Source of the DNA: Nitrosopumilaceae archaeon | GTDB lineage: Archaea > Thermoproteota > Nitrososphaeria > Nitrososphaerales > Nitrosopumilaceae | Assembly: GCA_011523285.1 (NCBI GenBank) | Contig: WTHC01000025.1 | Coordinates: 11,848 to 75,847 of the forward strand | Direction of reading: 5' to 3' | Length of the DNA stretch: 64,000 bases | Part shown: in pieces, positions 1 to 64,000 of the stretch | Numbering within the stretch: the stretch's first letter is position 1 | Layout of the letters: each line of letters starts with the position of its first letter | The notes under the pieces: generated by a model | The model's input: only the letters and a program-made list of their open reading frames with translations | Databases searched by the model: none | What the model was told of the DNA's origin: nothing | Position numbers and translations under genes: made by a program

Positions 1-1556
1 TAGAGTCGTGGCACCCAGATATTGAGAAATTCGTAACAGCAAAAACGAAATCTGGAATATTAGAGAATTTTAACATTAGTGTTGGTATATGGGATGATTT
101 CTGGAAAGCTCTTGTTGATAAAGATGAACATAAATACATCTTAAGAAATACTCATAATAAAAAACCTGTACGTGAGATAGACGCTAATCATTTAATCGAT
201 CTGATTGCGCTTTCCGCTTGGAAAAGTGCGGAACCTGGACTGATATTTTTTGATATTATAAATAAATACAATGTTTTTGCTAAGGCGCGTGGAAAACCAT
301 TACGTGCTACAAACCCTTGTGGAGAACAAAGTCTTTATCCATACGAATCGTGCAACTTGGGCTCAATAAATTTATCGAATATTGTTAAAAGAAAAGCAGA
401 CGGAGAATATGAATTTGATTGGCAAAGATATGAAGAAATAATTAGAAAAACTACCGTATTTCTAGATAATATTATAGATGTAAATTATTATCCAATCAAA
501 GAAATAGATAAAGCATCTAAAGAATCACGACGAATAGGATTAGGTGTGATGGGAGTAGCTGATCTCTTATATAAATTACGTATACCATATAACTCTCACG
601 AAAGTTATGAATTTCAATCAAAATTGGCTGAGGCCCTAACCTATTACTCAATGGATGAAAGTATATCTCTAGCAATATCTAGAGGGCAATTCGACTTATA
701 TCAAAATACAGAATATCCTGATGGTAAAATACCTGTAGCTGCCTACTACGAAAAACCTAAATCCGAGCATTATTACGATTGGGATTCATTGATTTCTAAA
801 ATACAAAAACATGGCATAAGGAATGTATTGACAACTACAGTTGCACCAACAGGTACACTGTCTATGATAGCTGATTGTTCTAATGGTATTGAACCTACGT
901 TTGCACTAGTTTTTGAGAAAAGAGTTACTGTAGGAAGATTTTTTTATATTAATAAAATATTGGAACAAACTCTTAAAGAAAAAAAATTATATAACGAAGA
1001 ATTGCTGTCCAAAATTGCTGATAATTATGGTACATTAAATGGAATAGACGAGATACCAGAACAAATTAAAAAAATTTTTGTCACTGCAATGGATGTACAT
1101 TGGACAGATCATCTAATGGCACAATCTGTGTGGCAAGATTGGATTGGTAACGCAATAGCTAAAACAATTAACATGCCAAATGATGTATCTGTTGACGATG
1201 TAAAATCTTCTTATTTATTAGCACATGAAATTGGATTAAAAGGTATAACTGTGTATAGAGACGGCTCTCGCCATAAGCAAGTTTTACACATGAGTAAAAA
1301 TGCAGAGAAAAACTTCAAAACCACTCCAAGCAAATACACAATTAATTACATATTTAACAATATCAAAAACCACTATGTAAAAGATCAAATATGTAAAACG
1401 TTACATTTGCATGTTGATTTAGACACAAAACAGTCCTCCATCGATAGTGAAGATTCATCTCAATATACAAAATGTCCTTCCTGTAAAAACAATCTGGTTT
1501 TTATTGAAGGTTGTAGTATGTGTATAAATTGTGGTTATAGTGGATGTAGTTCTTAA
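1..1556 (+). CDS. nrdJ: Class II (adenosylcobalamin-dependent) ribonucleotide reductase, C-terminal ~517 aa; the 5' end lies outside the window
   Basis: Frame 3 is open from the window edge (codons from nt 3). It reads ...PLRATNPCGEQSLYPYESCNLGSINL (active-site Cys loop typical of class II RNR), then TVAPTGTLS, GLKGITVYRDGSR and a C-terminal CPSC...CINC Cys cluster. The ORF track only begins at an internal TTG (357). Confidence 0.9.
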   Translation, partial: ESWHPDIEKFVTAKTKSGILENFNISVGIWDDFWKALVDKDEHKYILRNTHNKKPVREIDANHLIDLIALSAWKSAEPGLIFFDIINKYNVFAKARGKPLRATNPCGEQSLYPYESCNLGSINLSNIVKRKADGEYEFDWQRYEEIIRKTTVFLDNIIDVNYYPIKEIDKASKESRRIGLGVMGVADLLYKLRIPYNSHESYEFQSKLAEALTYYSMDESISLAISRGQFDLYQNTEYPDGKIPVAAYYEKPKSEHYYDWDSLISKIQKHGIRNVLTTTVAPTGTLSMIADCSNGIEPTFALVFEKRVTVGRFFYINKILEQTLKEKKLYNEELLSKIADNYGTLNGIDEIPEQIKKIFVTAMDVHWTDHLMAQSVWQDWIGNAIAKTINMPNDVSVDDVKSSYLLAHEIGLKGITVYRDGSRHKQVLHMSKNAEKNFKTTPSKYTINYIFNNIKNHYVKDQICKTLHLHVDLDTKQSSIDSEDSSQYTKCPSCKNNLVFIEGCSMCINCGYSGCSS

Positions 1557-1670
1557 TTCATTTATAAGTATAATAAAAAATGATTTGATACTTATAATTG
1601 ATTTTGGTTAGATATGATCTATTTGCGCCTTGTAGCACACATAATTCACATTACAAACAAAAATCTACAG

Positions 1671-1678
1671 TTATAAAA
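1671..1678 (+). promoter_or_regulatory. TATA-like box upstream of tRNA-Gly
   Basis: TTATAAAA lies 22-29 nt upstream of the first tRNA nucleotide (1700), which is the usual archaeal TATA-to-start spacing. Confidence 0.4.
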
Positions 1679-1699
1679 AACAATATTATGTGTATAATA

Positions 1700-1772
1700 G
1701 CGGTTATAGTATAGTATGGTAGTATACTGGCCTTCCAAGCCAGTCGCCCGGGTTCAAATCCCGGTGGCCGCA
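1700..1772 (+). tRNA. tRNA-Gly (anticodon UCC), 73 nt, no intron, CCA not encoded
   Basis: Manual fold: acceptor GCGGTTA/TGGCCGC (two G:U pairs); D loop with GG; anticodon stem CTGGC/GCCAG with loop CTTCCAA (UCC); T arm CCGGG-TTCAAAT-CCCGG; discriminator A. It is a GC-rich island in AT-rich DNA. Confidence 0.9.
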
Positions 1773-1780
1773 TAATTATA

Positions 1781-2110
1781 TTGTGTACTACTGATTATAT
1801 AGTATTGAAAAAAAATATTCAAAAACTTGCTATGGAACGTATAGAATTATTAATCAAATATGCAATATTGAATGTTAAATCAGATACCAAACTAGCCAAA
1901 CAATACATTATTAGAGCTAGGAATATCTGTATGAAATACAGGATAAAAATACCATATGAAATCACAATATTCTTTTGCAAAAAATGTAAGTGTTTCATAG
2001 CTCCATGTATTGATTCTAAAATTAGAATTGGAGGTTCACAAATAAAATCAGTTAGAATAACTTGTAATTTATGTGGTCATATTTATCATAAAATAATAGT
2101 ACCTAAATGA
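1781..2110 (+). CDS. rnp4: RNase P protein component 4 (Rpp21/Rpr2 family)
   Basis: Small basic protein with an N-terminal helix (KLAMERIELLIKYA...AKQYIIRARNI) followed by a CKKCKC...(x)...CNLCGH zinc ribbon, the Rpp21 layout. Start is ambiguous (TTG 1781 or ATG 1832). It lies in the conserved archaeal neighbourhood with eS19. Confidence 0.8.
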   Translation: MCTTDYIVLKKNIQKLAMERIELLIKYAILNVKSDTKLAKQYIIRARNICMKYRIKIPYEITIFFCKKCKCFIAPCIDSKIRIGGSQIKSVRITCNLCGHIYHKIIVPK

Positions 2111-2140
2111 TTTATAAGCTGATTACATTTATTTTAAGTA

Positions 2141-2593
2141 ATGGTGAAAGTTTATGACGTTCCTGCTGATCTATTGATAGATAAATTATCTAGTATCTTA
2201 AAAGAAGAAGAAATATTATTACCTAAATGGGTGCCTTTTGTAAAAACTAGTTCTCATAAAAAAAGACCACCACATGAAAATAATTGGTGGTATACACGAT
2301 GCGCATCAATTTTACGTAAAATTTATCTATACGGTCCAATTAGTATCAACGATTTACGTAGTATATATGGTGGTAATAGAGCTATCAGGTACAGCACATC
2401 TAACCATAAAGATGCTAGCGGTTCAATTATTAGAATTATAGTATATAATCTTGAAAAACTAGAATATGTAAGAAAAACTAAACGTGGAAGAATGATTTCT
2501 AGCTCCGGCATGAAGAAACTGGATAGATTATCTGCAAATATTCTTAACCAACTTTGTGAAACAAACCCATCACTTAAAATATATACCAAGTAA
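2141..2593 (+). CDS. rps19e: 30S ribosomal protein eS19 (S19e)
   Basis: VKVYDVPADLLIDKLS...PKWVPFVKTSSHKKRPPHENNWWYTRCASILRKIYLYGPISINDLRSIYGG matches the S19e family pattern. Confidence 0.9.
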   Translation: MVKVYDVPADLLIDKLSSILKEEEILLPKWVPFVKTSSHKKRPPHENNWWYTRCASILRKIYLYGPISINDLRSIYGGNRAIRYSTSNHKDASGSIIRIIVYNLEKLEYVRKTKRGRMISSSGMKKLDRLSANILNQLCETNPSLKIYTK

Positions 2594-2596
2594 AAA

Positions 2597-2875
2597 ATGA
2601 ACTATACTAACAAAGACGAAATAGATTCAACAGATCGAGATTCAGAAAATTCACAAAAAGAACAATTACTTAAACAGATACTATCTTCTGAAGCGAGATT
2701 TAGACTAAATAATATTAAAATGGTGAAACCTGAACTAGCTAAGATGGTGGAGAATTATCTTATTAATGTAGTATCTCAAGGTAAAGTAAACTATCAAATA
2801 TCAGATGAACAACTTAAACAATTACTGCGATCTGTGCAACAACCAAAACGTGATTTTAAAATTAATAGAATTTAA
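2597..2875 (+). CDS. PDCD5/TFAR19-like dsDNA-binding protein
   Basis: 92 aa with LLKQILSSEARFRLNNIKMVKPELAKMVENYLI...ISDEQLKQLL. This pattern and its position directly after eS19 are typical of the archaeal PDCD5-like family. Confidence 0.75.
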   Translation: MNYTNKDEIDSTDRDSENSQKEQLLKQILSSEARFRLNNIKMVKPELAKMVENYLINVVSQGKVNYQISDEQLKQLLRSVQQPKRDFKINRI

Positions 2876-2914
2876 TTCATCAAAATATATTTAGGTAAAA
2901 AATATACCCTAGTT

Positions 2915-3988
2915 ATGAAAGCAGTAGTTTATGAAGAATACGCTAAAAACGATGATTTTAAAAGCATCTTGCAAATCCAAGATCTAGAAGAACCCAAACC
3001 AAAACCTACAGAAGTAGTATTTACGGTTGAAGCAGCTGCACTAAATTACAATGATATTTGGGGCATGCGTGGTTCACCTGTACCTGTACCATTGCCACAT
3101 ATTTCTGGATCTGATGCTGCTGGCAAAGTGATTGCTGTGGGTGATCAAGTGTCTAGAATCAAAGTTGGTGATAGAATAGTTTCTCATACTAATATGTCAT
3201 GTAGAGTATGTTCTGCTTGTACAGACGGACGTGAATATGATTGTACTAACCGTACAATTTGGGGTTTTCAAACGGGACCACTTTGGGGTGCTTATGCAGA
3301 AGTCGCTCATTTGCCAGAAGTTAATGTAGTGAAAATACCCGATACTATAAGCTATGATGACGCAGCAGCTGCATCAATGACAATACTAACAGCTTGGCAT
3401 ATGTTGGTTGGTAGAGCAAAAATAACACCAGGACAAACCGTTTTAATTATGGGGGGAGGTTCTGGAGTAGGAACCTTTGGAATTCAAATAGCTAAACTAT
3501 ATAACTGTACGGTTATAGCAACTGCAAGCCCAGATAAACTAGATAAATGTATACGACTAGGAGCTGATTATGCAGTAGATCATAGGCAAGAAAATTGGCA
3601 TAAAGAAGTTAGATCAATAACCAAAGAAATCGCTAAAAAAACACACACAACACCTGGAATAGATCTATCATTTGATCATATAGGACAAACTCATTGGAAT
3701 AAGCAACTGACATTATTGAAATATGGTGCCACATTAGTATCTTGTGGAGCGACAACTGGATATGATGCACAAACAGATCTAAGGCATATATTCTTCAAAG
3801 GCACCAACATATTGGGATCTACACAAGGCACTAAAGCTGAGCTTGAACAGGGATTATATTGGATGGGTCGTGGAAAAATTAAATCCGCCATAGATTCTGT
3901 ATTTTCATTCGAAAATGCTGCTGACGCCCACACCAAAATGCTCACAGGCAAAGGTATGTTTGGAAAAATACTATTAAAACCAAACTAA
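2915..3988 (+). CDS. Medium-chain (Zn-ADH/quinone or enoyl-thioester reductase type) NAD(P)-dependent oxidoreductase
   Basis: GroES-like N-domain (PHISGSDAAGKVIAVG), structural-Zn-like loop CRVCSACTDGREYDC and a Rossmann GGGSGVG motif. The substrate cannot be assigned from sequence alone. Confidence 0.7.
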   Translation: MKAVVYEEYAKNDDFKSILQIQDLEEPKPKPTEVVFTVEAAALNYNDIWGMRGSPVPVPLPHISGSDAAGKVIAVGDQVSRIKVGDRIVSHTNMSCRVCSACTDGREYDCTNRTIWGFQTGPLWGAYAEVAHLPEVNVVKIPDTISYDDAAAASMTILTAWHMLVGRAKITPGQTVLIMGGGSGVGTFGIQIAKLYNCTVIATASPDKLDKCIRLGADYAVDHRQENWHKEVRSITKEIAKKTHTTPGIDLSFDHIGQTHWNKQLTLLKYGATLVSCGATTGYDAQTDLRHIFFKGTNILGSTQGTKAELEQGLYWMGRGKIKSAIDSVFSFENAADAHTKMLTGKGMFGKILLKPN

Positions 3989-3998
3989 TTTTTTTTAT

Positions 3999-4847
3999 AT
4001 GACGGTTTTACGTAGTTTACTTTTTGTCCCTGGAAATAACAGTCGGTTTATTGGTAAAGCCAAATCACTGAAGTCAGATATACTCTGTTTCGATCTAGAA
4101 GACTCTGTGCCTCAAAACCAAAAACAAACAGCGAGAGAATTTATACATAATGAGCTACAGGAAACTAGCAAATATCAACAACAAATATACGTCAGAATAA
4201 ATTCTCCCAAATCTGATTACCTGAATGACGATCTGTTAGTAATAACTAAATGTAAAATAAATGGTATTGTCATACCTAAAGTAAGTACTGTTGAAGAATT
4301 AAAAATGATCGAAAACAAATTATCTAATTTGGAAATTCGAAATAAATTTAATCATATTAAAATTATCCCTTCCATAGAATCCGCACAAGGTGTTATAAAT
4401 TCATATGATATAGCATCATGTTCAAATCATGTATACGCATTAATATTTGGAATATTTGATTTACTCCATGATTTAGGAATTAGATATAATAAAACATTGG
4501 CTGCTACAAACTTTGCACGTGCTAAGATACCAATAGACGCCAAAGCTGCAGGTATATTTGCAATAGATTCTATATGGCAAAATCTTAAAGATACAAATGG
4601 TTTATTCAATGATTGTGTTGTTGGTAGAGATCTTGGTTATTCTGGAAAAAGTATAATTCATCCTGATCAACTAAAAATAACTCATGATGTATTCAAACCT
4701 AATGATGATGAAATCGAATGGGCACATATGGTATGTAATACATATTCTAAAGCAATCAAACATGGTATTGGTTCTACCAAATTAAAAGATAACATGATTG
4801 ATGAAGTCCATTATAAAATGGCTAAATCTCTATTAGAAAATAAGTAA
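3999..4847 (+). CDS. CitE/HpcH-family acyl-CoA lyase (citryl-/malyl-/citramalyl-CoA lyase beta-subunit like)
   Basis: LRSLLFVPGNNSRFIGKAKSLKSDILCFDLEDSV...KQTARE, IESAQGV and FGIFDLLHDLG match the CitE-like motif series. It starts 10 nt after the preceding reductase gene. Confidence 0.75.
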   Translation: MTVLRSLLFVPGNNSRFIGKAKSLKSDILCFDLEDSVPQNQKQTAREFIHNELQETSKYQQQIYVRINSPKSDYLNDDLLVITKCKINGIVIPKVSTVEELKMIENKLSNLEIRNKFNHIKIIPSIESAQGVINSYDIASCSNHVYALIFGIFDLLHDLGIRYNKTLAATNFARAKIPIDAKAAGIFAIDSIWQNLKDTNGLFNDCVVGRDLGYSGKSIIHPDQLKITHDVFKPNDDEIEWAHMVCNTYSKAIKHGIGSTKLKDNMIDEVHYKMAKSLLENK

Positions 4848-4882
4848 ATTATAAATACATTTTATAATTGAAATAGAATAAA

Positions 4883-5491
4883 TTGTTTACTGGTATAATT
4901 GAAGGTACTGCTACTGTATCATCAATACAACAATATGATTCTAATGCAACAAAATTAAAAATGGATATGATAAATTACTCATCGAATATGAATATCGGTC
5001 AAAGTGTTTCACTCAATGGCGCTTGTTTATCGATCACAAATATTATTAAAAATAGATATCATGAATTCGAATTAACCAAAGAAACAATTTCTAGAACCAC
5101 ATTTGCAAATATCAAAACTGGTGATAAAATAAATGTTGAACGTAGTCTTAAAATTGGTGATAGATTAGATGGTCATTTTGTATTGGGACATGTAGACTGC
5201 GTTTCAAAAGTATTAAAACTACAAAAAATGCAATCTGAAACCAAAATTTGGTTTGATATCCCGCAACAACTTCGTAAATATATAGTTAGTAAAGGTTCTA
5301 TAGCGATAGATGGAGTTAGTTTAACTATTGTAGATGATCTTGTAAATGAGTTTAGTGTTTGTATAATACCACAAACATTACTCAATACAAATTTTAATAC
5401 CAAAACCATAGGTGATGAAGTTAATGTAGAGATCGATATACTTGCAAAACATATTCATAAAAATAATAACTTGTTTACTGGTAATTACTAA
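4883..5491 (+). CDS. ribE: Riboflavin synthase alpha chain, bacterial/eukaryotic two-barrel type
   Basis: Starts (TTG) MFTGIIEGTATV. The second half repeats the barrel motif (GHFVLGHVD...GSIAIDGVSLTIV). About 200 aa. Confidence 0.85.
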   Translation: MFTGIIEGTATVSSIQQYDSNATKLKMDMINYSSNMNIGQSVSLNGACLSITNIIKNRYHEFELTKETISRTTFANIKTGDKINVERSLKIGDRLDGHFVLGHVDCVSKVLKLQKMQSETKIWFDIPQQLRKYIVSKGSIAIDGVSLTIVDDLVNEFSVCIIPQTLLNTNFNTKTIGDEVNVEIDILAKHIHKNNNLFTGNY

Positions 5492-5534
5492 TTTTCTTGT
5501 AAGGTTAATATTGCGTTGTTGTTAAACAAATATT

Positions 5535-6203
5535 GTGACTTTAAATAATACAATAGAGCATTTCCAACGCGGAGAATTTGTTTTAATACATGATGATAAT
5601 GATAGAGAAAATGAAATCGACATGGTGACTGCAGCAGAATTCATTACACCTGAACATATTGTGAGATTACGACAACATGCTGGAGGTTTAATATGTCTTG
5701 CAATAGATTATGCTTTTAGTAAAAAACTAGGAATAGATTACATGCATAATATACTCAATGATTGTCATAATCTTAACATCAAAAAAATGATTTCTGGACT
5801 TGAACCGTATGGTGACAAATCTTCATTCTCTATTTCAATTAATCATAGACAAACATATACTGGAGTAACAGATGTTGATAGAGCTACTACAATCAAAGAA
5901 ATGTCTAATCTATACAAATCAGATTATCCAAAGAAAAATTTTATAAATTCATTTAAGACGCCTGGACATATACCTCTATTACTGGCTTCTGAAGGCCTAC
6001 TTGAAAATAGAAAAGGTCATACCGAGATGTCCATTCTGCTAGCTAAATTGGCTAATGTAGTACCAATTACTGTTATTTGTGAGATGTTGGATTCTAAAAC
6101 ATATTCAGCTTTGTCTACAGCTAATGCAGAAAAATATTCAAAACAAAATTCAATACCATTAATTCATAGCAATGAATTATTGGAATATTCTAACGTGTAT
6201 TGA
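5535..6203 (+). CDS. ribB: 3,4-dihydroxy-2-butanone 4-phosphate synthase
   Basis: FQRGEFVLIHDDNDRENEIDMVTAAEFITPEHIVRLRQHAGGLICLAI and GHTEMS motifs. Confidence 0.9.
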   Translation: MTLNNTIEHFQRGEFVLIHDDNDRENEIDMVTAAEFITPEHIVRLRQHAGGLICLAIDYAFSKKLGIDYMHNILNDCHNLNIKKMISGLEPYGDKSSFSISINHRQTYTGVTDVDRATTIKEMSNLYKSDYPKKNFINSFKTPGHIPLLLASEGLLENRKGHTEMSILLAKLANVVPITVICEMLDSKTYSALSTANAEKYSKQNSIPLIHSNELLEYSNVY

Positions 6204-6206
6204 ATA

Positions 6207-6620
6207 ATGAACATCGCAATAGTGGTATCTGATTTTAATTATAACATAACTTCTAAAATGCTTCAAATCGCATTAGAAAAAACTAAACGGATGAAAATTA
6301 CGGTAACACATACTTGTAAAGTACATGGTGTATTTGATATGCCGATCATAGTAGAAGCATTATTAAATAAAAATGATGTTGACGCTGTAGTAACTTTAGG
6401 AGCAATCATAAAAGGCCAAACAAAACACGATGAAGTTATAGCTTATACTGTATTACATTCACTGTCTCAATTATCACTAAAATATAAAAAACCAGTGTCT
6501 CTTGGTATCAGCGGACCAGGTATGCATGAAAGAATAGCTTATTCTAGAATACGCAGAATGCCTGAAAATGCTATCGATGCAGCTTCTAAATCATTACTTG
6601 AATTAGCAAAATTAAAATAA
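6207..6620 (+). CDS. ribH: 6,7-dimethyl-8-ribityllumazine synthase
   Basis: 137 aa with IAIVVSDFNYNIT...VHGVFDMP...VVTLGAIIKGQTKHDEVI, the lumazine synthase pattern, in a rib operon context. Confidence 0.85.
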   Translation: MNIAIVVSDFNYNITSKMLQIALEKTKRMKITVTHTCKVHGVFDMPIIVEALLNKNDVDAVVTLGAIIKGQTKHDEVIAYTVLHSLSQLSLKYKKPVSLGISGPGMHERIAYSRIRRMPENAIDAASKSLLELAKLK

Positions 6621-7370
6621 TTGATTCAAATCACAGTTATAAAATTATCAGATTATGGGAAATGGACATTGACATTAGGTCAAGATAGAGAACATGAATT
6701 ACAAATGTTTCAAGCTTCTTTATATAAAGAAACACAAAAACTGTTTTCTGAAAGAAATTCACTTGTTTTTTCAAACAGATTTGATGAATTATTCGCAGTA
6801 ACAAACAAATTAAATTTGAATGAACATCTGTACATACAAAAAAAATTGAGAACTATATTTAATAACCCACTGTCAATGTTCATAGGTTATGGTGAAACTC
6901 CATTTGATGCAAATGCACATGCGTTTGAAGGAGAGAAATCACGCACAATACTGAATCAGGACTACATGATATATGGATTCATAAATGATACTAATAATAA
7001 TGATAATGTTGTTATTATTCATTTTGATGTTGAAGACTTTACTTCGTTAAAAAAGAAACAGACCCCATACGAAACGTCATCAATAATATTTGATTTATAT
7101 CATACTATGTCGAGATTTTTTCTGCAACAAAAATCATTATCATTTTTTCTTGGAGGAGATAATTTTATGGTATTATCACATAATAATTATAAAAAACAAA
7201 CATCTGAATTTATAAATATTATACATAAAAAATATGGGTTGATTTTAAATTGTGGCGTTGGTAAAGGATCCACAGCTCGAGAAGCGGCTAAATACGCAAC
7301 AAAATCATTAGATACAATTCGTGCCATTAGAAATTCTGGCGAAAAAAAACCATCAATTTATGAGCTTTGA
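6621..7370 (+). CDS. arfA: GTP cyclohydrolase III (archaeal, FAPy-forming)
   Basis: N-terminus MIQITVIKLSDYGKWTLTLGQDREHELQMFQASLY closely resembles the MJ0145-type GCH III N-terminus (MIQITV..Y.PWT....RE..LQ..Q..LY). Also GGDNFMV. It lies in the rib operon. Confidence 0.85.
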   Translation: MIQITVIKLSDYGKWTLTLGQDREHELQMFQASLYKETQKLFSERNSLVFSNRFDELFAVTNKLNLNEHLYIQKKLRTIFNNPLSMFIGYGETPFDANAHAFEGEKSRTILNQDYMIYGFINDTNNNDNVVIIHFDVEDFTSLKKKQTPYETSSIIFDLYHTMSRFFLQQKSLSFFLGGDNFMVLSHNNYKKQTSEFINIIHKKYGLILNCGVGKGSTAREAAKYATKSLDTIRAIRNSGEKKPSIYEL

Positions 7371-8557
7371 TTCTTAAAAATATTGGAATATTTCACGGTA
7401 ATGATTTAGACTACATCAATTCTACTAATTTAAAAATTTCAGGTCAACATTTTGATGAAATAAATAATAATGACATATTATCAAATAATAATGAATCTAC
7501 TATTGATTGTGAAGGGCTAGTACTGGTACCAGGATTTATTAATGCTCATACTCATATTGGTGATTCTATAGCTAAAGACATAAATCTATCTTTGACTGTC
7601 AATGAAAAAGTCAATCCGATTTATGGAATGAAAAAATATATCTTGAATAACTCATCGCCATCACATTTAGCAAGTTATATGCGTAGCTCATGTAACTCAA
7701 TGCTTAAAAAAGGTATAACCACATTTGTAGATTTTAGAGAAGGTGGCATAGATGGAATAATTTTACTAAACAAAGTATTAAAATCTGTACCAATCAATTG
7801 TATTGTTCTTGGCCGTATAGAATATTATCAAACTGGTGCACAAATTAAAAACAACGAATTTCTTTCTCATGAACAAAATCATGATTTATCTATAATCTCT
7901 AAACATGCTGACGGTTTAGGCATAAGTGGAGCAAATGAATATAGCGATTCTATTCTTCATTGCTTTTCTCAAATACCTAAAATTAGAGCTATACACTCTG
8001 CAGAAACTATGGCTAGTGTAGAAAAATCTAAACAAGTTACGAATAAATCCGAAATAGAACGTGCTTTGCAATTAAAACCACATTTCATCATACATATGAC
8101 TTATGCATCTGAACATGATTTACTTGTAACACGTAAATATGTAGATACAATAGTTATATGTCCTCGTTCCAACGCTACTATGGCAGAAAAAATTCCGAAT
8201 GTATATCAGATGATGAAATTGAGATATAATATTGCAATTGGCACTGATAATGTTATGCTAAATACACCAGACATGTTTAGGGAAATGGATTATCTATGGA
8301 AATCTACCATGGCTATAAACAGAACCAAAATATCTCCCAAACATATTTTAAAAATGGCTACTGTAAACCCTGGAAAAATACTACATAATAAAGGTACAAT
8401 AAAGACTGGGGCAATTGCTGACTGTATATTTATTAAAAAACATGACATAGATTTAGATCCTATTCATGACCCTCACGCTGCAATGGTCCATAGAGCATCA
8501 GAATCTTCTATTCAAGCTGTTATGATAGATGGTAAAATAGTACATGGTAAAATCTAA
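7367..8557 (+). CDS. Amidohydrolase-superfamily deaminase-like protein (COG0402/SsnA/TRZ-ATZ type)
   Basis: PGFINAHTHIGDS (HxH, H61/H63), IHSAET (H210..E213, the deaminase HxxE signature), IIHMT (H243) and IGTDN (D294). It overlaps arfA by 4 nt and the downstream reductase by 14 nt. Confidence 0.7.
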   Translation: MILKNIGIFHGNDLDYINSTNLKISGQHFDEINNNDILSNNNESTIDCEGLVLVPGFINAHTHIGDSIAKDINLSLTVNEKVNPIYGMKKYILNNSSPSHLASYMRSSCNSMLKKGITTFVDFREGGIDGIILLNKVLKSVPINCIVLGRIEYYQTGAQIKNNEFLSHEQNHDLSIISKHADGLGISGANEYSDSILHCFSQIPKIRAIHSAETMASVEKSKQVTNKSEIERALQLKPHFIIHMTYASEHDLLVTRKYVDTIVICPRSNATMAEKIPNVYQMMKLRYNIAIGTDNVMLNTPDMFREMDYLWKSTMAINRTKISPKHILKMATVNPGKILHNKGTIKTGAIADCIFIKKHDIDLDPIHDPHAAMVHRASESSIQAVMIDGKIVHGKI

Positions 8558-9221
8558 ACCGTATATTATTTTAAGTGCTGCAATTACACTTGATGGTAAA
8601 ATAGCTACCAAATGCGGAGACGCCAAAATTTCTAGCCATAAAGATAAAATCCGTCTTCATAACCTTAGGACAACCGTTGATGGAATATTAATTGGCATTA
8701 ATACTGTAAAACAAGATGATCCTCTTCTAACTATAAGATATGCAAAATGTGGTCATAAACATCCTGTTCGTATAATACTAGATTCAAATGGTATTATAGA
8801 TCATAATACCAAAATATTAAAAACATCTACAAAATTTAAAACGATAATCGTCGTATCTGAGAAAATACCGCAACGAAATCTTAACAGATTAAAAAATTAT
8901 TTAAATGTGGATATAATAATGTCTGGGAAAAAAACTGTTGATATAAAACAATTATTACGACATTTATTAACAAAATATTCGATGCAAAGAATACTTGTTG
9001 AAGGTGGAAGTAAAGTTAATTGGAGTTTTATTAATCAAAACCTTTTTGATGAATTAATAATAACCGTATCCCCATACCTGGTAGGCGGAACAAGATCTAT
9101 ACCATTTTTATCAGGAACTGGCTTTCCTAATATTGCAGATTCTCCCACATTGAAATTGAAATCTATAACACGTTTAGAAGATGAAGTTGTTCTTAATTAT
9201 GTTCGTCCATGTCATTTTTAA
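8544..9221 (+). CDS. arfC: 2,5-diamino-6-ribosylamino-4(3H)-pyrimidinone 5'-phosphate reductase (RibD C-terminal domain type)
   Basis: KPYIILSAAITLDGKIAT...ISSHKDKIRLHNLRTTVDGILIGINTVKQDDPLLT...RILVEGGSKVNWSF is the DHFR-like RibD_C pattern. Confidence 0.85.
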   Translation: MVKSKPYIILSAAITLDGKIATKCGDAKISSHKDKIRLHNLRTTVDGILIGINTVKQDDPLLTIRYAKCGHKHPVRIILDSNGIIDHNTKILKTSTKFKTIIVVSEKIPQRNLNRLKNYLNVDIIMSGKKTVDIKQLLRHLLTKYSMQRILVEGGSKVNWSFINQNLFDELIITVSPYLVGGTRSIPFLSGTGFPNIADSPTLKLKSITRLEDEVVLNYVRPCHF

Positions 9222-9708
9222 TTTGTTCTATTTTTTGATTCAGTGCATTTTTGATTTTATCATTTCGTTTTAAATTCAAGACATTACTACATGTAGCACA
9301 TTTAAAGAAACATTCTAAAGCTTCATCAAATGTGATCCTTCTACAATCTTCATTTCCACAATGATAGAATTCATATTTATTTTCATATTCTAATCTTTGT
9401 TCTAACCTTTTGAATATCTTTTTTTTCTGACTTAAAATAAAATGTTCAACTTCTTCTGCGCGTGTACGCCATCTATAAACAAACCAGCCTTTTCTTTCAT
9501 CTTTTATTCTAGTTCCTGTGATTAAAGCCTTTCCAAACAGATCATATAATACACGTCTCACCATATTTATTCTTAATCCAGTTGAACTAGCAATTTCTTC
9601 GTCTGTAGCATCTTCAGATCGTAGAAGAGATCTAGCAACTTTTAGATATTCATCGCCACCTATCATTGATGCAATTCTTATAAATGGATCTTCTCGTTTT
9701 TCTACCAT
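9193..9708 (-). CDS. tfe: Transcription factor E (TFE alpha)
   Basis: Winged helix (DEEIASSTGLRINMVRRVLYDLFGKALI...DERKGWFVYRWR) followed by a CGNEDC...CATC zinc ribbon. Confidence 0.85.
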   Translation of the reverse strand: MVEKREDPFIRIASMIGGDEYLKVARSLLRSEDATDEEIASSTGLRINMVRRVLYDLFGKALITGTRIKDERKGWFVYRWRTRAEEVEHFILSQKKKIFKRLEQRLEYENKYEFYHCGNEDCRRITFDEALECFFKCATCSNVLNLKRNDKIKNALNQKIEQIKNDMDEHN

Positions 9709-9736
9709 GATTATAATATATTTTTGATTATGTTAT

Positions 9737-10261
9737 TTAATCGATTGTTTTGGATAAAATATTCTTACCTCGAACATCTGGAATGATTTCAATCTTTGCA
9801 TTATTAAATTTTTTTAAAAACTGTTTGCCATGTTGAATTCTATCTAAAAATACTGCTAACGCACTAATTTCAGAATGTGGTTGATTGCCTATCGCTATAT
9901 TATAGTCTGCAATTTCGTAGATCTCTCTAGGCACTTTACTAGCTCCTACTATTATTAACATATTATTTTCGGCATTTATCTTTGAACATGCACAATTAAT
10001 ATCCTCTCCATACATTGTTAAATGAATAATTTTATATGATTTTTTTTTGATTTTAATGAATTTTTTCCAATTGTTAATAAAATCAATCTCAAAATTACCA
10101 CCCCATGTCGAATTAATTTTGTACACAGTATTTTTCATATGCTCATTATTTTCATGCATGTAAATCTTAGTTGCATTGAATGCACGTGCGACTAAAATTA
10201 TATGTGTTATTACACGTTCATCTCTTACTAATCTTTGTCCGATTTGTAATATTTCTATCAT
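9737..10261 (-). CDS. trm56: tRNA (cytidine56-2'-O)-methyltransferase (aTrm56, SPOUT)
   Basis: LQIGQRLVRDERVITHIILVARAFNA...HLTMYG...LIIVGASKVPREIYEIADYNIAIGNQPHSEISALAVFLDR aligns by eye almost motif-for-motif with Pyrococcus Trm56. Confidence 0.9.
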   Translation of the reverse strand: MIEILQIGQRLVRDERVITHIILVARAFNATKIYMHENNEHMKNTVYKINSTWGGNFEIDFINNWKKFIKIKKKSYKIIHLTMYGEDINCACSKINAENNMLIIVGASKVPREIYEIADYNIAIGNQPHSEISALAVFLDRIQHGKQFLKKFNNAKIEIIPDVRGKNILSKTID

Positions 10262-10336
10262 ATATATTATTGAAATTTAATTACACATTATAATATATTT
10301 GCAAAAACTTCTAATACGCTGTGTGTAGGTAACTCA

Positions 10337-11374
10337 TTATTCTTTTGGTTTGAGTACATTTTCTATGTTTATATTTAAAACAATTTCAGCGATATCTTCT
10401 GCGTATTCAGCTATACGCTTTATATGCTCGATTATTTTGCGTATGAAATAAATTTCTTCATTATCTGTGATTGTATTTGTTTCATCTAAAACAATTCTTT
10501 CATGCTGAATTATTTTAGATGTATTATCTATAGTGTAATCTGCATGATTGAAATCTTTCTTAAACAAAGACAAACATGATTGATCAATAAGATATAATGC
10601 AAATTCGGCCATTTCTTTTATTTTATAATAGATGGGTTTTTGAATTGATTTTTTGAATCGTATTAATTCTTCTGCTATTAATACCACATGATCTCCAGTA
10701 CGTTCTATATTTTTTGTGATTACTCTGTATCCTAAACAATTTCTAGCATTAAATTTCATATCTATTAATACCTGTTCATTCTGGATAGCAATTTTTAATT
10801 GTCGTATTATGTAAAAACCAAACCTATCTACCTCGTCATCTGTTTTTATTACTTCGTTTGCTAGATCTAAATTCGTTTCTTTGAGAGCTAATAATATGTC
10901 TGTTAACATAGATTTTGCGAGATGTGTCATTCTTTTGAATGCATTATCTATGGATAATCCTAACGAATTAACTAATACTTGAATAACTATTCCACTAGTA
11001 GAATCTGCAGTAATTTCAGCACCTATTAACATTCGTTTTACAGTCTCTTTGATTATATTTCGTTGAGCTGGTTTTAGTCTACCTATCGTTGGTTTTATAG
11101 TGATTATTTTGAATCCTATAAAATACAATGAAATAATTTTCCTTATTACAGATTCTTCGTCATCATTTTGTATTTCGAAAACTGCATCTTCACAGTTAGT
11201 ATAATTAGTTAAATTCTTAGATGGTATTAATTGTAATGCTGTGTTTTGTTTTTTAATTGTAATCTGATCTCCGCGCTTTAATCCTAACTCATTTATCCAA
11301 GATTTGGGTAGTGATATTATATATGATGATTTGCCAGTAAATTGAATTTTTCTTATTTCTTCATTTTTGACCAT
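10337..11374 (-). CDS. AbrB/SpoVT-domain + PhoU-repeat regulator (phosphate-uptake-regulator-like)
   Basis: N-terminal swapped-hairpin motif (KSSYIISLPKSWINELGLKRGDQITI) followed by two PhoU-like helical repeats (DDEVDRF..., ERTGDHVV..., IAEYAEDIAE). Confidence 0.8.
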   Translation of the reverse strand: MVKNEEIRKIQFTGKSSYIISLPKSWINELGLKRGDQITIKKQNTALQLIPSKNLTNYTNCEDAVFEIQNDDEESVIRKIISLYFIGFKIITIKPTIGRLKPAQRNIIKETVKRMLIGAEITADSTSGIVIQVLVNSLGLSIDNAFKRMTHLAKSMLTDILLALKETNLDLANEVIKTDDEVDRFGFYIIRQLKIAIQNEQVLIDMKFNARNCLGYRVITKNIERTGDHVVLIAEELIRFKKSIQKPIYYKIKEMAEFALYLIDQSCLSLFKKDFNHADYTIDNTSKIIQHERIVLDETNTITDNEEIYFIRKIIEHIKRIAEYAEDIAEIVLNINIENVLKPKE

Positions 11375-11458
11375 ATTAATAATTATAATAATTAATTCTA
11401 TATAGTTAATTCGATTAATATAAAACTACTAATAAATCATATTTCTTCATATGTATTA

Positions 11459-11917
11459 ATGGATCCACTAATAAAATTAAAATATACTATAGATATATTA
11501 TTCGGACATAACACTTCTAAATTTTTACCAAAACCAATGACATTTTTTTTCTCTCATAAAAATGGACGACTACGAAATGTTTATTACAACGATCAATTGC
11601 TTTGTACGTTGAGAATAGACGGGGGATTAGCAATCTCTATTTTTCTTGCTGCAATGTTATTAAAAAATGCGAAATTTCTAACATATTGCCTAGCGGTAGA
11701 TAAAGTTTCAAAACCATTCATTGAAAAAGGACGATCTGTATTTTGTAATCATGTTACATGGTGTGGAAAAAATGTTCATATCCAATCAGATGTTCCTGTT
11801 TTATACCAAAACAAAGTTATAGCTATAGGCAAAGCTATGCTGTCGTCAGAGATGATAATTTCGCAAAGCAGAGGCGTAGCCGTTAAAATTAGAAATAGTT
11901 TAAAATGTCATCGTTAA
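11459..11917 (+). CDS. Stand-alone PUA-domain RNA-binding protein (resembles the C2+PUA C-terminal region of ArcTGT)
   Basis: C-terminal ...VDKVSKPFIEKGRSVFCNHVTWCGKNVHIQSDVPVLYQNKVIAIGKAMLSSEMIISQSRGVAVKIRNSL fits the PUA pattern (G.svFakhV...gdeV.v......a.G.a..s..em....kG.AVkvR). Confidence 0.55.
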   Translation: MDPLIKLKYTIDILFGHNTSKFLPKPMTFFFSHKNGRLRNVYYNDQLLCTLRIDGGLAISIFLAAMLLKNAKFLTYCLAVDKVSKPFIEKGRSVFCNHVTWCGKNVHIQSDVPVLYQNKVIAIGKAMLSSEMIISQSRGVAVKIRNSLKCHR

Positions 11918-11928
11918 TGTAAAATATT

Positions 11929-12270
11929 ATGATGCGTGGAAATAATCGCCATCTTAGAAGAATGATGGATAAAATGGGGCTTGATATGAATGAAGTACAT
12001 GATGTACAAAAAGTGATAATTACAACTGCCAAAAAGGAAATAATCATAAATAAACCATCTGTTACAGAAATGAAAGCACAAAGTAACTCTATTTTTCAAA
12101 TTGTAGCAACTAATCTAGAAGAAAAAGAATTGGATACCCCAATCTTCAACAAAGATGACATTCTGTTAGTGTGTCAACAAGCTAACGTTGATACAGATAA
12201 AGCCATTTCTGCTTTAACTGAATCCAAAGGTGATCTTGCACAAGCAATTTTATTATTAACTACAAAATGA
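11929..12270 (+). CDS. nac: Nascent polypeptide-associated complex protein (archaeal NAC alpha, NAC + UBA domains)
   Basis: RRMMDKMGLDMNEVHDVQKVIITTAKKEIIINKPSVTEMKAQ (NAC domain) and a C-terminal DDILLVCQQANVDTDKAISALTESKGDLAQAILLL (UBA). Confidence 0.85.
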   Translation: MMRGNNRHLRRMMDKMGLDMNEVHDVQKVIITTAKKEIIINKPSVTEMKAQSNSIFQIVATNLEEKELDTPIFNKDDILLVCQQANVDTDKAISALTESKGDLAQAILLLTTK

Positions 12271-12304
12271 AACATTAAATTACTGATCTGTTATAATAGA
12301 ATAA

Positions 12305-12625
12305 TTGGGCGAACAAGTAAATAAAATAATAAAGGCACTATCAAGCCTAGAATCTGACATAGACTCTCTACATCAAGATGTATTAGTAATGCAAAATGAC
12401 TTAAAATCTCATACTCAACAAGAAATAAAAAAATTAACTATTGAAACTCAAAATATAGCAAACACGGAAGCACAAAGAATGATATCAAATGTACGTGATA
12501 AAGCAAAACTGAAATCAGAACAAATAATCAAAGATAATGAAAGTAAAATATCGAAGTTGAAAAATCAAATAGATCACAGCTTTGATGAAGTTGTAGATCA
12601 CATATTTGCGTTAGCATTAAAGTAG
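12305..12625 (+). CDS. Hypothetical coiled-coil protein
   Basis: 106 aa, heptad-like charged sequence throughout, TTG start. There is no diagnostic motif; it is only weakly reminiscent of A/V-ATPase peripheral-stalk subunits. Confidence 0.35.
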   Translation: MGEQVNKIIKALSSLESDIDSLHQDVLVMQNDLKSHTQQEIKKLTIETQNIANTEAQRMISNVRDKAKLKSEQIIKDNESKISKLKNQIDHSFDEVVDHIFALALK

Positions 12626-12793
12626 TATATATGTACAAAATGTAATTTTTTTTTATGTTATTTTATTTATTAAATAATTGTGTATTATGTATTAATAACA
12701 TCATTCACGTTAAATAATTGATTATTTTTGGTGTATTTTATGTTGATCTTTAAATAGATCCTTTTATTAATAATATTACTTAGAGAGATAAAA

Positions 12794-13033
12794 ATGACAT
12801 GTAAAGGGATTTGTATACGATATAAGGCTCAAAAACCTGTTGGTACTGGCAGGTATGCATCAGGACAAAGACGCTGTCAAATATGTGAAATATTCATAAA
12901 ATGGGAAGGTCTTTGGTGTCCATGTTGTGGATACAGACTTAGAACCAAGCCTCGAAATCTTAAATATAAAGCTAAATTGCGTGCTAGAATAGAAGCAGAT
13001 TCACATACAGAAGAATTAACGATAAATGCATAG
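12794..13033 (+). CDS. Small Cys-rich zinc-ribbon protein with a basic tail, function unknown
   Basis: 79 aa with CKGIC...CQIC...CPCCGYRLRTKPRNLKYKAKLR. It is preceded by a 168-nt AT-rich spacer. Confidence 0.5.
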   Translation: MTCKGICIRYKAQKPVGTGRYASGQRRCQICEIFIKWEGLWCPCCGYRLRTKPRNLKYKAKLRARIEADSHTEELTINA

Positions 13034-13050
13034 TACATATTTCATAACTA

Positions 13051-13386
13051 ATGCCAAATTTAGGTTATGCGACAAAAACTGTTCACACTTGTAACAGAAA
13101 ATTTGTTATTCATGTATTAAAACTTAGTAATGGTTGTTTTGTTGTTGTATCAGAAGATTCTGAAAAATTAGGTTCTATGCTAGCAGCTATTTCTACTAAT
13201 ATACCTACTACCATAACAATACTACCTGATAAAAATAATCCGGTTTTTTCTCAATTAATTGTAAAACAAGTTTCTTCTGCTATAAACGGAATATGTATTT
13301 CATCAGTATATTTATTAAAAACTATAGATGCTGAAACCATAAAAACATTGATGACACATATAATGAAATTAATCCAAAATGACTGA
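13051..13386 (+). CDS. Hypothetical protein, translationally coupled to ubiD
   Basis: 111-aa ORF on the same strand. Its stop overlaps the UbiD start by 8 nt. No recognisable motif. Confidence 0.4.
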   Translation: MPNLGYATKTVHTCNRKFVIHVLKLSNGCFVVVSEDSEKLGSMLAAISTNIPTTITILPDKNNPVFSQLIVKQVSSAINGICISSVYLLKTIDAETIKTLMTHIMKLIQND

Positions 13387-14713
13387 TTTACGTTGTTATA
13401 TTGATGTACTACAAAAAAAAGACGATCTTATAACAATACATAAAAATGTCAATACCAAATTCGAAATAGCTGGTGTCACGTCTAAACTAGACAATTCCAA
13501 AGCTGTTTTATTTACTAATATCGAAGGCAGTTATTTTAGATTGGTGTCTAATCTAATTGGTACTAAAACCAGATATGCTCAAGCAATAGGTGCCCAAGAA
13601 AATAATATTCATAATAAAATCATCCATGCTATTGATAACGCATCGATGCCTAATATTATCTCCACAGGCAAATTCCTCGCCAATAGATCTACTGATCTTT
13701 CAATACTCCCGATAGTTACACATTTTGAAAAAGAACCAGGACCTTTTATCACATCATCAATAATACATGTACAAAACCCTCATAGTGAAACACAGAATTT
13801 ATCATTTCATAGACTTCAATACCTAGACGAAAACCATTTGTCTGTTCGAATGGTTGAGGGCAGACATTTACATCGTGCATTTGTAGATGCTCAAACACAT
13901 GGTAATGATCTTAAAGTAGCAATTGTGATTGGGGTGCATCCTGCAATATCTATAGCTAGTGCTTATCAATTAGGTTATACTCAAAATGAAATTTCTATAG
14001 CTAACTCCATTTTAAATAACCATATTTCATTAACTAGATGTTCATATTCTGGATTGTATGTTCCATCAGATGCAGAAATAGTAATTGAAGGCACTATATT
14101 GCAAGACAAAACACATCAGGAATGGATGGTAGAAATGTTACGAACTTACGATTTTGTACGAACGCAACCGGTATTCGAATTAGAGCATATTTATTTTAGA
14201 AACAATCCTATTTTTCATGATATATTACCTGGATACTGCGAACACAGATTGATAATGGGTTTACCAATTGAAGCTAAATTAAATAAATCATTAAAACGTT
14301 TATTTCCACAAGTTAAACAAGTTTATATGACATCTGGAGGATGTAATTGGCTGCATGTGATAGTACAAATTTCCAAACAAACACAATCAGATCCCAAAAA
14401 AATCATTAACAAAGCTTTTGAATTACATAAATCACTCAAAATGGTAACAATAGTAGATGATGATATTGATCCAACCAACTCAACATCTGTTGAATATGCA
14501 ATTGCAACTAGATTTCAAGCTATAGATGACTTGGTCATGATAGATAATATACGTGGTTCCAGTTTAGATCCATCTAGCGATCAAAAAAATTTATTAACAT
14601 CTAAGATGGGTTTGGATGCAACTAAATCATTTTCAAAGAGACAATCTGGTTTTGAAATAGCAAAAATACCTAAATTTTCAAACATATCTTTGTATGATTA
14701 TATGTCAACATAG
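13379..14713 (+). CDS. ubiD: UbiD-family (prenyl-FMN-dependent) decarboxylase
   Basis: LRCYIDVLQKKDDLITIHKNVNTKFEIAGV... N-terminus, HRLQ...RM....H and overall length are typical of UbiD/3-octaprenyl-4-hydroxybenzoate carboxy-lyase homologues. Confidence 0.85.
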   Translation: MTDLRCYIDVLQKKDDLITIHKNVNTKFEIAGVTSKLDNSKAVLFTNIEGSYFRLVSNLIGTKTRYAQAIGAQENNIHNKIIHAIDNASMPNIISTGKFLANRSTDLSILPIVTHFEKEPGPFITSSIIHVQNPHSETQNLSFHRLQYLDENHLSVRMVEGRHLHRAFVDAQTHGNDLKVAIVIGVHPAISIASAYQLGYTQNEISIANSILNNHISLTRCSYSGLYVPSDAEIVIEGTILQDKTHQEWMVEMLRTYDFVRTQPVFELEHIYFRNNPIFHDILPGYCEHRLIMGLPIEAKLNKSLKRLFPQVKQVYMTSGGCNWLHVIVQISKQTQSDPKKIINKAFELHKSLKMVTIVDDDIDPTNSTSVEYAIATRFQAIDDLVMIDNIRGSSLDPSSDQKNLLTSKMGLDATKSFSKRQSGFEIAKIPKFSNISLYDYMST

Positions 14714-14766
14714 ACTAGATTATAATACTAATAACCCTAATCATATGTTTAATATAATCTTATTTT

Positions 14767-15687
14767 CTACATTGAATCTATTATCAATGCAATAAATAAT
14801 ACTGCAAGATATGGATTTGAAAATTTAAACAGCAACCAAGATTTTGTTTCTAGAGGCTTAATCATTACCATGACACTTATAATTATCATAACTATTCCAG
14901 ATACTATTGCTGTATACAAATATACTAGTCCAACTACCATATGTCCATCAACTTTTACAAAAAATGGTAATATGCTGAATACTACCATGATTATTGTTGT
15001 AGATGAAATTATTCTAGACGACATTTTTTCAGATATCACAGCAGTTAGCATGGGTATATTCACTTTATTGTAATCTTTTTTATAATGTAATGCAAGAGCC
15101 CAAATATGCATAGGAATCCAAATAAATACTAGTCCTCCTATTATTAGGCCTAACTCAAATAAACCTTCGGTTGTTACTGCCGAATATCCTATCATAGCTG
15201 GTGCTGCTCCTGAAAACCCTCCTAGTATTATATTCAATTTACTTTTACGTTTCAACAGGTAGCTATATACTATAATATTGTCAAATAGACCAAAAGCCAT
15301 AAAAACAGTAGCTAGAGCTCCATTAGCTAGAGAAGTAGTATATGAAATCAATGTAGCTAATATAATAGATATAGAGGCTAACGTTAAACCAAAATTTCTG
15401 GCATTTAAAGGTGTTATTCTATTACTTGGTATCGGCCTATGTTTAGTACGATCCATAATTGAATCTATATCTCTATCACGATAATTTGTAAGTGTATTCG
15501 CAGCTGCAGAACCTGCAGCTACACCACATAAAATTAGACTCCATGTATAAACCGAAACATCTATGTTGTATATGTTAGATGCAGTTAATGCAGCTCCAAA
15601 TGAAGTAAATACTAACAGATACCATATTCTTGGTTTTGTTAATTCATAGTATACTTTTATGCGTGATCTCGTTTTACCCATTCTCAA
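14767..15687 (-). CDS. ctaB: Protoheme IX farnesyltransferase (heme O synthase, UbiA superfamily)
   Basis: YYELTKPRIWYLLVFTSFGAAL, NYRDRDIDSIMDRTKHRPIP (UbiA Asp-rich motif) and multiple TM helices. Confidence 0.9.
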   Translation of the reverse strand: MRMGKTRSRIKVYYELTKPRIWYLLVFTSFGAALTASNIYNIDVSVYTWSLILCGVAAGSAAANTLTNYRDRDIDSIMDRTKHRPIPSNRITPLNARNFGLTLASISIILATLISYTTSLANGALATVFMAFGLFDNIIVYSYLLKRKSKLNIILGGFSGAAPAMIGYSAVTTEGLFELGLIIGGLVFIWIPMHIWALALHYKKDYNKVNIPMLTAVISEKMSSRIISSTTIIMVVFSILPFFVKVDGHMVVGLVYLYTAIVSGIVMIIISVMVMIKPLETKSWLLFKFSNPYLAVLFIALIIDSM

Positions 15688-15861
15688 TATCTAACACTAC
15701 GCAGTATTAAAAATACAACTTTTTGCTATTTGATTTATATCTGTAAACATGTTGAATCGATTTTCATTATGTTATTATAAATTTATACATTTTATGAAAT
15801 ATGCTATCTTACTAATATGCAATTCATCATAAACTGATTATAGATTTGTGGCAAAATTTAA

Positions 15862-16941
15862 CTATATTTTGCCTTTTTTATATAACAATTCTGCCAATAA
15901 GATAGCTCCTTTTGCAGACCCCATTTTTTTATTATGTGAAAATAACACATACTTTATTCCATGATCGAATATGATTTCTTTTTCTAATCTTCCTATTGAT
16001 GTAGTCATGCCGTCATTGATTTCTCTATCTATTCTAGGTTGTGGTCTAGTTGGTTCATCATGTATTTCATAATATTTGGGAGGTGCAGATGGTAGACTCA
16101 AAATATTAAGATCGTTGAAGTATTCTTCATATGATTTTTTGACTAAGGTAGGATCTATTGGTTTTGATGTTTCTATAGATACAGATTCGGTATGGCCATC
16201 TATTACAGGGACTCTTGTGCATGTACAACTAATTTTTATATTTGCATTGTTTATTTTACCTTCATTAATCTTACCAAGTATCTTGGCAGTTTCTATCCTC
16301 ACTTTTTTCTCTTCATTTGGTATATATGGTATTATATTGTCCGTTATATCCATAGCAGGAACTCCTGGTGTTCTACCAGCTCCTGATATTGCCTGCATAG
16401 AAGTCATAATCACTTTATTAGTACCAAATTGTTCATATAGTGGTTTAAGAGTTATTGCCAAACCTGTAGTAGTACAATTTGGAATTGGCGCCACAAATCC
16501 ATTCCAATTTCTATTTTTTTTCTGAACATCAATCAAATCCACATGTTCATCATTTATACCGGGTATTAATATAGGCACATCTTCATCATATCTATACGCA
16601 GAAGATGTACTTATTACAGGCACAAATTTTGCAAATTTGGATTCTATCTCTCTAGCTGCTTCGCTTTCTATTGAAGAAAAAACCAAATCTATATTATCTA
16701 TTTTTATATCTTCTACCTTGTCCACTGTCATATCTTTTACATATTCTGGTATTGGTGATGCTGGGTGCCAATTTATTATTCCGCTACCTGCATCCTTGAT
16801 AGATTCCAAATATTTTTTTCCAGCTGATTTGTTAGAAGCTGCTATTTGAACTATTTCAAACCATGGGTGATTATTTAATGATACAACAAATTCTTGACCT
16901 ACAGAACCTGTTACTCCTATAATCGCAACCTTTTTTTTCAC
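15862..16941 (-). CDS. asd: Aspartate-semialdehyde dehydrogenase (archaeal type)
   Basis: KKKVAIIGVTGSVGQEF Rossmann N-terminus, PNCTTTGL active-site Cys and SGAG..G motifs. Malonyl-CoA reductases of Sulfolobales are paralogues, so substrate assignment rests on family only. Confidence 0.8.
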   Translation of the reverse strand: MKKKVAIIGVTGSVGQEFVVSLNNHPWFEIVQIAASNKSAGKKYLESIKDAGSGIINWHPASPIPEYVKDMTVDKVEDIKIDNIDLVFSSIESEAAREIESKFAKFVPVISTSSAYRYDEDVPILIPGINDEHVDLIDVQKKNRNWNGFVAPIPNCTTTGLAITLKPLYEQFGTNKVIMTSMQAISGAGRTPGVPAMDITDNIIPYIPNEEKKVRIETAKILGKINEGKINNANIKISCTCTRVPVIDGHTESVSIETSKPIDPTLVKKSYEEYFNDLNILSLPSAPPKYYEIHDEPTRPQPRIDREINDGMTTSIGRLEKEIIFDHGIKYVLFSHNKKMGSAKGAILLAELLYKKGKI

Positions 16942-17010
16942 AATACAAATTCTAATTTTGGTTATAATAATATTTCATAATTTAATAATGACTATAATGA
17001 TAGTACTGAA

Positions 17011-18102
17011 GTGAAATTAAATATAAATAAAAACATAACATCTCATTCTACAATCAAACATGGAGGAATAAATGCATTAAATTTAAATGATTCCGATATT
17101 GTAGATTTTAGTACTAATGTAAATCCAATGGGGTGTTCTCCTAAAGTAATCAATCATCTTAAAACTTTTACAACATTATTTTCATCTTATCCAGATCCTT
17201 ATTCGAAACAACTCTATGAGAAATTAAGTGAATACACAGGAATAAATAAAAACCGCATCGTAGTAGGTAATGGATCAATAGAAGTACTATATGATTTTTG
17301 TAGAGTATTTTTAAACCCGCAAACGCCTGTATTGATACCAATACCAACATTTGGAGAATATGAATCAGCATCTAAACTTCAGGGATGTAAACTTATTTTT
17401 TTTAAAACTATGGATTTAAACAAAAATTTAGAAAACTTCATAAAAAAAATACCTAATAACGGTTGTATTTTTATCTGCAATCCTAATAACCCTACTGGGA
17501 TATTGATTAAACAAAAAAATATGTTCAAAATTATAAAAACTGCCCAAATTAAATCATCAATGATACTTGTGGATGAATGTTTTATAGAATTAACATGTGA
17601 TGAAAAAGAATCTGTCTTAAAATATATTGAACATTTTGATAATCTATTTTTACTAAGATCACTAACTAAAACATTTGGCTTGGCAGGACTGAGAATAGGT
17701 TATGGAATAGGTGATAAAAAAATTATTAAAACCCTCAAAAAAATCAAAATTCCTTGGAGCATCAATACATTAGCTCAGAAAGCTGCATCTTTATCTCTAT
17801 CTGATAAATTATATTTAAGCAAAACTAGAAACTTAATTAAACAAGAATACATATTCTTAACAAAATCGATATCTAAAATAAATAATTTTATTTGTTATAA
17901 TTCAGATACAAGCTTTATACTCATTAAATCTTTGTTAGATACTACATTTTTACAGGAGCAACTTCTGAAACATAAAATTTTAATAAGAAACTGTAATAAT
18001 TTCAGAGGATTGAATAACCATTTTTTTAGGATATCCATTAAAACACATAATGAAAATTTAAAGTTAATTAAATCATTGGAAGTGATATCACGAAAACATT
18101 AA
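17011..18102 (+). CDS. cobD: L-threonine-O-3-phosphate decarboxylase (class I/II aminotransferase fold)
   Basis: HGGINA...IVDFSTNVNPMG N-terminus, NPNNPTG and a SLTKTFGLAGLRIGY PLP-lysine motif. It is the first gene of a cobalamin late-pathway cluster. Confidence 0.75.
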   Translation: MKLNINKNITSHSTIKHGGINALNLNDSDIVDFSTNVNPMGCSPKVINHLKTFTTLFSSYPDPYSKQLYEKLSEYTGINKNRIVVGNGSIEVLYDFCRVFLNPQTPVLIPIPTFGEYESASKLQGCKLIFFKTMDLNKNLENFIKKIPNNGCIFICNPNNPTGILIKQKNMFKIIKTAQIKSSMILVDECFIELTCDEKESVLKYIEHFDNLFLLRSLTKTFGLAGLRIGYGIGDKKIIKTLKKIKIPWSINTLAQKAASLSLSDKLYLSKTRNLIKQEYIFLTKSISKINNFICYNSDTSFILIKSLLDTTFLQEQLLKHKILIRNCNNFRGLNNHFFRISIKTHNENLKLIKSLEVISRKH

Positions 18103-18926
18103 TGATTCAGGGTACTTCTTCTGGATCTGGGAAAACGACACTAGCTATTGCACTGTGTAGAATATTTAAAAATCTTGGATATAGAGTGGCGCCATTTAAA
18201 TCTCAAAATATGTCTAATTTTGTTTACAAGTACGGTGATAATTGCGAAATGCCTATAGCGCAGGTATTACAAGCTATTGCATCTAAAACTAAAATTATAT
18301 CTGACATCAATCCAATTTTATTAAAACCTCTCGGAAATTATCGAAGTGCAGTATTTGTACGTGGTAAATTCTATAAAATTATGAATACAGATGAATATTA
18401 TCATAAATTTCTTGATATTGCTTTTAATATTGCTATTGAATGCCTTGATAATCTAAAACGTAAAAACGATTTAATAATTATTGAAGGTGCTGGTTCTCCA
18501 GTCGAAATCAATATGACAAAATATGATATAGCTAACATGAAAATTGCAGAAAAATCTGAAACTCCCGTTATACTAGTAACTGATATTGATCGAGGTGGTT
18601 CATTTGCTAGTATTGTAGGCACTATGCAACTATTAAATATAAAACATAGCTCATTAATCAAAGGATTTATTTTTAATAAATTCCGTGGGGATAATAATAT
18701 ACTATATCCAGGTTTTCAACAACTTCTGAAGTATACAAATAAACCAACATTTGGAGTAATCCCAAAAATTAATATCAAATTACCACAGGAAGATTCTTTA
18801 GATCAAATACATGTAAATTCTACTTACAATATTAAAAATACTAAGTCTATAAATACAGAAATTGAAAATTTATGTTCTGTGATAGAAAATAATATTAAGA
18901 TTCACGAAATAGAGGAATTTTTGTAA
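18102..18926 (+). CDS. cobQ: Cobyric acid synthase, ATPase (dethiobiotin-synthetase-like) domain only; no glutamine amidotransferase domain
   Basis: MIQGTSSGSGKTTLAIALCRIFKNLGYRVAPFKSQNMSN, IIEGAGSPVEIN and DIDRGG are CobQ N-domain motifs. The ORF stops at 274 aa and the next gene starts 2 nt later. Confidence 0.75.
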   Translation: MIQGTSSGSGKTTLAIALCRIFKNLGYRVAPFKSQNMSNFVYKYGDNCEMPIAQVLQAIASKTKIISDINPILLKPLGNYRSAVFVRGKFYKIMNTDEYYHKFLDIAFNIAIECLDNLKRKNDLIIIEGAGSPVEINMTKYDIANMKIAEKSETPVILVTDIDRGGSFASIVGTMQLLNIKHSSLIKGFIFNKFRGDNNILYPGFQQLLKYTNKPTFGVIPKINIKLPQEDSLDQIHVNSTYNIKNTKSINTEIENLCSVIENNIKIHEIEEFL

Positions 18927-18927
18927 C

Positions 18928-19908
18928 ATGTTTGATATCTTATGTATATTAATTTTAACTTTTATTATTGATATCAAATTTGGAGATCCTCCAAATAAAT
19001 TTCATCCTACTGCATGGGTCGGTTTCATAATATCAAAAGTTGTAAACATTGTCACAACATATAACAAACACGAAAAACTACTAGGCGTAATATTAACAAT
19101 TTTTGTTGTGGCCTTGGTATTATCAATATTATATATCATAATGAATTTCATCATCATGGTTCTTGAGCGTTATACTACATTAGATTACGTATTCGTATTT
19201 TTGATTATTTCTATGTCTATGCTGCTTAAAACAACTATTTCAATAAATAATATGGAAAAACATGCTATTTTGATTATGGACGCATTAGACAATAATAATT
19301 ATCACGATGCCAGACAAAAATTATCATTAATAGTTAGTAGAAATACAATAAAACTAGACAAAAACCACATTATTTCTGGAGTTTTAGAAAGTGTTAGTGA
19401 AAATACTGTTGATGGAATAACGGCTCCATTATTTTATTTCATATTTTTCGGAATAAAAGCAGCATTTGTTTATAGAACAATCAATACAATAGATTCTATG
19501 ATTGGTTATAAGAATTTTATATTTAGAAATATAGGATGGTTTGGAGCTAATTGTGACACTCTGCTGAATTACATTCCATCCAGATTAACTGCCTATGTAA
19601 TTATTCTATGTGCTATGATTTTAGGATATGATTGGAGAAGTTCTTTCAAAATCATGAAACGTGATAATATGAAAACTGAAAGTTGCAATTCTGGATATCC
19701 TATTGCTGCATTAGCCGGTGCATTACAAGTGCAACTAGAAAAAATAGATCATTATATAATCGGTGACGGATCAATAAACTTGACTACTAAAACTATTAAA
19801 TCTGCAATTATAATTATGAAATTAACTTCCATAGTTTTTTGCGTTATATTTGTAACATTTTCATTTTTATTATCTAATTACATGGGATGGCTGTTTTTCT
19901 ATGTTTGA
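18928..19908 (+). CDS. cbiB: Adenosylcobinamide-phosphate synthase
   Basis: Polytopic membrane protein with the GDPPNKFHPTAWVG N-terminal motif and GYPIAALAGAL, typical of CbiB/CobD. Confidence 0.85.
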   Translation: MFDILCILILTFIIDIKFGDPPNKFHPTAWVGFIISKVVNIVTTYNKHEKLLGVILTIFVVALVLSILYIIMNFIIMVLERYTTLDYVFVFLIISMSMLLKTTISINNMEKHAILIMDALDNNNYHDARQKLSLIVSRNTIKLDKNHIISGVLESVSENTVDGITAPLFYFIFFGIKAAFVYRTINTIDSMIGYKNFIFRNIGWFGANCDTLLNYIPSRLTAYVIILCAMILGYDWRSSFKIMKRDNMKTESCNSGYPIAALAGALQVQLEKIDHYIIGDGSINLTTKTIKSAIIIMKLTSIVFCVIFVTFSFLLSNYMGWLFFYV

Positions 19909-20629
19909 TGCTATTTCATCAGTATTTTCGTTTTTAACAATAATACCATCTAAAAATCAAAGATTAGAGTACATTGCACAAAATATACATTTGTTTCCAA
20001 TCGTGGGAATTATAATTGGCATCATAATATCTATTATAAATTTTGTATTTTTGCTATTTTTACATCCATTATTATCTAGCTTGTTTATCGTCTTATTATT
20101 AATGGTTATTACAGGACTTCATCATATGGACGGCTTGATAGATTTCTCAGACGGTGTAATGACTAAAGGTAACAAAACAAAAAAAATACAATCTATGAAA
20201 GATACTGCAATTGGATCTGCAGGTACATTAACATCGATATTTTATATCATCAGTTTAATTTTAATAATTTCTATGTTACATGAATTTGTGGCATTGAAAG
20301 CAATAATTTTAAGTGAAATGATGGCAAAATTCTCTATGGTATTGCAAGCTAGAATTAATTCATCTACACCATCAAGTATTAGTTTTTTATTCATAAAACA
20401 CATAAAACATAATGATAAAATGATGATATTCGCCACATTGATTTTGATGACTGTGTCTATTACATTCGCAGGTGTCTTAGGACTATTGGTAGCAACAATT
20501 GTATCTGTGGCTGTGTTGATGATTGGATTTATATCGCGCATTAATTTTGGAGGTGTTTCTGGCGATGTGTTTGGTGCTACTAATGAATTAACAAGACTGA
20601 TATCGCTATTTGTGTTTGTTGTAGCATGA
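19901..20629 (+). CDS. cobS: Adenosylcobinamide-GDP ribazoletransferase (cobalamin 5'-phosphate synthase)
   Basis: Membrane protein with TGLHHMDGLIDFSDG and GGVSGDVFGA motifs. Overlaps cbiB by 8 nt. Confidence 0.85.
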   Translation: MFDAISSVFSFLTIIPSKNQRLEYIAQNIHLFPIVGIIIGIIISIINFVFLLFLHPLLSSLFIVLLLMVITGLHHMDGLIDFSDGVMTKGNKTKKIQSMKDTAIGSAGTLTSIFYIISLILIISMLHEFVALKAIILSEMMAKFSMVLQARINSSTPSSISFLFIKHIKHNDKMMIFATLILMTVSITFAGVLGLLVATIVSVAVLMIGFISRINFGGVSGDVFGATNELTRLISLFVFVVA

Positions 20630-21219
20630 TCGCACTAATCATGGCTGGCGGCCGTGGGAAAAGGATGAAAATTACAAAAGAAAAATTACTTTTAAGATAT
20701 AACAAACCACTTATATCTCATGTTGTTGAAGCTTTACAAAAATCTAATTGTTTTTCTCGAATCATTGCAGCTACTAGTATACATTCAAAACAAACAAGAC
20801 TATTGTTAAGCAGATCTCATATTGAAATTTTAGACACTCCGGGACATGGATATGTTTTAGACCTCAATTTAATTCTTAAATCTTTGAACGATTATATTTT
20901 CATAATTTCTGGAGATATGCCACTAATAGATAAACAAATAATAGAAAAAATAATCAGTTTACATGATACTGATAATGTTTGGACAAGCTATTTAGTCACA
21001 AAAAATTTTGTGACAGAATTTCAAATATCGTACTCCAAAACCATTACATTCCAAAACCAAGAATGTGTTTTAACAGGTTTGTCAATAGTAAATTCAAATA
21101 AAATAAAAGATCTTAGTCATATTGTAGAAACTTACATAATATTAAATGACAGAAGAATAGCTGTAAACATTAATACTCTCAAAGATTATCAATCACTACT
21201 ACCGACAACTTTGCCATAA
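20626..21219 (+). CDS. cobY: Adenosylcobinamide-phosphate guanylyltransferase, archaeal type (NTP-transferase fold)
   Basis: MIALIMAGGRGKRM nucleotidyltransferase P-loop-like motif, ~197 aa, overlapping cobS by 4 nt. Assignment rests on fold plus operon context. Confidence 0.65.
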   Translation: MIALIMAGGRGKRMKITKEKLLLRYNKPLISHVVEALQKSNCFSRIIAATSIHSKQTRLLLSRSHIEILDTPGHGYVLDLNLILKSLNDYIFIISGDMPLIDKQIIEKIISLHDTDNVWTSYLVTKNFVTEFQISYSKTITFQNQECVLTGLSIVNSNKIKDLSHIVETYIILNDRRIAVNINTLKDYQSLLPTTLP

Positions 21220-21386
21220 AATCTAGCTAATGCTCCTGTAGGTTTAGCTAAAGTATTTCCACATGATTTACAAGTTACCATGGTAGTTACATGTGAGAAA
21301 ACAACATTTTCTTCATTACATTCTTTGCAAATAACTTTATAAAATTTACTACTGGGTTTGGGTACGGATATATGATTTTTTTTCAA
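21189..21386 (-). CDS. rps27e: 30S ribosomal protein eS27 (S27e)
   Basis: SKFYKVICKECNEENVVFSHVTTMVTCKSCGNTLAKPTG is the C4 zinc ribbon of S27e. Confidence 0.9.
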   Translation of the reverse strand: MKKNHISVPKPSSKFYKVICKECNEENVVFSHVTTMVTCKSCGNTLAKPTGALARFYGKVVGSSD

Positions 21387-21387
21387 T

Positions 21388-21663
21388 TTAAGTTAATTCA
21401 AATTTTCTTATTCGAATTCCATATTTATTAATTTTTGTTTTACATATTGTGCACATTATAATCGGTGTTACTTTTTTAGTAGTCTTTGCTGGTTTGGCTA
21501 ATTTAGGAAACTTTTGACCGCCATAACCTTTTTTATCTTCATTATGTCTACGTTCTCCAATAGCTGAACCTCTTCTTTTACCAGCTTTGTATATTGATAT
21601 TTTCTGTTTGGTATGTTTATTACATTTAGCACAAAATTTCATGACTTCTTTCGGTATGTTCAT
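21388..21663 (-). CDS. rpl44e: 50S ribosomal protein eL42 (L44e)
   Basis: MNIPKEVMKFCAKCNKHTKQKISIYKAGKRRGSAIGERRHNEDKKGYGGQKFP...CTICK. Confidence 0.9.
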   Translation of the reverse strand: MNIPKEVMKFCAKCNKHTKQKISIYKAGKRRGSAIGERRHNEDKKGYGGQKFPKLAKPAKTTKKVTPIIMCTICKTKINKYGIRIRKFELT

Positions 21664-21727
21664 AACCGTTACCTGTGATACAGTAATTTAAACATCACTT
21701 ATTAACAACATCTTACAATAATGTTAG

Positions 21728-23494
21728 ATGGATTATTCTTCATTACATTCTATGATAATGAAACTTAATCAAGTGTCTATGGGCGAGCTGGCATGCGATT
21801 TACTTTTAAAAAACTGCTCTCTGATTAATGTTTATAGTAATGAAATCATTAAAAATACACAAATTTCTATTTTAGGAGATAGGATAGCATATGTTGGTAT
21901 GGACGCTAGTCATACGATTGGACCAAACACACTAATAATAGACTTGAAAGGTATGTACATATCTCCTAGTTTTGCAGATTCTCACATTCATATGGATCAA
22001 TTTGTTTTACCAGCAGAATTTATTAAAAATTCTTTGTTACGTGGCGTCACATCTTTTTTCTCAGATCCGATTGATGTAGTTAGTGTTTGTGGCTATCGTG
22101 GATTTGTAAATTTTCTAGATCTATTGAAAGATATTCCATCTAGAATATTTACAACTATACCAGGAGGTTTACCTGTAGACTATGAATTCAGTGAATGTAA
22201 AAATCTTAGTAATCAACAAGAAAAGATAGCATTGAATTTACCTCATGTAATTGGACTTGGTGAAGTTTTCTCATGGGCCAAAGTAACAAACCGTAACCCT
22301 CTAATCATGGAAAAATTATCTATAATGTTAAAAAATAATCATATAATTAATGGTCATACTGCAGGCGCTACCACCAAAAAACTTAATGCTTACATATCTT
22401 CTGGTATTCTCTCTTGCCATGAACCAATTGATTTTAACGAATTCATTGAAAGACTACGGCTAGGAATGTGGTTGATGATTAGGGACGGTTCTATAAGACG
22501 AGATCTGAGTAATATAATTCCACATGTTATAACAAATAAAATCTATAACAATAAATTGATGTTTTGCTCTGATGGGTTAAACCCTAGTGATATTAAAAAT
22601 ATAGGTCATATTGATCATTGTATACGTGAATCAATAAAATGTGGATTGAACCCAATTAGTGCAATTTGTATTGCTTCTAAAAATTGCTTTGATTATTACA
22701 ATTTGAACAAAGATTTTGGAGGAATTTCTCCTGGAAAAGTTGCAGATATGGTGGTTTTTGATGATATAAAAAAAATCAAACCTATTCAAGTTTTTGTTGG
22801 TGGTAGATTAATAGTATCTCGAGGCACCATTCTTACTCCATTTAAGAATAGAAACATACCAAACTGGATAACCAAAACCATTAAAACAAAAAAATTGTCT
22901 CAAGATAATTTTAAAACTAACGTGAAATTAAAACATACTACAGCAATGACAATTTATTTAAAAACTGAAATCATCACAACACAAAACTATGTTGATTTAC
23001 AAAATGATAATGGAAATATATTGCCATCTTTTGACAAAGATGTCTGGAAAGTTGCTGCTATAGATAGAATATTTAATTCAAATAAATACTATGTAGGGTT
23101 TTTACAAAACTTTGGATCTGACATTGGCGCATTTGCATCTACTTGGAGTTTCCACGAAAATAATATTGTGGTTATTGGCTCAAATGAAAACGACATGGCT
23201 GTTGCAGTAAACAATTTAATTCAAATGGGAGGCGGTATGATTATAATAAAAAATAGTAAAATTTTGGCCGCATTGCCGTTACAGTATGCAGGAATATTAT
23301 CCACAGATACGTTTGACAAAGTACTTGATAATTTTAATCAAATTAATTCTATCCTTCTAGATTCTGGATGTAAATTTAGAAAACCATATTTGATTCCATT
23401 ATTTCTTACATTTTTAGCATTACCAGAAGTAAGAATCACTTGTAATGGCATCGTAAATGTTAAATCTAAATCATATGAACAAATAATAAAATAG
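21728..23494 (+). CDS. ade: Adenine deaminase (amidohydrolase superfamily, long Ade type)
   Basis: DLLLKNCSLINVYSNEI...ISILGDRIAYVG...IDLKGMYISPSFADSHIHMD (HxH) and a 588-aa length with the C-terminal Ade domain. Confidence 0.7.
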   Translation: MDYSSLHSMIMKLNQVSMGELACDLLLKNCSLINVYSNEIIKNTQISILGDRIAYVGMDASHTIGPNTLIIDLKGMYISPSFADSHIHMDQFVLPAEFIKNSLLRGVTSFFSDPIDVVSVCGYRGFVNFLDLLKDIPSRIFTTIPGGLPVDYEFSECKNLSNQQEKIALNLPHVIGLGEVFSWAKVTNRNPLIMEKLSIMLKNNHIINGHTAGATTKKLNAYISSGILSCHEPIDFNEFIERLRLGMWLMIRDGSIRRDLSNIIPHVITNKIYNNKLMFCSDGLNPSDIKNIGHIDHCIRESIKCGLNPISAICIASKNCFDYYNLNKDFGGISPGKVADMVVFDDIKKIKPIQVFVGGRLIVSRGTILTPFKNRNIPNWITKTIKTKKLSQDNFKTNVKLKHTTAMTIYLKTEIITTQNYVDLQNDNGNILPSFDKDVWKVAAIDRIFNSNKYYVGFLQNFGSDIGAFASTWSFHENNIVVIGSNENDMAVAVNNLIQMGGGMIIIKNSKILAALPLQYAGILSTDTFDKVLDNFNQINSILLDSGCKFRKPYLIPLFLTFLALPEVRITCNGIVNVKSKSYEQIIK

Positions 23495-23537
23495 GAAATA
23501 TTAAAAAGAGGGACAGTATAAAAGAAATTGAAATTTA

Positions 23538-25163
23538 ATGGCTTCAATTCAACAAACCCCAAATGGACCAGTTCTTGTTCTTAAAGAAAGTGCCCTTCAA
23601 CAAAAAGGTAAAGATGCACAAAAAAATAATATTGCTGCTGCAAAATTAGTATCTGATTTAGTTAAAACCAGTCTTGGACCTAGAGGCTTAGATAAAATGT
23701 TAGTTGATTCTATTGGTGACGTGACTATCACAAATGATGGTGCTACTATTCTTAAAGAAATTGATGTTCAACATCCTGCAGCTAAAATGATGGTTGAAAT
23801 ATCAAAAACTATTGATAATGAAGTTGGTGATGGTACTACTACCTCTGTTGTTTTTGCGGGTGCATTGCTTGACAAAGCAGAAACTCTTCTAAGTAAAGAT
23901 GTTCATTCTTCTGTTATAGTTGATGCTTACCAAGAAGCAGCTGAAAAAACACTTAATTTATTGTCTGAAATTGCTAAACCTGTAGAACCAGACGCTAAAG
24001 AAGCTCTACTAAAAATAGCTAAAACCAGTATGGAATCAAAATTAATTTCTGAAGATAGTAAAGAATTATCAAAACTAGTAGTAGATGCAGTTTTAAAAAT
24101 ATCAAATAAAAAAAATGATGGAGATTATAAAGTTGATCTAGATAATATAAAAGTAGAAAAAAAAGCCGGTGGTTCTATCGCAGATACTTTATTAGTCAAA
24201 GGTATTGTTCTAGACAAAGAAATAGTACATAGTGGAATGCCTACAAAAATACAAGACGCTAAAATTGCTTTAATTAATGCCGCCATTGAAGTAGAAAAAA
24301 CTGAAATGAGCGCTGAAATAAGAATAACAGATCCAACACAAATGAATATGTTCTTAGAAGAAGAAAATGGGATGCTAAAAAATATGGTTGATAAAATTCA
24401 TGGCGCTGGAGCTAATGTACTTATATGTCAAAAAGGTATTGACGATATTGCACAACATTATCTTTCTAAACATGGAATAATGGCTATTAGAAGAGTCAAA
24501 GAAAGCGATATGGTCAAACTTGCCAAAGCTACCACCGGGAGAATAACTACTAGTGTGGAAGAACTCACAGAAAATGATCTCGGCAAAGCTGATTTGGTAC
24601 AACAAAAAAAGGTTGAAGCTGACAAGTGGGTATTCATAGAAGGTTGTAAACATCCACAATCTGTAACATTATTATTGAGAGGAGGTTCACAACGAATAGT
24701 TGATGAAGTAGATAGATCTATACATGATGCGCTTATGGTAGTTAAAGATGTAATTGAAAAACCATCCATAGTTGCTGGCGGAGGCGCAACAGAAGCTTAT
24801 TTAGCATCAAGCTTACGCAAATGGGCTGATAACAAAGAAGGGCGTGGTCAACTAGCACTGATTAATTATGCTGAAGCATTGGAATCAATACCACTAACAA
24901 TTTCAGAAAATGCTGGCATGGACCCAATAGATACTCTAGTTACGTTGCGTGCAAAACAAAATCAAGGACGTAAATGGGCTGGAATCAACGCTAAAGATAA
25001 TAAAATAGCTGAAATGTATTCGCTTGATATAGTTGAACCCATATCTGTCAAAGAACAAATAATTAAATCTGCAACCGAAGCAGCATGTATGATACTACGA
25101 ATTGATGATGTTATATCTATATCTGGTGGCTCTCAAGGTGGAGGCAAAGCAGGTACACCATAA
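23538..25163 (+). CDS. ths: Thermosome subunit (group II chaperonin)
   Basis: [63 protein letters not shown] and a GG-rich C-terminal tail. Confidence 0.95.
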
Positions 25164-25361
25164 TCACACATCAATTTAATAAGTATTTTTTAAATACAAT
25201 TAGTTCATTGTATGTATAATTATATTAAATTTATTTTAGAATCATTTTTATGTACATCTATATGCTAATACAAATTTCATTTTTATTTCAATATGTTCAT
25301 AATATGTGACAAGACAACAATAATCTAATTCAAAACTAATCTAAAAATTAATAATTATATA

Positions 25362-26882
25362 TCATTGTGGTTCAATTGTTGCTGGTGGTTTACTAGATAT
25401 TATATAAGATACCCATGTAACTTCGTCTATTTCATTCGTTATTCTATTGCTTATTCTTTCTAATATTTTATATGGCAATCTAGTCCAATCTGCAGTCATA
25501 GCGTCTGTAGAATTCACAACTCGTATCATGACAATATTTCCAATTTTGCGTTTATCTCCACTGACACCTGTTGCACGATCATCACCCAGTGCAGCATATG
25601 CTTGCCATACTGTATCGTAAATTTTTGACTTCATTAACTCTTCTTCAACTATTCTACTTGCAAATCTTACAATTCTTAATTTTTTTCTTGTTACCTCACC
25701 AATTATTCTAACAGCTAATCCTGGACCTGGGAATGGATGTCTATTAATAATATTGTCTGGAACATTAAATATTTTAGCAATTTTTCTAACATCGTCTTTA
25801 TATAAATCTCGTATTGGCTCCAAAATTTTTAATGTTAACCAGTTTGGTATGCCTCCAACATTATGATGTGTTTTTATTACAGAAGATGGACCATGTGAAA
25901 TACCACTTTCTATAACATCTGGATACAAAGTTCCTTGAGCTAGCCATTTTAGATTTTTGTTTTTGTTGGCATATGCGGAAAAAATTTTAACGAATTCTTC
26001 TCCTATTACCATCCTTTTTTTCTCTGGATCGTGTATATTTTTTAGTTGATCTAAAAATCTTTTTTGTGCATTGATTGTGATTATTTGTATTCCCATCTTA
26101 GAAAATATTTCTTGAACTGATTTCACTTCATCTATTCTTAATAGTCCATTATCAATAAAAATACATTTTAATCTATTTCCTATTGACTTATGAATTAATA
26201 ATGCTGTCACTGTAGAATCTATGCCGCCACTAACACCGCATATTACATCGCCTGTTATCTTGGAAATTTCTTTGATCGTATCATCAATAAAATTTTTCAT
26301 GTTCCATTCTTTCTTAGCCAAACAAATTTTTAAAACAAAGTTTTTAAGAATTTGTATGCCATGATCTGTATGGACAACTTCTGGATGAAATTGTACTCCG
26401 TAAATAAATTTCGTTGTATTCTCTATAACAGCTGCATGTGATCTACTTGTACTAGCAGTTATTTCAAAACCATGTGGTATCTTTATAGCTTCATCTCCAT
26501 GACTCATCCAAGCTCTTGTATTTTTTCCAATGTTGCTTAGTAAATCAGAATTATTTTTTATTGAAAGCATCGCAGATCCATATTCTTTATTTGCATCTTT
26601 CACAACACCTCCAAAATTATTGACTATTAATTGATGTCCGTAACAAATACCTAAAATTGGTATCCCTGAATCGAAAATATGTTTTTCTGGAATTGGATGC
26701 TTGTCATCATATATACTAGATGGACTTCCTGACAAGATTATTCCTTTTGGTTTCATTTGTTTTAATTTGATAAATGGTATGTTATATGGAACAAGCTCTG
26801 CATATACTGCAAAATTTCTTATCCGTCTACATATAAGATGACTGTATTGAGAACCAAAATCTAATACTATTATTTTATCCAT
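25362..26882 (-). CDS. guaA: GMP synthase (glutamine-hydrolysing), fused GATase + ATP-pyrophosphatase
   Basis: ILGICYGHQL (GATase Cys), QFHPEV, GVSGGIDSTV (PP-loop) and a C-terminal ...KPPATIEPQ. Confidence 0.95.
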   Translation of the reverse strand: MDKIIVLDFGSQYSHLICRRIRNFAVYAELVPYNIPFIKLKQMKPKGIILSGSPSSIYDDKHPIPEKHIFDSGIPILGICYGHQLIVNNFGGVVKDANKEYGSAMLSIKNNSDLLSNIGKNTRAWMSHGDEAIKIPHGFEITASTSRSHAAVIENTTKFIYGVQFHPEVVHTDHGIQILKNFVLKICLAKKEWNMKNFIDDTIKEISKITGDVICGVSGGIDSTVTALLIHKSIGNRLKCIFIDNGLLRIDEVKSVQEIFSKMGIQIITINAQKRFLDQLKNIHDPEKKRMVIGEEFVKIFSAYANKNKNLKWLAQGTLYPDVIESGISHGPSSVIKTHHNVGGIPNWLTLKILEPIRDLYKDDVRKIAKIFNVPDNIINRHPFPGPGLAVRIIGEVTRKKLRIVRFASRIVEEELMKSKIYDTVWQAYAALGDDRATGVSGDKRKIGNIVMIRVVNSTDAMTADWTRLPYKILERISNRITNEIDEVTWVSYIISSKPPATIEPQ

Positions 26883-26888
26883 TGCATA

Positions 26889-27431
26889 TCAATTCGAATT
26901 TTCTAACATCCTAGATAGAGACCATGTTATAGTGTTTATGATTTCGTTTACTCTTTCTTTGATATTATAATTTTTTATTATTATACTTTTTAATATCGAC
27001 TTGTCATCAATTACTTCGCAGTTAATCATTTCATTTTCTCTGTTTGCGCCATTTTGGATATCGACTTTTTTCATTCCTGCAATTATTCTATTGATAAAGA
27101 AAGATTGAAATGGAGGCACATTAACATCTAAACTCACATTTTTTTCTAACACTATTGAAATTTTGTCAGAAGTGATATGTGCATTTGCAATTAACATTCC
27201 ATTTTTGCTACTATTTATTTGTACTGAATAACTAGATGTTGGTTTTTCATATTTATCAACATGTTTTGCTAATGAAGATGCTTTTGTAAAACTCCCTTCT
27301 TTAATAATCATATTTATTACCTTCAAATTTTTTTCCAATAATTTGTTCTCGTTCATATTTTTTTCTAATTTAAGAGCTAACATATCTTTTAGTTTAAACA
27401 AATCATTGATTTGTTCTTCTGTAAAATACAT
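26889..27431 (-). CDS. Hypothetical protein (N-terminal coiled coil + ~130-aa domain)
   Basis: 180-aa ORF between mptE (23 nt upstream) and guaA (6 nt downstream) on the same strand. No recognisable motif. Confidence 0.4.
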   Translation of the reverse strand: MYFTEEQINDLFKLKDMLALKLEKNMNENKLLEKNLKVINMIIKEGSFTKASSLAKHVDKYEKPTSSYSVQINSSKNGMLIANAHITSDKISIVLEKNVSLDVNVPPFQSFFINRIIAGMKKVDIQNGANRENEMINCEVIDDKSILKSIIIKNYNIKERVNEIINTITWSLSRMLENSN

Positions 27432-27454
27432 GATCTTATAACATCACATATGTA

Positions 27455-28195
27455 TTAAAACTCTGATCTAATTATATTTTTAATATCATTGTAATTTATT
27501 TTGGTGAACCCTTTTATCTGACTTGATGTGGTATAAAATTTTATTTTTGTTCCAGTAGCTAGCCATTCTAAAAGATCTTTTGCTTTTTTCATTTTTTTAA
27601 TTTTTAGTAATTTATTTTGTACTGTTTTTTTAGAATATTCTCCTATCACATTCCCAAAATCCATTCCGAACAGAATTATTTTTTTAGCATGAAAATATGC
27701 TGCCAGAAATACGCATCTGTCCCCATCAGTAAATCCTCCAAAGTTATAAATATTACCAAACGGTTTGGTTTCTGTTGTACCAATACAATTTTTTATCTTG
27801 GTAACCAATTTTAATTTATCATAATTATCTCCATGTGCATGAACAATGACTATTTCATCTTTTATATTATTTATGTACTCATCACATCCATCAAGATCTG
27901 TGACAATTATATCTGGTTCTACATTATTTTTGATTAAAGCATATGCGGCGCCATCTGCTACAATCTTAGTTACATTTTGAAATTTTTTTAAAATATGTAT
28001 TGATGATGAAACCGAAGGCCCAGCTCCAACAACGAATACTGTTCTATTTTCAATGCGTGATTTCAATTTTTCTATAGATGGTTTCGATTTCAATAACGAA
28101 TTTAATAGTTTGGCTGATTTCTCGTCGTCTTCTTCGTTATAATCGAATTCTTCTATAATTTGGGCATATTTCCTTTCCCAACCTGAAATGCTCAT
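27455..28195 (-). CDS. mptE: 6-hydroxymethyl-7,8-dihydropterin diphosphokinase, archaeal MptE (DUF115) type
   Basis: FVVGAGPS...IVTDLDG...HAHGDN pattern of the MJ1634 family. It is divergently adjacent to dihydropteroate synthase. Confidence 0.7.
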   Translation of the reverse strand: MSISGWERKYAQIIEEFDYNEEDDEKSAKLLNSLLKSKPSIEKLKSRIENRTVFVVGAGPSVSSSIHILKKFQNVTKIVADGAAYALIKNNVEPDIIVTDLDGCDEYINNIKDEIVIVHAHGDNYDKLKLVTKIKNCIGTTETKPFGNIYNFGGFTDGDRCVFLAAYFHAKKIILFGMDFGNVIGEYSKKTVQNKLLKIKKMKKAKDLLEWLATGTKIKFYTTSSQIKGFTKINYNDIKNIIRSEF

Positions 28196-28219
28196 ATTAT
28201 ATCTTAATCACAGAATTAT

Positions 28220-29071
28220 ATGAATAGATTGGGTTCAATAAGTGTTGGTGGTTCTAATCCTGTTAGAATAATGGGAATTCTGAATATAAGTCCTGAATCA
28301 TTTTATAAAAAATCAATTAAAACAACTAAAAATGATATAATAGATACCGTACATTCTATGGAATGTGACGGAGCTGATTTTATTGATATTGGTGGTGTAT
28401 CTACAGCTCCTTATATCAGATCAAATATATCTACAGAAACAGAATCCAAACGTATCGCAGATGCAATTAAAATAGTGCAACAAACATCTAACATCCCAAT
28501 TTCTGTTGATACATGTAAATCGGCTGTAGCTAAACATGCATTAGATCTCGGAGTCGAAATTATTAATGATATTTCAGGACTGAAATATGATAGTAATATG
28601 ATCAATGTAATACGTAATTACGACGTATTCGTGATATTGACTGCTTACAGTAAACAAATGATTACTGGAAATAATTTGATACAAACCAAAAAATTATTAC
28701 ATCAAAGTCTTTGCCTAGCTAGGTCTATTGGTATATCAAAAGAAAAAATTGTATTAGATCCTGGTATTGGATTTTTTAGGAAACATGCCGTAGGCGAATT
28801 GTTTACAAAAATAAATTCATGTTGGCTATCTAGAGATATATCTATTATTAGAAATTTAAAATCCATTAAATTAAATCAACCTATGATGATTTCTGTATCT
28901 AATAAATCATTAATAGGAGAATTACTTCACAAAAAGAAACCGCAAGATAGATTATTTGGTTCGATCGCAGCAGAAGTAATCTCTGTTTGCAATGGAGCTG
29001 ATATAATTAGAACTCATAACGTATCTGAAACAAAAGACGCAATAATAATTGCTGAAAAATTAATTACATAA
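28220..29071 (+). CDS. folP: Dihydropteroate synthase-like pterin-binding enzyme
   Basis: IMGILNISPESFY, GADFIDIGG.ST.P, INDISG, DPGIGF and IIRTHNV motifs. Confidence 0.85.
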   Translation: MNRLGSISVGGSNPVRIMGILNISPESFYKKSIKTTKNDIIDTVHSMECDGADFIDIGGVSTAPYIRSNISTETESKRIADAIKIVQQTSNIPISVDTCKSAVAKHALDLGVEIINDISGLKYDSNMINVIRNYDVFVILTAYSKQMITGNNLIQTKKLLHQSLCLARSIGISKEKIVLDPGIGFFRKHAVGELFTKINSCWLSRDISIIRNLKSIKLNQPMMISVSNKSLIGELLHKKKPQDRLFGSIAAEVISVCNGADIIRTHNVSETKDAIIIAEKLIT

Positions 29072-29113
29072 TAAAAGCTTATAATGTTTTTCATCTCATT
29101 TTATTTGATTTAA

Positions 29114-30550
29114 TTGAATTTTAAGGAAGGACTTACGTTCGATGATGTTTTATTAGTTCCGAAATTTTCTAATATAGCAAGTAGATCTCAGACAAATTTA
29201 CAAACCAAATTATCTAGAAATATTTCTCTAAGTATTCCATTGATTAGCGCAAATATGGATACAGTTACAGAATCAGATATGGCAGTTTCTATGGCTCGTA
29301 ATGGTGGAATTGGAATAATACACAGATTTCTTACAATCCAAGAAGAAACTAATGAAGTTTTAAAAGTGAAAAGGTCCGGAAGTGTGATGATTGAAACACC
29401 GTATTTAGTCAATCAAAATAAAACAATATTCGATGCATCTAATTATATGAATGAAAAAAGAGTTTCAGGACTATTAGTTATAAATGATAATTCTAAAATG
29501 GTTGGTATATTAACAAGACGTGATGTTTTGTTTGAATCTTCTGATAAGACTAGATTAGTCAAAGATGTTATGACAAAAGATATTGTTACTGCTAAGCCTG
29601 GAATAAATTTAATTAATGCTAAAGAAATATTACGCAAGTATAGGATAGAAAAACTTCCATTGGTTGATGAAAATGGCAGTATTGCTGGACTTATAACTAG
29701 TAAAGATATTTCTAACATGGAAAATTATCCTAACTCTTCCAAAGATAAAAAAGGCCGTCCGCTTGTTGGAGCTGCGATCGGTGTTAAAGGAGATTTTCTT
29801 GAAAGAGCTGAGTCATTAATAAATGCAGAAGTGGATGTGTTAGTTGTAGATATAGCTCATGGCCATAGTGCTAATGCGATAGATGCTATAAAAAATATTA
29901 AAAAAGCTTTTCCGAACTCAGAACTCATAGCTGGTAATGTTGCAACTGCTACGGGAACAGAAGATCTTATCAAATCTGGAGTAGATGCTGTTAAAGTAGG
30001 TGTAGGATCTGGTTCTATATGCATCACTAGAATAGTTACTGGATCTGGCGTTCCACAATTAACTGCCGTTCTAGATTGTGCAACTATAGGTAAAAAATAC
30101 GATGTTCCAATTATATCAGATGGTGGAACTAGGAATTCCGCAGATATAATTAAAGCTCTTGCAGCTGGTTCTTCTACGGTTATGATTGGGAGCATGTTTG
30201 CTGGTACTGATGAAAGTCCTGGCTCATTCATTACTAAAAACTCCAAGAAATTCAAAATATATAGAGGCATGGCATCGTTTTATGCATCATTAGGAAGAAA
30301 ATCTAAAGAAACAGGTACAATTTCAATTGAAGATGATCTTAATGACTATGTTGCAGAAGGTGTAGAAGCCATGGTTCCATATAAAGGAAATGTTTCTGAT
30401 TTGTTAATACAGCTAACTGGTGGAATACGTTCTGGTTTAAGCTATTGTGGAGCACGAAATATATTACAAATGCAACAAAAATCAGAATTCATAACTATGT
30501 CAAAAGCTGGCTTCCAAGAAAGCCAACCACATGATGTTTCTTTGATGTAG
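29114..30550 (+). CDS. guaB: IMP dehydrogenase (with CBS pair)
   Basis: LTFDDVLLVP, ISANMDTVTE, GIGIIHR, VGVGSGSICITR (catalytic Cys loop) and YRGMAS. Confidence 0.95.
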   Translation: MNFKEGLTFDDVLLVPKFSNIASRSQTNLQTKLSRNISLSIPLISANMDTVTESDMAVSMARNGGIGIIHRFLTIQEETNEVLKVKRSGSVMIETPYLVNQNKTIFDASNYMNEKRVSGLLVINDNSKMVGILTRRDVLFESSDKTRLVKDVMTKDIVTAKPGINLINAKEILRKYRIEKLPLVDENGSIAGLITSKDISNMENYPNSSKDKKGRPLVGAAIGVKGDFLERAESLINAEVDVLVVDIAHGHSANAIDAIKNIKKAFPNSELIAGNVATATGTEDLIKSGVDAVKVGVGSGSICITRIVTGSGVPQLTAVLDCATIGKKYDVPIISDGGTRNSADIIKALAAGSSTVMIGSMFAGTDESPGSFITKNSKKFKIYRGMASFYASLGRKSKETGTISIEDDLNDYVAEGVEAMVPYKGNVSDLLIQLTGGIRSGLSYCGARNILQMQQKSEFITMSKAGFQESQPHDVSLM

Positions 30551-30584
30551 TTAGTTTTTTATGAACCTTGAAAATATTTAATTT

Positions 30585-31046
30585 ATGTTAACAAAAAGAA
30601 CTATTATAGGAATAACATTTGGAGTCATAATTTCAATGATTGGATTATATGCATTTATATCCTCTCTAGGTACACAAACAGCAGAAATTAAAGAAACGGT
30701 TAAAATTGCTGACTATCTCTCATATCAATTTAATTCTCCAATTGGCTCGGATGAAATATTATACATACAAGGAGATCTTTTTCATGTTGATGTTAAATCT
30801 TTATCTGAAACACAAATAAACCAAGATTTCAAAGATGAAATAAAATTAGATTGGCTCACTGGTAGCGATGGTGAGAATATAATATCTATAAAAAACATAG
30901 GTCACTCAGAATTGATTGTAAATGGAATTTTGAAATTTTCCACTGACCCAATCTTGTATACTTATCATATACTTGTAATTACCGCTGGGATTGTGATTAT
31001 TGGATTTAGCGCGAGTTTTAGTATTAAAAGAAAAAAATCACATTAG
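30585..31046 (+). CDS. Hypothetical membrane protein (TM helix at each end)
   Basis: N-terminal IIGITFGVIISMIGLYAFISS and C-terminal ILVITAGIVIIGFSASF hydrophobic segments. No other motif. Confidence 0.45.
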   Translation: MLTKRTIIGITFGVIISMIGLYAFISSLGTQTAEIKETVKIADYLSYQFNSPIGSDEILYIQGDLFHVDVKSLSETQINQDFKDEIKLDWLTGSDGENIISIKNIGHSELIVNGILKFSTDPILYTYHILVITAGIVIIGFSASFSIKRKKSH

Positions 31047-31853
31047 TTTGGCGGTTGGGTAAGAACCAATAATTTTAAGAAATATAGTATTTTTAGTAAT
31101 ATCATCAATAATTGTTTTTATCCTTTGTTCATTTATATGCCCATCAAAATCTACATAAAAATTATATTCTCCAACATTGCATTTTTTAGGTCTAGATTCA
31201 ATTTTAGTTAAATTTATGTTTTGATCATGAAATATTTTAATTATTTTATATAGTGCCCCAGGTTTATGTAGAGTTGAAAAAATTATAGATGTTTTATCAT
31301 TACCGGTTTTGTGAGACTGCGATTTCGATAGAATTAAAAATCTTGTGTAATTATTTGAATGATCAGCTATGCAATATTTAATGACTGGCAAATCAAATAT
31401 TTTTGCAGCCGTTTCGCTTGCGATACAGCAGACATTGTTTTTATTCATTTTTTTGATTAGTTTCACACTTCCGGCAGTGTCGTATGTTGGAATAGATTTC
31501 CAATTGTACTTTTGAATAAATTGTCTGCATTGACCTAGAGCTTGTGGGTGTGAATAAATTGTATCTATTTCATCTATTTTACTTAAACCTATTAAACAAT
31601 GTTCAATGCGATGATAAATTTCGCCTATTGCATTTAGAGGTGTATGATATAATAAATCATAGCTTTCCCCAACTCCTCCTTCTATTGAATTTTCTATTGG
31701 TAAAATAGAATAATCTGTCTTTTTATCGTCTGTTGATCTCAGTACATCGGCGAAAGTTTTTAATGACACAGTTTTGATACGTACTTTAAAGTAACGTAAT
31801 GCTGCAGACTCGCTATACGCTCCATGTTCACCTTGAAATGAAACACTTAACAT
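31038..31853 (-). CDS. pheA: Prephenate dehydratase (PDT + ACT domains)
   Basis: VSFQGEHGAYSESAA N-terminus, TRFLIL and ESRP ACT-domain motifs. Confidence 0.85.
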   Translation of the reverse strand: MLSVSFQGEHGAYSESAALRYFKVRIKTVSLKTFADVLRSTDDKKTDYSILPIENSIEGGVGESYDLLYHTPLNAIGEIYHRIEHCLIGLSKIDEIDTIYSHPQALGQCRQFIQKYNWKSIPTYDTAGSVKLIKKMNKNNVCCIASETAAKIFDLPVIKYCIADHSNNYTRFLILSKSQSHKTGNDKTSIIFSTLHKPGALYKIIKIFHDQNINLTKIESRPKKCNVGEYNFYVDFDGHINEQRIKTIIDDITKNTIFLKIIGSYPTAKLM

Positions 31854-31854
31854 A

Positions 31855-32400
31855 TTAATTTAATTTTATAAAATTCATATTTCCAAAATTGCGTGACAGT
31901 TTCCGTTCGTCCATCCATGTGCAATTAATGCATTTTATTCCATCTCTAATTGTGATTACTTCTCCACCACATTTTTTACATTTAGTAAATAAGACGCCCA
32001 TTTCTGGATCATTTATACTGGTATGTATAGTGCCATTTTTGTAACCTATTGTTTTTAGTGTAATTATATCGTCAACTATGGCTATAGTTTTTTTATGTAA
32101 ACCTCGTGTAGAACAAACGCATTCGATCTTTGATGAAATATGTTTGTTATTAACATATTCGATTGAAACTATGATCATTGATGATATCACTGAAACTACG
32201 ACACCTATTATAATATCATTTGTTTTTGGAAGCTCTATTTCTGAAGCATTTTGTACTTCAAGAGTATGTTCTTCTTTGTTGATATTAATTTTCCCAATAG
32301 ATGTAGATCTTATTATTCCATTCTTGTCTTCAAATGTATTCTCATTAGATTCGTATTCTTCGATACATGATAATCTATCTCCAGGGCATACTATGTTCAT
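31855..32400 (-). CDS. csl4: Exosome complex RNA-binding protein Csl4
   Basis: VCPGDRL..IEEY N-terminal domain, a central S1-like barrel and a C-terminal CKKCGG...CINC zinc ribbon. Confidence 0.8.
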   Translation of the reverse strand: MNIVCPGDRLSCIEEYESNENTFEDKNGIIRSTSIGKININKEEHTLEVQNASEIELPKTNDIIIGVVVSVISSMIIVSIEYVNNKHISSKIECVCSTRGLHKKTIAIVDDIITLKTIGYKNGTIHTSINDPEMGVLFTKCKKCGGEVITIRDGIKCINCTWMDERKLSRNFGNMNFIKLN

Positions 32401-32457
32401 TGTTTTTATTTGGTGATTAAAGATTATAATCGTTTATATTCAATTTTGCAAAATATA

Positions 32458-33453
32458 TTATAACCAATGTGGTAATTGTAAATATTCATCTATGTCTTGA
32501 TTTGATAATATTTTCAATAACGCATGAGCCTGTGGTGTAGATAAAACTGGTTTATCAAAATGGTTGTCCATTGAAATTCTGGGGCATGCTACTTGTATAA
32601 AAGCATCAACACCATGGATATTTTTTAATCTTTCATTTGTTATATCTGTTAACGCAAATAGTTGAACTGATTTACCTTTTTTTTCTAGTTCTCTTTTAAA
32701 TTTTAATGCCATAGTTTTTGAAATCTGACCGTCTTTTAAACCAACTATTATTCCAAAGTTATTTGACATTGATGCTTTGTAAATAGTCAAAATAGATCTC
32801 TTTTGAATTTTTTTAGCTGTGTCTGTGATCTCAGTTACTTCATTAAAATAAGGGTCAAGTACGTATGTAGGTTTATTTGTAGATAATGCAATTCCTATTG
32901 CATGAAAATTGCTTTGTCCTAAAAACAAATTTGCATCTATTTGATTTTTAATTTCAGTATTAGGATAAAATTCGCAACCAAATATTTGTCCATCATTAAG
33001 TTGTCCTTTCCCATTACCTATCTTTACATTAATTCCATTATCTCTCAAAATTTTTTTAACATTATTTAATTGAGGTAAATGTTGACTATTTGTTGATAGT
33101 GCTACAGTTTTATTTTTTAATATGTTGATACATTTCATAATTACTCCATCAAATGTGATATTATCAAAAGCATTGATCATCATTACTTTATTGTATGGCA
33201 TATCTGTGTTAATTGTGTGCCCTATATTGAATAATAAATCAGCTGACAAAATTTTAGCACTATTCATATTTAAGTCGCAAGAGCCCCATGTAGTATCCAT
33301 AATTATATATGCTGGTATATTAAACTCGTCCATGATATTTTTAGCGGTAATCTGAATTTTGTGTATTAATCCTTCCGGAGCATTAAGTGCAACCGATGCA
33401 GGTTTATATTTTTTTATGGTATCAAAAATTTTATCGTCATCTATAATTATCAT
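32458..33453 (-). CDS. dph2: 2-(3-amino-3-carboxypropyl)histidine synthase (diphthamide synthesis Dph2)
   Basis: ASVALNAPEGL, DTTWGSCDL and VACPR Cys-containing motifs of the radical-SAM-like Dph2 family. 331 aa. Confidence 0.85.
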   Translation of the reverse strand: MIIIDDDKIFDTIKKYKPASVALNAPEGLIHKIQITAKNIMDEFNIPAYIIMDTTWGSCDLNMNSAKILSADLLFNIGHTINTDMPYNKVMMINAFDNITFDGVIMKCINILKNKTVALSTNSQHLPQLNNVKKILRDNGINVKIGNGKGQLNDGQIFGCEFYPNTEIKNQIDANLFLGQSNFHAIGIALSTNKPTYVLDPYFNEVTEITDTAKKIQKRSILTIYKASMSNNFGIIVGLKDGQISKTMALKFKRELEKKGKSVQLFALTDITNERLKNIHGVDAFIQVACPRISMDNHFDKPVLSTPQAHALLKILSNQDIDEYLQLPHWL

Positions 33454-33526
33454 TATTAAATAAATTGTTAATTTTAATTTAAACTGTTTGTTTATATAAT
33501 TTAATATATATCATATATGCTGACAT

Positions 33527-34858
33527 TTGAATAATGGCAATGTAATACATATCGGAATAGATGACACAGATTCTAAATACGGTATGTGTACAACACATCT
33601 TGCATATGAATTAGTAAAATTCCTTACGAAGAAAGTAAAATTTGTTGATTATCCAAAACTTATAAGGCTTAATCCTAATGTGCCATGGAAAACACGTGGA
33701 AACGGATCTGTTTCTCTCAAAATAGAAACTACAAATTTTAATAAAATTAAACCACAAATAATTGATTTGGTAATTGAGCTGTCTGATATTTCAAAAGGTG
33801 CAAATCCTGGAATAGTATTTTATCATAACGATATTGTTTCCCACAAACTAATTAGTTTCAGCCAAGCTGCATTATTTAAACTGATCAGTAGATCTATGGT
33901 TAAAAAATTTCTAAATTCAAATAATTTAGATTATTTTTCAACGGGGAATGGGCAAGGACTTATTGGAGCTATTGGTGCTATTGGATATAAATTTGATGAT
34001 CATACTTTTGAATTAATATCATATCGAAAAAAATTTGAAATTGGTAACAAACGAAAAATTAATTTAGATAGTGTAAAATTAATTCAAAGGAAATACACAT
34101 CTATCTTTAATAGTTATTACAAAAACAGGATACTAATAACTCCTCATGGACCAGATCCAGTTTTTTATGGAATTCGTGGAGATGATATCAAATCATTGAT
34201 ATATGCATCAAAATTGATTCAAACTAAAGAAAAACCTAAAGGTTATATGATATTCAAATCTAATCAGGGTACCTCTTCACATTTGGATAATATTATAGAT
34301 ACATCAAAGTTTGAGCCATACTCATCTGGAAAAATAATTGGTAGTGTGTCTAAACATCCCATTGTTAACCATGGTGGACATGTTGTATTTGCAATAACTG
34401 ATAATTCTAATGATGTTAAATGTATCTCATACAAGCCAACTAAACTCACTAATGTTTCTATGAGTTTAATAGTAGGTGATATTGTATGTGTAGGTGGAGG
34501 AATACGTAAAGCATCTAAACTCCACGATCGTATATTGAATATAGAATTTATTGAAATTTTAAAACTTACTAAGCATTTCAAATTAATAAATCCTAGATGC
34601 AGTAAATGCAATAAAAATATGAAATCTGGCGGCTACAATCAAGGTTTTAAATGTATTAAATGTAAAGCAAAAAGCTCCAAAAAAGTTATCTGTGAAATTC
34701 CTAGAAATATAAAACTTGGATTATACATACCAATACCTACAGCACATAGGCATCTTACAAGACCGTATCAAAGAATTGGAATAAAAAACACAAACACAGC
34801 ATTCGATAAAACTATTCCATGGTTTCATGTTTATGATCATGATTTTAGCGGGGAGTAG
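33527..34858 (+). CDS. tiaS: tRNA(Ile2) 2-agmatinylcytidine synthetase
   Basis: IHIGIDDTDSKYGMCTTHLAYEL N-terminal kinase-like motif, an OB-fold region and a C-terminal CSKC...CIKC zinc ribbon. Confidence 0.85.
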   Translation: MNNGNVIHIGIDDTDSKYGMCTTHLAYELVKFLTKKVKFVDYPKLIRLNPNVPWKTRGNGSVSLKIETTNFNKIKPQIIDLVIELSDISKGANPGIVFYHNDIVSHKLISFSQAALFKLISRSMVKKFLNSNNLDYFSTGNGQGLIGAIGAIGYKFDDHTFELISYRKKFEIGNKRKINLDSVKLIQRKYTSIFNSYYKNRILITPHGPDPVFYGIRGDDIKSLIYASKLIQTKEKPKGYMIFKSNQGTSSHLDNIIDTSKFEPYSSGKIIGSVSKHPIVNHGGHVVFAITDNSNDVKCISYKPTKLTNVSMSLIVGDIVCVGGGIRKASKLHDRILNIEFIEILKLTKHFKLINPRCSKCNKNMKSGGYNQGFKCIKCKAKSSKKVICEIPRNIKLGLYIPIPTAHRHLTRPYQRIGIKNTNTAFDKTIPWFHVYDHDFSGE

Positions 34859-34949
34859 ATTTGAACTACTGATTTGCGGGTATCTCATTATTTTTTAATT
34901 ATGAGCCCGCCGGGATGACATAGCCCGAGTCTGACTTCCCCACCCCGCT
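34846..34949 (-). tRNA. Initiator tRNA-Met (anticodon CAU) with an ~18-nt anticodon-loop intron and a 12-nt surplus in the D loop
   Basis: Minus strand reads AGCGGGG-TG-GGGA-(21-nt D loop AGTCAGACTCGGGCTATGTCA)-TCCC-G-GCGGG-CTCATA-[ATTAAAAAATAATGAGAT]-A-CCCGC-AAATC-AGTAG-TTCAAAT-CTACT-CCCCGCT-A. A1:U72 and three G:C pairs closing the anticodon stem are initiator hallmarks. Anticodon lies at 34901-34903. Intron ATGAG pairs with CTCAT of the anticodon loop. Confidence 0.8.
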
Positions 34950-34970
34950 ATGTAAAATTAACAATTGTAG

Positions 34971-34976
34971 TATATA
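34971..34976 (-). promoter_or_regulatory. TATA-like box upstream of the initiator tRNA
   Basis: TATATA lies 22-27 nt upstream of the tRNA 5' end (34949) on the minus strand. Confidence 0.35.
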
Positions 34977-35022
34977 CGCGTTATCAAAAAAATTATTAAT
35001 TTATAAACGATATATAATATAA

Positions 35023-36111
35023 TTGAAAAAAATAACTAGATTGATTTTAATTGCATTAGCATTAATATTGTCATTGATCATTTTTACATTACCTTCCAAA
35101 GTACCTATACCTAAGCCTATAATTGCAGAAATGCCGTCGCTGGAGATAATAACTACAAATCTAGATAATCCTAGGTCTATGGCATTTTCAGATACAAAAA
35201 TATACATAGCCGAAAAAAACGGAAATATCAAAACTATACAAACGGATACATTTGTAGAAAAAACACTGACTTCAATTAATGTGTATGATACTTTTAATGG
35301 TGGATTACTTGGATTGGCAACACATCCAAACTTTATTAAAAATCATTATGTATATGCATATTATACATATGATAACAATGGCGTGTTGTGGAATAAAGTA
35401 ATTAGAATTACAGATCATGATGATGAATATGTGGACGAAATGACTATATTAGATAAAATCCCTGGTTCAAAATTTAATAACGGCGGTGTGATAAAATTTG
35501 GGCCTGACGACAAATTGTATATATCTACTGGAATATTGAGTAATTCTTCAAAATTTCCACAGGATTTGAATTCATTAGAAGGTAAAATTTTACGCCTGAA
35601 TTATGATGGTACTATACCATCTGATAATCCGTTCTCTAACTCGGCAATTTTTTCTTATGGTCACCGAAATCCACAAGGCATGTCATGGGATTACCAAGGA
35701 AATTTTTTTGCTAGTGAATTAGGAGATATTAACAATGATGAAATTAATTTAATCAAAGCTGGTCAAAATTATGGTTGGCCTATACAAGAATGTTTTAACA
35801 ATGATAATAATGATCATTTTGTTGTTCCGCTCATGTGTTATGATCCTGGGATAGAACCTGGTGGAATTTTAACATATAATACTGATGTCGGTCCTAATCT
35901 GATAATATCATCTTTGAGAAATGGAAGCCTCTATAATTTGAAGATAGATCAAAACAAATTACATTCTCAACAAACTATGTTAAGTGGAATAGGGAGAATA
36001 AGAGATATAGGCATTGGACATGATGATTATATATACATGATAACATCTAATACTGATGGGAAAGGTTTTCCATCTAGAAACGATGACAAATTAATTAGGT
36101 TTAAAAAATGA
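35023..36111 (+). CDS. Membrane-anchored/secreted PQQ-type soluble aldose (glucose/sorbosone) dehydrogenase, beta-propeller
   Basis: N-terminal hydrophobic anchor. GLLGLATHPNF, FSYGHRNPQGMSWD and AGQNYGWP motifs of the sGDH/YliI family. Confidence 0.8.
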   Translation: MKKITRLILIALALILSLIIFTLPSKVPIPKPIIAEMPSLEIITTNLDNPRSMAFSDTKIYIAEKNGNIKTIQTDTFVEKTLTSINVYDTFNGGLLGLATHPNFIKNHYVYAYYTYDNNGVLWNKVIRITDHDDEYVDEMTILDKIPGSKFNNGGVIKFGPDDKLYISTGILSNSSKFPQDLNSLEGKILRLNYDGTIPSDNPFSNSAIFSYGHRNPQGMSWDYQGNFFASELGDINNDEINLIKAGQNYGWPIQECFNNDNNDHFVVPLMCYDPGIEPGGILTYNTDVGPNLIISSLRNGSLYNLKIDQNKLHSQQTMLSGIGRIRDIGIGHDDYIYMITSNTDGKGFPSRNDDKLIRFKK

Positions 36112-37373
36112 ACGAATTTTCAAAATTTTTTAAAAAAAGTAAAAGTGAAAGATTAGGAATTATCAAAAAATCTACTAAGCTAACACAAAACGAATTATCG
36201 TATATACATAATCAAACTACTAATAATGAATTTGAACGCGCAAATAAAATGATCGAAAATGTAATTGGAACATTCTCTCTCCCATTAGGAATTGCTACAC
36301 ACTTCACGGTAAATAATAAAAATTATATAATTCCAATGGTTGTAGAAGAGCCATCTATAGTAGCAGCATCATCAAAAGCTGCTAAAATAGCTAATGCTAG
36401 AGGTGGCTTTAAAGCTAGATCTGGTAATCAGTATAGCATTGGCCAAGTTCATATTGCTAATTGCGGAGATATAAATAAAGCAATTAAACAAATAGTTCAA
36501 AATAAGAAACAGATTTTACAATTAGCAAATTCAAAAACACATACACTTTCAAAAATAAATAAAGGTGCAAAAAAAATATCATGTAGAAAAATAACTATTG
36601 ATAACAATATTTTGTTGATTGTAGAATTATTAGTTGACGTTGGTAATGCTATGGGCGCTAATATTACAAATAGTATGTGCGAAGCAATATCTTCATATCT
36701 AGAAAAAATAACAGGCGGAAAATCTATACTGAAAATCTTATCTAATTATTCTACATCAAGAATGGTTACTGCGTCTGCTATATTTGATAAAAATAAAATT
36801 GGAGGTTCAAAAACAGTTAACAAAATAATTTTAGCATACAAAATTGCTATGAATGATGAATATAGGGCAGTTACCCACAACAAAGGTATTATGAATGGTA
36901 TTGTCAGTGTTGCAAACGCTACTTGTCAAGACACTCGTGCAATAGAAGCAGCAGCTCATGCTTTTGCATCTCGTACTGGAAGATATTTGCCATTGACTAA
37001 TTGGACAAAAAATAGTAATGGAGATCTAATTGGTGTTATTGAGCTACCATTATCTGTAGGAACTATAGGCGGAGTGATTAATATACACCCCATGGCTAAA
37101 TTATGTTTAAAAATTCTTGGTATTACGTCTGCTAAAACACTGTCATGTATTATTGCATCTGTTGGACTTGCGCAAAATTTTGCTGCTTTATATGCATTAG
37201 TTACAGACGGAATACAGAAAGGACATATGAAACTTCATGCAAAAAACATAGCTTCTGCCGCTGGTATCAAATTAGAAAATATAGATATGATTGTAAGTAA
37301 AATGATTCAAGCAAATGATATTTCTATTCAAAAAGCTACGTCACTTCAAAAACAATTTTGTGATTATACATGA
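36108..37373 (+). CDS. hmgA: HMG-CoA reductase, class II
   Basis: ENVIGTFSLPLGIA...VVEEPSIVAASS, VDVGNAMGANITNSM, AVTHNKGIMNG, LSVGTIGG and GIQKGHMKLHAKN align by eye with Pseudomonas mevalonii class II HMGR. It lacks the class I TTEGCLVA-type motif. 421 aa. Confidence 0.9.
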   Translation: MNEFSKFFKKSKSERLGIIKKSTKLTQNELSYIHNQTTNNEFERANKMIENVIGTFSLPLGIATHFTVNNKNYIIPMVVEEPSIVAASSKAAKIANARGGFKARSGNQYSIGQVHIANCGDINKAIKQIVQNKKQILQLANSKTHTLSKINKGAKKISCRKITIDNNILLIVELLVDVGNAMGANITNSMCEAISSYLEKITGGKSILKILSNYSTSRMVTASAIFDKNKIGGSKTVNKIILAYKIAMNDEYRAVTHNKGIMNGIVSVANATCQDTRAIEAAAHAFASRTGRYLPLTNWTKNSNGDLIGVIELPLSVGTIGGVINIHPMAKLCLKILGITSAKTLSCIIASVGLAQNFAALYALVTDGIQKGHMKLHAKNIASAAGIKLENIDMIVSKMIQANDISIQKATSLQKQFCDYT

Positions 37374-38329
37374 AAAAAACAAAAATCAAATTCGCTATTC
37401 CAAAAGGAAGTTTAGAAATTTCTACGTTAGATCTACTTAAAAAATCATGGACTAAAGTTAACCATAAACATCGTACTTACAGAGTATTTTTGGATGATCC
37501 TGAAATAGAAATCAAAATGCTTCGACCTCAAGAAATACCATTATTAGTATCAGAAGGATTATATGATATAGGAATAACTGGAAAAGACTGGATTGAAGAA
37601 ACTAAAGCTAAAGTTGACACTATGCTAGATTTAGAATACGGGAAAATTAAACTAGTTGTAGCAATACCTAGTAATAATAGTTCAAATACACTAGACGATT
37701 TAATAAATGATTATTTTAATCACAAAAAAATACTTAGGTTATCTTCAGAATATTTGACCACAACAGCTAAATTTATTAAAAAATCATCATCATACAAAAA
37801 AAATTATGGTTCTGTTGATCCATTAATAATAACACCATGGATAAATTTTGGAAAAAACCAAAATGTTCAAATCCATTTATCTTTTGGTGCAACAGAAGCA
37901 AAGCCGCCAGATGATGTAGACGTCATAGTTGATGTCACAGAAACAGGTACTACACTAGAAAAAAATAACTTGAAAGTAATCCACACTGTTTTAGAATCTA
38001 GTGCACATGTCATAGCCAATAAACAATCATTATCTAATAGACTTAAACATGAAAAAATATCTGATATGTTAACACTTATGAAAGGTGCTGTTAATAGCAA
38101 TAAATATTTACATATATATCTTAACATTAAAAAAGAAAATTTATGGAAATTATTAGATAATTTACCAGCTTTAAAACAACCCACTATATCTAATCTTAGT
38201 ACCAAAAATTGGTATAGCGTAAATACAATCATACCAAAAAAAGATTTTCATAAATTAATACCTATTATTAGAAAAGTAGCTCAAGGATTAGTTATACATG
38301 AACCAAAACAGATTCTGGAATTAGAATAA
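37370..38329 (+). CDS. hisG: ATP phosphoribosyltransferase (long form with C-terminal regulatory domain)
   Basis: KFAIPKGSLE...LRPQEIPLLVSEGLYDIGITGKDW and VDVTETGTTL motifs. First gene of the his operon. Confidence 0.85.
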   Translation: MKKTKIKFAIPKGSLEISTLDLLKKSWTKVNHKHRTYRVFLDDPEIEIKMLRPQEIPLLVSEGLYDIGITGKDWIEETKAKVDTMLDLEYGKIKLVVAIPSNNSSNTLDDLINDYFNHKKILRLSSEYLTTTAKFIKKSSSYKKNYGSVDPLIITPWINFGKNQNVQIHLSFGATEAKPPDDVDVIVDVTETGTTLEKNNLKVIHTVLESSAHVIANKQSLSNRLKHEKISDMLTLMKGAVNSNKYLHIYLNIKKENLWKLLDNLPALKQPTISNLSTKNWYSVNTIIPKKDFHKLIPIIRKVAQGLVIHEPKQILELE

Positions 38330-38331
38330 AG

Positions 38332-39603
38332 ATGAGTGAAATTATGAAAATAATAAATGATTTGAAGAATATCAAAAAACCTGATTTTCTGATAGATCTA
38401 CAAACTATATCTAAAGTAAAATCAATATTATTAAATGTAAAAAAAAATGGAGATCTAGCTTTACGAAAATATGAAAAAAAATTTGGGAATGATAATATAA
38501 ATTTTAAAGTATGCGATGCTGATATAAAACAAGCTTATTCTAAAGTTTCAAAACAACAAATTGCAACTATTAAATTTATACGTGCGCGATTGACAGTAAC
38601 CGAAAAAACACTTCGAAAACAATTTCAAACCACGGTTATTAATCACAACGGAGTTAAAATTACAAAATCATTTATGCCTATCAATAATGTTGGTTGTTAT
38701 GTTCCTGGTGGACTTGCTAAATACCCAAGCTCATTATTAATGTCAGTAATCCCAGCAAAAGTTGCAGGTGTCAAAAGAATAGTTGCAGTTTCACCTCCAA
38801 ATAATGACGGTCTAATTGATCCATTAACACTAGTTGCAGCTGATATATGTGGCGTGAATGAATTTTATAAATTAGGAGGAGCTCAAGCAATCGCAGCTTT
38901 GTCTTATGGGACAGAAACTATAAAGTCTGTAGATAAAATCGTTGGTCCAGGAGGGAAATTTGTTACAATAGCAAAATCATTAATCAGTAATAACACTGCA
39001 ATAGATATGATCGCTGGACCTACAGAATTAGGAATCATAGTAGACGACACCACAAATATTAATTTTGTTGCATCTGACATAATATCTCAGGCCGAACATG
39101 ACATAAATACTACATGTTTTGTTGTTACAATGTTTACAAATGTGGCACATCTGATATCTAAAAAAATTGAAGAAAAAATTAAACATGTAAAACGTAGCAA
39201 CATAATCAAATCTAGTATTAGAAAAAACGGATTCATAATAATCTGTAAAACTGAACAAGAAATGATTGATTTGATAAATGAATTGTCTCCGGAGCATCTG
39301 GAAATCATTACCAAAAAACCTGGTCTTATAGCATCAAAAATATATGGTGCTGGACTAATTCTGATGGGTAAATATACGCCATCTTCAGCAAGTGATTATG
39401 TATTTGGTTCTAATCATATATTACCTACTAATACATTTGGTAAAACTCGTGGTTCGTTATCAGTATTAGATTTCATGAAACTTGATACTAAAATACAATC
39501 ATCAAAATCATCATTACAAAAAACATTAAAACATGTATATTCAATAGCCACTGCAGAAAATCTTCCAAATCATTATGATGCTATACGAGAAAGATTGTTA
39601 TGA
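38332..39603 (+). CDS. hisD: Histidinol dehydrogenase
   Basis: VGCYVPGG.A.YPSS, GGAQAIAALSYGT, VGPG, IAGPTEL, SQAEHD and SPEHLE motifs. Confidence 0.95.
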   Translation: MSEIMKIINDLKNIKKPDFLIDLQTISKVKSILLNVKKNGDLALRKYEKKFGNDNINFKVCDADIKQAYSKVSKQQIATIKFIRARLTVTEKTLRKQFQTTVINHNGVKITKSFMPINNVGCYVPGGLAKYPSSLLMSVIPAKVAGVKRIVAVSPPNNDGLIDPLTLVAADICGVNEFYKLGGAQAIAALSYGTETIKSVDKIVGPGGKFVTIAKSLISNNTAIDMIAGPTELGIIVDDTTNINFVASDIISQAEHDINTTCFVVTMFTNVAHLISKKIEEKIKHVKRSNIIKSSIRKNGFIIICKTEQEMIDLINELSPEHLEIITKKPGLIASKIYGAGLILMGKYTPSSASDYVFGSNHILPTNTFGKTRGSLSVLDFMKLDTKIQSSKSSLQKTLKHVYSIATAENLPNHYDAIRERLL

Positions 39604-40658
39604 ATTGGTTAGACCAAAGAATTTTAAAATTATCGAAATTAGATGTATATGAGAAATCATCATGTCAAGGACAACTTAAAATGAATTCTAACGAAAACTT
39701 TGTAATAGATAAACAATATCAACTTAATATTATAGATAAAGCAAGTAAAAATTGTGATGTGAGGGCATATCCAGAAAATCATAGCACGTTGATCAACTCT
39801 CTTTCTAAACATCATAAAATATTATCTAACAAAATCGGAATCGGAAACGGTTCTGATCAAATAATTGATCTTTTACTAGCACATCTTACATCAAAAAGAA
39901 CTAAAATACTTATCTCAGATCCAACATTCAGCTTTTTTGAGGCTAGATGTAAGTTATATTCTCTTAGAACAATCAAAGTTCCATTTTCAGATACTATGAT
40001 CTTGAATTTAGATCAATTAATTTCCAAGTTTGATGATGCAGATATGTTGTACTTAGACTCTCCAAATAATCCCACAGGGTTCCAATTTTCGAAAACAGAT
40101 CTAGATAAAATAATTAATTGTTTTGATGGGCCAGTTATAGTAGATGAGGCGTATGGTGATTTTTCAGAATATAGTGCTTTAGATTTATCTAAAAAATACC
40201 GTAATCTTATAGTTATTAAAACATTCTCCAAAGCATTTGGATTTGCAGGGTTAAGATTAGGATATTTTATAGCTAATCAAGACATAGTGAACATCTTTAT
40301 GAAATCTATTCAATATCCATACCCGATTAATTCTATTGCGTTAGAAGCAGGTAAATTACTGTTACAAAATATTAAAAGACTTTCAAATGTAATCAATTTA
40401 ATTAAAAATGAACGTAAGAAAATGATAATTAATTTACGTAAACTTAATGTGTTTGAAGTTTTTAATTCACAAGCCAATTTTGTTTTGTTTGACGCTAAAG
40501 ATGATTATCTACGAATATACACTGCACTAGCTGAACAAGGGATTTTAATAAAAAAATTAGGAAGAATAGGTCAATATCAAGGTTGTTTGAGAGTAACTAT
40601 TGGTACTAAGGACATGAATTCCAAATTTCTTCTCGCTATACGAGATCTTTTACGATGA
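39600..40658 (+). CDS. hisC: Histidinol-phosphate aminotransferase
   Basis: LKMNSNEN, SPNNPTG, VDEAY and TFSKAFGFAGLRLGY (PLP Lys). Overlaps hisD by 4 nt. Confidence 0.85.
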   Translation: MNWLDQRILKLSKLDVYEKSSCQGQLKMNSNENFVIDKQYQLNIIDKASKNCDVRAYPENHSTLINSLSKHHKILSNKIGIGNGSDQIIDLLLAHLTSKRTKILISDPTFSFFEARCKLYSLRTIKVPFSDTMILNLDQLISKFDDADMLYLDSPNNPTGFQFSKTDLDKIINCFDGPVIVDEAYGDFSEYSALDLSKKYRNLIVIKTFSKAFGFAGLRLGYFIANQDIVNIFMKSIQYPYPINSIALEAGKLLLQNIKRLSNVINLIKNERKKMIINLRKLNVFEVFNSQANFVLFDAKDDYLRIYTALAEQGILIKKLGRIGQYQGCLRVTIGTKDMNSKFLLAIRDLLR

Positions 40659-40662
40659 CGGA

Positions 40663-41655
40663 TTGATTTCAGATACACATGAAAAATTAGATGAAATTAT
40701 TAACCTAGACTCCATCATTTTTGATTGTGACGGTGTGCTTATTGATATACGCAATTCCTATGACAAAACAATCAAAGAGACTGTTAGATATGTGGTTAAC
40801 AAAATAACTAATGTAGATATAAATAATTTTGTCACAAGCACACTAATATCATCTTTTAAACGTAGTGGAGGTTTCAATAACGAAGTAGATTTATCTTATT
40901 CTATTATCATTTCCATAATAGCAGCAATTAGATTGAAAATACATTATAGAAAATTTATTTTAGATGTAGTTGAGAATTTAGATGTTAATGGCATCAGTTC
41001 AGTAGAAAATTATCTACGTAGTATTATTCATATAGATGATATGATTTCCGAATTACATTACCCATACAAAAACAATATCATATGTAATATATTTGATGAA
41101 TTATTTTATGGTTCTAAATTATATAGTATAATACTCAAAAAAACTCCTATTTTTTGTTGTGATGGTTTTATTAAAAATGATAAGATTCTTTTGACAAAGT
41201 CTTTATTGGATATACTTCAAAGAAAATTTAAAAGAAAAATTGCAATTGTGACAGGTAGGGGATTGGTATCTGCTAGATACTCACTACGAAATCTATTAAA
41301 TTATTTTGACATACAGAACTCAGTATTTTTAGATGATCTAGACAGAAGTTTCGCTAAACCAAATCCAAATACATTAATCAATTCTATCTTAGGCCTGAAA
41401 TCATCTTCTTGTTTGTATGTTGGTGATTCCATGGAAGATCTAATTATGGTTCATAGAGCTAATAAATTAGGATTTAGAGTAATTTTTTGTGGGATATTTG
41501 GGACCGATGACAATAAAGATAATAAAATAAACCTTTTCAAAAAGAAAAACGCCCATATAATATTAGAATCTATAAATCTACTTCCGAATGTATTAAATCT
41601 GGATGATGATGAAATAAAACATAATGATCAAAATGGGGAAATCTCGTACTTATGA
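40663..41655 (+). CDS. HAD-superfamily phosphatase with a large cap insertion, embedded in the his operon
   Basis: Motif I IIFDCDGVLID, motif II IAIVTGRG, motif III FAKPNP and motif IV YVGDSMEDL. It starts 4 nt after the hisC stop and overlaps the hisB ORF. Confidence 0.7.
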   Translation: MISDTHEKLDEIINLDSIIFDCDGVLIDIRNSYDKTIKETVRYVVNKITNVDINNFVTSTLISSFKRSGGFNNEVDLSYSIIISIIAAIRLKIHYRKFILDVVENLDVNGISSVENYLRSIIHIDDMISELHYPYKNNIICNIFDELFYGSKLYSIILKKTPIFCCDGFIKNDKILLTKSLLDILQRKFKRKIAIVTGRGLVSARYSLRNLLNYFDIQNSVFLDDLDRSFAKPNPNTLINSILGLKSSSCLYVGDSMEDLIMVHRANKLGFRVIFCGIFGTDDNKDNKINLFKKKNAHIILESINLLPNVLNLDDDEIKHNDQNGEISYL

Positions 41656-42220
41656 ATTAACACGTGAAACTAAAGAAACTAATATTCATATACAAACTAA
41701 TATAGATGGTACTGGAATTGCAGAAATAGATACTGGAATAAAATTCCTAGATCACATAATTGACACTTTTTGTAAACATTCGTTAGTTGATATCGCATTA
41801 AAAACGATATCCAAAGATAATATATCGCACCATTTAATAGAAGATGTTGCTATATGTATAGGTATATCTATTAATAAATCTCTTGGAGATAGATCTAACA
41901 TAGCAAGATTTGGTTTTGCTTCTATCCCTATGGATGAATCCGTAGTGGAATCTACAATTGATTTGATAGACAGAAGCTATATTAAAGTAAATTTAGATTT
42001 CAAACGAAACGTTATAGAAGACATGTATCAAGAAGACGTAATCCATTTTTTCTATTCGTTATTAAAAAATATTAATTGCTGTGCTCATACATCATTAAAA
42101 TATGGCACTAATGATCATCACATAGTAGAAGCAGCAATCAAATCATTAGCTGTAGCATTTAGATTTTCGTCTAACATAAATCAAAATATAGGAATACCTA
42201 GTACGAAGGACGTAATGTGA
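41624..42220 (+). CDS. hisB: Imidazoleglycerol-phosphate dehydratase
   Basis: RTYELTRETKETNIHIQTNIDGTG, FLDHII..F, HHLIEDV and NDHHIVEA motifs. The more likely start is ATG 41633. Confidence 0.9.
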   Translation: MIKMGKSRTYELTRETKETNIHIQTNIDGTGIAEIDTGIKFLDHIIDTFCKHSLVDIALKTISKDNISHHLIEDVAICIGISINKSLGDRSNIARFGFASIPMDESVVESTIDLIDRSYIKVNLDFKRNVIEDMYQEDVIHFFYSLLKNINCCAHTSLKYGTNDHHIVEAAIKSLAVAFRFSSNINQNIGIPSTKDVM

Positions 42221-42828
42221 TGCCTAAAATTGCAATATTTGATTATGGGGCTGGTAATATATTCAATTTACAAAAATCTATAGAAAGTATTGGTTCTGAA
42301 GTATATGTAATATCAAATTTTAATAATATTCAATTTTATGATGGACTATTTCTTCCAGGTGTTGGTAATTTTGATCCAGCAATTAAATTAATTCATAACC
42401 AACATTATAATAAATCATTTCATGATATTTTAACTCAAATACCAATATTTGGAATTTGTTTAGGGCTGGAATTGTTATTTGATAAAAGCGAAGAAGGTAA
42501 AGAACAAGGACTCCATGTGGTTGAAGGTGATGTAGTTCATTTACCTATAACAATGACTGTCCCACACATGGGCTGGAATAACATATTGATTGAAAAACAT
42601 AGCAATTTACTAGATGGAATAGATGATAACTCTTGGGTTTATTTTGCACATTCTTATATGGTAAGACCAAAAAACGATCGGATTATACAAGCTAAATTTG
42701 ATTATGGGGATAAAATTACAGCAATGATTGAACAACGTAACTTATTTGGCACTCAATTCCACCCTGAAAAATCTAGTATAACCGGAATAAAAATACTACA
42801 AAATTTTTTAAGAGAATGTAAAAAATGA
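42217..42828 (+). CDS. hisH: Imidazole glycerol phosphate synthase, glutaminase subunit
   Basis: IAIFDYGAGNIFNL, LPGVGNF, GICLG (nucleophile Cys) and QFHPEKS. Confidence 0.9.
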   Translation: MMPKIAIFDYGAGNIFNLQKSIESIGSEVYVISNFNNIQFYDGLFLPGVGNFDPAIKLIHNQHYNKSFHDILTQIPIFGICLGLELLFDKSEEGKEQGLHVVEGDVVHLPITMTVPHMGWNNILIEKHSNLLDGIDDNSWVYFAHSYMVRPKNDRIIQAKFDYGDKITAMIEQRNLFGTQFHPEKSSITGIKILQNFLRECKK

Positions 42829-43523
42829 AAATAATAGCAGCCATAGATCTGATGGGTGGGAAAGTAGTAAGATTATCGAAAGGAGATCCTCTGACTAAAA
42901 AAATTTACAGTGATAACCCATATCAAGTTGCTCAAATGTGGGAAAACCAAGGTGCAGATATGATACAATTTGTAGATCTAGATGCAGCATTGGGGTTAGG
43001 ATCAAATTTATTAACAATTAAAAATACAATTAAAAAATTACACACACCAACATTGATAGCTGGCGGATTGCGAAATGAGCAACTCATAAATGACGCATTA
43101 TCTATTTCATCATATATTATTTTAGGAACTATCCCATTCACAAATAAAAAACTATTATCTAAATTCATACATAATAAGAATCAAATTATAATATCTGTAG
43201 ATCAAGTTTCTAATAATATTGTAATAGAAGGATGGAAAAAAAATACAACTATAAAATTAATTGACGGTGTGAACAATTTCATTTCTCTAGGATTCTCTAA
43301 TTTTCTTTTAACAAACGTAGAAAAAGACGGCATGCTGCAAGGTATTGAGATACATACATTTTCTGAAATATGTAAGATAGATTCTATTAATGTATTTGCT
43401 GCTGGTGGAATTTCTAACACGAGTGATATTATGAACCTTAAAAAAATCCATGTTTATGCTGTTGTATTAGGTAAATCTCTTTATGAAGGAATATTAGATA
43501 TCTCAAGCGTAAAAAAAATATGA
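42825..43523 (+). CDS. hisA: ProFAR isomerase
   Basis: IIAAIDLMGGKVVRL, VDLDAA and AAGGIS motifs. TIM-barrel size. Confidence 0.85.
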   Translation: MKIIAAIDLMGGKVVRLSKGDPLTKKIYSDNPYQVAQMWENQGADMIQFVDLDAALGLGSNLLTIKNTIKKLHTPTLIAGGLRNEQLINDALSISSYIILGTIPFTNKKLLSKFIHNKNQIIISVDQVSNNIVIEGWKKNTTIKLIDGVNNFISLGFSNFLLTNVEKDGMLQGIEIHTFSEICKIDSINVFAAGGISNTSDIMNLKKIHVYAVVLGKSLYEGILDISSVKKI

Positions 43524-44323
43524 CACTAACAAAAAGAATAATACCATGTCTTGATGTTGATGATTATAATGTTGTTAAAGGATTAAATTTTTCATCAATT
43601 TCTAATGTTGGTAACCCTGTATTTTTAGCGAAGAAATATAATGATAGTGGTGCAGATGAATTGATTTTTTTAGATATAACCGCATCTCAAGAAAAAAGAA
43701 AAATAGTTAAACTCTTGATTGCTGAAGTTGCAAAAACTATAGATATACCATTCACTGTGGGTGGAGGCATATCTAATCTAGAGCAAGCACACGATGTTTT
43801 GCTTCATGGCGCAGACAAAATAGCTATTAATACATCTGCTGTGCAAAAACCACAACTTATAGAACAATTAATGGATGCATTTGGAAAACAATGTGTGGTT
43901 ATAGCTATAGATGCAAAACGAAATTATACTGTATCTGAAGCTAAGAATATATTTGTACATAATGGCAAAAAATTCTGGTTTGAAGTATACATATATGGTG
44001 GCAAGTATGCCACAGGGCTCGATGTAATTACTTGGGCACAAAAAGTAAAAAATTTAGGAGCTGGAGAAATATTACTAACTAGTATTGATATGGATGGAAC
44101 CAAAAACGGTTATGATCTAAATCTTACTTCGGCTGTTGTAAATAATGTTTCTGTTCCAGTTATAGCTTCAGGAGGCTGTGGTCATCCTCAACACATGTTA
44201 GATGTTTTTCAAATTTCTGATGCGTCTGCTGCCTTGGCTGCTTCTATATTTCATTATGATTCTTATTCAATCCAAAAAGTTAAAAAATTTCTTCAACACA
44301 ATAAAATAAATGTAAGATTATAA
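43520..44323 (+). CDS. hisF: Imidazole glycerol phosphate synthase, cyclase subunit
   Basis: KRIIPCLDV, GADELIFLDITAS, FTVGGGI, GADKIAINT, LLTSIDMDGT and ASGG motifs. Confidence 0.95.
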   Translation: MTLTKRIIPCLDVDDYNVVKGLNFSSISNVGNPVFLAKKYNDSGADELIFLDITASQEKRKIVKLLIAEVAKTIDIPFTVGGGISNLEQAHDVLLHGADKIAINTSAVQKPQLIEQLMDAFGKQCVVIAIDAKRNYTVSEAKNIFVHNGKKFWFEVYIYGGKYATGLDVITWAQKVKNLGAGEILLTSIDMDGTKNGYDLNLTSAVVNNVSVPVIASGGCGHPQHMLDVFQISDASAALAASIFHYDSYSIQKVKKFLQHNKINVRL

Positions 44324-44345
44324 GTATTGAACATCTAAATTTATC

Positions 44346-44675
44346 ATGTACAAAGAAATAATTGATATTAATTTCGTCAAGGGTGGTGATGGGTTGATCC
44401 CTGTAATTGTACAAGATATCGTCTCGAAAAACATCTTGACATTGGCTTATTCTAATAAGAAATCGATAATACTGACACAAAAAACTGGAAAATCGTGGTT
44501 TTGGAGCCGATCTAGAAAAAAACTTTGGATGAAAGGAGAAACATCTGGTAATGTGCAAAATGTTAAAAAAATTCTAGTAGATTGTGATTGTGACGCTGTT
44601 ATTTATTTAGTAGATACAAAAGGTCCTGCATGTCATACAAAACAAGAGACATGTTTTCATAATGAACTCAAGTAA
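44346..44675 (+). CDS. hisI: Phosphoribosyl-AMP cyclohydrolase (monofunctional, no HisE domain)
   Basis: GLIPVIVQD, SRSRKKLWMKGETSGN and DCDCDAVIYLV...GPACHT...CF motifs. 109 aa. Confidence 0.9.
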   Translation: MYKEIIDINFVKGGDGLIPVIVQDIVSKNILTLAYSNKKSIILTQKTGKSWFWSRSRKKLWMKGETSGNVQNVKKILVDCDCDAVIYLVDTKGPACHTKQETCFHNELK

Positions 44676-45119
44676 TCAGCATATTTTTTTATAATTATCA
44701 ATTTCGCTTGGAATTATTTCGTCAGTTATTTTTATTTTTAGTTCATGGTATTTTGTACCTTGCATTATTATTTTCCATTCTCCTATTAATTCACTATTAT
44801 CACAAATTTTCAAATCTTTTGATAAAACAGGTTTAAAATATTTATTAAAGCTTGATTTTTTACTCCAATTGAAATCTATATTGGAGTATATTTTATTTTT
44901 TGTTGTTATGATTAATATGCGCCCTACATCATTTTCAAGTAGAGAATCTACTGTTACAAAAACATTTTCACCTATTTTATATTTAGAATTATTGACAACA
45001 AACGGCCCAGAAGTTAATAATTTATCTTTTTCTAATACTCTATTACTATTTATCGATATTATTAATAGGAATGCTAGTGTAATACCTAATATTATTCCAA
45101 ATTTAGTAAATTTTTGCAT
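44676..45119 (-). CDS. Hypothetical N-terminally anchored/secreted protein
   Basis: N-terminal FGIILGITLAFLLIISI hydrophobic segment. The rest is beta-rich with no motif. Confidence 0.4.
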   Translation of the reverse strand: MQKFTKFGIILGITLAFLLIISINSNRVLEKDKLLTSGPFVVNNSKYKIGENVFVTVDSLLENDVGRILIITTKNKIYSNIDFNWSKKSSFNKYFKPVLSKDLKICDNSELIGEWKIIMQGTKYHELKIKITDEIIPSEIDNYKKIC

Positions 45120-45216
45120 GATTGATGAATAAGAATAACCTAAATTTTTAACTTATATATGTGATATGTTAGTTAAATTTAGAATTTTTTAATTAGTGGT
45201 GATTATATAGTGTTCT

Positions 45217-46431
45217 ATGCAAAAAATTTTTTTGGAATGCAGAGAATGCAAAACTACGTATTCTGCAGATTTTAAATATGTCTGCGAATCTTGTTTTGGA
45301 CCTCTAGATGTTAAGTACGATACTTCATTTACCAAAAATTTATTTGAGAACAGAAATGTAGATACATATTGGAAATATTTTGAACTATTACCAATAGTAG
45401 ATAAATCCAACATAGTAGACATTGGTAGCGGATTGACACCTCTAATTAAAGCTACAAATCTTGGAGCCGAGTTGGGATTAAATAATCTATACATCAAGAA
45501 TGATTCAGTTAACACTACATTTTCATTTAAAGATAGGCCTGCTGGTGTGGCGGTATCTAAAGCCAAAGAATTTAATTTATCTACTGTTGGTTGTGCTTCT
45601 ACTGGTAATCTTGCATCTGCAACTGCTGCACATGCTGCAAAAGGTAGACTCAAATGTTTAATATTTGCACCAAAAAATATAGAGCAACCTAAAATTACAC
45701 AAGCTATTTCATATGGTGCTGAATATATAGCAATTGATGGCACATATGACGACTCCAATCGAATTGCTGCACAAATTGGAGATCAACATAAAATAGGTGT
45801 AGTGAATATAAATCTACGTTCGTATTATACTGAAGGTTCCAAAACATTAGCATTTGAAGTGGCAGATCAATTAGGGTGGGATGTACCAGATCATCTAGTC
45901 ATTCCAGTTGGAAGCGGCGCTATGTTAAATTCTATATGTAAAGGATTTGAAGAATTAGAAAATATTTCATTGTTGAAAGATACATCTAATATACATATAG
46001 CTGCAGCCCAACCATATGGATGTGCTCCTATAGTAAATGCATTCAAAAACAAAACAAATACAATAAAGCCTATAGAATACCCTGATACTATAGCTAAAAG
46101 CCTAGCTATAGGTGATCCTGGAGATGGTCGATATGTGATTAAAAGACTCTCTCAATATCATGGATATGCTGAAGATTGTAATAACAATGAAATTATAGAT
46201 TCCATTATACTACTTGCTAAAACTGAAGGTATCTTCACAGAACCTGCAGGTGGAGTTTCTATCGCAGTACTTCGTAAAATGGTTGAGAATAAAATGATCG
46301 ATAAAAACGATCAGACAATATGTTTTATAACTGGCAACGGATTAAAATCACCAGATTCATTGTTCGATATAATTCCAAAACCTAAAATAGCCCAACCAAA
46401 TATTGAAAAAATATTATCTATTATGAGGTAA
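45217..46431 (+). CDS. thrC: Threonine synthase-family PLP enzyme with an N-terminal zinc ribbon
   Basis: LECRECKTTYSADFKYVCESCFGPLDV (C4 ribbon), FSFKDRPA (PLP lysine), CASTGN and GSGA. 404 aa, the short archaeal ThrC architecture. It may instead be a ThrC-like sulfur-incorporating enzyme (see findings). Confidence 0.8.
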   Translation: MQKIFLECRECKTTYSADFKYVCESCFGPLDVKYDTSFTKNLFENRNVDTYWKYFELLPIVDKSNIVDIGSGLTPLIKATNLGAELGLNNLYIKNDSVNTTFSFKDRPAGVAVSKAKEFNLSTVGCASTGNLASATAAHAAKGRLKCLIFAPKNIEQPKITQAISYGAEYIAIDGTYDDSNRIAAQIGDQHKIGVVNINLRSYYTEGSKTLAFEVADQLGWDVPDHLVIPVGSGAMLNSICKGFEELENISLLKDTSNIHIAAAQPYGCAPIVNAFKNKTNTIKPIEYPDTIAKSLAIGDPGDGRYVIKRLSQYHGYAEDCNNNEIIDSIILLAKTEGIFTEPAGGVSIAVLRKMVENKMIDKNDQTICFITGNGLKSPDSLFDIIPKPKIAQPNIEKILSIMR

Positions 46432-46438
46432 ATTATAA

Positions 46439-47779
46439 TTGGTAAATGTAGTCTTCACAATACCGTCAGTACTGAACCAAGGCAACGGTGAAAAAAAAAT
46501 ACCCATTACTTCTGATAAACTTACATTATTAGATGCTTTTACTAAAATTTCTAATGATTTAGGCCCTGCTTTTAAAAATAGAGTTTTAAACCCAGACGGC
46601 TCTCCTAAATCTCTTATTAATGTGTATATAAATGGTAAGAACGCCCAATTTTCTAACGGCATGAATACAATTCTCAATGATGGAGATGAAGTTTATATGC
46701 TTCCTGCTGTTTCTGGAGGAGATAACTTGTCTGAAAATGAACTCACTCGATATTCCAGACAAATAATGCTAGAAAATATAGGTTATGAAGGACAATTGAA
46801 AATCAAAAATTCATCTGTATGCGTTATTGGAGTTGGTGGATTGGGAAACCCTATCGCTTCTAGATTGGCAGCTATGGGTGTAGGTAAAATAAGAATAGTG
46901 GATCGAGATGTAATCGAATTATCTAATCTTCATAGACAAACAATGTTTAATGATTGTGATATTGGCAAAATAAAAGTTGAAACTGCCAAGAATAAATTAC
47001 AAAATATTAATCCCACGATGACAATAGAAGCCCTTTCCGTTTCAATAAATGACTATAATGCATTAGATGTGATCCATGATTGCGATATAGTAATAGACGC
47101 GCTTGATAGTGTGAATGCTAGATACTCAATTAACAAAGCTTGTGTTAGATCTAACATTCCATTTGTAACTGGAGCAGCTGTTGGAACTTCTGGTCAATGC
47201 TTTACAGTAATACCAAATAAAACAGCTTGTTATTACTGTGTATTTCCTAGCTTGGATGAAAATTCTATGCCGACTTGTAGTATTGAAGGAGTACACCCAT
47301 CAATATTATCAGTCGTTGCAGGTATTGAAGTATCTGAAGCTATTAAAATAATATTGGACAAAAAACCTAATCTATTAAATAAAATCTTACATATAGATTT
47401 AGACACATTAAATTTCACACATATAAATACATTCAAAGTATCTGAATGTCCTGTCTGTGGAACTGGCAAGACTAGTGATAAAGTTATAAAAGAAAAACTC
47501 ATGATCGAAGAATTATGTGGCCGAAATGGCAAAAGGACATTCTCTATCACTCCTACTAATAGTAATTTGCATTTGGATCTAAATAAAATTGCCAAGTTGT
47601 CAACAACAAATGTATACAAGATAGAAAATCAAAGTAATTTTGGTATATCAATCCGCTCTGCAGATTTTTATATTAATATTATGCAAAGAGGTTCTGCTAT
47701 TATAACAGGAACTAAAACAGAAGATGATGCAATTTCATTATATGAAAGATTTGTTAGTAAAATAATGGTCAACAATTAA
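46439..47779 (+). CDS. Fusion protein: MoaD/ThiS-like ubiquitin-fold domain (ends ...LPAVSGG) + ThiF/MoeB/UbaA-type E1-like adenylyltransferase + ~90-aa C-terminal domain
   Basis: Residues 1-94 end in DGDEVYMLPAVSGG, the canonical MoaD C-terminus, with GG codons at 46715-46720 and no stop. It continues with LTRYSRQIML..IG..GQ..I....V.VIGVGGLG, DRDVIELSNLHRQ, CYYC...PTCSIEGV...CPVCG (E1 Zn site and loop Cys). TTG start lies 7 nt after the thrC stop. Confidence 0.8.
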   Translation: MVNVVFTIPSVLNQGNGEKKIPITSDKLTLLDAFTKISNDLGPAFKNRVLNPDGSPKSLINVYINGKNAQFSNGMNTILNDGDEVYMLPAVSGGDNLSENELTRYSRQIMLENIGYEGQLKIKNSSVCVIGVGGLGNPIASRLAAMGVGKIRIVDRDVIELSNLHRQTMFNDCDIGKIKVETAKNKLQNINPTMTIEALSVSINDYNALDVIHDCDIVIDALDSVNARYSINKACVRSNIPFVTGAAVGTSGQCFTVIPNKTACYYCVFPSLDENSMPTCSIEGVHPSILSVVAGIEVSEAIKIILDKKPNLLNKILHIDLDTLNFTHINTFKVSECPVCGTGKTSDKVIKEKLMIEELCGRNGKRTFSITPTNSNLHLDLNKIAKLSTTNVYKIENQSNFGISIRSADFYINIMQRGSAIITGTKTEDDAISLYERFVSKIMVNN

Positions 47780-47833
47780 TAAATCCGAGATAAGAAATCA
47801 TTATATTCTAAATAGAATCTTTCGTTATCAACA

Positions 47834-48853
47834 TTGATAGATATTACAACTTTAAAAAAATATGATGCCAGTGGTATGTATAAAATATATGATAAATGGC
47901 CTGAAATTGCTAAATCTTCTTATGAATCGAATCAATGTTCTGTAGATTTAGGAAATATAGATCATATCATATTTGCTGGAATGGGTGGTTCTGGGGCTAT
48001 AGGCGATCTTTTTTCTGCCATTTTATCAAAAACTAGTATGCATGTTAGCACTGTCAAAGGATACTTGTTACCAAACACAGTAGATGAAAACACACTTGTG
48101 ATTGCCACAAGTATTTCTGGAGACACTGACGAAACTATACAAATCCTAAATTCTGCTAATAATTTAAACTGTTCAACTATTGCATTTTCATCAGGAGGAA
48201 AAATCAAAAATTATTGTGAAGAAAATAACATCAATTATAAATATGTGCCAAAGTACCATTCTGCACGCGCATCATTTGTAAATTACGTATATTCGGCCTT
48301 GCGAGTCTTAGAATCAATTATACCTATACACAAAAATGATGTTCTTGAATCAATACAAAAAATGAATCTCATTTCTAAAAATATTTCATCAAATAACCTA
48401 ACCAATAGTAACGATTCTCTTGAGTTCGCATATTGGATAACTGGAATACCTCTTATGTATTACCCATTGGGACTACAAGCTGCTGCAATTCGGTTTAAAA
48501 ATTCACTACAAGAAAATTCCAAATCTCATGCATTTATTGAAGATATCATAGAATCATGTCATAATGGAATTGTTGCGTGGGAACGTTCATCTCAATTGAA
48601 ACCAGTTTTATTGGAGGGAAAAGACGATTACATAAAAACCAAAGAACGCTGGACTATAATTAAAGAATACTTTCAAAGCCATGGAATAGAATATAAGGAA
48701 GTATTTTCAACTGATGGAAGTATCTTATCTAAATTAATTACATTGATCTACTTCTTTGATTACGTATCGATCTATTACGCAATAATTTCAAAACTGGATC
48801 CAACTCCTGTAAAATCCATAGAATTTATTAAAAATAAACTTGTTGATCAATAA
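47834..48853 (+). CDS. Bifunctional phosphoglucose/phosphomannose isomerase (archaeal SIS-domain PGI/PMI)
   Basis: IIFAGMGGSGAIGD and ATSISGDT.ET SIS motifs, with N-terminal KYDASGMYKIYDKWPE typical of the PGI/PMI family. Confidence 0.8.
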   Translation: MIDITTLKKYDASGMYKIYDKWPEIAKSSYESNQCSVDLGNIDHIIFAGMGGSGAIGDLFSAILSKTSMHVSTVKGYLLPNTVDENTLVIATSISGDTDETIQILNSANNLNCSTIAFSSGGKIKNYCEENNINYKYVPKYHSARASFVNYVYSALRVLESIIPIHKNDVLESIQKMNLISKNISSNNLTNSNDSLEFAYWITGIPLMYYPLGLQAAAIRFKNSLQENSKSHAFIEDIIESCHNGIVAWERSSQLKPVLLEGKDDYIKTKERWTIIKEYFQSHGIEYKEVFSTDGSILSKLITLIYFFDYVSIYYAIISKLDPTPVKSIEFIKNKLVDQ

Positions 48854-48905
48854 CAAATTACTAAATAATCTTTGTGTAATATGATGAACAAATCATCCAT
48901 TAGCC

Positions 48906-48913
48906 TTATATAT
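48906..48913 (+). promoter_or_regulatory. TATA-like box of the putative S-layer gene
   Basis: TTATATAT is centred ~30 nt upstream of the ATG at 48940, consistent with a very short or absent 5' UTR. Confidence 0.35.
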
Positions 48914-48939
48914 TAAAACATAAAAAAAACACCAATAAC

Positions 48940-51900
48940 ATGAATAACGAAATAATCCGTAAATTAACTAGTCTTACACTAATGACAATAATGATAGCAG
49001 GAGGACTAACATTCTCTATACCAGCAATTGTACCACAAGCAAATGCAACTAATGTTAATCTATTTGTGTCTGCAGAAAATTCGCAATTCGCGAATTATTT
49101 CGCAGGTCCAATGATTGTAGAAGTTGTAATAATTGATTCTACTATAGGCTCTACAAATACAGATGTTGGAGAACCCAATGTGACAGTAAATGGAAAGAGC
49201 TTACGTATGGCTCAAGCTACAGATGGTAATTGGTATGGTTATTTTGCAGACAAAAAACAAGCTCAAATAGCTGATGAAATACAAAGTAGTGGAGCTACTG
49301 GCAGTGGATTAGACTTTGGTGCATTTTGTAGTAACGCCACAGATATATCTAATGGTACATTCACCATTGATTTGTCTGGAAGTACAGGAATATCTGTACC
49401 TAGTGCTACTACAGGAAGCTCTCAAGGCACTGATCCAATAACAAGTGCATGTACAATCTCGCCAGGTGATACTATGAACGTATTAAGACAGGAAAAAACA
49501 TTAAATGATAATGACAATATAAGTGGTCCAGGACAAATTGATGTAAATCAAAATGCATGGCCATTTATACAGTTATATGATTTTACAGCTGGCAGTAATG
49601 TAGTTGTACAATATAACAAAGGTAACGAAGTACAAAATACTATTTTGACATTTTCATCATCATCGCAATTTGCAAGTTTGGATTTAGATAGGGCAAAATA
49701 CCCACAGGGTTCACAAGTTAATTTCACAATAACAGATCAACAATTAAATATTGATCCAACTGACATAGACTCTTGGACATTTGGTACTGAACAAAGTAAT
49801 CTGTCTACACAGTATCTGATTTTTAATAAAAATGGAGAAAATGTAGCGGATACACTTGGCGCATCTGCAAATATAAATAATTCATTAAGTGAACTAATGT
49901 TCTCTGGTAATGGTGTATTAAGTATAAATGCTGATGCACAAGGATCTGGCAATGTAATAAACATAGTAAATAATAATGATCAAATGATCATTGGCGAACA
50001 AGCTGATTCCGTCGCAACAGTAGGTGGTGCGTTGGCATCTGGAACACAACCAATAACAATCACAGAAATTGCACCAAATGCAGGTATCTTTACAAATTAT
50101 GACGAGACAAACAACGCCAATGTTGTGATAACCGAAAATGCTGATAGAGGAACATCTGCAACCATAAATTACAATGGTCCTCAAAGTGTTTTAGTTGGAT
50201 ATGGATTTGCAACAATTGATATGAATTCACCTAACGATCAATGGAGTTCAGGAGAAAAATTATCAGTTGTACTTGTAGATTCTGATGCAAATAAAAATAC
50301 TCGAGTCAACGAAACATTAAACGTAAATGATTCTAATGTATCGTTAATTCCAGCATTAAGTACAGGTGATCCATTCACACTTGGTGAATCTGGTGTAGAA
50401 AATAACACTAAAGTCAAAGCTGCATATACATCAACATCAACCATTACAAGAACAGGAAATAATAGTACAATTACAGAATTAACTGATACTGGATTAAATA
50501 CCTCAGTTATAGTACAGAAATTCAGTGAACGTGCATTGATCTCTACCAATAACATCGATTCACAAGTCGGTGGACTTGTTATAGATCTAGCCACAACAGC
50601 TGAAGAACTACGTAATTCAATACAGAATCCAAACACAGAAAAATTCAACGGTATAAATCTATTTAATTATGATATTAGTTCTATAATAGATTCAACTAAT
50701 AGTGTTGAAGTTTATTTAGTTGCTAATGCCAATGATGAAATAATAGATAATAACGTGATAGCTACACCATTGCAAGGAGTATTATTATTCAATACGAATG
50801 CACCAAAAGGATTAGTAGATCTTAGTTCTACACAATCTGGAATTCAAAACCCAGACGATGTTAATGAATTGATCTTTAGCTTAGATGATGATACATCAAT
50901 AGGCTTGTATTTCAATTTCAATGACAATGTTGAATTAAAATCAAACACAAATCCTATTGTAGCAGATTTCTTCACCTTTGGATTTAATGATGATGGTATA
51001 CAATCTAATGAAAGAATCGCAAACCAAATAATTAGATTCGAATTAACTGAAAATGGCGCTAACACAAGTACATTTGAAGGTACTGTAGAATATACAATGA
51101 TCAATCAATTGAATATTCTAAATAGCAGTACATACAATAATCTAAACACAATATCTGCAAATCCTAAGTTTATAGTAAATGAAGATTTACGTGACGACGA
51201 TGCCCCTAGAATAAATTACTATGATCTAGGTGCAGATGGTGTGTATACACAAATAGCCGATCAAAAAGAAGCTATATCACATTCAGGTATAATATCATTA
51301 GATTCTAACACGTACAAAGTAGCTGACACAGTATTAGTAACACTAGAAGATCAAGACTTAAATCAAGATAATGGCTTAATCGAGATCTATACCGTTGTAA
51401 GAAAACAAAATGATCCGGCCTTTGATACAGTGGGAACGTCTGATTTACCAGTATTAAGTTTCGGCCCATTAGGAAAACTTGTTAGCATTACTTTTGATGA
51501 CGAACTATGGGCTTCATCATCTGAAGTGATTAATGGCATGTCATGTACTGACAATGGTAATACAAATAACGATGGACTTGGATCTACAGGTTTCACATTA
51601 ATTGAAACAGGACCTTCCACAGGTATATTCGAAGGTAATTTCAAAATCCCTGAAACATATTGTGCTAGATCACAAGGAGGCAAAGTTTTGTCAGTAACTG
51701 GTACCGATATAGAAGTCAACTATTTTGATTTTAGAGACGAATCTGGAGAAATCATTGAAGTAAGTAGCGGTGCAGGAATAAGAGCACATACTGGTTCTAT
51801 AAGCTTAGACAGAACTGTGTATCCAGTACCATGGGGAGAAGTTAAAGACTTTGATAATTCAACATCATCATCACCAAATGGCCGTTCAGTATTTCCAATC

Positions 51901-54018
51901 CATGTGACTGGAATAGATGGCACATTAGATAATAGTGATAGTAATGGTAATCCATTAGCAGAAACATTAGGTAATGGTGATTTGACAATTCATGTCAGAA
52001 TCAACGATCCTGATTTCGATGTTTCATCTAGTGGTGAAGATGCAATAGAAACTGATTTGATCGGTAAAGAATACGGTCCAGTTAAAATTACTATCTCACG
52101 TGGTTCTGATGAAATGATATTAGCATATGCTGGTGGTTCTACACCTCAAACTGGTTTAATCGATGTAGATGGTAATGATATCGATGGTTCTGGAGTACTG
52201 CAACTTGGAGCAATTACAGAAATTGCACCAGATAGCGGTATTTTCGAATTAGATTTTGTTGTCAGATATACAGATGGACCAGCGTCTAGAATATGTCCAG
52301 ATACTAATGCGTATGTTGCATTAGATAATAGCATTACAACAGACTTGAATGATCCGAAAATAAGATTCGATGATGATCCAGAAGAAGGTAGTGATTTTTG
52401 TATATTACAAGGTGATATAATCACAGTAGAATATACTGATCCTACAGATGCATCAGGAGATCCAAATACTGTGACAGATTCCGCTACATTTGATTTACGT
52501 AATGGTGTACTACAATCTGATAAATCCGTCTACATAGTAGGAAGCGATCTAATCCTTACAATAATAGAACCTGACTGGGACTTAGATAATGATACTGCTG
52601 AAACATATACTTTAGATATTGTTGAATGGAGCTCTGATGCTGCAACAGTTACAATGGGCAATGCTGGTAAAAACTTAACTGCTTTTGATCCAGAACCCAC
52701 TGATTTCAGAGAGACAGGAGACAGTACAGGTATATTCCAAACAATAGTTGAAATTCCAGAAAAACTATCAGGTGATAGCTTGGAACGTGGAGAAAAGATT
52801 ACATTAGAATATACTGATTGGGGACCATCAGGCAGTGATTATGTTGGAGAAGAAGATGAAGATATTAGTATCTCTGTCTTCACATCTAATTTTGGAGCAA
52901 CAGTAGAACTTGATCAGAAAGTTTACACTTGGAATGATAAAGTCTACGTCACAATTGTTGCACCAGATCATAATTTCGATGCCAATCTAATTGATGAAAT
53001 TGGTGATTCTGACGATAATCCAATCAAAATTTCAACACGTGGAAATGATCTTAATAACTACAAGTTAGTTGAAACCGGTACTAATACAGGCATATTTACT
53101 GGAGAATTAATCCTAACAGGATTTAATTTTGATGCAGATGGTAATACAAATACCGGTGAATTTGGAACAGGTTTTGATACTAAACCAAGAACAGATGGTA
53201 CTGGACCTACAGATGGATATCTACAAGCAGATAATGATGATGGAATAACCGTTTCATTTGAATATTCTGAAGATGAAACTGTAGTTGGTTCAGCATTAGT
53301 TCGTTGGAATATAGGTGAAGTACAATGGCTTGAAGCAAGTTACCCAGCAAGTGGTAATGGTGTAGTTAGAGTAATAGATCCTGATATGAATTTGAATCCA
53401 GAAGCAGTAGATAATTTCGATGTTGACGTATGGTCTGACTCTGATTCTGGAGGCGTAGATCTTACTGTCACAGAAACTAATGAAGCTACTGGTATATTCG
53501 AAGGTACAGTATTCTTTACTACTAGTGATGAATCTTCAGGACATAGACTTCGAGTTACTGAAGGTGATACAACCACAGTAGAGTACGAAGATAATACTTT
53601 ACCAGATCCATATACTACTGCAGATGAATTAGATATCACTGCTACCACCATAATAGGTACGATAGTTCCTCCATTAGAGAGAGCTCCTGCATCTAACGCT
53701 CATATTGTTGATGCATTTGGAAACTCTTTGGACGAAGTATCTGTAGATCAACAAGTCCAAATCACTTCTGACCTAACTAATAACCAAAATCAAGAACAAC
53801 AATTTGCATATTTAGTGCAAATTCAAGATGACAATGGTGTCACCGTTTCATTAGCATGGATCACTGGTTCATTGTCTTCAGGACAAACCTTTAGCCCGGC
53901 ATTGTCATGGATACCATCTTCCACTGGAACATATACTGCAACAGCATTTGTATGGGAAAGTGTGGATAATCCTACTGCATTATCTCCAACTGTAACAGTA
54001 ACTATCAACGTGATATAA
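48940..54018 (+). CDS. Giant secreted acidic surface protein, probable S-layer protein
   Basis: 1692 aa. N-terminal signal-like segment (LTSLTLMTIMIAGGLTFSIPAIVPQANA) and no C-terminal TM. It is rich in D/E/T/S/N/G and poor in K/R, with many N-x-S/T sequons. There are repeated beta-sandwich-like modules and only six Cys after the signal peptide. It sits next to complex III genes, as I recall for the Nitrosopumilus S-layer gene. Confidence 0.75.
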   Translation: MNNEIIRKLTSLTLMTIMIAGGLTFSIPAIVPQANATNVNLFVSAENSQFANYFAGPMIVEVVIIDSTIGSTNTDVGEPNVTVNGKSLRMAQATDGNWYGYFADKKQAQIADEIQSSGATGSGLDFGAFCSNATDISNGTFTIDLSGSTGISVPSATTGSSQGTDPITSACTISPGDTMNVLRQEKTLNDNDNISGPGQIDVNQNAWPFIQLYDFTAGSNVVVQYNKGNEVQNTILTFSSSSQFASLDLDRAKYPQGSQVNFTITDQQLNIDPTDIDSWTFGTEQSNLSTQYLIFNKNGENVADTLGASANINNSLSELMFSGNGVLSINADAQGSGNVINIVNNNDQMIIGEQADSVATVGGALASGTQPITITEIAPNAGIFTNYDETNNANVVITENADRGTSATINYNGPQSVLVGYGFATIDMNSPNDQWSSGEKLSVVLVDSDANKNTRVNETLNVNDSNVSLIPALSTGDPFTLGESGVENNTKVKAAYTSTSTITRTGNNSTITELTDTGLNTSVIVQKFSERALISTNNIDSQVGGLVIDLATTAEELRNSIQNPNTEKFNGINLFNYDISSIIDSTNSVEVYLVANANDEIIDNNVIATPLQGVLLFNTNAPKGLVDLSSTQSGIQNPDDVNELIFSLDDDTSIGLYFNFNDNVELKSNTNPIVADFFTFGFNDDGIQSNERIANQIIRFELTENGANTSTFEGTVEYTMINQLNILNSSTYNNLNTISANPKFIVNEDLRDDDAPRINYYDLGADGVYTQIADQKEAISHSGIISLDSNTYKVADTVLVTLEDQDLNQDNGLIEIYTVVRKQNDPAFDTVGTSDLPVLSFGPLGKLVSITFDDELWASSSEVINGMSCTDNGNTNNDGLGSTGFTLIETGPSTGIFEGNFKIPETYCARSQGGKVLSVTGTDIEVNYFDFRDESGEIIEVSSGAGIRAHTGSISLDRTVYPVPWGEVKDFDNSTSSSPNGRSVFPIHVTGIDGTLDNSDSNGNPLAETLGNGDLTIHVRINDPDFDVSSSGEDAIETDLIGKEYGPVKITISRGSDEMILAYAGGSTPQTGLIDVDGNDIDGSGVLQLGAITEIAPDSGIFELDFVVRYTDGPASRICPDTNAYVALDNSITTDLNDPKIRFDDDPEEGSDFCILQGDIITVEYTDPTDASGDPNTVTDSATFDLRNGVLQSDKSVYIVGSDLILTIIEPDWDLDNDTAETYTLDIVEWSSDAATVTMGNAGKNLTAFDPEPTDFRETGDSTGIFQTIVEIPEKLSGDSLERGEKITLEYTDWGPSGSDYVGEEDEDISISVFTSNFGATVELDQKVYTWNDKVYVTIVAPDHNFDANLIDEIGDSDDNPIKISTRGNDLNNYKLVETGTNTGIFTGELILTGFNFDADGNTNTGEFGTGFDTKPRTDGTGPTDGYLQADNDDGITVSFEYSEDETVVGSALVRWNIGEVQWLEASYPASGNGVVRVIDPDMNLNPEAVDNFDVDVWSDSDSGGVDLTVTETNEATGIFEGTVFFTTSDESSGHRLRVTEGDTTTVEYEDNTLPDPYTTADELDITATTIIGTIVPPLERAPASNAHIVDAFGNSLDEVSVDQQVQITSDLTNNQNQEQQFAYLVQIQDDNGVTVSLAWITGSLSSGQTFSPALSWIPSSTGTYTATAFVWESVDNPTALSPTVTVTINVI
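51292..53598 (+). repeat. Tandem array of divergent ~95-220-aa protein modules inside the surface-protein gene
   Basis: Five consecutive modules share the pattern [S/L/E]-x-D/E-x-x-x-Y ... [V/I]-x-[D/E]-P-D-x-[D/N]-x-[D/N] ... E-T-G/N-x-x-T/S-G-I-F ... I-T-V-E-Y-x-D. GIF motifs lie at residues 895, 1100, 1264, 1384 and 1518. Further copies lie upstream at 382 and, degenerate, at ~710. Confidence 0.7.
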
Positions 54019-54039
54019 TCACAGACTAGTCAAATACCC

Positions 54040-54050
54040 TTTTTTTTATT
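54040..54050 (+). terminator. Oligo-T tract downstream of the surface-protein gene
   Basis: T8 followed by ATT starts 22 nt after the stop codon. Oligo-T is the usual archaeal termination signal. Confidence 0.4.
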
Positions 54051-54090
54051 TAGTAGAATAAATATATGGTATAATGATTTTGTATCTATC

Positions 54091-55065
54091 TTGAAGTTCA
54101 TAATTATAATAATGATTTGTTGTATTGTATTCTTAGATCAAATGGTGTTTGCAGATAACTTAGAATTGTTTACTAACAATCAAATATATGTAGAATCGGA
54201 TTTGTTATTTGTATATGGTAACGGACTGCCAAATGAAAATCTGATAATTCGATTATTTAATCCAGACGGTACTATCTCTAAATTTGATCAAATAGAAACT
54301 GATTCTAATGGTTATTTTCATCATATCTTATTAGTTTGGCCTAAAACATCAAATAAGTTTCCATATGGTGTGTATGATATAGAAGTCACAAGCACAGAAC
54401 AAAATGGATTATCTAATCATGTTAGTATAAAATTCTCAGAATCTGCACAACAGATAACTATTCCAATCCAACATCAAATTAATGCAACTATTTTTGCTCC
54501 AGATTCCACTGCTGTAGATAATACTATTCGTATTTTCTCCCAAATCACTAGTGATGGAATGCTTATTAGTACTAGCCCTGATAAACTGTTGAATAATTCT
54601 CATGTGCATTTGCCTTCTGGACAAGTAGTTAGTCTTGCGTCAGAATTTCATACATTGCATCAAGGGTTATATTTTGCTGATTATGTGCCAAAACAAACAG
54701 GTACTTATGTATTTCATATTATTACATTTTATAACGGTTTAATATCTCATAATTCTGCAGCTACCACTGTATACGCACAAGATATAAGTAGTATTTCAAA
54801 TCAGCTCGTGAATTTGGATGCTGTACTAAATAGAACATCTGATGAATTAAATAAATTACAACATAATACATATAATTTTGGTATTGCCCTTGATACTGCT
54901 AATACCAATATAGACGAAAGTGTAATATCTATATCAAAGTCAGTGAATAACATAGAAGAAGCATCTATTCAACTGAATTCGTTATTATTTCCCATCATTT
55001 TATTCATCGCTATAATAATAGCATTACAGATCGCTATGTTGGCACGACATCGTCATTTTGATTAA
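54091..55065 (+). CDS. Secreted beta-rich protein with a coiled-coil stalk and a C-terminal TM anchor (SlaB-like architecture)
   Basis: Signal-like N-terminus (KFIIIIMICCIVFLDQMVFA) and a beta-rich ~220 aa region. Heptad-like ISSISNQLVNLDAVLNRTSDELNKLQ...SVNNIEEASIQLNS follows, then TM LLFPIILFIAIIIALQIAMLA and a basic RHRHFD tail. Confidence 0.5.
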   Translation: MKFIIIIMICCIVFLDQMVFADNLELFTNNQIYVESDLLFVYGNGLPNENLIIRLFNPDGTISKFDQIETDSNGYFHHILLVWPKTSNKFPYGVYDIEVTSTEQNGLSNHVSIKFSESAQQITIPIQHQINATIFAPDSTAVDNTIRIFSQITSDGMLISTSPDKLLNNSHVHLPSGQVVSLASEFHTLHQGLYFADYVPKQTGTYVFHIITFYNGLISHNSAATTVYAQDISSISNQLVNLDAVLNRTSDELNKLQHNTYNFGIALDTANTNIDESVISISKSVNNIEEASIQLNSLLFPIILFIAIIIALQIAMLARHRHFD

Positions 55066-55218
55066 TTCATTTTAATGTCATCTAACTCATTAATTAACAT
55101 GTATATATTATAAGAAATGTATTCCAGCAATAAAAATATATAATAGTCTGATAAAAGTTATTTTTTTAACGAAATCCATACCAATATCAATTTTATACAC
55201 GAAATACCTTAGATAAAG

Positions 55219-55226
55219 TTTATAAA
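55219..55226 (+). promoter_or_regulatory. TATA-like box of the Rieske/cytochrome b/cupredoxin operon
   Basis: TTTATAAA is centred ~25 nt upstream of 55247. This favours a leaderless transcript starting near ATG 55251 rather than GTG 55242. Confidence 0.35.
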
Positions 55227-55241
55227 CAATTTTTCAAGTAC

Positions 55242-55868
55242 GTGAGCTACATGACAAATAGTGATAATAATAATAAAAATGAAGATAAATCATTATCACG
55301 TAGAGATTTTTTGAAACTTTTAGGTGCAGCTGGAACTGCTTTGGCATTTACGCCTTTTGTACCTTGGGGTAATTATATGCCCAACCCATCAGCGGCAAAT
55401 TTAGAAAAAGTTAAAGTTATTCTTCCAGACGGTACACAAGCTAATGTTAATACTTTCCCAATAAACCATGCTGAGGTTATTACTTATCCAAGTACTGGTG
55501 ATAGAGTTTTAGATGAAGAAGCTTTTAGAAAGTGGCAATTTATAAGATTACCAAAGAAATTAGGTGGAGAAAAAAATGATGTAAGTTCATTTAGAGCATA
55601 TAGTATGGTATGTCTTCATTTATGGTGTTTGTGGAAATATTGGCCTGAAGAAGGACGTATGAGAGGAGAATGCCCTTGTCATGGAAGTATGTATGATCCA
55701 ATGACTGGTAAAGCATTTGCTGGACCTGCCTCTCTACAAGCAGCTCCATCTAACACACTGGCAAAATTAGATTTAGAAGCTGATAATGATGGTTTTCTAT
55801 GGATATTGCCACCTGAATGGGGCGTTAATAACAATGGAGTAGTTGGATATGGCCGTTTCATTAAGTAG
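55242..55868 (+). CDS. Rieske [2Fe-2S] protein with a twin-arginine signal
   Basis: SRRDFLKLLGAAGTALA (Tat motif) plus CLHLWC and CPCHGS Rieske boxes. Confidence 0.9.
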   Translation: MSYMTNSDNNNKNEDKSLSRRDFLKLLGAAGTALAFTPFVPWGNYMPNPSAANLEKVKVILPDGTQANVNTFPINHAEVITYPSTGDRVLDEEAFRKWQFIRLPKKLGGEKNDVSSFRAYSMVCLHLWCLWKYWPEEGRMRGECPCHGSMYDPMTGKAFAGPASLQAAPSNTLAKLDLEADNDGFLWILPPEWGVNNNGVVGYGRFIK

Positions 55869-57240
55869 ACGTACTGGATTAGTGTCATTTCTTTATTGGA
55901 TTTGGGATGGATTAGAAAGAACAGTTTTTACAGCAGTCAAGTTTTCATTTCCTGCAAGATTTGTAAGCCCATTTGGATTTCTTGGGATGTTAACATTTGT
56001 AGTATTTGTGATTCTTGGCATATCTGGTGCTTTACTTATGTTTTATTATCAGCCTATACTAGATCGAGCATGGGACAGCGTTCAATTCATTAATGATGAA
56101 GTTCCTTTTGGATTTCATATACGAAACATTCATTATCATGCGTCCAACGCAATGGTCCTGCTAGCTATATTGCATATGTATTATCAATATTTTAGCGGTC
56201 GATATAAAATTAGAAATGAAATCTTATGGGTGACTGGAGTTATATTAGGGACTGTAACAATTTTGGAAGCTTTTACAGGATATGATGTAATATTTAGTGA
56301 ACGTGCAGAATTGGCTATAAGTATTGCAGCTTCATTAACAAATTCAATACCAATAATAGGACCTACAGTCCGTGATGCTATGTTTGGATCTGGTTTTTCA
56401 GATTTCGTTCTTAGATTTTATGCGCAACATGTATTTATTTTACCAATAGTAATGTTGGGATTAATGGCAGTTCATTTTCCACGCTTCTTGGTATTTGATG
56501 TGCCTATGGTTACTGCTATTGCTGGTGCTATACTGATAACAGGTGGTGTTTTTCCAATAGATCTTGGATTCAAATTTGAACCTACTGTTCCACCAGGTAT
56601 AACAGTTCCAGAATGGTATCTTACAGGACTTTATTCATTTTTAAGAACACAATATGATAAATTTGTTACTGGTGTGCTTTGGCCTGGATTATTTATATTA
56701 TCATTGTTAATTATACCATTTGTAGATAGATATAAGAAATTTTCATGGAAAGATCGACCTATAGTGACTGCTTTTGGAATCACTGGTATAGCACAAATAA
56801 TGGTTACTACTTATTGGGGATTCTATATACCATCTGATACTACAATACCGCTAGTAGAAAGATTAGTTATAGATCCTGTATTCTTATACCTGGTGATGAT
56901 CTTATTGGTGCCTTTGGGATTTGGATTTAGTTATATGATGATTAAAATGGCCCAAGAAGCAGAACGAAAATCAAAATTAGCAAAACAAAACGCCCCTAAA
57001 AAAGTTGCCACGATAAATATATCTCAACAGTGGATCAATTGGATAATAATTGCCCTCATCATATTTCAAGTATTCTTGAATATAGCAGCATATAATGCTG
57101 TACTAACTGGAATGAAGAACATTTCATTATTCTTCACAGGTCTTATTTTGATCGTTTTCGCTGCTCTATTTCATGTTTATAGATACGGCCTAGGCGAATC
57201 CAAGAAATCAATTGCGCTTCAACAAAACACAAATCCATGA
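55843..57240 (+). CDS. Cytochrome b (fused b6 + subunit IV-like, with extra C-terminal helices)
   Basis: Helix B HASNAMVLLAILH (H-x13-H), helix D HVFILPIVMLGLMAVH (H-x14-H), PEWY motif and multiple TM helices. Overlaps the Rieske gene by 26 nt. Confidence 0.9.
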   Translation: MDMAVSLSRRTGLVSFLYWIWDGLERTVFTAVKFSFPARFVSPFGFLGMLTFVVFVILGISGALLMFYYQPILDRAWDSVQFINDEVPFGFHIRNIHYHASNAMVLLAILHMYYQYFSGRYKIRNEILWVTGVILGTVTILEAFTGYDVIFSERAELAISIAASLTNSIPIIGPTVRDAMFGSGFSDFVLRFYAQHVFILPIVMLGLMAVHFPRFLVFDVPMVTAIAGAILITGGVFPIDLGFKFEPTVPPGITVPEWYLTGLYSFLRTQYDKFVTGVLWPGLFILSLLIIPFVDRYKKFSWKDRPIVTAFGITGIAQIMVTTYWGFYIPSDTTIPLVERLVIDPVFLYLVMILLVPLGFGFSYMMIKMAQEAERKSKLAKQNAPKKVATINISQQWINWIIIALIIFQVFLNIAAYNAVLTGMKNISLFFTGLILIVFAALFHVYRYGLGESKKSIALQQNTNP

Positions 57241-57243
57241 TCT

Positions 57244-57759
57244 GTGTTTCCAAAAATTAAAATTTATAAGACTATCATACAGTATAATGACAGATTGAGT
57301 TCTGTTGTTACTAACCATGCTTACGGTATAGGTGTTGTGTCTATAGTAATAGGATTGTCTTTTGGACTACTTTATTATCAGATGTACTATCTTCCTGAAT
57401 CTCTTGCTAAACCAACAGTTTCACATGAGATATTAGAACCTGTTAAAAACACGATAATTGAAATGATTGTTGGTTCTTCTAGTCCTGAACAACAAGATAA
57501 TTTTGTACCAAAATTGGTTAACATCCAACTTGGTATAGATAATCATACAATCTGGAATAATGTAGACGATACTCCGCATACAGTAACTCCAGATCATCGA
57601 GAATCTGATTCTTACAGTGGGGAATTTGGATCTAGTGGAGTAATAAAACCTGGCGACTCGTATGAATTCATATTTACTGAAGAACATGAATTTGAATACC
57701 ATTGTGACCCGCATCCATGGATGACTGGCAAAGTCATAGTTACGAAACAAAGATTTTAA
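57244..57759 (+). CDS. Membrane-anchored type 1 (blue) copper protein, plastocyanin/amicyanin-like
   Basis: N-terminal TM (GIGVVSIVIGLSFGLLYY). Copper ligands are HTVT ... YHCDPHPWMTGKV (C-x2-H-x2-M). Confidence 0.85.
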   Translation: MFPKIKIYKTIIQYNDRLSSVVTNHAYGIGVVSIVIGLSFGLLYYQMYYLPESLAKPTVSHEILEPVKNTIIEMIVGSSSPEQQDNFVPKLVNIQLGIDNHTIWNNVDDTPHTVTPDHRESDSYSGEFGSSGVIKPGDSYEFIFTEEHEFEYHCDPHPWMTGKVIVTKQRF

Positions 57760-58106
57760 ATAAATTTAGCCCATGTTACATCTTCAGTAATTTCTTTATT
57801 TTGTTCTATTATACACACTCTAAATTTTACATCATGAATTTTATTTGGTTTGAATTTTATCATTGCAACAAATTTTATAGTGTTATCTGAGATTGTTTTA
57901 TAATTTATGAATATTCTTGAAGATTTTTTTTGTACAATGGATTTATTATTACATGTTAAAAACTCCACAAATTCATTCGAATCAAATATCTGTGTGTTAA
58001 TTATCACTCCATCATATTTATCTGGATAATTTATTGTTATGACACCTATAATCTTTGTATTCTGTTTAATTTCTACATCATTTAATTCTAATCTAATCCA
58101 TTTCAT
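57756..58106 (-). CDS. Hypothetical beta-rich protein
   Basis: 116-aa ORF with no motif. It fills the gap between the cupredoxin gene and tRNA-Arg. Confidence 0.35.
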   Translation of the reverse strand: MKWIRLELNDVEIKQNTKIIGVITINYPDKYDGVIINTQIFDSNEFVEFLTCNNKSIVQKKSSRIFINYKTISDNTIKFVAMIKFKPNKIHDVKFRVCIIEQNKEITEDVTWAKFI

Positions 58107-58140
58107 TATATAACTAAGTCTTCAGAACAAATAAATTAAA

Positions 58141-58215
58141 TGGGTCAGGAGGGCTTCGATCCCTCGACCATTGGATTAGAAGTCCAACACTCTATCCATG
58201 CTGAGCTACTGGCCC
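58141..58215 (-). tRNA. tRNA-Arg (anticodon UCU), 75 nt, no intron
   Basis: Minus strand reads GGGCCAG-TA-GCTC-AGCATGGATA-GAGT-G-TTGGA-CTTCTAA-TCCAA-TGGTC-GAGGG-ATCGAAG-CCCTC-CTGACCC-A. There is one C4:A69 mismatch and an A at T-loop position 54. Confidence 0.85.
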
Positions 58216-58248
58216 AAAATTTTAAGATTGAATGGGCATATTAAGAGT

Positions 58249-59085
58249 TTACAACCATTTTTTTAATTTAATATCTCGTTCCATTTTAAATAGAAACTGT
58301 TGAGCGTATCCAGAATAAACTCCGAAATAATCTATAATATCATCATGAGCTTTTTCATATTTTCTCCGTGTTAATTTTTCATCTATTTGAAATAATGCAT
58401 TATAATATTTATGCATGCATCTTACCATCCATCTATCCAAAGGAAATGCATCTAATTTATCTAATGAAAATAAAAGTATACAATCAGCTGTTTTTTGACC
58501 TACGCCAGACACTTTGGTTAATTGATCTCTTGAAGTGTAATAATCTGTATTTCTTAATTGCTTAAAATCTATTATACCATTTAATATATCTTGAGACGCA
58601 GATCTAACGTATCTAGCTCTATATCCTAATCCACAACCAATTAATTCTTTCATACTTGCATTAGAAAGTGCTTTTGGAGATGGAAATAAATTGAATCTTT
58701 TGCCACAAAAATTCACCTCTTCCCCAAACTTATTACATAATCGTAGTAATGTAGTCTTAATTTTTTGAATATTTGAATTAGATGATGTGATAAATGATAT
58801 TACACATTGAAATGGATCCTGGCGTAATATCCTTAAACCAGGAGATAATAATATGGCATATTTTATTACTATATCTTTTTTTATGTCATTTATGATCTTT
58901 ACTATATTATCATCATTCCTAAAAAAATCGCATTTCTTATTTGTGAAAGTCAAAATTTTATTTGTGTTTTTTTCTATTACTATAACATCATTTCCATTTA
59001 TACCATACCATTTATTACCATCTTTTTCCCACAAAAACACCTGTCCGCTATTTATAGTATTATCTATATTTATATCATTGATCAA
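58249..59085 (-). CDS. ogg: 8-oxoguanine DNA glycosylase/AP lyase (HhH-GPD, Ogg type)
   Basis: NSGQVFLW N-terminus and HhH-GPD motif LTKVSGVGQKTADCILLFSL...DAFPLDRW with the catalytic Lys and Asp in place. Confidence 0.8.
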   Translation of the reverse strand: MINDINIDNTINSGQVFLWEKDGNKWYGINGNDVIVIEKNTNKILTFTNKKCDFFRNDDNIVKIINDIKKDIVIKYAILLSPGLRILRQDPFQCVISFITSSNSNIQKIKTTLLRLCNKFGEEVNFCGKRFNLFPSPKALSNASMKELIGCGLGYRARYVRSASQDILNGIIDFKQLRNTDYYTSRDQLTKVSGVGQKTADCILLFSLDKLDAFPLDRWMVRCMHKYYNALFQIDEKLTRRKYEKAHDDIIDYFGVYSGYAQQFLFKMERDIKLKKWL

Positions 59086-59097
59086 AATCCATTCAAT

Positions 59098-60363
59098 TTA
59101 ACATGTAAATGTTTCTCCAATTTTTGGAGCATATGATCTAAAACCAAATTTCTCTTTAATTTCTTGAGAAAACATTGTACATGATTTGATATCTCCATGT
59201 ATCGCTAATACCGTTGGATTACCTTTTATTTTTTTTATTACATCAAAAAGCGAATTTCTATCACCATGACCAGAAAATTCAAATGGTCTGACTCTTGCTT
59301 GTACATTTACATCATTTCTACGAATTGATATTTTACCAGTATCTAATAATCTTTTTCCTTGTGTCCCTTCTCCTTGATATGAAACTAATGCAATACCATT
59401 TTTTTTATTGAATGCAAGTTTATTAAGATAATATATTGCATTTCCACCTACTAACATTCCAGCTGGTGAAATTATTACACATGGATTATGTATTGCATTT
59501 TCTCTATCTTTGTTATTTCTAATTTGTGTTATTTTATTTAGTGTGTTCATGAATATTTTTGGATCTCGTAAATATTCTGGGTATTTAGAAATTATTTTAT
59601 TCACTTTTAGAGCCATACCATCCATAAATATAGGATATTTAAAATTATTTTTTTGAAATACACATGCAATTTCTTGTGATCGTTCTACGGAAAATGCCGG
59701 AATGAATAATACGCCATTTTGTTCCATTATTTCATTAGCAAACTTTATCAAACCACTTTCTGATTCAGCTCTTGACATTTGTTCTGTTTGTGAATATGTA
59801 CTTTCTGTTATTAAAATATCTATTTCATCTAATTCTAAGTCTGCCTCACTAAGAAGACGTGATCCATTTGGATTGATATCCCCTGTATAAAATAAGCGTT
59901 TTTTACCAGATTCTATTATGATAGTACTTCCACCAATAACATGTCCAGAACACTTCAATTCAAAAATAGAATCATTGATTTTAATTTTGTTACCATAGTT
60001 CATCATCTTTGAATTCTTCATCATTGCATCTATTTCATTATTGCCAAACAAACAAAAGTTTTTTTCAAGTTTCAACATATCTTCCAATAGTAACTTACTT
60101 AATTCTAGCGTTGGTGGTGTAGCATATACTTTATTGTGTCCACTTATAAATAAAGAAGGTATATTGCCAGAATGATCTAGATGTGCATGTGACAAGATCA
60201 CGGCATCTATATCTTTTGGTTTTACATGCAAAGGATATGCTGGCGCTTTTCCTTTTTTTCTAAGTAAAACTCCATAATCCAATAAAAAATTTGTGTTATT
60301 GTCACTGACTAAAAACCCAGATCTGCCAACTTCCATAGCTGCACCAAGAATTTTAACTTTCAT
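59098..60363 (-). CDS. Metallo-beta-lactamase/beta-CASP ribonuclease (aCPSF2-like, no KH domains)
   Basis: ILSHAHLDHSGNIP (HxHxDH), TGD, TESTY and a terminal HGD motif. 421 aa. Confidence 0.8.
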   Translation of the reverse strand: MKVKILGAAMEVGRSGFLVSDNNTNFLLDYGVLLRKKGKAPAYPLHVKPKDIDAVILSHAHLDHSGNIPSLFISGHNKVYATPPTLELSKLLLEDMLKLEKNFCLFGNNEIDAMMKNSKMMNYGNKIKINDSIFELKCSGHVIGGSTIIIESGKKRLFYTGDINPNGSRLLSEADLELDEIDILITESTYSQTEQMSRAESESGLIKFANEIMEQNGVLFIPAFSVERSQEIACVFQKNNFKYPIFMDGMALKVNKIISKYPEYLRDPKIFMNTLNKITQIRNNKDRENAIHNPCVIISPAGMLVGGNAIYYLNKLAFNKKNGIALVSYQGEGTQGKRLLDTGKISIRRNDVNVQARVRPFEFSGHGDRNSLFDVIKKIKGNPTVLAIHGDIKSCTMFSQEIKEKFGFRSYAPKIGETFTC

Positions 60364-60470
60364 AACATAACTTTCAATACATTATATCTTAAAAGTTTGT
60401 GTGTTGTCCGATTATAATATATTTATAATTTACAAAAGCTTTAATTAGTGTAATTTGAGATCCCAACCAC

Positions 60471-60683
60471 ATGGGAAGAAGCTTTCAAGAATGGCTAAAT
60501 ACACAAGATAAAAATGTTGTATCTAAAGTTAGAGCTGATGACGAATCTAATAAACCACTACTAAACCAAATTAATTGGATTTGGGTCAAAAACTTAATGG
60601 ATAAAAGAGCAGATCTTAATCCTACATCCGCAGAATTATTAGATTGGGTAACCTCTGGCCAAATAGATGCAATGAGAAAGTAA
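60471..60683 (+). CDS. Small hypothetical protein
   Basis: 70-aa ORF with an ATG start, followed immediately by a hairpin and T-tract. No motif. Confidence 0.3.
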   Translation: MGRSFQEWLNTQDKNVVSKVRADDESNKPLLNQINWIWVKNLMDKRADLNPTSAELLDWVTSGQIDAMRK

Positions 60684-60722
60684 ACGTGATTTTCACGTTA
60701 TTATTTTTTGTTTTTTATTTTT
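60683..60722 (+). terminator. Perfect 7-bp hairpin followed by a T-rich tract
   Basis: AACGTGA-TTT-TCACGTT (60683-60699) is followed by ATTATTTTTTGTTTTTTATTTTT. It starts at the last base of the stop codon of the 70-aa ORF. Confidence 0.45.
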
Positions 60723-60845
60723 AATTATAATAATTTTACTTGATAATTAGCGATCTTTTGTTTTTGAAATCATAGTATAACCCTGTTATGAATTTTCATT
60801 ATCATTTAAATACTCACTGAACGTTGATCACTATTAGTGAAATAA

Positions 60846-61148
60846 ATGCCAATAGCAATATTACCAGACGTAGATGAACAGAGATGTATTGGTTGTGCAC
60901 TATGTGTTGAGATCTGTACTTCTCTTGGCCCTGATGTACTTAGAGTAAAACCTGTTGAAGGTTGGAAACGTGGTAAAGCATTTGTTTTCTATCCAGAAAG
61001 ATGCATCTCAGACGGTGCATGTATTGGAGTTTGTCCTACAAAATCTATATTCTGGATGAGACCAATGAATTACACTGCAGGACAACCTGTTCCACTTCAT
61101 AAAAACGGTGTTTTTATAAAAGGTTGGGCTGAAGACGCAGCACTATAA
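60846..61148 (+). CDS. Dicluster-type ferredoxin-domain protein
   Basis: CIGCALCVEIC (CxxCxxCxxxC) and CISDGACIGVCP (CxxDxxCxxxCP, with Asp replacing the second Cys). Confidence 0.8.
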   Translation: MPIAILPDVDEQRCIGCALCVEICTSLGPDVLRVKPVEGWKRGKAFVFYPERCISDGACIGVCPTKSIFWMRPMNYTAGQPVPLHKNGVFIKGWAEDAAL

Positions 61149-61174
61149 ATAGTGCTTCACCATTTTTATTATTT

Positions 61175-62677
61175 TTACCAAGTTTTCTTCTCTATTGTAT
61201 TCGGGAGAAGTTTAGTGAAATATGATATAAACATATCATCATATTTTGTATATATTGTTGAGAAATTATTGTTCTTGAAAAATTTTTGCCACGTTGTTTT
61301 AAAAACAGGTAATAATTCTGGTTTGTATTTTATATTTGACATATCATAATGTGACGCTGGATATATGTCCGAAGTTTCAACTGGAATTATACCTAGAAAT
61401 GGATTATATTGGCAGAATTGAATAGATTTAATTTTGGAAAATTTTGTTTTTAAATTCTGATATGTGGGTGAGACATACATTGGCTTCATACTGTCATCTG
61501 GAATTATCAGTATGGATTTTTTTTTGGTTTTAAATTTACGTATTATTTTATGATATGATATAATTTCTGGTCTATATTGATCTTCGTAAGAAAATAAAAA
61601 TATTGATTTCTTCTTAAATATTGGTGTAGAAGGAATAAAATATTCATAGTTATTACACATTACAGAAATTATTTCAAATAGTTTTGGATGAGATCTGGCT
61701 TTTTTTATCACATACTCCCATAATCTGCCTTCGTGTATTGCTTCTTTTACTCTGTCTGTTTCTGTTTTTATTGAGAATAAATTATGCAATGCTATTTTTC
61801 TAGTTTTCTCATATTGATCTAATTCTACTAATTCTTTTGGTGTAAATTTGGTACACACGTCACAATTACATGCAAAATATTTCATATCTGCTAAATCTCG
61901 TGTTCTATCATCTGTTATATATCTGCCATGTTGTGCATACAATACATATGATGCAGAATCAAATGTATCGCAGCCTAGAGATACTGCAAGTGAAATTGTT
62001 AGAGGGTGCCCTGCACCAAAAAGATGTAGTGGTATAGAATGCGGCATTTTTTTTTTGGCGGTAATAATGATGTCTGCGAGCAATCTATATTTATATGACT
62101 CCATTAATTCTACAGGGCTTCCTAACGCTAACATCTTGAATCCATATTTTAATAGAGACTTAACAGAATATTGTATCAGATCTAAATGTTCGCTCCCTTG
62201 TATCGGCCCCATCCATATTTGATTGCTTGTGTTTTTTAATACATTGCGAGATACTTTGAGAGTATGTTTCACAAGTGATTTAGCTTGATTGTTATCTAGT
62301 CCATATCCTGTTGGTTTATCCAAAGGTATAGTAATATCAGCTTTTAATCCAGTTTCGAAATTAGCAATGTTTTCATGAGATTCTTTTATATCTCCATATT
62401 CCAATACTTGGTATCCACCAGAATCTGTCATTATAGCGCCATCAAATTTGATAATCTCATGTATGCCTTTTTTTACAGCATACTCACCATAATGTTTCTT
62501 GGTGATATATGCATTAGTTATAACCATATCAAATCCCATATCTTTAATTTTCCTTGTTGGTATGATTTGATTTACAGGGTGAATCACTGGTACATATGTT
62601 GGAGTTTCTATTTTTCCATGATTTGTATATATGTATGCAATTCTGCCTCGTAGATCACTTTTAATTATTTCAAACAT
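61175..62677 (-). CDS. tgtA: tRNA-guanine(15) transglycosylase (ArcTGT) catalytic + C1 domains, no PUA domain
   Basis: DLRGRIAYIYTNHGKIETPTYVPVIHP N-terminus, TDSGGYQ, GSPV, a CNCDVC zinc site and a C1-like NPFLGIIPVETSDIYPASHY. The ORF ends at 500 aa without a G.AVKVR-type PUA motif. Confidence 0.85.
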   Translation of the reverse strand: MFEIIKSDLRGRIAYIYTNHGKIETPTYVPVIHPVNQIIPTRKIKDMGFDMVITNAYITKKHYGEYAVKKGIHEIIKFDGAIMTDSGGYQVLEYGDIKESHENIANFETGLKADITIPLDKPTGYGLDNNQAKSLVKHTLKVSRNVLKNTSNQIWMGPIQGSEHLDLIQYSVKSLLKYGFKMLALGSPVELMESYKYRLLADIIITAKKKMPHSIPLHLFGAGHPLTISLAVSLGCDTFDSASYVLYAQHGRYITDDRTRDLADMKYFACNCDVCTKFTPKELVELDQYEKTRKIALHNLFSIKTETDRVKEAIHEGRLWEYVIKKARSHPKLFEIISVMCNNYEYFIPSTPIFKKKSIFLFSYEDQYRPEIISYHKIIRKFKTKKKSILIIPDDSMKPMYVSPTYQNLKTKFSKIKSIQFCQYNPFLGIIPVETSDIYPASHYDMSNIKYKPELLPVFKTTWQKFFKNNNFSTIYTKYDDMFISYFTKLLPNTIEKKTW

Positions 62678-62682
62678 TCAAA

Positions 62683-63294
62683 TCAATCAACAAAAAATTT
62701 TCCTAGATCTTTATTTTTTATAATTAGGGGCAACCAATCTATATTGTTTATTTTCATTTTTCCTTTTGAACATTTGACAATTTTTTTAATAATTTGATCT
62801 ATTTTACCAGAGTTTATTATTTGACAAATTTTTTTAGGACCAAATTTCGTTATAGAATCATATGTGATTACACCAAGAATTTCAGCTCCTAGATTATCAA
62901 ATATTTTTTTAGAAATATATTTTCTACGTTGATAAATAGAAATTAATTCATATGGGTTTCTACGTATTATTATCATTTTGTCTATCTTATTGGGGTCTAA
63001 TACATATGGCGCTAAATGACCAACTATTATTGATTTATCAAAAGATTTCTTTTGTAACAATTTTGCTAATAGTGAAACATCGACATCTAATGTATGTTCT
63101 AAATTATTTTCTTCATAAATTTTTGATTGCAAAATTATCTTATTAATGTCTATGATTTTATAATTCCATCTGTGTGATAAATTTTTAGCAATTGTATGTT
63201 TTCCAACACCTGGTGTTCCTGTAATAACCAATGTTGTATTTTGTGTCAATTTTAACGATATTAAATAAATTGTTAATACTAATATGTTTAACAT
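62683..63294 (-). CDS. Fap7/adenylate kinase 6-like nucleoside-triphosphatase
   Basis: VITGTPGVGKHTIAKNL P-loop. The annotated ATG lies only 14 nt from the divergent GTPase ATG, so the real start is probably an internal TTG (codon at 63229-63231 giving MVITGTPGVGK, or 63247-63249). Confidence 0.7.
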   Translation of the reverse strand: MLNILVLTIYLISLKLTQNTTLVITGTPGVGKHTIAKNLSHRWNYKIIDINKIILQSKIYEENNLEHTLDVDVSLLAKLLQKKSFDKSIIVGHLAPYVLDPNKIDKMIIIRRNPYELISIYQRRKYISKKIFDNLGAEILGVITYDSITKFGPKKICQIINSGKIDQIIKKIVKCSKGKMKINNIDWLPLIIKNKDLGKFFVD

Positions 63295-63308
63295 ATGATA
63301 ATTTTATC

Positions 63309-64000
63309 ATGCATGTAGGTCTTTTTGGCAAAACTAATGTTGGAAAATCGACATTTTTTGAAGCTGCAACACAAGCACAAGTTAAAATAGGTAATTTTCC
63401 ATTTACTACAATTGTTCCAAATACTGGTATTGCTTATGTTACTTCTGATTGTCCTTGTAAACATTTTAAAATATTTCATCAACATCAATTTTGTCGTAAT
63501 GGAATGAGATTAATACCAATAAAACTTATCGATGTTGCAGGATTAGTACCTGGAGCTAGTGTTGGCAAAGGATTAGGCAATAAGTTTTTAGATGATTCTA
63601 GAAAAGCACAAATTTTAATCCACGTTGTTGATATATCTGGTTCCACAGATTCTCATGGACATCAGCAACAAGTTGGATCAAACGATCCTTTGAATGATAT
63701 TAAATTTATTGAAAATGAATTTGAAATATGGTTCAAACAAATATTAAAACGTGAATGGAAAAACTTGTTAAATTCTAAAGATAAAACTATGCATTTGTTT
63801 AACTCAATATCAAATCGTTTTAGCGGTTTATCTATTTCTAGATCTGATATTCATTTTGTATTAAATAAATTAAAGTTGTTAACTAGAGATCCTCGTAAAT
63901 GGCTTGATGATGATATTGATTTATTTTTAAATGAATTACGTAAAAAAAGTAAACCTATAATGATAGCTGCTAATAAAGTAGATTTATGTAAAGATCTACA
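63309..64000 (+). CDS. Obg/YchF/DRG-like P-loop GTPase, N-terminal part; the 3' end lies outside the window
   Basis: My own translation from ATG 63309 gives MHVGLFGKTNVGKSTFFEAAT (G1), FPFTT (G2), DVAGLVPGAS.GKGLGNKFL (G3) and ANKVD (G4). The frame is open to the window end. It is absent from the ORF track because no stop is reached. Confidence 0.8.
   Translation, partial: MHVGLFGKTNVGKSTFFEAATQAQVKIGNFPFTTIVPNTGIAYVTSDCPCKHFKIFHQHQFCRNGMRLIPIKLIDVAGLVPGASVGKGLGNKFLDDSRKAQILIHVVDISGSTDSHGHQQQVGSNDPLNDIKFIENEFEIWFKQILKREWKNLLNSKDKTMHLFNSISNRFSGLSISRSDIHFVLNKLKLLTRDPRKWLDDDIDLFLNELRKKSKPIMIAANKVDLCKDL

Follow-up and report, generated by a model that had tools for sequence, protein, structure and literature searches.

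Which enzyme deaminates the pyrimidine intermediate of archaeal riboflavin and F420 biosynthesis? Of the steps in the archaeal pyrimidine branch, this deamination is the last for which a candidate has been published but no enzyme demonstrated. The question is raised here by a gene, termed X, located between arfA and arfC in the window, a 64,000-nt stretch of contig WTHC01000025.1 from a Nitrosopumilaceae archaeon. The host is a sponge-associated, reduced, ammonia-oxidising member of the Nitrosopumilaceae.

The original prediction, made from the letters of this DNA, was that X probably performs the deamination, and it held that the step had no assigned archaeal gene. Experimentally this statement still stands: neither an enzyme assay of the X family nor experimental work on 'ArfD', MJ0699, HVO_2483 or the SEED role name was found in the searchable literature. 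As a proposal, however, the assignment is not new. The SEED role 'Pyrimidine deaminase archaeal predicted' ('PyrD'; MJ0699, HVO_2483) was put forward for the same family by Osterman, Overbeek and Rodionov in 2010, on the grounds that its members cluster and co-occur with genes of riboflavin biosynthesis, and the prediction was repeated in 2017 (Rodionova et al.) and in a 2021 publication. The role given to X is therefore a re-discovery of a published prediction, in which the observation is real and the function probably correct; the locus contributes one further orthologue and comparative evidence, and no new idea.

The gene between arfA and arfC and its operon

The open reading frame of X and its neighbors were identified by domain and family-model matches (Table 1), which confirmed the placement of X inside a riboflavin operon of the order ribE / ribB-ribH-arfA-X-arfC. 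The arfC score on TIGR01508 fell just under the model's cut-off of 186.45. A domain search of the operon revealed no creatininase-fold or CDA-fold gene within it, as had been claimed.

Table 1. Features of the riboflavin operon and their positions in the window
Feature	Position	Strand	Evidence or description
ribE, bacterial-type riboflavin synthase, two lumazine-binding domains	4883..5491	+	PF00677 E 2.9e-42; NF006767 216.8 bits (cut-off 155)
Putative RbkR operator, palindrome TTAC-N10-GTAA	5485..5502	.	consensus match
ribB	5535..6203	+	PF00926 E 2.8e-54; TIGR00506 213 bits
ribH, 6,7-dimethyl-8-ribityllumazine synthase	6207..6620	+	PF00885 E 2.3e-31; TIGR00114 117.6 bits
arfA, GTP cyclohydrolase III	6621..7370	+	PF05165 E 9.8e-50, 170 bits
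X, predicted amidohydrolase-superfamily deaminase	7367..8557	+	396 aa, start TTG; PRK07213 / SEED 'PyrD' (MJ0699) family
arfC, archaeal-type pyrimidine nucleotide reductase, RibD_C domain only	8544..9221	+	PF01872 E 3.7e-47, 161 bits; TIGR01508 184.9 bits

Both overlaps reported for X were borne out by the start and stop positions. The TTG start of X (7367-7369) overlaps the TGA stop of arfA (7368-7370) by 4 nt, and the ATG of arfC at 8544 precedes the TAA stop of X (8555-8557), giving an overlap of 14 nt. In a profile scan of contigs, whose matches were all from Nitrosopumilaceae, an X/arfC overlap of about 11-14 nt was kept in 79 of 80 loci. Judged from these junctions, X is translationally coupled to both arfA and arfC. 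Contigs from the RNA libraries of two studies covered parts of X and bridged both gene junctions, a support that is weak because it consists of contigs only; their gaps (about 7518-7870 in one run and 7065-7517 in others) are not evidence.

The palindrome upstream of ribB overlaps the ribE stop, and the ribB start lies 33 nt downstream of it. It matches the RbkR operator consensus for Thaumarchaeota published by Rodionova et al. in 2017, and RbkR would bind at this site. Among 69 Nitrosopumilaceae loci, 61 have this motif at a distance of 1.87-1.91 kb ahead of X, in many cases as two tandem copies spaced by 18 nt. The conservation of this putative operator counts in favor of a riboflavin role for X.

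Family membership, conserved residues and predicted fold

X matched PF01979 with an E-value of 3.6e-34 and scored 307.1 bits on NCBIfam NF005552 (PRK07213 'chlorohydrolase'; cut-off 294), while the runner-up family reached 111 bits. It showed no match to PF00383 (CDA fold), its fold being a TIM barrel, nor to PF02633 (creatininase fold). A Marine Group I protein that bears the name 'pyrimidine deaminase archaeal predicted' is 59% identical to X. The link between X and the MJ0699/HVO_2483 family is drawn from the papers and from the family model, which matched the control genomes of M. jannaschii and H. volcanii. Besides exceeding the family cut-off, X shares the clustering and co-occurrence with riboflavin genes and the residue signature of the PRK07213/'PyrD' family.

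The ligand set claimed for X (H61/H63, H210-S-A-E213, H243 and D294) was confirmed and is conserved in alignments. H61, H63, H210, H243 and D294 were invariant among 61 family representatives, in which E213 was at least 90% conserved; E213 was invariant in two further alignments, and all six residues were invariant in 18 divergent orthologues. X thus carries the HxxE motif, with its catalytic glutamate, of COG0402-type deaminases, and its H210-S-A-E213 aligns with the HLHET motif of 3lnp. In the alignments of 61 and 18 sequences, D66, R267, N269 and N295 were also invariant; K89 and E125 were further family-specific invariant residues, and R376 was nearly invariant. From these we defined, in the present analysis, a signature that extends beyond the catalytic set: HxHxxD66, DFRE125GG, [CN]PR267xN269, GTD294N295 and R376. 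Its residues D66, E125, R267, N269, N295 and R376 are all present in X and vary little or not at all among rib-linked orthologues. The ordinary COG0402 paralogues that these genomes also encode were 410-520 aa long and reached no more than 165 bits on the X profile, and the one that we inspected had no D66, R267, N295 or R376.

The AF2 model of X (pLDDT 96.5) placed H61/H63, H210, H243 and D294 at strand ends, and X has the amidohydrolase-superfamily barrel with HxH, His, His and Asp after strands 1, 5, 6 and 8. The best Foldseek matches of the model were COG0402 deaminases and dechlorinases (TM 0.8-0.86, identity 14-20%, E 1e-25 to 1e-18), comprising the MTA/adenosine deaminases 4gbd and 3lnp, TM0936, the isocytosine deaminase Vcz, guanine deaminase and AtzA/TrzN. 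A prediction of an X-ArfC complex scored 0.00 without controls and speaks neither for nor against binding.

Distribution and gene neighborhoods of X

We surveyed 121 Thermoproteota genomes, 47 with ArfC and 74 without. Profile scores for X fell into two classes, one of 314 bits or more and one of 165 bits or less. Of the 47 ArfC-positive genomes, 44 had a clear X orthologue, as did one of the 74 ArfC-negative genomes; these counts overstate the support because related genomes are not independent, and the profile behind them was partly built from sequences of the same sample. The lone ArfC-negative genome with X is 76% complete and has RibBA. The ArfC-positive genomes without a clear orthologue were G054, G059 and the divergent G094. 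The co-occurrence with arfA and arfC that the original prediction would expect is found across archaeal lineages.

In seven of the ten Thermoproteota families having both X and ArfC, X was located within about 3 kb of riboflavin genes. Loci L098, L103 and L130 also show clustering with riboflavin genes, L098 reading ribB-ribH-arfA-X-arfC-creatininase at 33% identity. Genome G022 has the order arfC-arfA-ribB-ribC-like-ribH-X together with a creatininase gene. Shorter conserved units were the arfA-X pair in all five genomes of family f19 and in f31, and the X-arfC pair in f27; Thermoplasmatota-type contigs showed the order ribB-ribH-X-ribE. The exceptions were ten f11 genomes and G115, in which X is distant from riboflavin genes, and two f13 genomes, in which it lies 8-10 kb away. 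Among relatives at 29-37% identity, non-rib contexts also exist: some members, from contigs that look bacterial, have ABC permeases and a creatininase gene as neighbors, one of these members exceeding the NF005552 cut-off, and one adjoins a Bmp-family ABC system. In a quick tree of 78 sequences, the base was poorly resolved and the outgroup stood on a long branch; rib-linked members fell on either side of the midpoint split, and the two members that have ABC and creatininase genes as neighbors grouped together.

X stays beside arfC-cofG-cofH in genomes where ArfA was not found. FO synthase uses a deaminated, reduced pyrimidine as its substrate, which fits X and ArfC making its precursor.

The original prediction had named a separate CDA-fold riboflavin deaminase as the finding that, with an X family unlinked to riboflavin genes, would speak against it. 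The only CDA-fold gene of the host genome is ComEB/dCMP-deaminase-like, adjoins a family-B DNA polymerase gene and gave no match to the RibD model, and the X family is rib-linked. Further, a search for PF00383 gave no match in five ArfC-positive genomes of 99-100% completeness or in the two controls, M. jannaschii and S. acidocaldarius.

Proposed reaction, alternatives and known systems

We consider it likely that X catalyzes the pyrimidine deamination in the archaeal pathway to riboflavin and the F420 precursor, as the fold, the residues, the co-occurrence, the clustering and the lack of a rival deaminase support the predicted function. Because X directly follows arfA, with which it is translationally coupled, and because the arfA-X pair is kept in Sulfolobales-like genomes, it could instead be a formamide hydrolase that deformylates the ArfA product (2-amino-5-formylamino-6-ribosylamino-4(3H)-pyrimidinone 5'-phosphate) in place of ArfB. 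Amide hydrolysis is within reach of amidohydrolases, and the single creatininase-family gene of the host genome, a separate gene on another contig, matched NF033501, the model for ArfB, at only 33 bits (cut-off 180). We nevertheless regard a deformylase as very improbable. X and a creatininase-family gene share an operon in L098 and G022, and in P0224, a metagenomic protein of about 580 aa, X is fused to a creatininase-family domain, which suggests that both activities are needed together; no X fusions were found among proteins longer than 693 aa, which is weak evidence. Every ArfA-positive genome of the sample also had a creatininase-family gene, X was kept with arfC in three genomes where ArfA was not found, and it occurs in a RibBA genome, where GTP cyclohydrolase II requires no deformylase. 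The HxxE/H/D layout and all nearest structures are those of ring deaminases, and a deformylase function would leave the deaminase step unfilled. As X and creatininase-family genes share operons in other archaea, the deformylase step would be covered by the host's gene elsewhere in the genome. The earlier preference for a deaminase over a deformylase was thus upheld by the active-site residues, the structural neighbors, the shared operons and the fusion, whereas the statement that an ArfB-like gene is absent holds for the operon and not for the genome, in which the creatininase-family candidate was found.

It is also improbable, if somewhat easier to imagine, that X is a nucleobase or nucleoside deaminase acting on 5'-deoxyadenosine/MTA/SAH or guanine, with no flavin role and in the operon by chance. 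X is the sole COG0402-type protein found in the small host genome, one homologue carries the source name '5'-deoxyadenosine deaminase', and some relatives occur in the non-rib contexts described above. However, the linkage to arfA, arfC, ribB or ribH recurs in seven of the ten Thermoproteota families and on the Thermoplasmatota-type contigs, the presence of X tracks ArfC, the ordinary COG0402 paralogues are longer, low-scoring and, in the one inspected, devoid of the signature residues, and the scores of X on DadD, MTA/SAH and guanine deaminase models were far under the cut-offs. A further candidate role, the missing phosphatase for 5-amino-6-ribitylamino-uracil 5'-phosphate, would suit the listing of the phosphatase step as a haloarchaeal pathway gap and the conserved basic residues K89, R267 and R376, which could bind phosphate; it is extremely improbable, given an active site of the mononuclear deaminase type with HxxE, structural neighbors that are all deaminases or dechlorinases, and a deaminase step that would again be left unfilled. 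The known phosphatases for the ribitylamino-uracil phosphate step belong to the HAD family, and amidohydrolase-superfamily phosphoesterases use a binuclear center.

With X as the pyrimidine deaminase, the pathway would run as follows. GTP would be opened by ArfA to the formylamino-pyrimidine nucleotide, the formyl group removed by the creatininase-family (ArfB-type) enzyme encoded elsewhere in the genome, and the ribosyl side chain reduced by ArfC. X would then hydrolyze the 2-amino group of 2,5-diamino-6-ribitylamino-4(3H)-pyrimidinone 5'-phosphate, yielding 5-amino-6-ribitylamino-2,4(1H,3H)-pyrimidinedione 5'-phosphate and ammonia. By analogy with related deaminases, one divalent metal bound by H61, H63, H210 and D294 on the C-terminal face of the (beta/alpha)8 barrel would activate water, and E213 and H243 would shuttle protons to the ring nitrogen and the leaving ammonia. 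D66, K89, E125, R267, N269, N295 and R376 would make the contacts to the substrate's 5-amino group, ribityl chain and phosphate.

In some archaea the X-arfC module was found only with cofG-cofH, in genomes where RibB and GTP cyclohydrolase II/III were not found. A stronger reading, which seems to us rather unlikely, takes X as a dedicated pyrimidine-nucleotide deaminase whose own ribityl-phosphate pocket is made of the seven residues just named and which, with ArfC, forms a two-gene module able to work apart from riboflavin synthesis; the pyrimidine branch would then have an entry that has escaped recognition. On the same reading, X, as the sole COG0402 enzyme found in a reduced symbiont, might also cover nucleoside deamination.

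If the function of X is confirmed, an amidohydrolase fold would do in archaea what the cytidine-deaminase fold does in bacteria, plants and fungi, which would make a clear example of non-orthologous displacement. It would then be possible to correct hundreds of annotations that now read 'chlorohydrolase' or 'amidohydrolase family protein', and metabolic models of archaea, ammonia oxidisers included, could contain the whole flavin/F420 pathway.

Compared with known systems, the RibD N-terminal domain (bacteria, plants) and Rib2 (fungi) catalyze the reaction proposed for X (EC 3.5.4.26 type), and fungal Rib2 takes the ribityl form as substrate, as X would. The RibD deaminase is encoded beside a RibD_C-type reductase, as is X, but X is a separate gene with no fusion; RibD-N and Rib2 have the zinc CDA fold (PF00383), whereas X is a non-homologous metallo-amidohydrolase TIM barrel. 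ArfB (MJ0116) and BrbF are creatininase-fold formamide hydrolases that share the pathway and neighborhood of X but differ in fold and reaction; the BrbF neighborhood in S. meliloti contained no X-like gene, the neighbors being MarR and CobW.

With the COG0402 structures (4gbd, 4dyk, 3lnp, TM0936, Vcz 8is4, guanine deaminase 2i9u/2uz9 and AtzA/TrzN), X shares the barrel plus beta-sandwich fold, and with COG0402 deaminases the metal ligands HxH, H and D and the HxxE/H catalytic pair. Guanine and isocytosine deaminases perform the chemistry proposed for X, deamination of a 2-amino-4-oxo-pyrimidine ring. These structures are 430-480 aa long, compared with about 350-420 aa in the X family, and only 14-20% identical to X; the substrate proposed for X is a phosphorylated ribitylamino-pyrimidine rather than a base or nucleoside. 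The closest known system is SEED 'PyrD' itself, which is the same family as X, with the same riboflavin-gene clustering and co-occurrence and a putative RbkR operator, and from which X differs in nothing essential.

The flavin operon of the window

The amidohydrolase gene, hereafter X, lies between arfA (GTP cyclohydrolase III) and arfC (RibD_C-only reductase). X starts with a TTG at the very end of arfA, giving a 4-nt overlap with the arfA stop, and the ATG of arfC is 14 nt ahead of the X stop; re-reading the window confirmed the coordinates, both overlaps and the residue numbers of the original prediction. In 79 of the 80 Nitrosopumilaceae loci fetched with X, arfC begins inside the X gene with about 11-14 nt of X still to come, indicating conserved coupling of the two genes. 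Enzymes of bacterial and archaeal type are thus mixed in the operon, as its riboflavin synthase has the two domains of the bacterial protein and is not the archaeal pentameric RibC.

Features of the flavin operon in the window and of X-arfC loci beside predicted FO synthase genes
Feature	Coordinates	Strand	Remarks
ribE	4883-5491	+	bacterial type, two-domain riboflavin synthase (PF00677)
TTAC-N10-GTAA palindrome	5485-5502		putative RbkR operator
ribB	5535-6203	+	flavin operon of window
ribH	6207-6620	+	flavin operon of window
arfA	6621-7370	+	GTP cyclohydrolase III; flavin operon of window
X	7367-8557	+	amidohydrolase gene, 396 aa, TTG start
arfC	8544-9221	+	RibD_C-only reductase; flavin operon of window
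X-arfC-cofG-cofH (cofG, cofH predicted)	L104:8463-13706, L105:7180-12028, L106:8053-13305		genomes G002, G029, G117; one Thermoproteota family

The palindrome is 33 nt ahead of ribB, overlapping the stop codon of ribE, and agrees with the operator consensus published for RbkR, the riboflavin kinase/regulator, in Thaumarchaeota. Of 69 Nitrosopumilaceae loci, 61 have this motif at the same offset, in many cases as two tandem copies spaced by 18 nt. This putative operator suggests that ribB-ribH-arfA-X-arfC is one unit under RbkR, and ribE, given the operator position, would be outside it. Metatranscriptome contigs from three libraries (two studies) covered parts of X with 95-100% identity and one run bridged both gene junctions of X, although such contigs cannot prove transcription.

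The genome assembly is 0.83 Mb (estimated completeness 93.7%), and X is the sole COG0402-type gene found in it. As the assembly is small and positions 4800-9300 of the window were present almost only in sponge and coral metagenomes, the source organism seems to be a Nitrosopumilaceae member with a reduced genome that lives in association with a host.

Co-occurrence with ArfC and gene neighbourhoods

An X profile built from 18 divergent orthologues was scored over 121 Thermoproteota genomes and split them cleanly, with 45 genomes at 314 bits or more and all others at 165 bits or less. The original prediction had proposed looking for co-occurrence with arfC, and high-scoring X was present in 44 of 47 ArfC-positive genomes versus 1 of 74 ArfC-negative genomes (G007, 76% complete, with a RibBA fusion and ribH), counts that describe a pattern rather than a test because the genomes are related and the profile was partly built from the sample itself. 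One of the two genomes of family f3 had both X and ArfC, and the other had neither. A clear orthologue was not found in three complete ArfC-positive genomes, which may have another deaminase: G054 gave no match, G059 had only a 428-aa paralogue-like gene, and the copy in G094 is divergent, reading SPASN and GGDN, so that the arginine of PRxN and the threonine of GTDN are replaced.

Among these genomes, X adjoined arfC in families f1 (16/16) and f27 (2/2), and arfA in f31 and all five f19 genomes. The order in G022 was arfC-arfA-ribB-(ribC-like)-ribH-X with a convergent creatininase gene, X was divergent from ribB-ribH-arfA in G046, and 8-10 kb separated X from arfC in two f13 genomes. X was not near rib genes in G115 or in f11, where a creatininase-family gene adjoins arfA-arfC. 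At locus L098, a relative (33% identity) was located within ribB-ribH-arfA-X-arfC-creatininase, with ribE divergent; two further relatives (32-35%) were within ribB-ribH-X-ribE, one of them with Thermoplasmatota cluster members.

In family f2, X was followed by arfC directly or after one gene, and then by two radical-SAM genes, one with a CofH C-terminal domain; from its domains the pair looks like FO synthase (CofG/CofH). None of ArfA, GTP cyclohydrolase II (RibA) and RibB was found in the three f2 genomes with X and arfC (97-100% complete), indicating that X goes with the reductase and not with ArfA. A creatininase-family gene was not found in two of the three. In G029, a dCTP-deaminase-like gene (PF22769) is directly upstream of X.

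Alternatives to a pyrimidine deaminase

X might instead be the deformylase, but four observations favour a deaminase: creatininase-family genes also occur in X-bearing rib operons (L098, G022) and in every ArfA-positive genome of the sample; P0224, a protein from a metagenome, joins a creatininase domain and an X-family domain in one chain; the three f2 genomes retain X and arfC although ArfA, RibA and RibB were not found in them; and ring deaminases share the catalytic set of X and make up its structural neighbours. The original argument that an HxxE-type set favours deaminase over deformylase is supported by structure and creatininase co-occurrence. The start of P0224 (L016:7860-9629, also L017) was called too late, since the open frame, present on three contigs, runs upstream and restores the metal-binding creatininase N-terminus. 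The neighbours of P0224 had no Pfam matches. An apparent ArfB-ArfA fusion occurs on the minus strand of G099 (contig C2:5400-6665), where one open frame of 438 aa matches both creatininase and GTP cyclohydrolase III; elsewhere in the family of G099 the creatininase gene adjoins arfA-arfC.

Searching the own genome for arfB, as had been proposed, yielded one creatininase-family gene (contig C51, L002:765-1496), whose product reached only 33 bits against the ArfB model of MJ0116 type. Considering that the creatininases encoded in the rib operons of L098 and G022 did not match this model either, and that the protein is 28% identical to the L098 creatininase, it is a reasonable but unproven ArfB candidate. 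The gene, the only one of its kind in the genome, shares 28 nt with the end of a gene for a PurU-like formyltetrahydrofolate deformylase with an ACT domain (L002:765-2314); both enzymes would be formate-releasing.

A CDA-fold (PF00383) protein as the riboflavin deaminase fits much less well than X. Such genes were present in 42 of the 47 genomes with ArfC, but 22 of the 74 without ArfC had them too. They were not found in five ArfC-positive genomes (99-100% complete) or in the control genomes of M. jannaschii and S. acidocaldarius. The check for a CDA-fold riboflavin deaminase elsewhere in the own genome found a single PF00383 gene (173 aa), which is ComEB/dCMP-deaminase-like, overlaps a family-B DNA polymerase gene and has no RibD match. 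Fold, catalytic set, operon, co-occurrence and neighbourhoods together support the deaminase assignment well, and X is very probably the predicted pyrimidine deaminase of the archaeal riboflavin pathway.

Earlier proposals and relation to known enzymes

The pyrimidine deaminase step has been a gap in the pathway since at least 2002. RibD deaminase-domain orthologues are apparently absent from Archaea (Rodionova et al. 2017). As cited there, Osterman, Overbeek and Rodionov (2010) proposed 'PyrD' as a prediction from chromosomal clustering and co-occurrence; HVO_2483 and MJ0699 are given as this prediction by Pfeiffer and Dyall-Smith (2021). Since a 59% identical homologue of X also bears the SEED role name 'pyrimidine deaminase archaeal predicted', X belongs to the already proposed PyrD family, and its assignment is a re-discovery of a published prediction, with low novelty. 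The claim that the step lacked an archaeal gene therefore holds as regards assays, as our literature search found no experimental work on MJ0699, HVO_2483, the SEED role or 'ArfD', but not as regards a proposed family; in the searched passages of a review from 2026, no enzyme is named for the archaeal deamination.

X matched Pfam Amidohydro_1 (E 3.6e-34), and NF005552 (PRK07213, 'chlorohydrolase') was the only NCBIfam model on which it exceeded the curated cut-off (307 versus 294 bits); models of 5'-deoxyadenosine, MTA/SAH, guanine and 8-oxoguanine deaminases gave 30-110 bits versus cut-offs of 350-780. An exhaustive search of 1.84 billion representatives returned 153 clusters at E <= 1e-30 versus 3445 at E <= 0.001, placing X in a compact subfamily inside COG0402. 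Relatives of 29-37% identity also occur in non-rib contexts, for example beside a Bmp/ABC system, and other distant ones, on contigs of bacterial appearance, have ABC permease genes and a creatininase gene as neighbours. One relative from a non-rib context still exceeded the NF005552 cut-off, so a match does not establish for each member that it acts in riboflavin synthesis. Two such bacterial-looking contigs have a pair of ABC permease genes ahead of an X-family gene that is 29-33% identical and retains the signature (L131:2265-4266 and L100:4219-7221). In L131, X is also preceded by a creatininase gene that overlaps; this arrangement may represent the two enzymes acting in the same way on a substrate taken up from outside.

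The family signature comprises N-A-H-x-H-x-x-D, D-F-R-E-G-G, H-x-x-E, [CN]-P-R-x-N and G-T-D-N. Across 61 family representatives, H61, H63, D66, H210, H243, D294, N295 and R376 were invariant and E213 nearly so; in the AlphaFold2 model, which is of high confidence (pLDDT 96.5, pTM 0.94), the conserved residues are located at the C-terminal ends of the barrel strands. We infer the metal, the roles of the signature residues and the order of reduction and deamination. Unlike X, a 427-aa COG0402 paralogue in one sampled genome lacks D66, R267, N295 and R376. The nearest solved structures (TM-scores 0.8-0.86, identity 14-20%) are all COG0402 ring deaminases or dechlorinases, namely MTA/adenosine deaminases, TM0936, isocytosine deaminase Vcz, guanine deaminases and AtzA/TrzN.

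Follow-up and report, generated by a model that had tools for sequence, protein, structure and literature searches.

A probable archaeal version of the MetM/MetO homocysteine pathway in Nitrosopumilaceae, with the carrier fused to its own E1 enzyme

In the CysO/CysM/MoeZ/Mec system of Mycobacterium tuberculosis and the HcyS/HcyF/HcyD/MetY system of Wolinella succinogenes, an E1 enzyme makes the thiocarboxylate of a ubiquitin-like protein (Ubl), from which a PLP enzyme receives its sulfur. HcyS starts as a precursor, and a JAMM protease cuts it back to its Gly-Gly (GG) end, which provides a precedent for the processing of such carriers. Both systems differ from the locus that is described here in the families of their PLP enzymes (cysteine synthase and O-acetylhomoserine sulfhydrylase) and in their substrates, and their carriers are encoded by separate genes, unlike the fusion that we found. 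A further system is MetM/MetO of Streptomyces albulus, which works with MoeZ and Mec (Hasebe et al. 2024, Appl Environ Microbiol 90:e01247-24). An earlier note on this DNA had stated that in Streptomyces a ThrC homologue and a MoaD-like carrier make homocysteine from O-phosphohomoserine, which is correct according to the summary of that work in bioRxiv 10.1101/2024.10.14.618325. In this study, which was based on a 64-kb stretch of DNA from a Nitrosopumilaceae archaeon (the window), we argue from sequence comparisons that two neighbouring genes are likely to be an archaeal version of this pathway, in which the carrier and the E1 are made as one polyprotein.

The pair consists of two open reading frames (ORFs) on the plus strand, one of 404 aa at 45217-46431 (ORF1) and one of 446 aa at 46439-47779 (ORF2), which opens with TTG. 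They are separated by an operon-like gap of 7 nt after the stop codon of ORF1 (46432-46438, +); an ORF check returned the coordinates and the spacing of the earlier note exactly to the base. ORF1 encodes a ThrC-family PLP enzyme, which, based on its PALP and TIGR00260 matches, its clade and its signature residues, we propose to be a MetM-like, O-phosphohomoserine-dependent homocysteine synthase. As in S. albulus, a MoaD-type Gly-Gly carrier comes after a PLP enzyme homologous to ThrC, an E1 is required and the substrate would be O-phosphohomoserine derived from ThrB. Unlike in S. albulus, the carrier in the window forms one translation product with its E1, as the N-terminal part, and does not end at GG, and the system is archaeal, lacks a riboswitch, has no Mec/JAMM gene nearby and carries the KDRP and EPAGG motifs. 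An identical fusion protein was paired with the enzyme on 13 metagenome contigs, and the pair was present in 10 of the 11 thaumarchaeal genomes that were sampled; because of this recurrence, the pair is no chance juxtaposition. Scans of the region for sigma-70 promoters and terminators stayed at chance level, and no Rfam riboswitch was detected in the window, as expected for an archaeon.

In profile searches, ORF1 matched PALP (E 1.4e-65) and passed the curated threonine synthase cutoff of TIGR00260 thrC (275.8 bits against 167.1); for all of the other six threonine-synthase NCBIfam equivalog models listed, it scored under the cutoff. The TIGR00260 match favours a reading in which ORF1 is a plain threonine synthase, the Ubl-E1-TBP protein works in tRNA 2-thiolation and/or SAMP-type protein conjugation, and their adjacency is metabolically meaningless, which we consider quite improbable. 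MetM is frequently misannotated as ThrC (GapMind 2026). Both motifs that had been read from the sequence earlier, a zinc ribbon and a PLP lysine, are present: the CxxC...CxxC cysteines (C8, C11, C23 and C26; 45238-45294, +) are invariant in the family alignment, and the lysine of FSFKDRPA is K105 (codon 45529-45531, +), which in the SFKDRP motif aligns with K61 of Thermus ThrC. Canonical threonine synthases with solved structures (PDB 6cgq, 2zsj, 2d1f and 1uim) belong to the same fold family as the window enzyme (E 2.5e-63 to 3.8e-47) and have the PLP lysine motif and probably the substrate in common with it, but they lack its zinc-ribbon segment, so that the alignment begins at residue 53. 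Their motifs are KDRG, STGNT, VNSVNPxRxEGQKT and PVGNAGN, whereas those of the window enzyme and its clade are KDR[PV], STGNL, VNINxRxYYxEGSKT and P[VIL][GA]SG. The Thermus residues T88, S155, R160 and N188, which we take to be the phosphate-site residues of ThrC, are aligned in the window enzyme with L132, N (with I at a gapped column), Y and S233, respectively, and the canonical NSVNPxR reads NINLRSY. The roles of these residues are said to go back to work by Omi in 2003 and by Murakawa in 2011. In the alignment test, the presumed phosphate-site residues of the solved ThrCs were thus absent from the window enzyme, and their replacement argues against a plain threonine synthase.

In a single neighbour-joining tree, which was based on a fast alignment and carries no support values, the window enzyme was placed inside a clade of 122 sequences, and all five canonical ThrCs, i.e., the four with solved structures and L027b, fell outside of it. 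Its nearest relatives outside Nitrososphaeria are those from Bathyarchaeia (51-55% identity), followed at 42-50% by those from cyanobacteria, Acidimicrobiia, Actinomycetes, Chloroflexota, Nitrospinota, Nitrospirota and Planctomycetota. The earlier note had named nesting inside canonical threonine synthases as an outcome that would speak against its proposal; the separate clade and the different residues at the presumed phosphate site show another picture, and, judged by its sequence, the window PLP enzyme is no canonical threonine synthase. Copy number also speaks against the plain threonine synthase: a clade member, a Ubl and a ThrC with the canonical signature lie side by side at locus L027, the Nonomuraea record gave a second ThrC-family match in a tblastn search, and cyanobacteria have two ThrC-family copies (PMC12172450). 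In the reconstruction of the ammonia-oxidizing archaea (AOA) by Abby et al. 2020 (PMC7554672), thrB is present and thrC (arCOG01434) is listed as multicopy, which speaks indirectly against ORF1 being the only ThrC, a further outcome that the earlier note had named against its proposal. The tie between the clade and the characterised MetM of S. albulus is indirect and runs through the cyanobacterial and actinobacterial operon structure; a homologue search that was started from an acidimicrobial clade member returned no Streptomyces entry. A cyanobacterial homologue is 51.6% identical to MetM and has a metO-like neighbour (PMC12172450). The cyanobacterial clade member that was studied in the same work acted as a threonine synthase and as a deaminase in vitro, which favours the plain threonine synthase, and its authors saw no sign of a MetM function in vivo. 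Among the long representatives of the family, no ThrC-like enzyme fused to ThiS/MoaD was found, and the extra domains were PadR or LeuA_dimer.

Analysis of the neighbourhoods showed that a GG-ended Ubl lies directly downstream of the enzyme in 73 of the 80 genomes that were sampled, which represent at least seven phyla. The adjacency, the loss of which in relatives would have weakened the earlier proposal, is therefore kept well beyond Nitrosopumilales. The downstream Ubl has about 91 aa and ends in [IVL][IVL]PA[VI][AS]GG; in at least four of the seven other cases, the contig stops near the enzyme, and one of these (L012) carries the start of the fusion. Such an adjacency, maintained across bacteria and archaea despite unrelated flanks, is not what a metabolically meaningless pairing with a plain threonine synthase would predict. 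Moreover, a SAM riboswitch (RF00162, 51-82 bits) that ends at most about 100 nt upstream of the enzyme was found in 18 of the 25 bacterial loci scanned, and in Actinomycetota alone in 17 of 18. The cultured Nonomuraea gerenzanensis has the order riboswitch, enzyme and 91-aa Ubl, and bacterial loci of this kind show the layout that was described for Streptomyces metM-metO; a SAM riboswitch is reported for metM of S. albulus. The control of the bacterial operons by SAM riboswitches also stands against the plain threonine synthase, and it indicates that the clade points to methionine rather than cysteine. This bears on a further reading, in which the same machinery uses O-phosphoserine or another activated substrate and yields a different thiol such as cysteine, in the manner of CysM and CysO. 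It draws on the riboswitch evidence being missing in archaea, on the deviating motifs of the archaeal subclade (KDRP vs KDRV and EPAGG vs ETAGG in the bacterial members) and on cysteate synthase, which is another offshoot of the ThrC family. However, the diagnostic STGNL, RxYYxEGSKT and GSG/ASG motifs are common to the archaeal and bacterial members, and AOA have methionine synthase and two cysM-type cysteine synthases with no homocysteine-forming enzyme listed, the curated list containing no homoserine acyltransferase, sulfhydrylase or cystathionine enzyme (PMC7554672). We therefore regard a product other than homocysteine as very unlikely. The earlier proposal of a MetM/MetO-like thiocarboxylate system that might make homocysteine gains support from the adjacency, the clade and the bacterial SAM riboswitches.

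The N-terminal part of ORF2 (aa 1-94; 46439-46720, +) is a MoaD/SAMP-type Ubl, MetO-like by its matches and by its collinearity with free Ubls. It matched the ThiS/MoaD beta-grasp family PF02597 with 32.8 bits (cutoff 22.5) and SAMP1-like proteins with an E of 4.8e-13, and its LPAVSGG end falls at residue 94, as expected from the MoaD/ThiS-like domain that had been recognised earlier. A linker of aa 95-104 (46721-46750, +), the length of which is kept in relatives, leads from the GG to the N-terminal helix of the E1 with the RYSRQ Arg finger, and the proposed cut would lie after G94. The ThiF/MoeB-type adenylation domain covers residues 105-338 (46751-47452, +; PF00899, E 3.5e-75; MoeB 1jw9, E 2.8e-44). 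GVGGLG, which fits GxGxxG, and RYSRQ are invariant, so the nucleotide-binding loop and the Arg-finger helix are present, and the zinc site and loop cysteine were rightly called intact, since the two CxxC pairs (C264/C267 and C337/C340) and Cys280 (MPTCS) are conserved. What the earlier note missed is the C-terminal extension (residues ~350-446; 47492-47779, +), in which an invariant CGR motif (ELCGR) and a single TBP-like domain precede the stop codon; the profile of the extension matched archaeal TBP with an E of 1.2e-6, and the domain alone scored 26.2 bits against PF00352. The fused protein is thus an E1 of the MoeB/ThiF/UbaA type (arCOG01676) with the TBP-like C-terminus that is typical of archaeal E1s. 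No rhodanese domain was detected in the fused E1, unlike in MoeZ, which combines an E1 and a rhodanese domain; in relatives, rhodaneses occur in trans. An AlphaFold2 model of the fusion, based on 17 close homologues, had a mean pLDDT of 59.7, and the linker and half of the E1 were below 50.

The Ubl-E1-TBP fusion itself was already recorded in Thaumarchaeota by Makarova and Koonin in 2010 (PMC2948915), and what we infer as new is a MetM/MetO-type function for the pair. These authors saw no strong functional association of the fusion and did not mention threonine synthase; their Table S2 displays arCOG01434 as a neighbour of the fusion, and the N. maritimus neighbourhood has the same enzyme-fusion pair. 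According to their Table S1, a single E1 and 3-5 rhodaneses are encoded in each of N. maritimus and C. symbiosum, and ThiS and Moco genes are lacking in both. A role of the Ubl-E1 protein in molybdopterin synthesis only, which the earlier note had raised against its own proposal, does not fit the two species, neither of which has the molybdopterin pathway. The missing functional link and the status of the fusion as the only E1 of these two species are points in favour of pairing it with a plain threonine synthase; as the only E1, it probably serves whatever else needs one.

In Bathyarchaeia, the enzyme, the Ubl with its stop codon right after GG and the E1-TBP are three consecutive genes. The gene order and the motifs at loci L020 and L026 are those of the window, but there is no fusion, and a separate E1 start follows 6-15 nt after the Ubl stop. 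The window Ubl is collinear with free-standing Ubls that stop at GG, with 36% identity to that of Bathyarchaeum (E 1e-20) and 29% to that of Nonomuraea (E 3e-16), and from residue 96 onwards the E1-TBP part shares 44% identity with the E1 of Bathyarchaeum. Ubl and E1-TBP, which are separate genes in Bathyarchaeia, have been fused in Thaumarchaeota. As a side observation, L020 adjoins his genes, as does the window locus.

Among the 120 fusion homologues, GG was kept in all and was always followed by a linker of 10-11 aa, the sequence of which varies. An independent translation of the E1 from a start after GG was considered and rejected: GGAGGA-N6-TTG in the window resembles a Shine-Dalgarno sequence with a start codon but is not conserved, and the Leu codon at this site is CTA, CTC, CTT, TTA or CTG in relatives. 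Neither the 64-kb window nor the flanks of the archaeal loci yielded a JAB/JAMM gene, and the context thus lends no support to a cleavage of the fusion; a JAMM candidate is present in the Nitrospirota locus L030. The pathway could also operate as proposed with a Ubl that is never released and acts as a docking or regulatory domain in cis, the sulfur arriving as sulfide, as an E1 persulfide or on a separate free carrier. Besides the protease gene that was not found in the neighbourhood, this agrees with the lack of an internal start or stop codon that would give separate products, and Iyer et al. 2006 (PMC1779556) argued that some ThiF-fused Ubls differ in role from the free carrier. Nevertheless, only a use of the Gly-Gly carboxylate would lead one to expect an invariant PAV[AS]GG in 120 of 120 fusions with a variable linker behind it, and free carriers with GG as their very last residues are collinear with the fused domain. 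Beside the fusion, no free-standing MoaD/ThiS gene exists in N. maritimus, where the sole other Ubl is joined to Cgi121, and both N. maritimus and C. symbiosum have two JAB protease genes that are on hand in trans (PMC2948915). Permanent retention of the Ubl is, in our judgement, unlikely.

Under the preferred reading, i.e., an archaeal MetM/MetO pathway with a released carrier, the 446-aa product would be a polyprotein that is cut after Gly94, most plausibly by a JAB/JAMM metalloprotease encoded elsewhere in these genomes, into a MetO-like carrier of 94 aa that ends in Gly-Gly and the E1-TBP enzyme. As is usual for its family, the E1 would adenylate the C-terminal glycine of the carrier with ATP, and a persulfide donor, which could be a rhodanese or a cysteine desulfurase in trans, would turn the acyl-adenylate into a thiocarboxylate, possibly via Cys280 or the CGR cysteine. 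Given its clade membership, the zinc-ribbon PLP enzyme would bind the O-phospho-L-homoserine made by ThrB, eliminate phosphate and, instead of adding water at C-beta, attach the thiocarboxylate of the carrier at C-gamma, which would give homocysteine after release from the carrier, and MetH or MetE would then convert it to methionine. Because it is the only E1 in the sequenced relatives, the same E1 and its carrier may also feed tRNA thiolation. We put forward more tentatively, as an idea that is possible but rather doubtful, that this one polyprotein provides AOA with both their only E1 and their only releasable carrier, so that release would be obligatory, possibly regulated or E1-assisted, and would gate the entry of sulfur into methionine and perhaps into tRNA thiolation.

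AOA belong to the most abundant microbes of oceans and soils, and they need no added amino acids to grow. If the proposed pathway is true, it would fill the missing homocysteine step in their methionine synthesis, put right an annotation that is systematically wrong in Nitrososphaeria, Bathyarchaeia and many bacteria, and assign a function to a fusion that was recorded in 2010 without one. It would also mean that the Streptomyces pathway of 2024 is phylogenetically widespread. The carrier-E1 polyprotein poses a mechanistic question, namely which protease would cut after Gly-Gly. If true, prokaryotes would have, in the release of a carrier from its own E1, a counterpart of ubiquitin-precursor processing that is tied to primary metabolism.

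The enzyme encoded at 45217-46431 (+ strand, 404 aa) is a PALP-fold protein of the threonine-synthase family with a four-cysteine zinc ribbon at its N-terminus and its PLP lysine in the motif FSFKDRPA, and it is followed 7 nt later by a Ubl-E1-TBP fusion (46439-47779, + strand, 446 aa, TTG start). The fusion opens with a MoaD/SAMP1-like beta-grasp domain in which LPAVSGG ends at residue 94, continues past a 10-residue linker into a ThiF/MoeB E1 domain that carries GVGGLG, a helix with RYSRQ, a cysteine in a loop and two CxxC pairs, and closes with about 95 residues in which an invariant ELCGR is followed by one TBP-like domain. Both ORFs and their motifs were as described in the earlier note, which had missed only the TBP-like domain. 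The G+C content of the window is about 30%; its proteins have named relatives in Nitrosopumilus, Nitrosarchaeum and "Thaumarchaeota archaeon", and near-identical proteins were found on contigs from marine metagenomes, the longest of 843 kb. On the 3' side of the fusion are a phosphoglucose/phosphomannose isomerase and an S-layer-like protein of 1692 aa, and a Rieske/cytochrome b/plastocyanin-like cluster is located at 55242-57759 (+ strand). A complete his operon, hisG-D-C-HAD-B-H-A-F-I, lies 5' of the enzyme, separated from it by a 147-aa ORF (44676-45119, - strand) whose N-terminus is hydrophobic; this ORF matched no family and kept its position on the longer metagenome contigs examined (L001-L004). 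The his genes adjoin the enzyme/Ubl/E1 cluster in the window (37370-44675), in Nitrososphaera (L018, 5492-5818) and, on the opposite strand, in Bathyarchaeum (L020, 8644-13176), and this synteny is old, without an evident functional reason. The 330-aa HAD-family hydrolase between hisC and hisB (40663-41655, + strand) matched TIGR01548 best, below its cutoff; because hisN is blank in the curated reconstruction of ammonia-oxidizing archaea (AOA) by Abby et al. 2020 (PMC7554672), it is a candidate for their histidinol-phosphatase.

Alignment with four solved bacterial ThrCs and with the family set the enzyme apart from canonical threonine synthases. After the PLP lysine and in the STGN, central, glycine-rich and C-terminal loops, the solved proteins read KDRG, STGNT, VNSVNPxRxEGQKT, PVGNAGN and EPASAAS, whereas the window protein and the whole MetM-like clade around it read KDR[PV], STGNL, VNINxRxYYxEGSKT, P[VIL][GA]SG and E[PT]AGG, respectively. 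The altered positions include T88, S155, R160 and N188 in Thermus numbering, and leucine replaces T88 in 77 of 78 locus sequences. We take these four residues to form the substrate-phosphate site, which presumably also steers water addition, roles that were reportedly described by Omi (2003) and Murakawa (2011). The phylogeny against ThrC that the earlier note had called for, a quick single NJ tree without support values, grouped the window protein with ten other AOA sequences and then with the Bathyarchaeia inside a clade of 122 sequences, while the solved ThrCs formed a separate clade; the motif pattern independently yielded the same partition. The second ThrC of a Thermodesulfovibrio MAG (L027, 148-3101) also fell outside the 122-sequence clade; its gene, with a canonical signature, lies directly 3' of a clade member and its Ubl, a natural example of both paralogues side by side. 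At the T88 and N188 positions, many other zinc-ribbon ThrC-family proteins matched neither the canonical motif nor that of the MetM type, and the representatives P0260, P0275, P0300, P0305 and P0337, as well as P0283 and P0284, had a PadR (winged-helix) or a LeuA_dimer (allosteric) domain at the C-terminus, which suggests further uncharacterised subfamilies.

Searching one genome per GTDB species with the family alignment yielded 80 loci: 11 from Nitrososphaeria (61-71% identity; Nitrosarchaeum, Nitrosotenuis, Nitrosotalea, Nitrososphaera and others), three from Bathyarchaeia (51-55%) and the remainder (42-50%) from cyanobacteria, Acidimicrobiia, Actinomycetes, Chloroflexota, Nitrospinota, Nitrospirota, Planctomycetota and Methylomirabilota. 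When HMMs built from the Ubl, E1 and C-terminal parts of the window fusion were run against all ORFs of these loci, the ORF directly 3' of the enzyme proved to be a Ubl of some 91 aa in 73 of the 80, in bacteria and archaea alike; the adjacency extends well beyond Nitrosopumilales. The seven exceptions include at least four contigs that end at or just past the enzyme, and L012 does hold the start of the fusion. The downstream Ubls end in [IVL][IVL]PA[VI][AS]GG, usually with a stop codon immediately after; PAVSGG in the window is the same motif, and its Ubl domain is collinear end to end with the free-standing ones. A Nitrospirota cluster (L030, 5113-9250) comprises an E1, a MetM-like enzyme, a Ubl with one residue after its GG, another E1 and an ORF of 185 aa with HSHxxxxxxxSxxD, a putative JAMM from its motif alone; together these would make up a complete set for carrier processing in a single cluster. 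Rfam scans of 25 bacterial loci revealed a SAM riboswitch (RF00162) whose end lies no more than about 100 nt from the enzyme start in 18 of them, among which are 17 of the 18 loci from Actinomycetota and the one from Planctomycetota. In the cultured actinomycete Nonomuraea gerenzanensis, the riboswitch precedes an enzyme with 45% identity to that of the window and a 91-aa Ubl ending in IIPAVAGG. This order of riboswitch, enzyme and carrier resembles Streptomyces albulus metM-metO, which makes homocysteine from O-phosphohomoserine, as reported by citing papers: in one of these, metM lies between an upstream SAM riboswitch and metO, and a cyanobacterial homologue and its neighbour are 51.6% and 47% identical to MetM and MetO, respectively (PMC12172450).

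In Bathyarchaeia, the enzyme is followed by a Ubl with a stop codon after GG and, 6-15 nt further, by a separate E1-TBP gene, whose E1 is 44% identical to residues 96-435 of the window fusion. This order and identity show that in Thaumarchaeota two adjacent genes were fused, by loss of the stop codon between them. PAV[AS]GG and, after it, a linker of 10-11 residues up to [YF]SRQ were present in 120 of 120 Nitrosopumilaceae homologues among the matches listed. GG is kept in more distant AOA as well, where the linkers are longer or of another kind; no conserved internal start codon was found in the AOA relatives compared. That Gly-Gly stays invariant inside a polypeptide whose linker drifts suggests that its carboxylate is still needed, which argues for cleavage of the carrier after Gly94. 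No protease gene was found near the enzyme and fusion in the window or the archaeal loci. An absolutely conserved CGR motif precedes the single TBP-like domain in the window (47492-47776, + strand), L020, L026, L084 and L032, a C-terminus common to archaeal and some bacterial E1s that adjoin clade members, and its cysteine is a possible persulfide carrier in E1s without a rhodanese domain.

The "Ubl-E1-TBP in Thaumarchaeota" has been on record, without an assigned function, since Makarova and Koonin 2010 (PMC2948915). According to these authors, N. maritimus and C. symbiosum have one E1, two MoaD-type Ubl domains (this fusion and a Cgi121 fusion), two JAB proteases and 3-5 rhodaneses, with neither ThiS nor any molybdopterin genes, and N. 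maritimus encodes, in a row, a protein of arCOG01434 with 404 aa, the 443-aa fusion and a 1734-aa protein (PMC2948915). With these genes absent, molybdopterin and ThiS-type thiamine synthesis drop out as explanations, and with them the molybdopterin half of the alternative raised in the earlier note; tRNA thiolation is a possible second client. The JAB proteases and rhodaneses are candidate proteases and sulfur donors in trans. The 1692-aa protein of the window (48940-54018, + strand) matched no Pfam family and resembled an anammox S-layer glycoprotein family only weakly; its place is that of the 1734-aa protein adjoining the fusion in N. maritimus. We take the latter to be the S-layer protein Nmar_1547, and the 1692-aa protein is probably the S-layer protein.

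The MetM/MetO reading has two main caveats: a clade member from Microcystis showed ThrC and deaminase activities, with no evidence of MetM function in vivo (PMC12172450), and the tie to S. albulus MetM is indirect, by way of operon structure in cyanobacteria and actinobacteria. In a search that did not extend to the primary MetM paper, we found no paper assigning this pathway to Thaumarchaeota; GapMind 2026 covers both N. maritimus and MetM/MetO without discussing the two jointly. The AOA reconstruction gives thrA, asd, hom and thrB, together with "thrC arCOG01434 ... multicopy"; under methionine it has only metH, metE, metF, metK, MAT, ahcY and salvage genes, and the words cystathionine, sulfhydrylase and acetylhomoserine are absent from the tables consulted (Abby et al. 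2020; PMC7554672). With thrB, O-phosphohomoserine would be available, threonine is probably covered by a second ThrC-family copy, and the homocysteine-forming step is without an assigned gene in that reconstruction. The best-supported reading of the enzyme and the fusion is a homocysteine synthase system of the MetM/MetO type that depends on a protein thiocarboxylate, with a carrier that would be made within its own E1. The sequence features, the conserved pairing, the place in the clade, the riboswitches of the bacterial loci and the origin of the fusion are shown by the sequences, and the archaeal substrate and product, the cut after Gly94 and the persulfide donor are inferred. The cobalamin lower-ligand and assembly genes of the window (CobD, CobS, CbiA-like; 17011-21219, + strand) would fit a B12-dependent methionine synthase downstream of this proposed pathway.

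Follow-up and report, generated by a model that had tools for sequence, protein, structure and literature searches.

A conserved thaumarchaeal fusion of a ubiquitin-fold carrier to an E1-like adenylyltransferase has an internal diglycine and a tightly coupled ThrC-like gene

The window analysed here, a stretch of 64,000 nucleotides from a Nitrosopumilaceae archaeon, contains at 46439..47779 on the + strand a single open reading frame of 446 aa that encodes, in order, a ubiquitin-fold (Ubl) sulfur-carrier domain, an E1-like adenylyltransferase and a TBP-like domain. The gene has a TTG start, the N-terminus of its product lines up with the Met of its orthologues in our alignment, and the stop codon at 47777-47779 is the first in frame. 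Upstream on the same strand lies a gene for a ThrC-like PLP enzyme (45217..46431, +, 404 aa; a Cys4 zinc-ribbon-like motif lies at the N-terminus), which stops 7 nt short of the fusion gene. An earlier note on this DNA had described the carrier as fused in frame to its own E1, leaving the reactive diglycine internal, and the single frame from 46439 to 47779 bears this out.

Residues 1-94 (46439..46720, +) make up the carrier, a beta-grasp domain of CysO/SAMP1-like character that ends in LPAVSGG. The Pfam ThiS profile matches residues 56-94 with a score of 32.8, above its cut-off of 22.5, and ends at the last profile position (76/76). The NCBIfam SAMP1 (E 4.8e-13) and moaD_arch models match residues 17-94 and also run to their ends (91/91 and 88/88), placing G93-G94 at the last two profile positions, though the SAMP1 equivalog cut-off is missed (49.5 vs 60). 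Mycobacterium tuberculosis CysO (3dwg_C, E 5.5e-10) is the top PDB sequence match and aligns over the full length. In the AlphaFold2 (AF2) model, residues 1-90 have a pLDDT of 88-97 and a beta-beta-alpha-alpha-beta-beta secondary structure. Profiles, CysO alignment and predicted secondary structure thus agree on a beta-grasp domain of about 90 residues, and the carrier, whose fold the earlier note had left as a point on which its proposal could fail, is a genuine member of the ThiS/MoaD type. Mean pairwise identity is similar for the carrier (0.76) and the E1 (0.78). The tail, residues 86-94, is the best-conserved stretch at 97.5%, with LPAV[AS]GG near-invariant among orthologues and the GG invariant in alignments of 24, 12 and 63 orthologues. 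Across 85 junctions the GG is written with 12 synonymous codon pairs, indicating that selection acts on the protein. A low-sensitivity search for free-standing carrier orthologues gave 17 candidates, all of them fragments or frameshifted copies.

The diglycine Gly93-Gly94 is encoded by GGA GGA (46715..46720, +), the frame continues with GAT AAC TTG TCT, and the predicted cleavage falls after G94. In all, 352 residues follow the GG, so the encoded polypeptide has no free C-terminal glycine carboxylate. Only two residues, Asp95-Asn96 (46721..46726, +), separate the GG from the natural N-terminus of the E1 module, where L97 aligns with L4 of Escherichia coli MoeB. This junction varies among orthologues (SE, SEE, SGE, SDE, DN, EQK) and ranges from 2 to 17 residues over the 85 junctions, the longest being found at three deeper loci (L005-L007). 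The first residue after the GG is Ser in 59/63 aligned orthologues and D, E or A in the others, with D in the window; in distant fusions it is G, K, A or E.

The E1-like domain, of the MoeB/ThiF/UbaA type, occupies residues 97-345 (46727..47473, +). Pfam ThiF spans residues 105-338 (E 3.5e-75), and Foldseek comparison of the model (pLDDT 93.9) gives target-normalised TM scores of 0.94-0.96 to ThiF (1zfn, 1zud) and 0.95 to MoeB (1jw9_B), with an rmsd of 1.2-2.0 Å. The AF2 model was built from 103 diverse sequences (pTM 0.85); a set of 24 close orthologues had given a pLDDT of 59.7. The Rossmann nucleotide-binding motif VIGVGGLG (46823..46846, +; residues 129-136) begins 35 residues past the GG; across 103 diverse relatives its G131, G133 and G136 never vary. 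On alignment with MoeB, R104/R107 correspond to R11/R14, and C264/C267 and C337/C340 to the two CxxC pairs. Cys280 (47276..47278, +), in the loop past the first CxxC pair, is the counterpart of MoeB C187 and ThiF C184 and is nearly invariant, being kept in at least 90% of the 103 relatives. With GxGxxG, N-terminal arginines, both CxxC pairs and the loop cysteine all present, the E1 catalytic motifs are intact. The match to the NCBIfam SAMP-activating E1 (UbaA) model is below its cut-off (209 vs 450), and the MoeB equivalog cut-offs are not reached either. There is no rhodanese domain, which MoeZ-type enzymes use for sulfur transfer.

The C-terminal domain (residues 357-446, 47507..47779 with the stop codon, +) resembles TBP, and we follow Makarova and Koonin in calling it TBP-like (PMC2948915). 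Pfam TBP matches residues 375-442 with an E value of 8.9e-5, slightly under the cut-off, and the PDB TBP entry 1mp9 matches at E 4.4e-4; the domain is modelled with a pLDDT of 78-96. NCBIfam PRK12475 covers residues 103-439. A conserved Cys360 (in EELCGR) is present in at least 90% of the 103 relatives.

The fusion is present in 120/120 of the best database matches, and it is continuous in 80/80 loci kept from GTDB species genomes, which span Nitrosopumilus, Nitrosarchaeum, Nitrosotenuis and Nitrosotalea and include complete chromosomes as well as named Nitrosotalea and Nitrosopumilus assemblies. The junction runs on in frame, with no stop past the GG, in 78/80 of these loci and in the window. 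A protein identical to that of the window occurs on 6 contigs (10 member sequences), and the window gene is orthologous, at 61-65% identity, to the genes at the Nitrosopumilus, Nitrosarchaeum and Nitrosotalea loci; its nearest relatives are named Nitrosopumilaceae. The literature describes an unbroken fusion for N. maritimus SCM1 and C. symbiosum as well. A check for a lost stop codon had been set beforehand, and these counts answer it: the fusion is real. As to whether orthologues are fused or split, every best match and every GTDB species locus is fused.

The neighbouring ThrC-like protein matches Pfam PALP (E 1.4e-65) and passes the NCBIfam threonine-synthase equivalog TIGR00260 (thrC; 275.8 bits vs a cut-off of 167), and its top PDB matches are threonine synthases. 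Its orthologue lies directly upstream and on the same strand in 79/80 GTDB species loci, the 80th having no upstream sequence, and also at three further loci (L001-L003). At L005-L007 it adjoins the fusion gene in convergent orientation. The pairing extends to relatives at ~41-49% identity, even after inversion, and at L093 a CysK/M-like gene overlaps the fusion gene. A PLP fold-type II enzyme is therefore encoded with the carrier at 7 nt here, in 79/80 species and in deeper lineages. This tight coupling, which went unnoticed in the earlier note, is the strongest functional clue at the locus. No neighbouring Ubl or ThrC was found for the unfused E1-TBP relatives P0126, P0129 and P0130, and the ThrC-like gene is missing beside two unfused E1-TBP relatives examined. 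MetM proteins are often annotated as threonine synthase (GapMind 2026 preprint). Among the best 25 NCBIfam matches listed for the ThrC-like protein, no MetM family appears. The protein may simply be the housekeeping threonine synthase, or it may be bifunctional. Our search of the literature on homocysteine synthesis or a second ThrC in ammonia-oxidising archaea turned up nothing usable.

A more distant Ubl-E1-rhodanese family offers a parallel for the junction. It occurs as a split operon, PALP-JAB-Ubl-E1, in which the Ubl ends in ...IAGG (for example L110 and L113), and as a fused operon, PALP-JAB-[Ubl-E1] (for example L097), and the two forms differ exactly at the GG boundary. A JAB gene lies adjacent on the upstream side in 16/16 fused loci of this family whose upstream sequence reaches 500 nt or more.

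The fusion itself has been catalogued for over a decade. 'Ubl-E1-TBP in Thaumarchaeota' was published by Makarova and Koonin in 2010 (PMC2948915), and a 'MoaD-MoeB fusion in 61/98 Thaumarchaeota' was listed as fusion cluster 356.1 in mSystems in 2024 (PMC11237513). Domain order and lineage place the window gene in this group (arCOG00536 + arCOG01676), with the same three-domain architecture and no structural difference. Gene order is shared with N. maritimus as well, where a 404-aa arCOG01434 gene is followed by the 443-aa fusion and, further downstream, by a very large protein. The 2010 and 2024 papers only list the fusion as a molybdenum-cofactor (Moco) or thiamine enzyme, and address neither the freeing of the GG nor the ThrC linkage. 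What is new here is this linkage, the likeness to CysO, the distant fused and split Ubl-E1-rhodanese family with its upstream JAB, and the joint reading of published tables that list no Moco genes but two stand-alone JAB proteins for N. maritimus and Cenarchaeum.

Several characterized systems share parts of this arrangement. In the CysM-CysO-Mec system of M. tuberculosis, CysO is the closest solved relative of the window carrier and a PLP fold-type II gene adjoins. In the MetM-MetO system of Streptomyces, MetM is a ThrC homologue, and both the JAB (Mec) and the E1 (MoeZ) are unlinked (GapMind 2026 preprint). The window gene differs from both: its carrier and E1 form one polypeptide, a TBP-like domain replaces rhodanese, no JAB is linked, and its PLP partner has the score of a bona fide ThrC. 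Linear MoaD-MoaE fusions also have an N-terminal Ubl with an internal GG that has to be exposed. The abstract of the DRJAMM paper states that cleavage of DRMoaD-MoaE by DRJAMM had been reported earlier, and the Hfx. volcanii (HvJAMM1) paper refers to a previously reported natural Ubl-MoaE fusion of M. tuberculosis. In these fusions the partner is the sulfur acceptor MoaE and the pathway Moco synthesis, whereas the window partner is the activating E1. In bacterial N-terminal Ubl-ThiF fusions, described in 2006 (PMC1779556), the Ubl likewise sits at the N-terminus of the E1 Rossmann domain, but these belong to thiamine operons and their fused Ubl was described as distinct from ThiS. The window domains also match the SAMP1 and UbaA families of Haloferax volcanii, both under cut-off; there, SAMP1 and UbaA are separate genes and SAMP1 serves Moco synthesis. 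As with SAMP1/UbaA, the window domains may have a dual role and serve both sulfur transfer and protein conjugation.

The adenylation chemistry of such carriers needs a free glycine carboxylate, and release after the GG is thus logically required. The earlier note had argued that the protein must either be cleaved after GG or use an unusual mechanism; the requirement for release holds, but the case is less unusual than implied, the architecture having already been published. Its statement that the window holds no JAB/MPN gene agrees with our motif scan and with an HMM of 33 JAB ORFs (best E 0.34), and no JAB gene was found within ~6 kb of the fusion gene at L001-L093, which include all thaumarchaeal loci analysed. 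A window without a JAB does not show a genome without one. The arCOG table lists two stand-alone JAB proteins each in N. maritimus (133 aa and 130 aa) and C. symbiosum. One archaeal enzyme of this kind is able to process such a substrate: HvJAMM1 cuts a linear SAMP1-MoaE fusion exactly after the GG, both in vitro and in vivo, and needs the GG to do so. By this analogy, and from the published tables for two other species, a JAMM-type peptidase is the most likely candidate for the protease.

The same tables bear on what the carrier is for. For N. maritimus and C. symbiosum the 2010 arCOG table (PMC2948915) lists a single E1 and two Ubl domains of the MoaD family; ThiS and the molybdenum-cofactor genes (MoaA, MoaC, MoaE, MoeA) are absent from it. 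We take the two MoaD-family Ubls of N. maritimus to be this fusion and a 257-aa protein corresponding to the paper's Cgi121-Ubl fusion. With a single E1, no ThiS and no Moco genes, the fused domain is the obvious substrate of the E1. The published absence of the Moco pathway in two related species argues against a function as MoaD and MoeB proper and makes the 'MoaD-MoeB' label a misnomer; given that ThiS is also missing from the table, annotation as a molybdopterin or thiamine adenylyltransferase is probably wrong.

We therefore favor a model, to which we assign a probability of roughly 0.55, in which JAMM-type cleavage frees a CysO/MetO-like carrier that is thiocarboxylated by its former E1 partner and used by the ThrC-like enzyme. 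The gene product would be a precursor, a CysO/MetO/SAMP1-like carrier joined directly to its own E1 (adenylyltransferase plus TBP-like domain). We infer that the Gly94-Asp95 bond is hydrolysed after translation, splitting the precursor into a carrier of 94 residues, its Gly-Gly carboxylate now free, and an E1 of 352 residues, and the likeliest cutting agent would be a small stand-alone JAMM/JAB metallopeptidase of the kind encoded elsewhere in the genomes of relatives. The E1 would then adenylate the carrier and convert it to the thiocarboxylate, and Cys280 and/or Cys360 may join the sulfur relay. We propose that the ThrC-like PLP enzyme, whose gene ends 7 nt upstream, takes its sulfide from this thiocarboxylate, in a reaction that may resemble the conversion of O-phosphohomoserine to homocysteine by MetM/MetO or of O-phosphoserine to cysteine by CysM/CysO. 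Thiolation or protein conjugation may be further roles of this carrier/E1 pair. The 1:1 stoichiometry and possible in-cis loading that the earlier note proposed from the fusion are reasonable conjectures.

There are other possible explanations for the internal GG. The Ubl may never be released at all, serving instead as a structural, regulatory or recruiting module (a pseudo-substrate on the Ubl-binding surface of the E1, or a dock for the ThrC-like enzyme), with the E1 acting on another carrier such as the Cgi121-Ubl or an unrecognised small protein. This is the foremost alternative, though we regard it as unlikely. A second thaumarchaeal Ubl domain does exist, fused to Cgi121, and the thaumarchaeal gene lacks a linked JAB. 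With L97 equivalent to MoeB L4, the junction is short enough that the domains could be rigidly arranged, and the pTM of the AF2 model suggests defined inter-domain packing. However, the invariant GG within a near-invariant LPAV[AS]GG suits a substrate tail and not a scaffold, and the table gives neither N. maritimus nor C. symbiosum a free-standing Ubl. In the related operon the change between split and fused forms falls exactly at the GG, and the junction is far from fixed in length (2 to 17 residues).

Somewhat less likely still is that the carrier is released without a JAB. An unrelated housekeeping protease could do this, or the fusion could process itself, perhaps with help from the E1 active site within a dimer. 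The absence of a neighbourhood JAB at every thaumarchaeal locus examined, as against 16/16 fused Ubl-E1-rhodanese loci, would fit such release, although related genomes do have JAB genes. The GG abuts the E1 N-terminal helix that bears the conserved arginines, and in structures of MoeB and other E1 enzymes this helix lies near the ATP site of the partner subunit. To our knowledge, no E1 hydrolyses peptide bonds. Ser is the commonest residue after the GG, but the position holds D in the window, D, E or A elsewhere among orthologues and any of G, K, A and E in the distant fusions. A nucleophile that could drive an N-to-O or N-to-S acyl shift is thus not conserved, and self-cleavage through a conserved Ser, Cys or Thr is not supported. 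At its most specific, E1-assisted self-processing would break the GG-X bond in the adenylation site of the dimer partner, with one carrier pre-docked per active site. Carrier and E1 would then, with the ThrC-like enzyme, be the means by which marine ammonia-oxidising archaea put sulfur into homocysteine and methionine; we consider this whole scenario a long shot.

It is very improbable that two products arise in translation, be it a separate E1 from an internal start or a free carrier from termination or a programmed frameshift after the GG. The window does have GGAGGA, a Shine-Dalgarno-like sequence, six bases ahead of the TTG of L97, and a TAA directly past the GG in the -1 frame. Neither feature is conserved, and the GG is written with 12 codon pairs. 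L97 is encoded by CTA, CTT, TTA or CTG in 79/85 junctions and by TTG in 4, which together with the varying GG codons rejects an internal start, and such a start would not free the GG carboxylate anyway. The out-of-frame stop past the GG depends on which Ser codon is used and is absent in many species, and no conserved slippery site is found, which rejects a programmed -1 frameshift to TAA or TGA. An assembly or sequencing artefact, in which a stop after the GG has been lost between two genuine genes, is excluded for practical purposes by the unbroken fusion in the best matches and GTDB loci. The truncated or frameshifted database versions (P0272, P0277, P0284, P0287) are contig-end fragments or frameshift carriers, and on the contig of P0287 (L091) genes are duplicated and inverted in a way that suggests misassembly.

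The annotation affected belongs to one of the ocean's most abundant groups of microbes. Coupling to a ThrC-like gene and a CysO-like carrier together lead to a testable proposal, a protein-thiocarboxylate route for amino-acid sulfur like that of MetM/MetO or CysM/CysO. If this is true, the fusion gene, and possibly its ThrC-like neighbour, would be re-annotated across the family, and the fusion would be a natural example of a Ubl that needs to be cut from its own E1.

The fusion gene lies at 46439–47779 (+) in a window of 30.4% G+C and encodes, from a TTG start, a protein of 446 amino acids whose first residues match the Met-Ala-Asn start of its orthologues in alignment. Three profiles mark the N-terminal ubiquitin-fold (Ubl) carrier domain, Pfam ThiS (residues 56–94), NCBIfam SAMP1 and NCBIfam archaeal MoaD (both residues 17–94), and each is matched through to its final position at Gly94. 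ThiF matches residues 105–338 and a weak TBP-like match covers residues 375–442, with NCBIfam PRK12475 spanning both the E1 and the TBP-like C-terminal domain. An earlier note had described an internal diglycine in this protein, and its description is accurate: the Gly93-Gly94 codons GGA GGA (46715–46720, +) are followed in frame by GAT AAC TTG TCT with no stop, and the E1 Rossmann motif VIGVGGLG comes after them, at residues 129–136.

An identical protein is present on six contigs, and all 120 best matches in a collection of 5.8 billion proteins are 437–450 aa long with both ThiS and ThiF domains. Our GTDB scan, with one genome per species, gave 434 relatives, of which the best 80 loci were taken (Nitrosopumilus, Nitrosarchaeum, Nitrosotenuis, Nitrosotalea and other Nitrosopumilaceae, complete chromosomes among them). 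In all 80 the fusion runs uninterrupted from residue 1–3 to about residue 440, and the in-frame junction pattern, stop-free after GG, was recovered in 78. A representative search added the remoter fused proteins P0121, P0122, P0123 and P0124 (53, 52, 42 and 43% identity, respectively). P0121 (599 aa) is an Ala/Gly/Arg-rich orthologue with an extra C-terminal tail of ~150 residues, built of repeated '...LGRSDEALVAIDRAISLNP...' units that are TPR-like in look. Two entries, P0272 and P0277, on contigs 151 kb and 495 kb long, stop after ~150 residues with aberrant tails (…GTFTYCR and …GTLTNC), and in locus L091 the PALP-ThiS units are duplicated and inverted, with a Ubl ORF of 97 aa; all three look like frameshift errors or misassembly, not true split genes.

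The architecture is already known from previous reports. Makarova and Koonin (2010; PMC2948915) named "Ubl-E1-TBP in Thaumarchaeota" among fusions common to archaea and bacteria, and a 2024 survey of archaeal fusions (mSystems, PMC11237513) counted a MoaD-MoeB fusion in 61 of the 98 Thaumarchaeota, in a few other assemblies, and in Rokubacteria and NC10, with MoaD-MoeB-rhodanese fusions chiefly in unclassified Euryarchaeota and Poseidoniales. Iyer et al. (2006; PMC1779556) described Ubl domains on the ThiF N-terminus and proposed that JAB peptidases might release ThiS/MoaD moieties fused to other proteins.

The GG is invariant in all alignments made, and the tail Y-I-L-P-A-V-A-G-G, at 97.5%, has the highest conservation of any stretch in the fusion protein. 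Mean pairwise identity is 0.76 for the Ubl domain, 0.78 for the E1 and 0.68 for the C-terminal domain, the Ubl domain being conserved to the same degree as the E1. Twelve different codon pairs encode the GG across the junctions, and the constraint therefore acts on the protein rather than on an RNA signal. What follows the GG is brief and differs among sequences (SE, SEE, SGE or SDE, with DN in the window and EQK in its closest relative); in the P0122 lineage (loci L005-L007:6001-7374) it extends to 17 very acidic residues (DDDDGRGDSEEVNNYVE). Window Leu97 aligns with Leu4 of E. coli MoeB, so that almost nothing separates the carrier from the E1's natural N-terminus. Among solved structures, the one nearest to residues 1–94 belongs to CysO of M. 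tuberculosis (3dwg_C, E 5.5e-10 over the full length); 4n6e_B (titled ThiS/MoaD family protein) and a SAMP1 homologue from Methanosarcina come next, and SAMP1 of H. volcanii gave only E 0.015. CysO is the carrier that supplies CysM, a PLP enzyme.

The E1 itself looks active. Conserved in it are G131, G133 and G136, the RYSRQ arginines R104/R107 (R11/R14 in MoeB), two CxxC pairs (C264/C267 and C337/C340) and Cys280, which aligns with MoeB Cys187 and ThiF Cys184. An AlphaFold2 model of the fusion protein (103 diverse sequences) has a mean pLDDT of 93.9 and a pTM of 0.85, and its E1 core fits ThiF and MoeB with a target-normalised TM of 0.94–0.96. At the start of the TBP-like domain, Cys360 (EELCGR, residues 356–361, window 47504–47521) is at least 90% conserved in 103 diverse E1-TBP proteins; because E1s of this type are without a rhodanese domain, it might be a candidate sulfur-relay or persulfide residue. 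P0126, encoded on a TARA scaffold (L004:2703-3785), is an E1-TBP protein without a Ubl domain (48% identity to the window's E1 part), and its longer ORF starts MAGGQG-MISDND..., resembling the remnant of an ...AGG junction. Its neighbours are essentially without Pfam matches, which suggests that the scaffold may be a marine-archaeal virus or mobile element; one of them has an HExxH motif.

Only 7 nt upstream of the fusion gene is a gene for a ThrC-like PLP enzyme (45217–46431, +) with an N-terminal Cys4 motif, scoring 275.8 bits against TIGR00260 (cut-off 167) and having threonine synthases as its best PDB matches. An orthologue stands immediately upstream on the same strand in 79 of the best 80 GTDB loci, with at most 20 nt between aligned ends; at the 80th, the sequence available upstream is just 129 nt long. 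ThrC-like ORFs overlap the distant P0123 and P0124 genes (41% by tblastn) and adjoin the P0122 gene (49% by tblastn) in convergent orientation, their proteins being 55–60% identical to the window's. No such neighbour was found beside the two unfused E1-TBP relatives examined (~40% identity). Histidine-biosynthesis genes (IGPD, His_biosynth, PRA-CH) extend up to the ThrC-like gene in the window, and in the P0122 lineage hisF and hisI keep their place on the other side, just as in the window. In the P0124 lineage a divergently oriented gene for the sulfur-transfer protein TusA (Pfam E 2e-24; L001:6371-6604 and L002:4340-4573) lies ~200 nt upstream of the ThrC-like ORF, which would fit a sulfur-relay setting. 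Further along the window, three genes in a row (55242–57759), for a Rieske protein carrying a TAT signal, a cytochrome b and a copper protein of plastocyanin-like type, resemble the complex III-like module described for ammonia-oxidising archaea.

The remoter Ubl-E1(-rhodanese) fusions, at 32–38% identity, without exception have [AGS]GG where the domains meet. One of these (P0193) lies in an operon of PALP, Prok-JAB and fusion genes, and at L093 a CysK/M-like gene follows and overlaps the fusion gene. P0165 (L092:221-3657), a short Ubl-E1 fusion of 337 aa without a C-terminal domain, is encoded in a row with a cysteine desulfurase-like aminotransferase, a NIL-ferredoxin protein and SUF genes; the NIL-ferredoxin protein is reminiscent of the methanogen homocysteine system. 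A metagenome scan with the Ubl-E1-rhodanese family returned 80 loci, with operons both fused (PALP, Prok-JAB, ThiS-ThiF-Rhodanese, as in L097) and split (Prok-JAB, a 96-aa ThiS ending ...IAGGKS and ThiF-Rhodanese from the next codon, as in L110). Genes therefore fuse and split readily at the GG boundary in evolution, and in this family such changes are accompanied by a dedicated JAB: an HMM trained on 33 of its JAB ORFs found one upstream in all 16 fused loci having at least 500 nt of upstream sequence. The thaumarchaeal form, in contrast, is without a linked JAB. The same HMM had no match among 3745 ORFs of the window and loci L001-L093 (best E 0.34), bearing out the earlier remark that no JAB/MPN gene is visible in the window.

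According to published tables (PMC2948915), neither Cenarchaeum symbiosum nor N. maritimus has a ThiS, and both have two Ubl domains of the MoaD family and one E1, making the fused domain the obvious substrate of the sole E1 in those genomes. MoaA, MoaB, MoaC, MoaE, MoeA and MobA are all absent there, so molybdenum-cofactor synthesis is probably not the fused carrier's job. Rhodanese proteins number three and five, respectively, and each species has two JAB-family proteins (133 and 130 aa in N. maritimus, both distant from the fusion gene); the appropriate peptidase family is thus represented, though unlinked. The two N. maritimus Ubl entries are the 443-aa fusion and a 257-aa protein, taken to be the Cgi121-Ubl fusion described in the same paper. 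Gene order there is a 404-aa arCOG01434 gene, the fusion and a 1734-aa protein, the first pair being shared with C. symbiosum. The counterpart of the 1734-aa protein in the window (48940–54018) is a Thr/Ser/Asp/Asn-rich protein of 1692 aa that starts with a hydrophobic segment near its N-terminus, matches no Pfam family and may be a surface or S-layer-like protein.

The anatomy, conservation, gene linkage and family resemblances are demonstrated by the comparisons above. We infer, with a probability of about 0.55, that the fusion product is a precursor from which the carrier would be freed after Gly94, probably by a stand-alone JAMM peptidase. The freed carrier would be adenylated and thiocarboxylated by its co-made E1, and the thiocarboxylate then consumed by the ThrC-like enzyme; the carrier possibly serves other thiolation or conjugation reactions too. 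As precedents, HvJAMM1 cuts a linear SAMP1-MoaE fusion exactly after its GG, in vitro and in vivo; this cutting is abolished by deletion of GG or VSGG, and that fusion is active only after cleavage. A 2026 GapMind preprint on Streptomyces MetM/MetO describes MetM as homologous to ThrC and "often misannotated" as threonine synthase; MetM makes homocysteine from O-phosphohomoserine and MetO thiocarboxylate, with Mec (a JAB) and MoeZ coming from elsewhere. The ThrC-like neighbour may be a housekeeping ThrC, a MetM-like enzyme, or both, and within the cleaved-carrier model homocysteine as the specific product is less probable, at roughly one in three.

A Ubl domain that stays permanently attached and is not a carrier would suit the lack of a linked JAB and the solo ThiS retained alongside bacterial ThiF fusions (Iyer et al. 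2006, PMC1779556), but it is hard to reconcile with the invariant tail and with the absence of any free Ubl from the published tables for N. maritimus and C. symbiosum, and we consider it unlikely. Slightly less likely again is release of the carrier independent of JAB, the +1 position being without a conserved nucleophile. Translational recoding, contradicted by the nucleotide comparison of junctions, is very improbable. An assembly or sequencing artefact, as which a stop directly after GG in orthologues would have exposed the fusion, has a negligible chance given the breadth of the fusion across relatives and the lack of such a stop at all 78 recovered junctions.

The fusion is a real finding, but its architecture is known and its likely mechanism well precedented. 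What we add is functional context: the ThrC-like partner seen in practically every Nitrosopumilaceae species examined, the resemblance of the carrier to CysO, published relatives without the Moco pathway, and a parallel family whose genes, next to a JAB, are either split or fused at the same junction. In combination they yield a testable pathway hypothesis.
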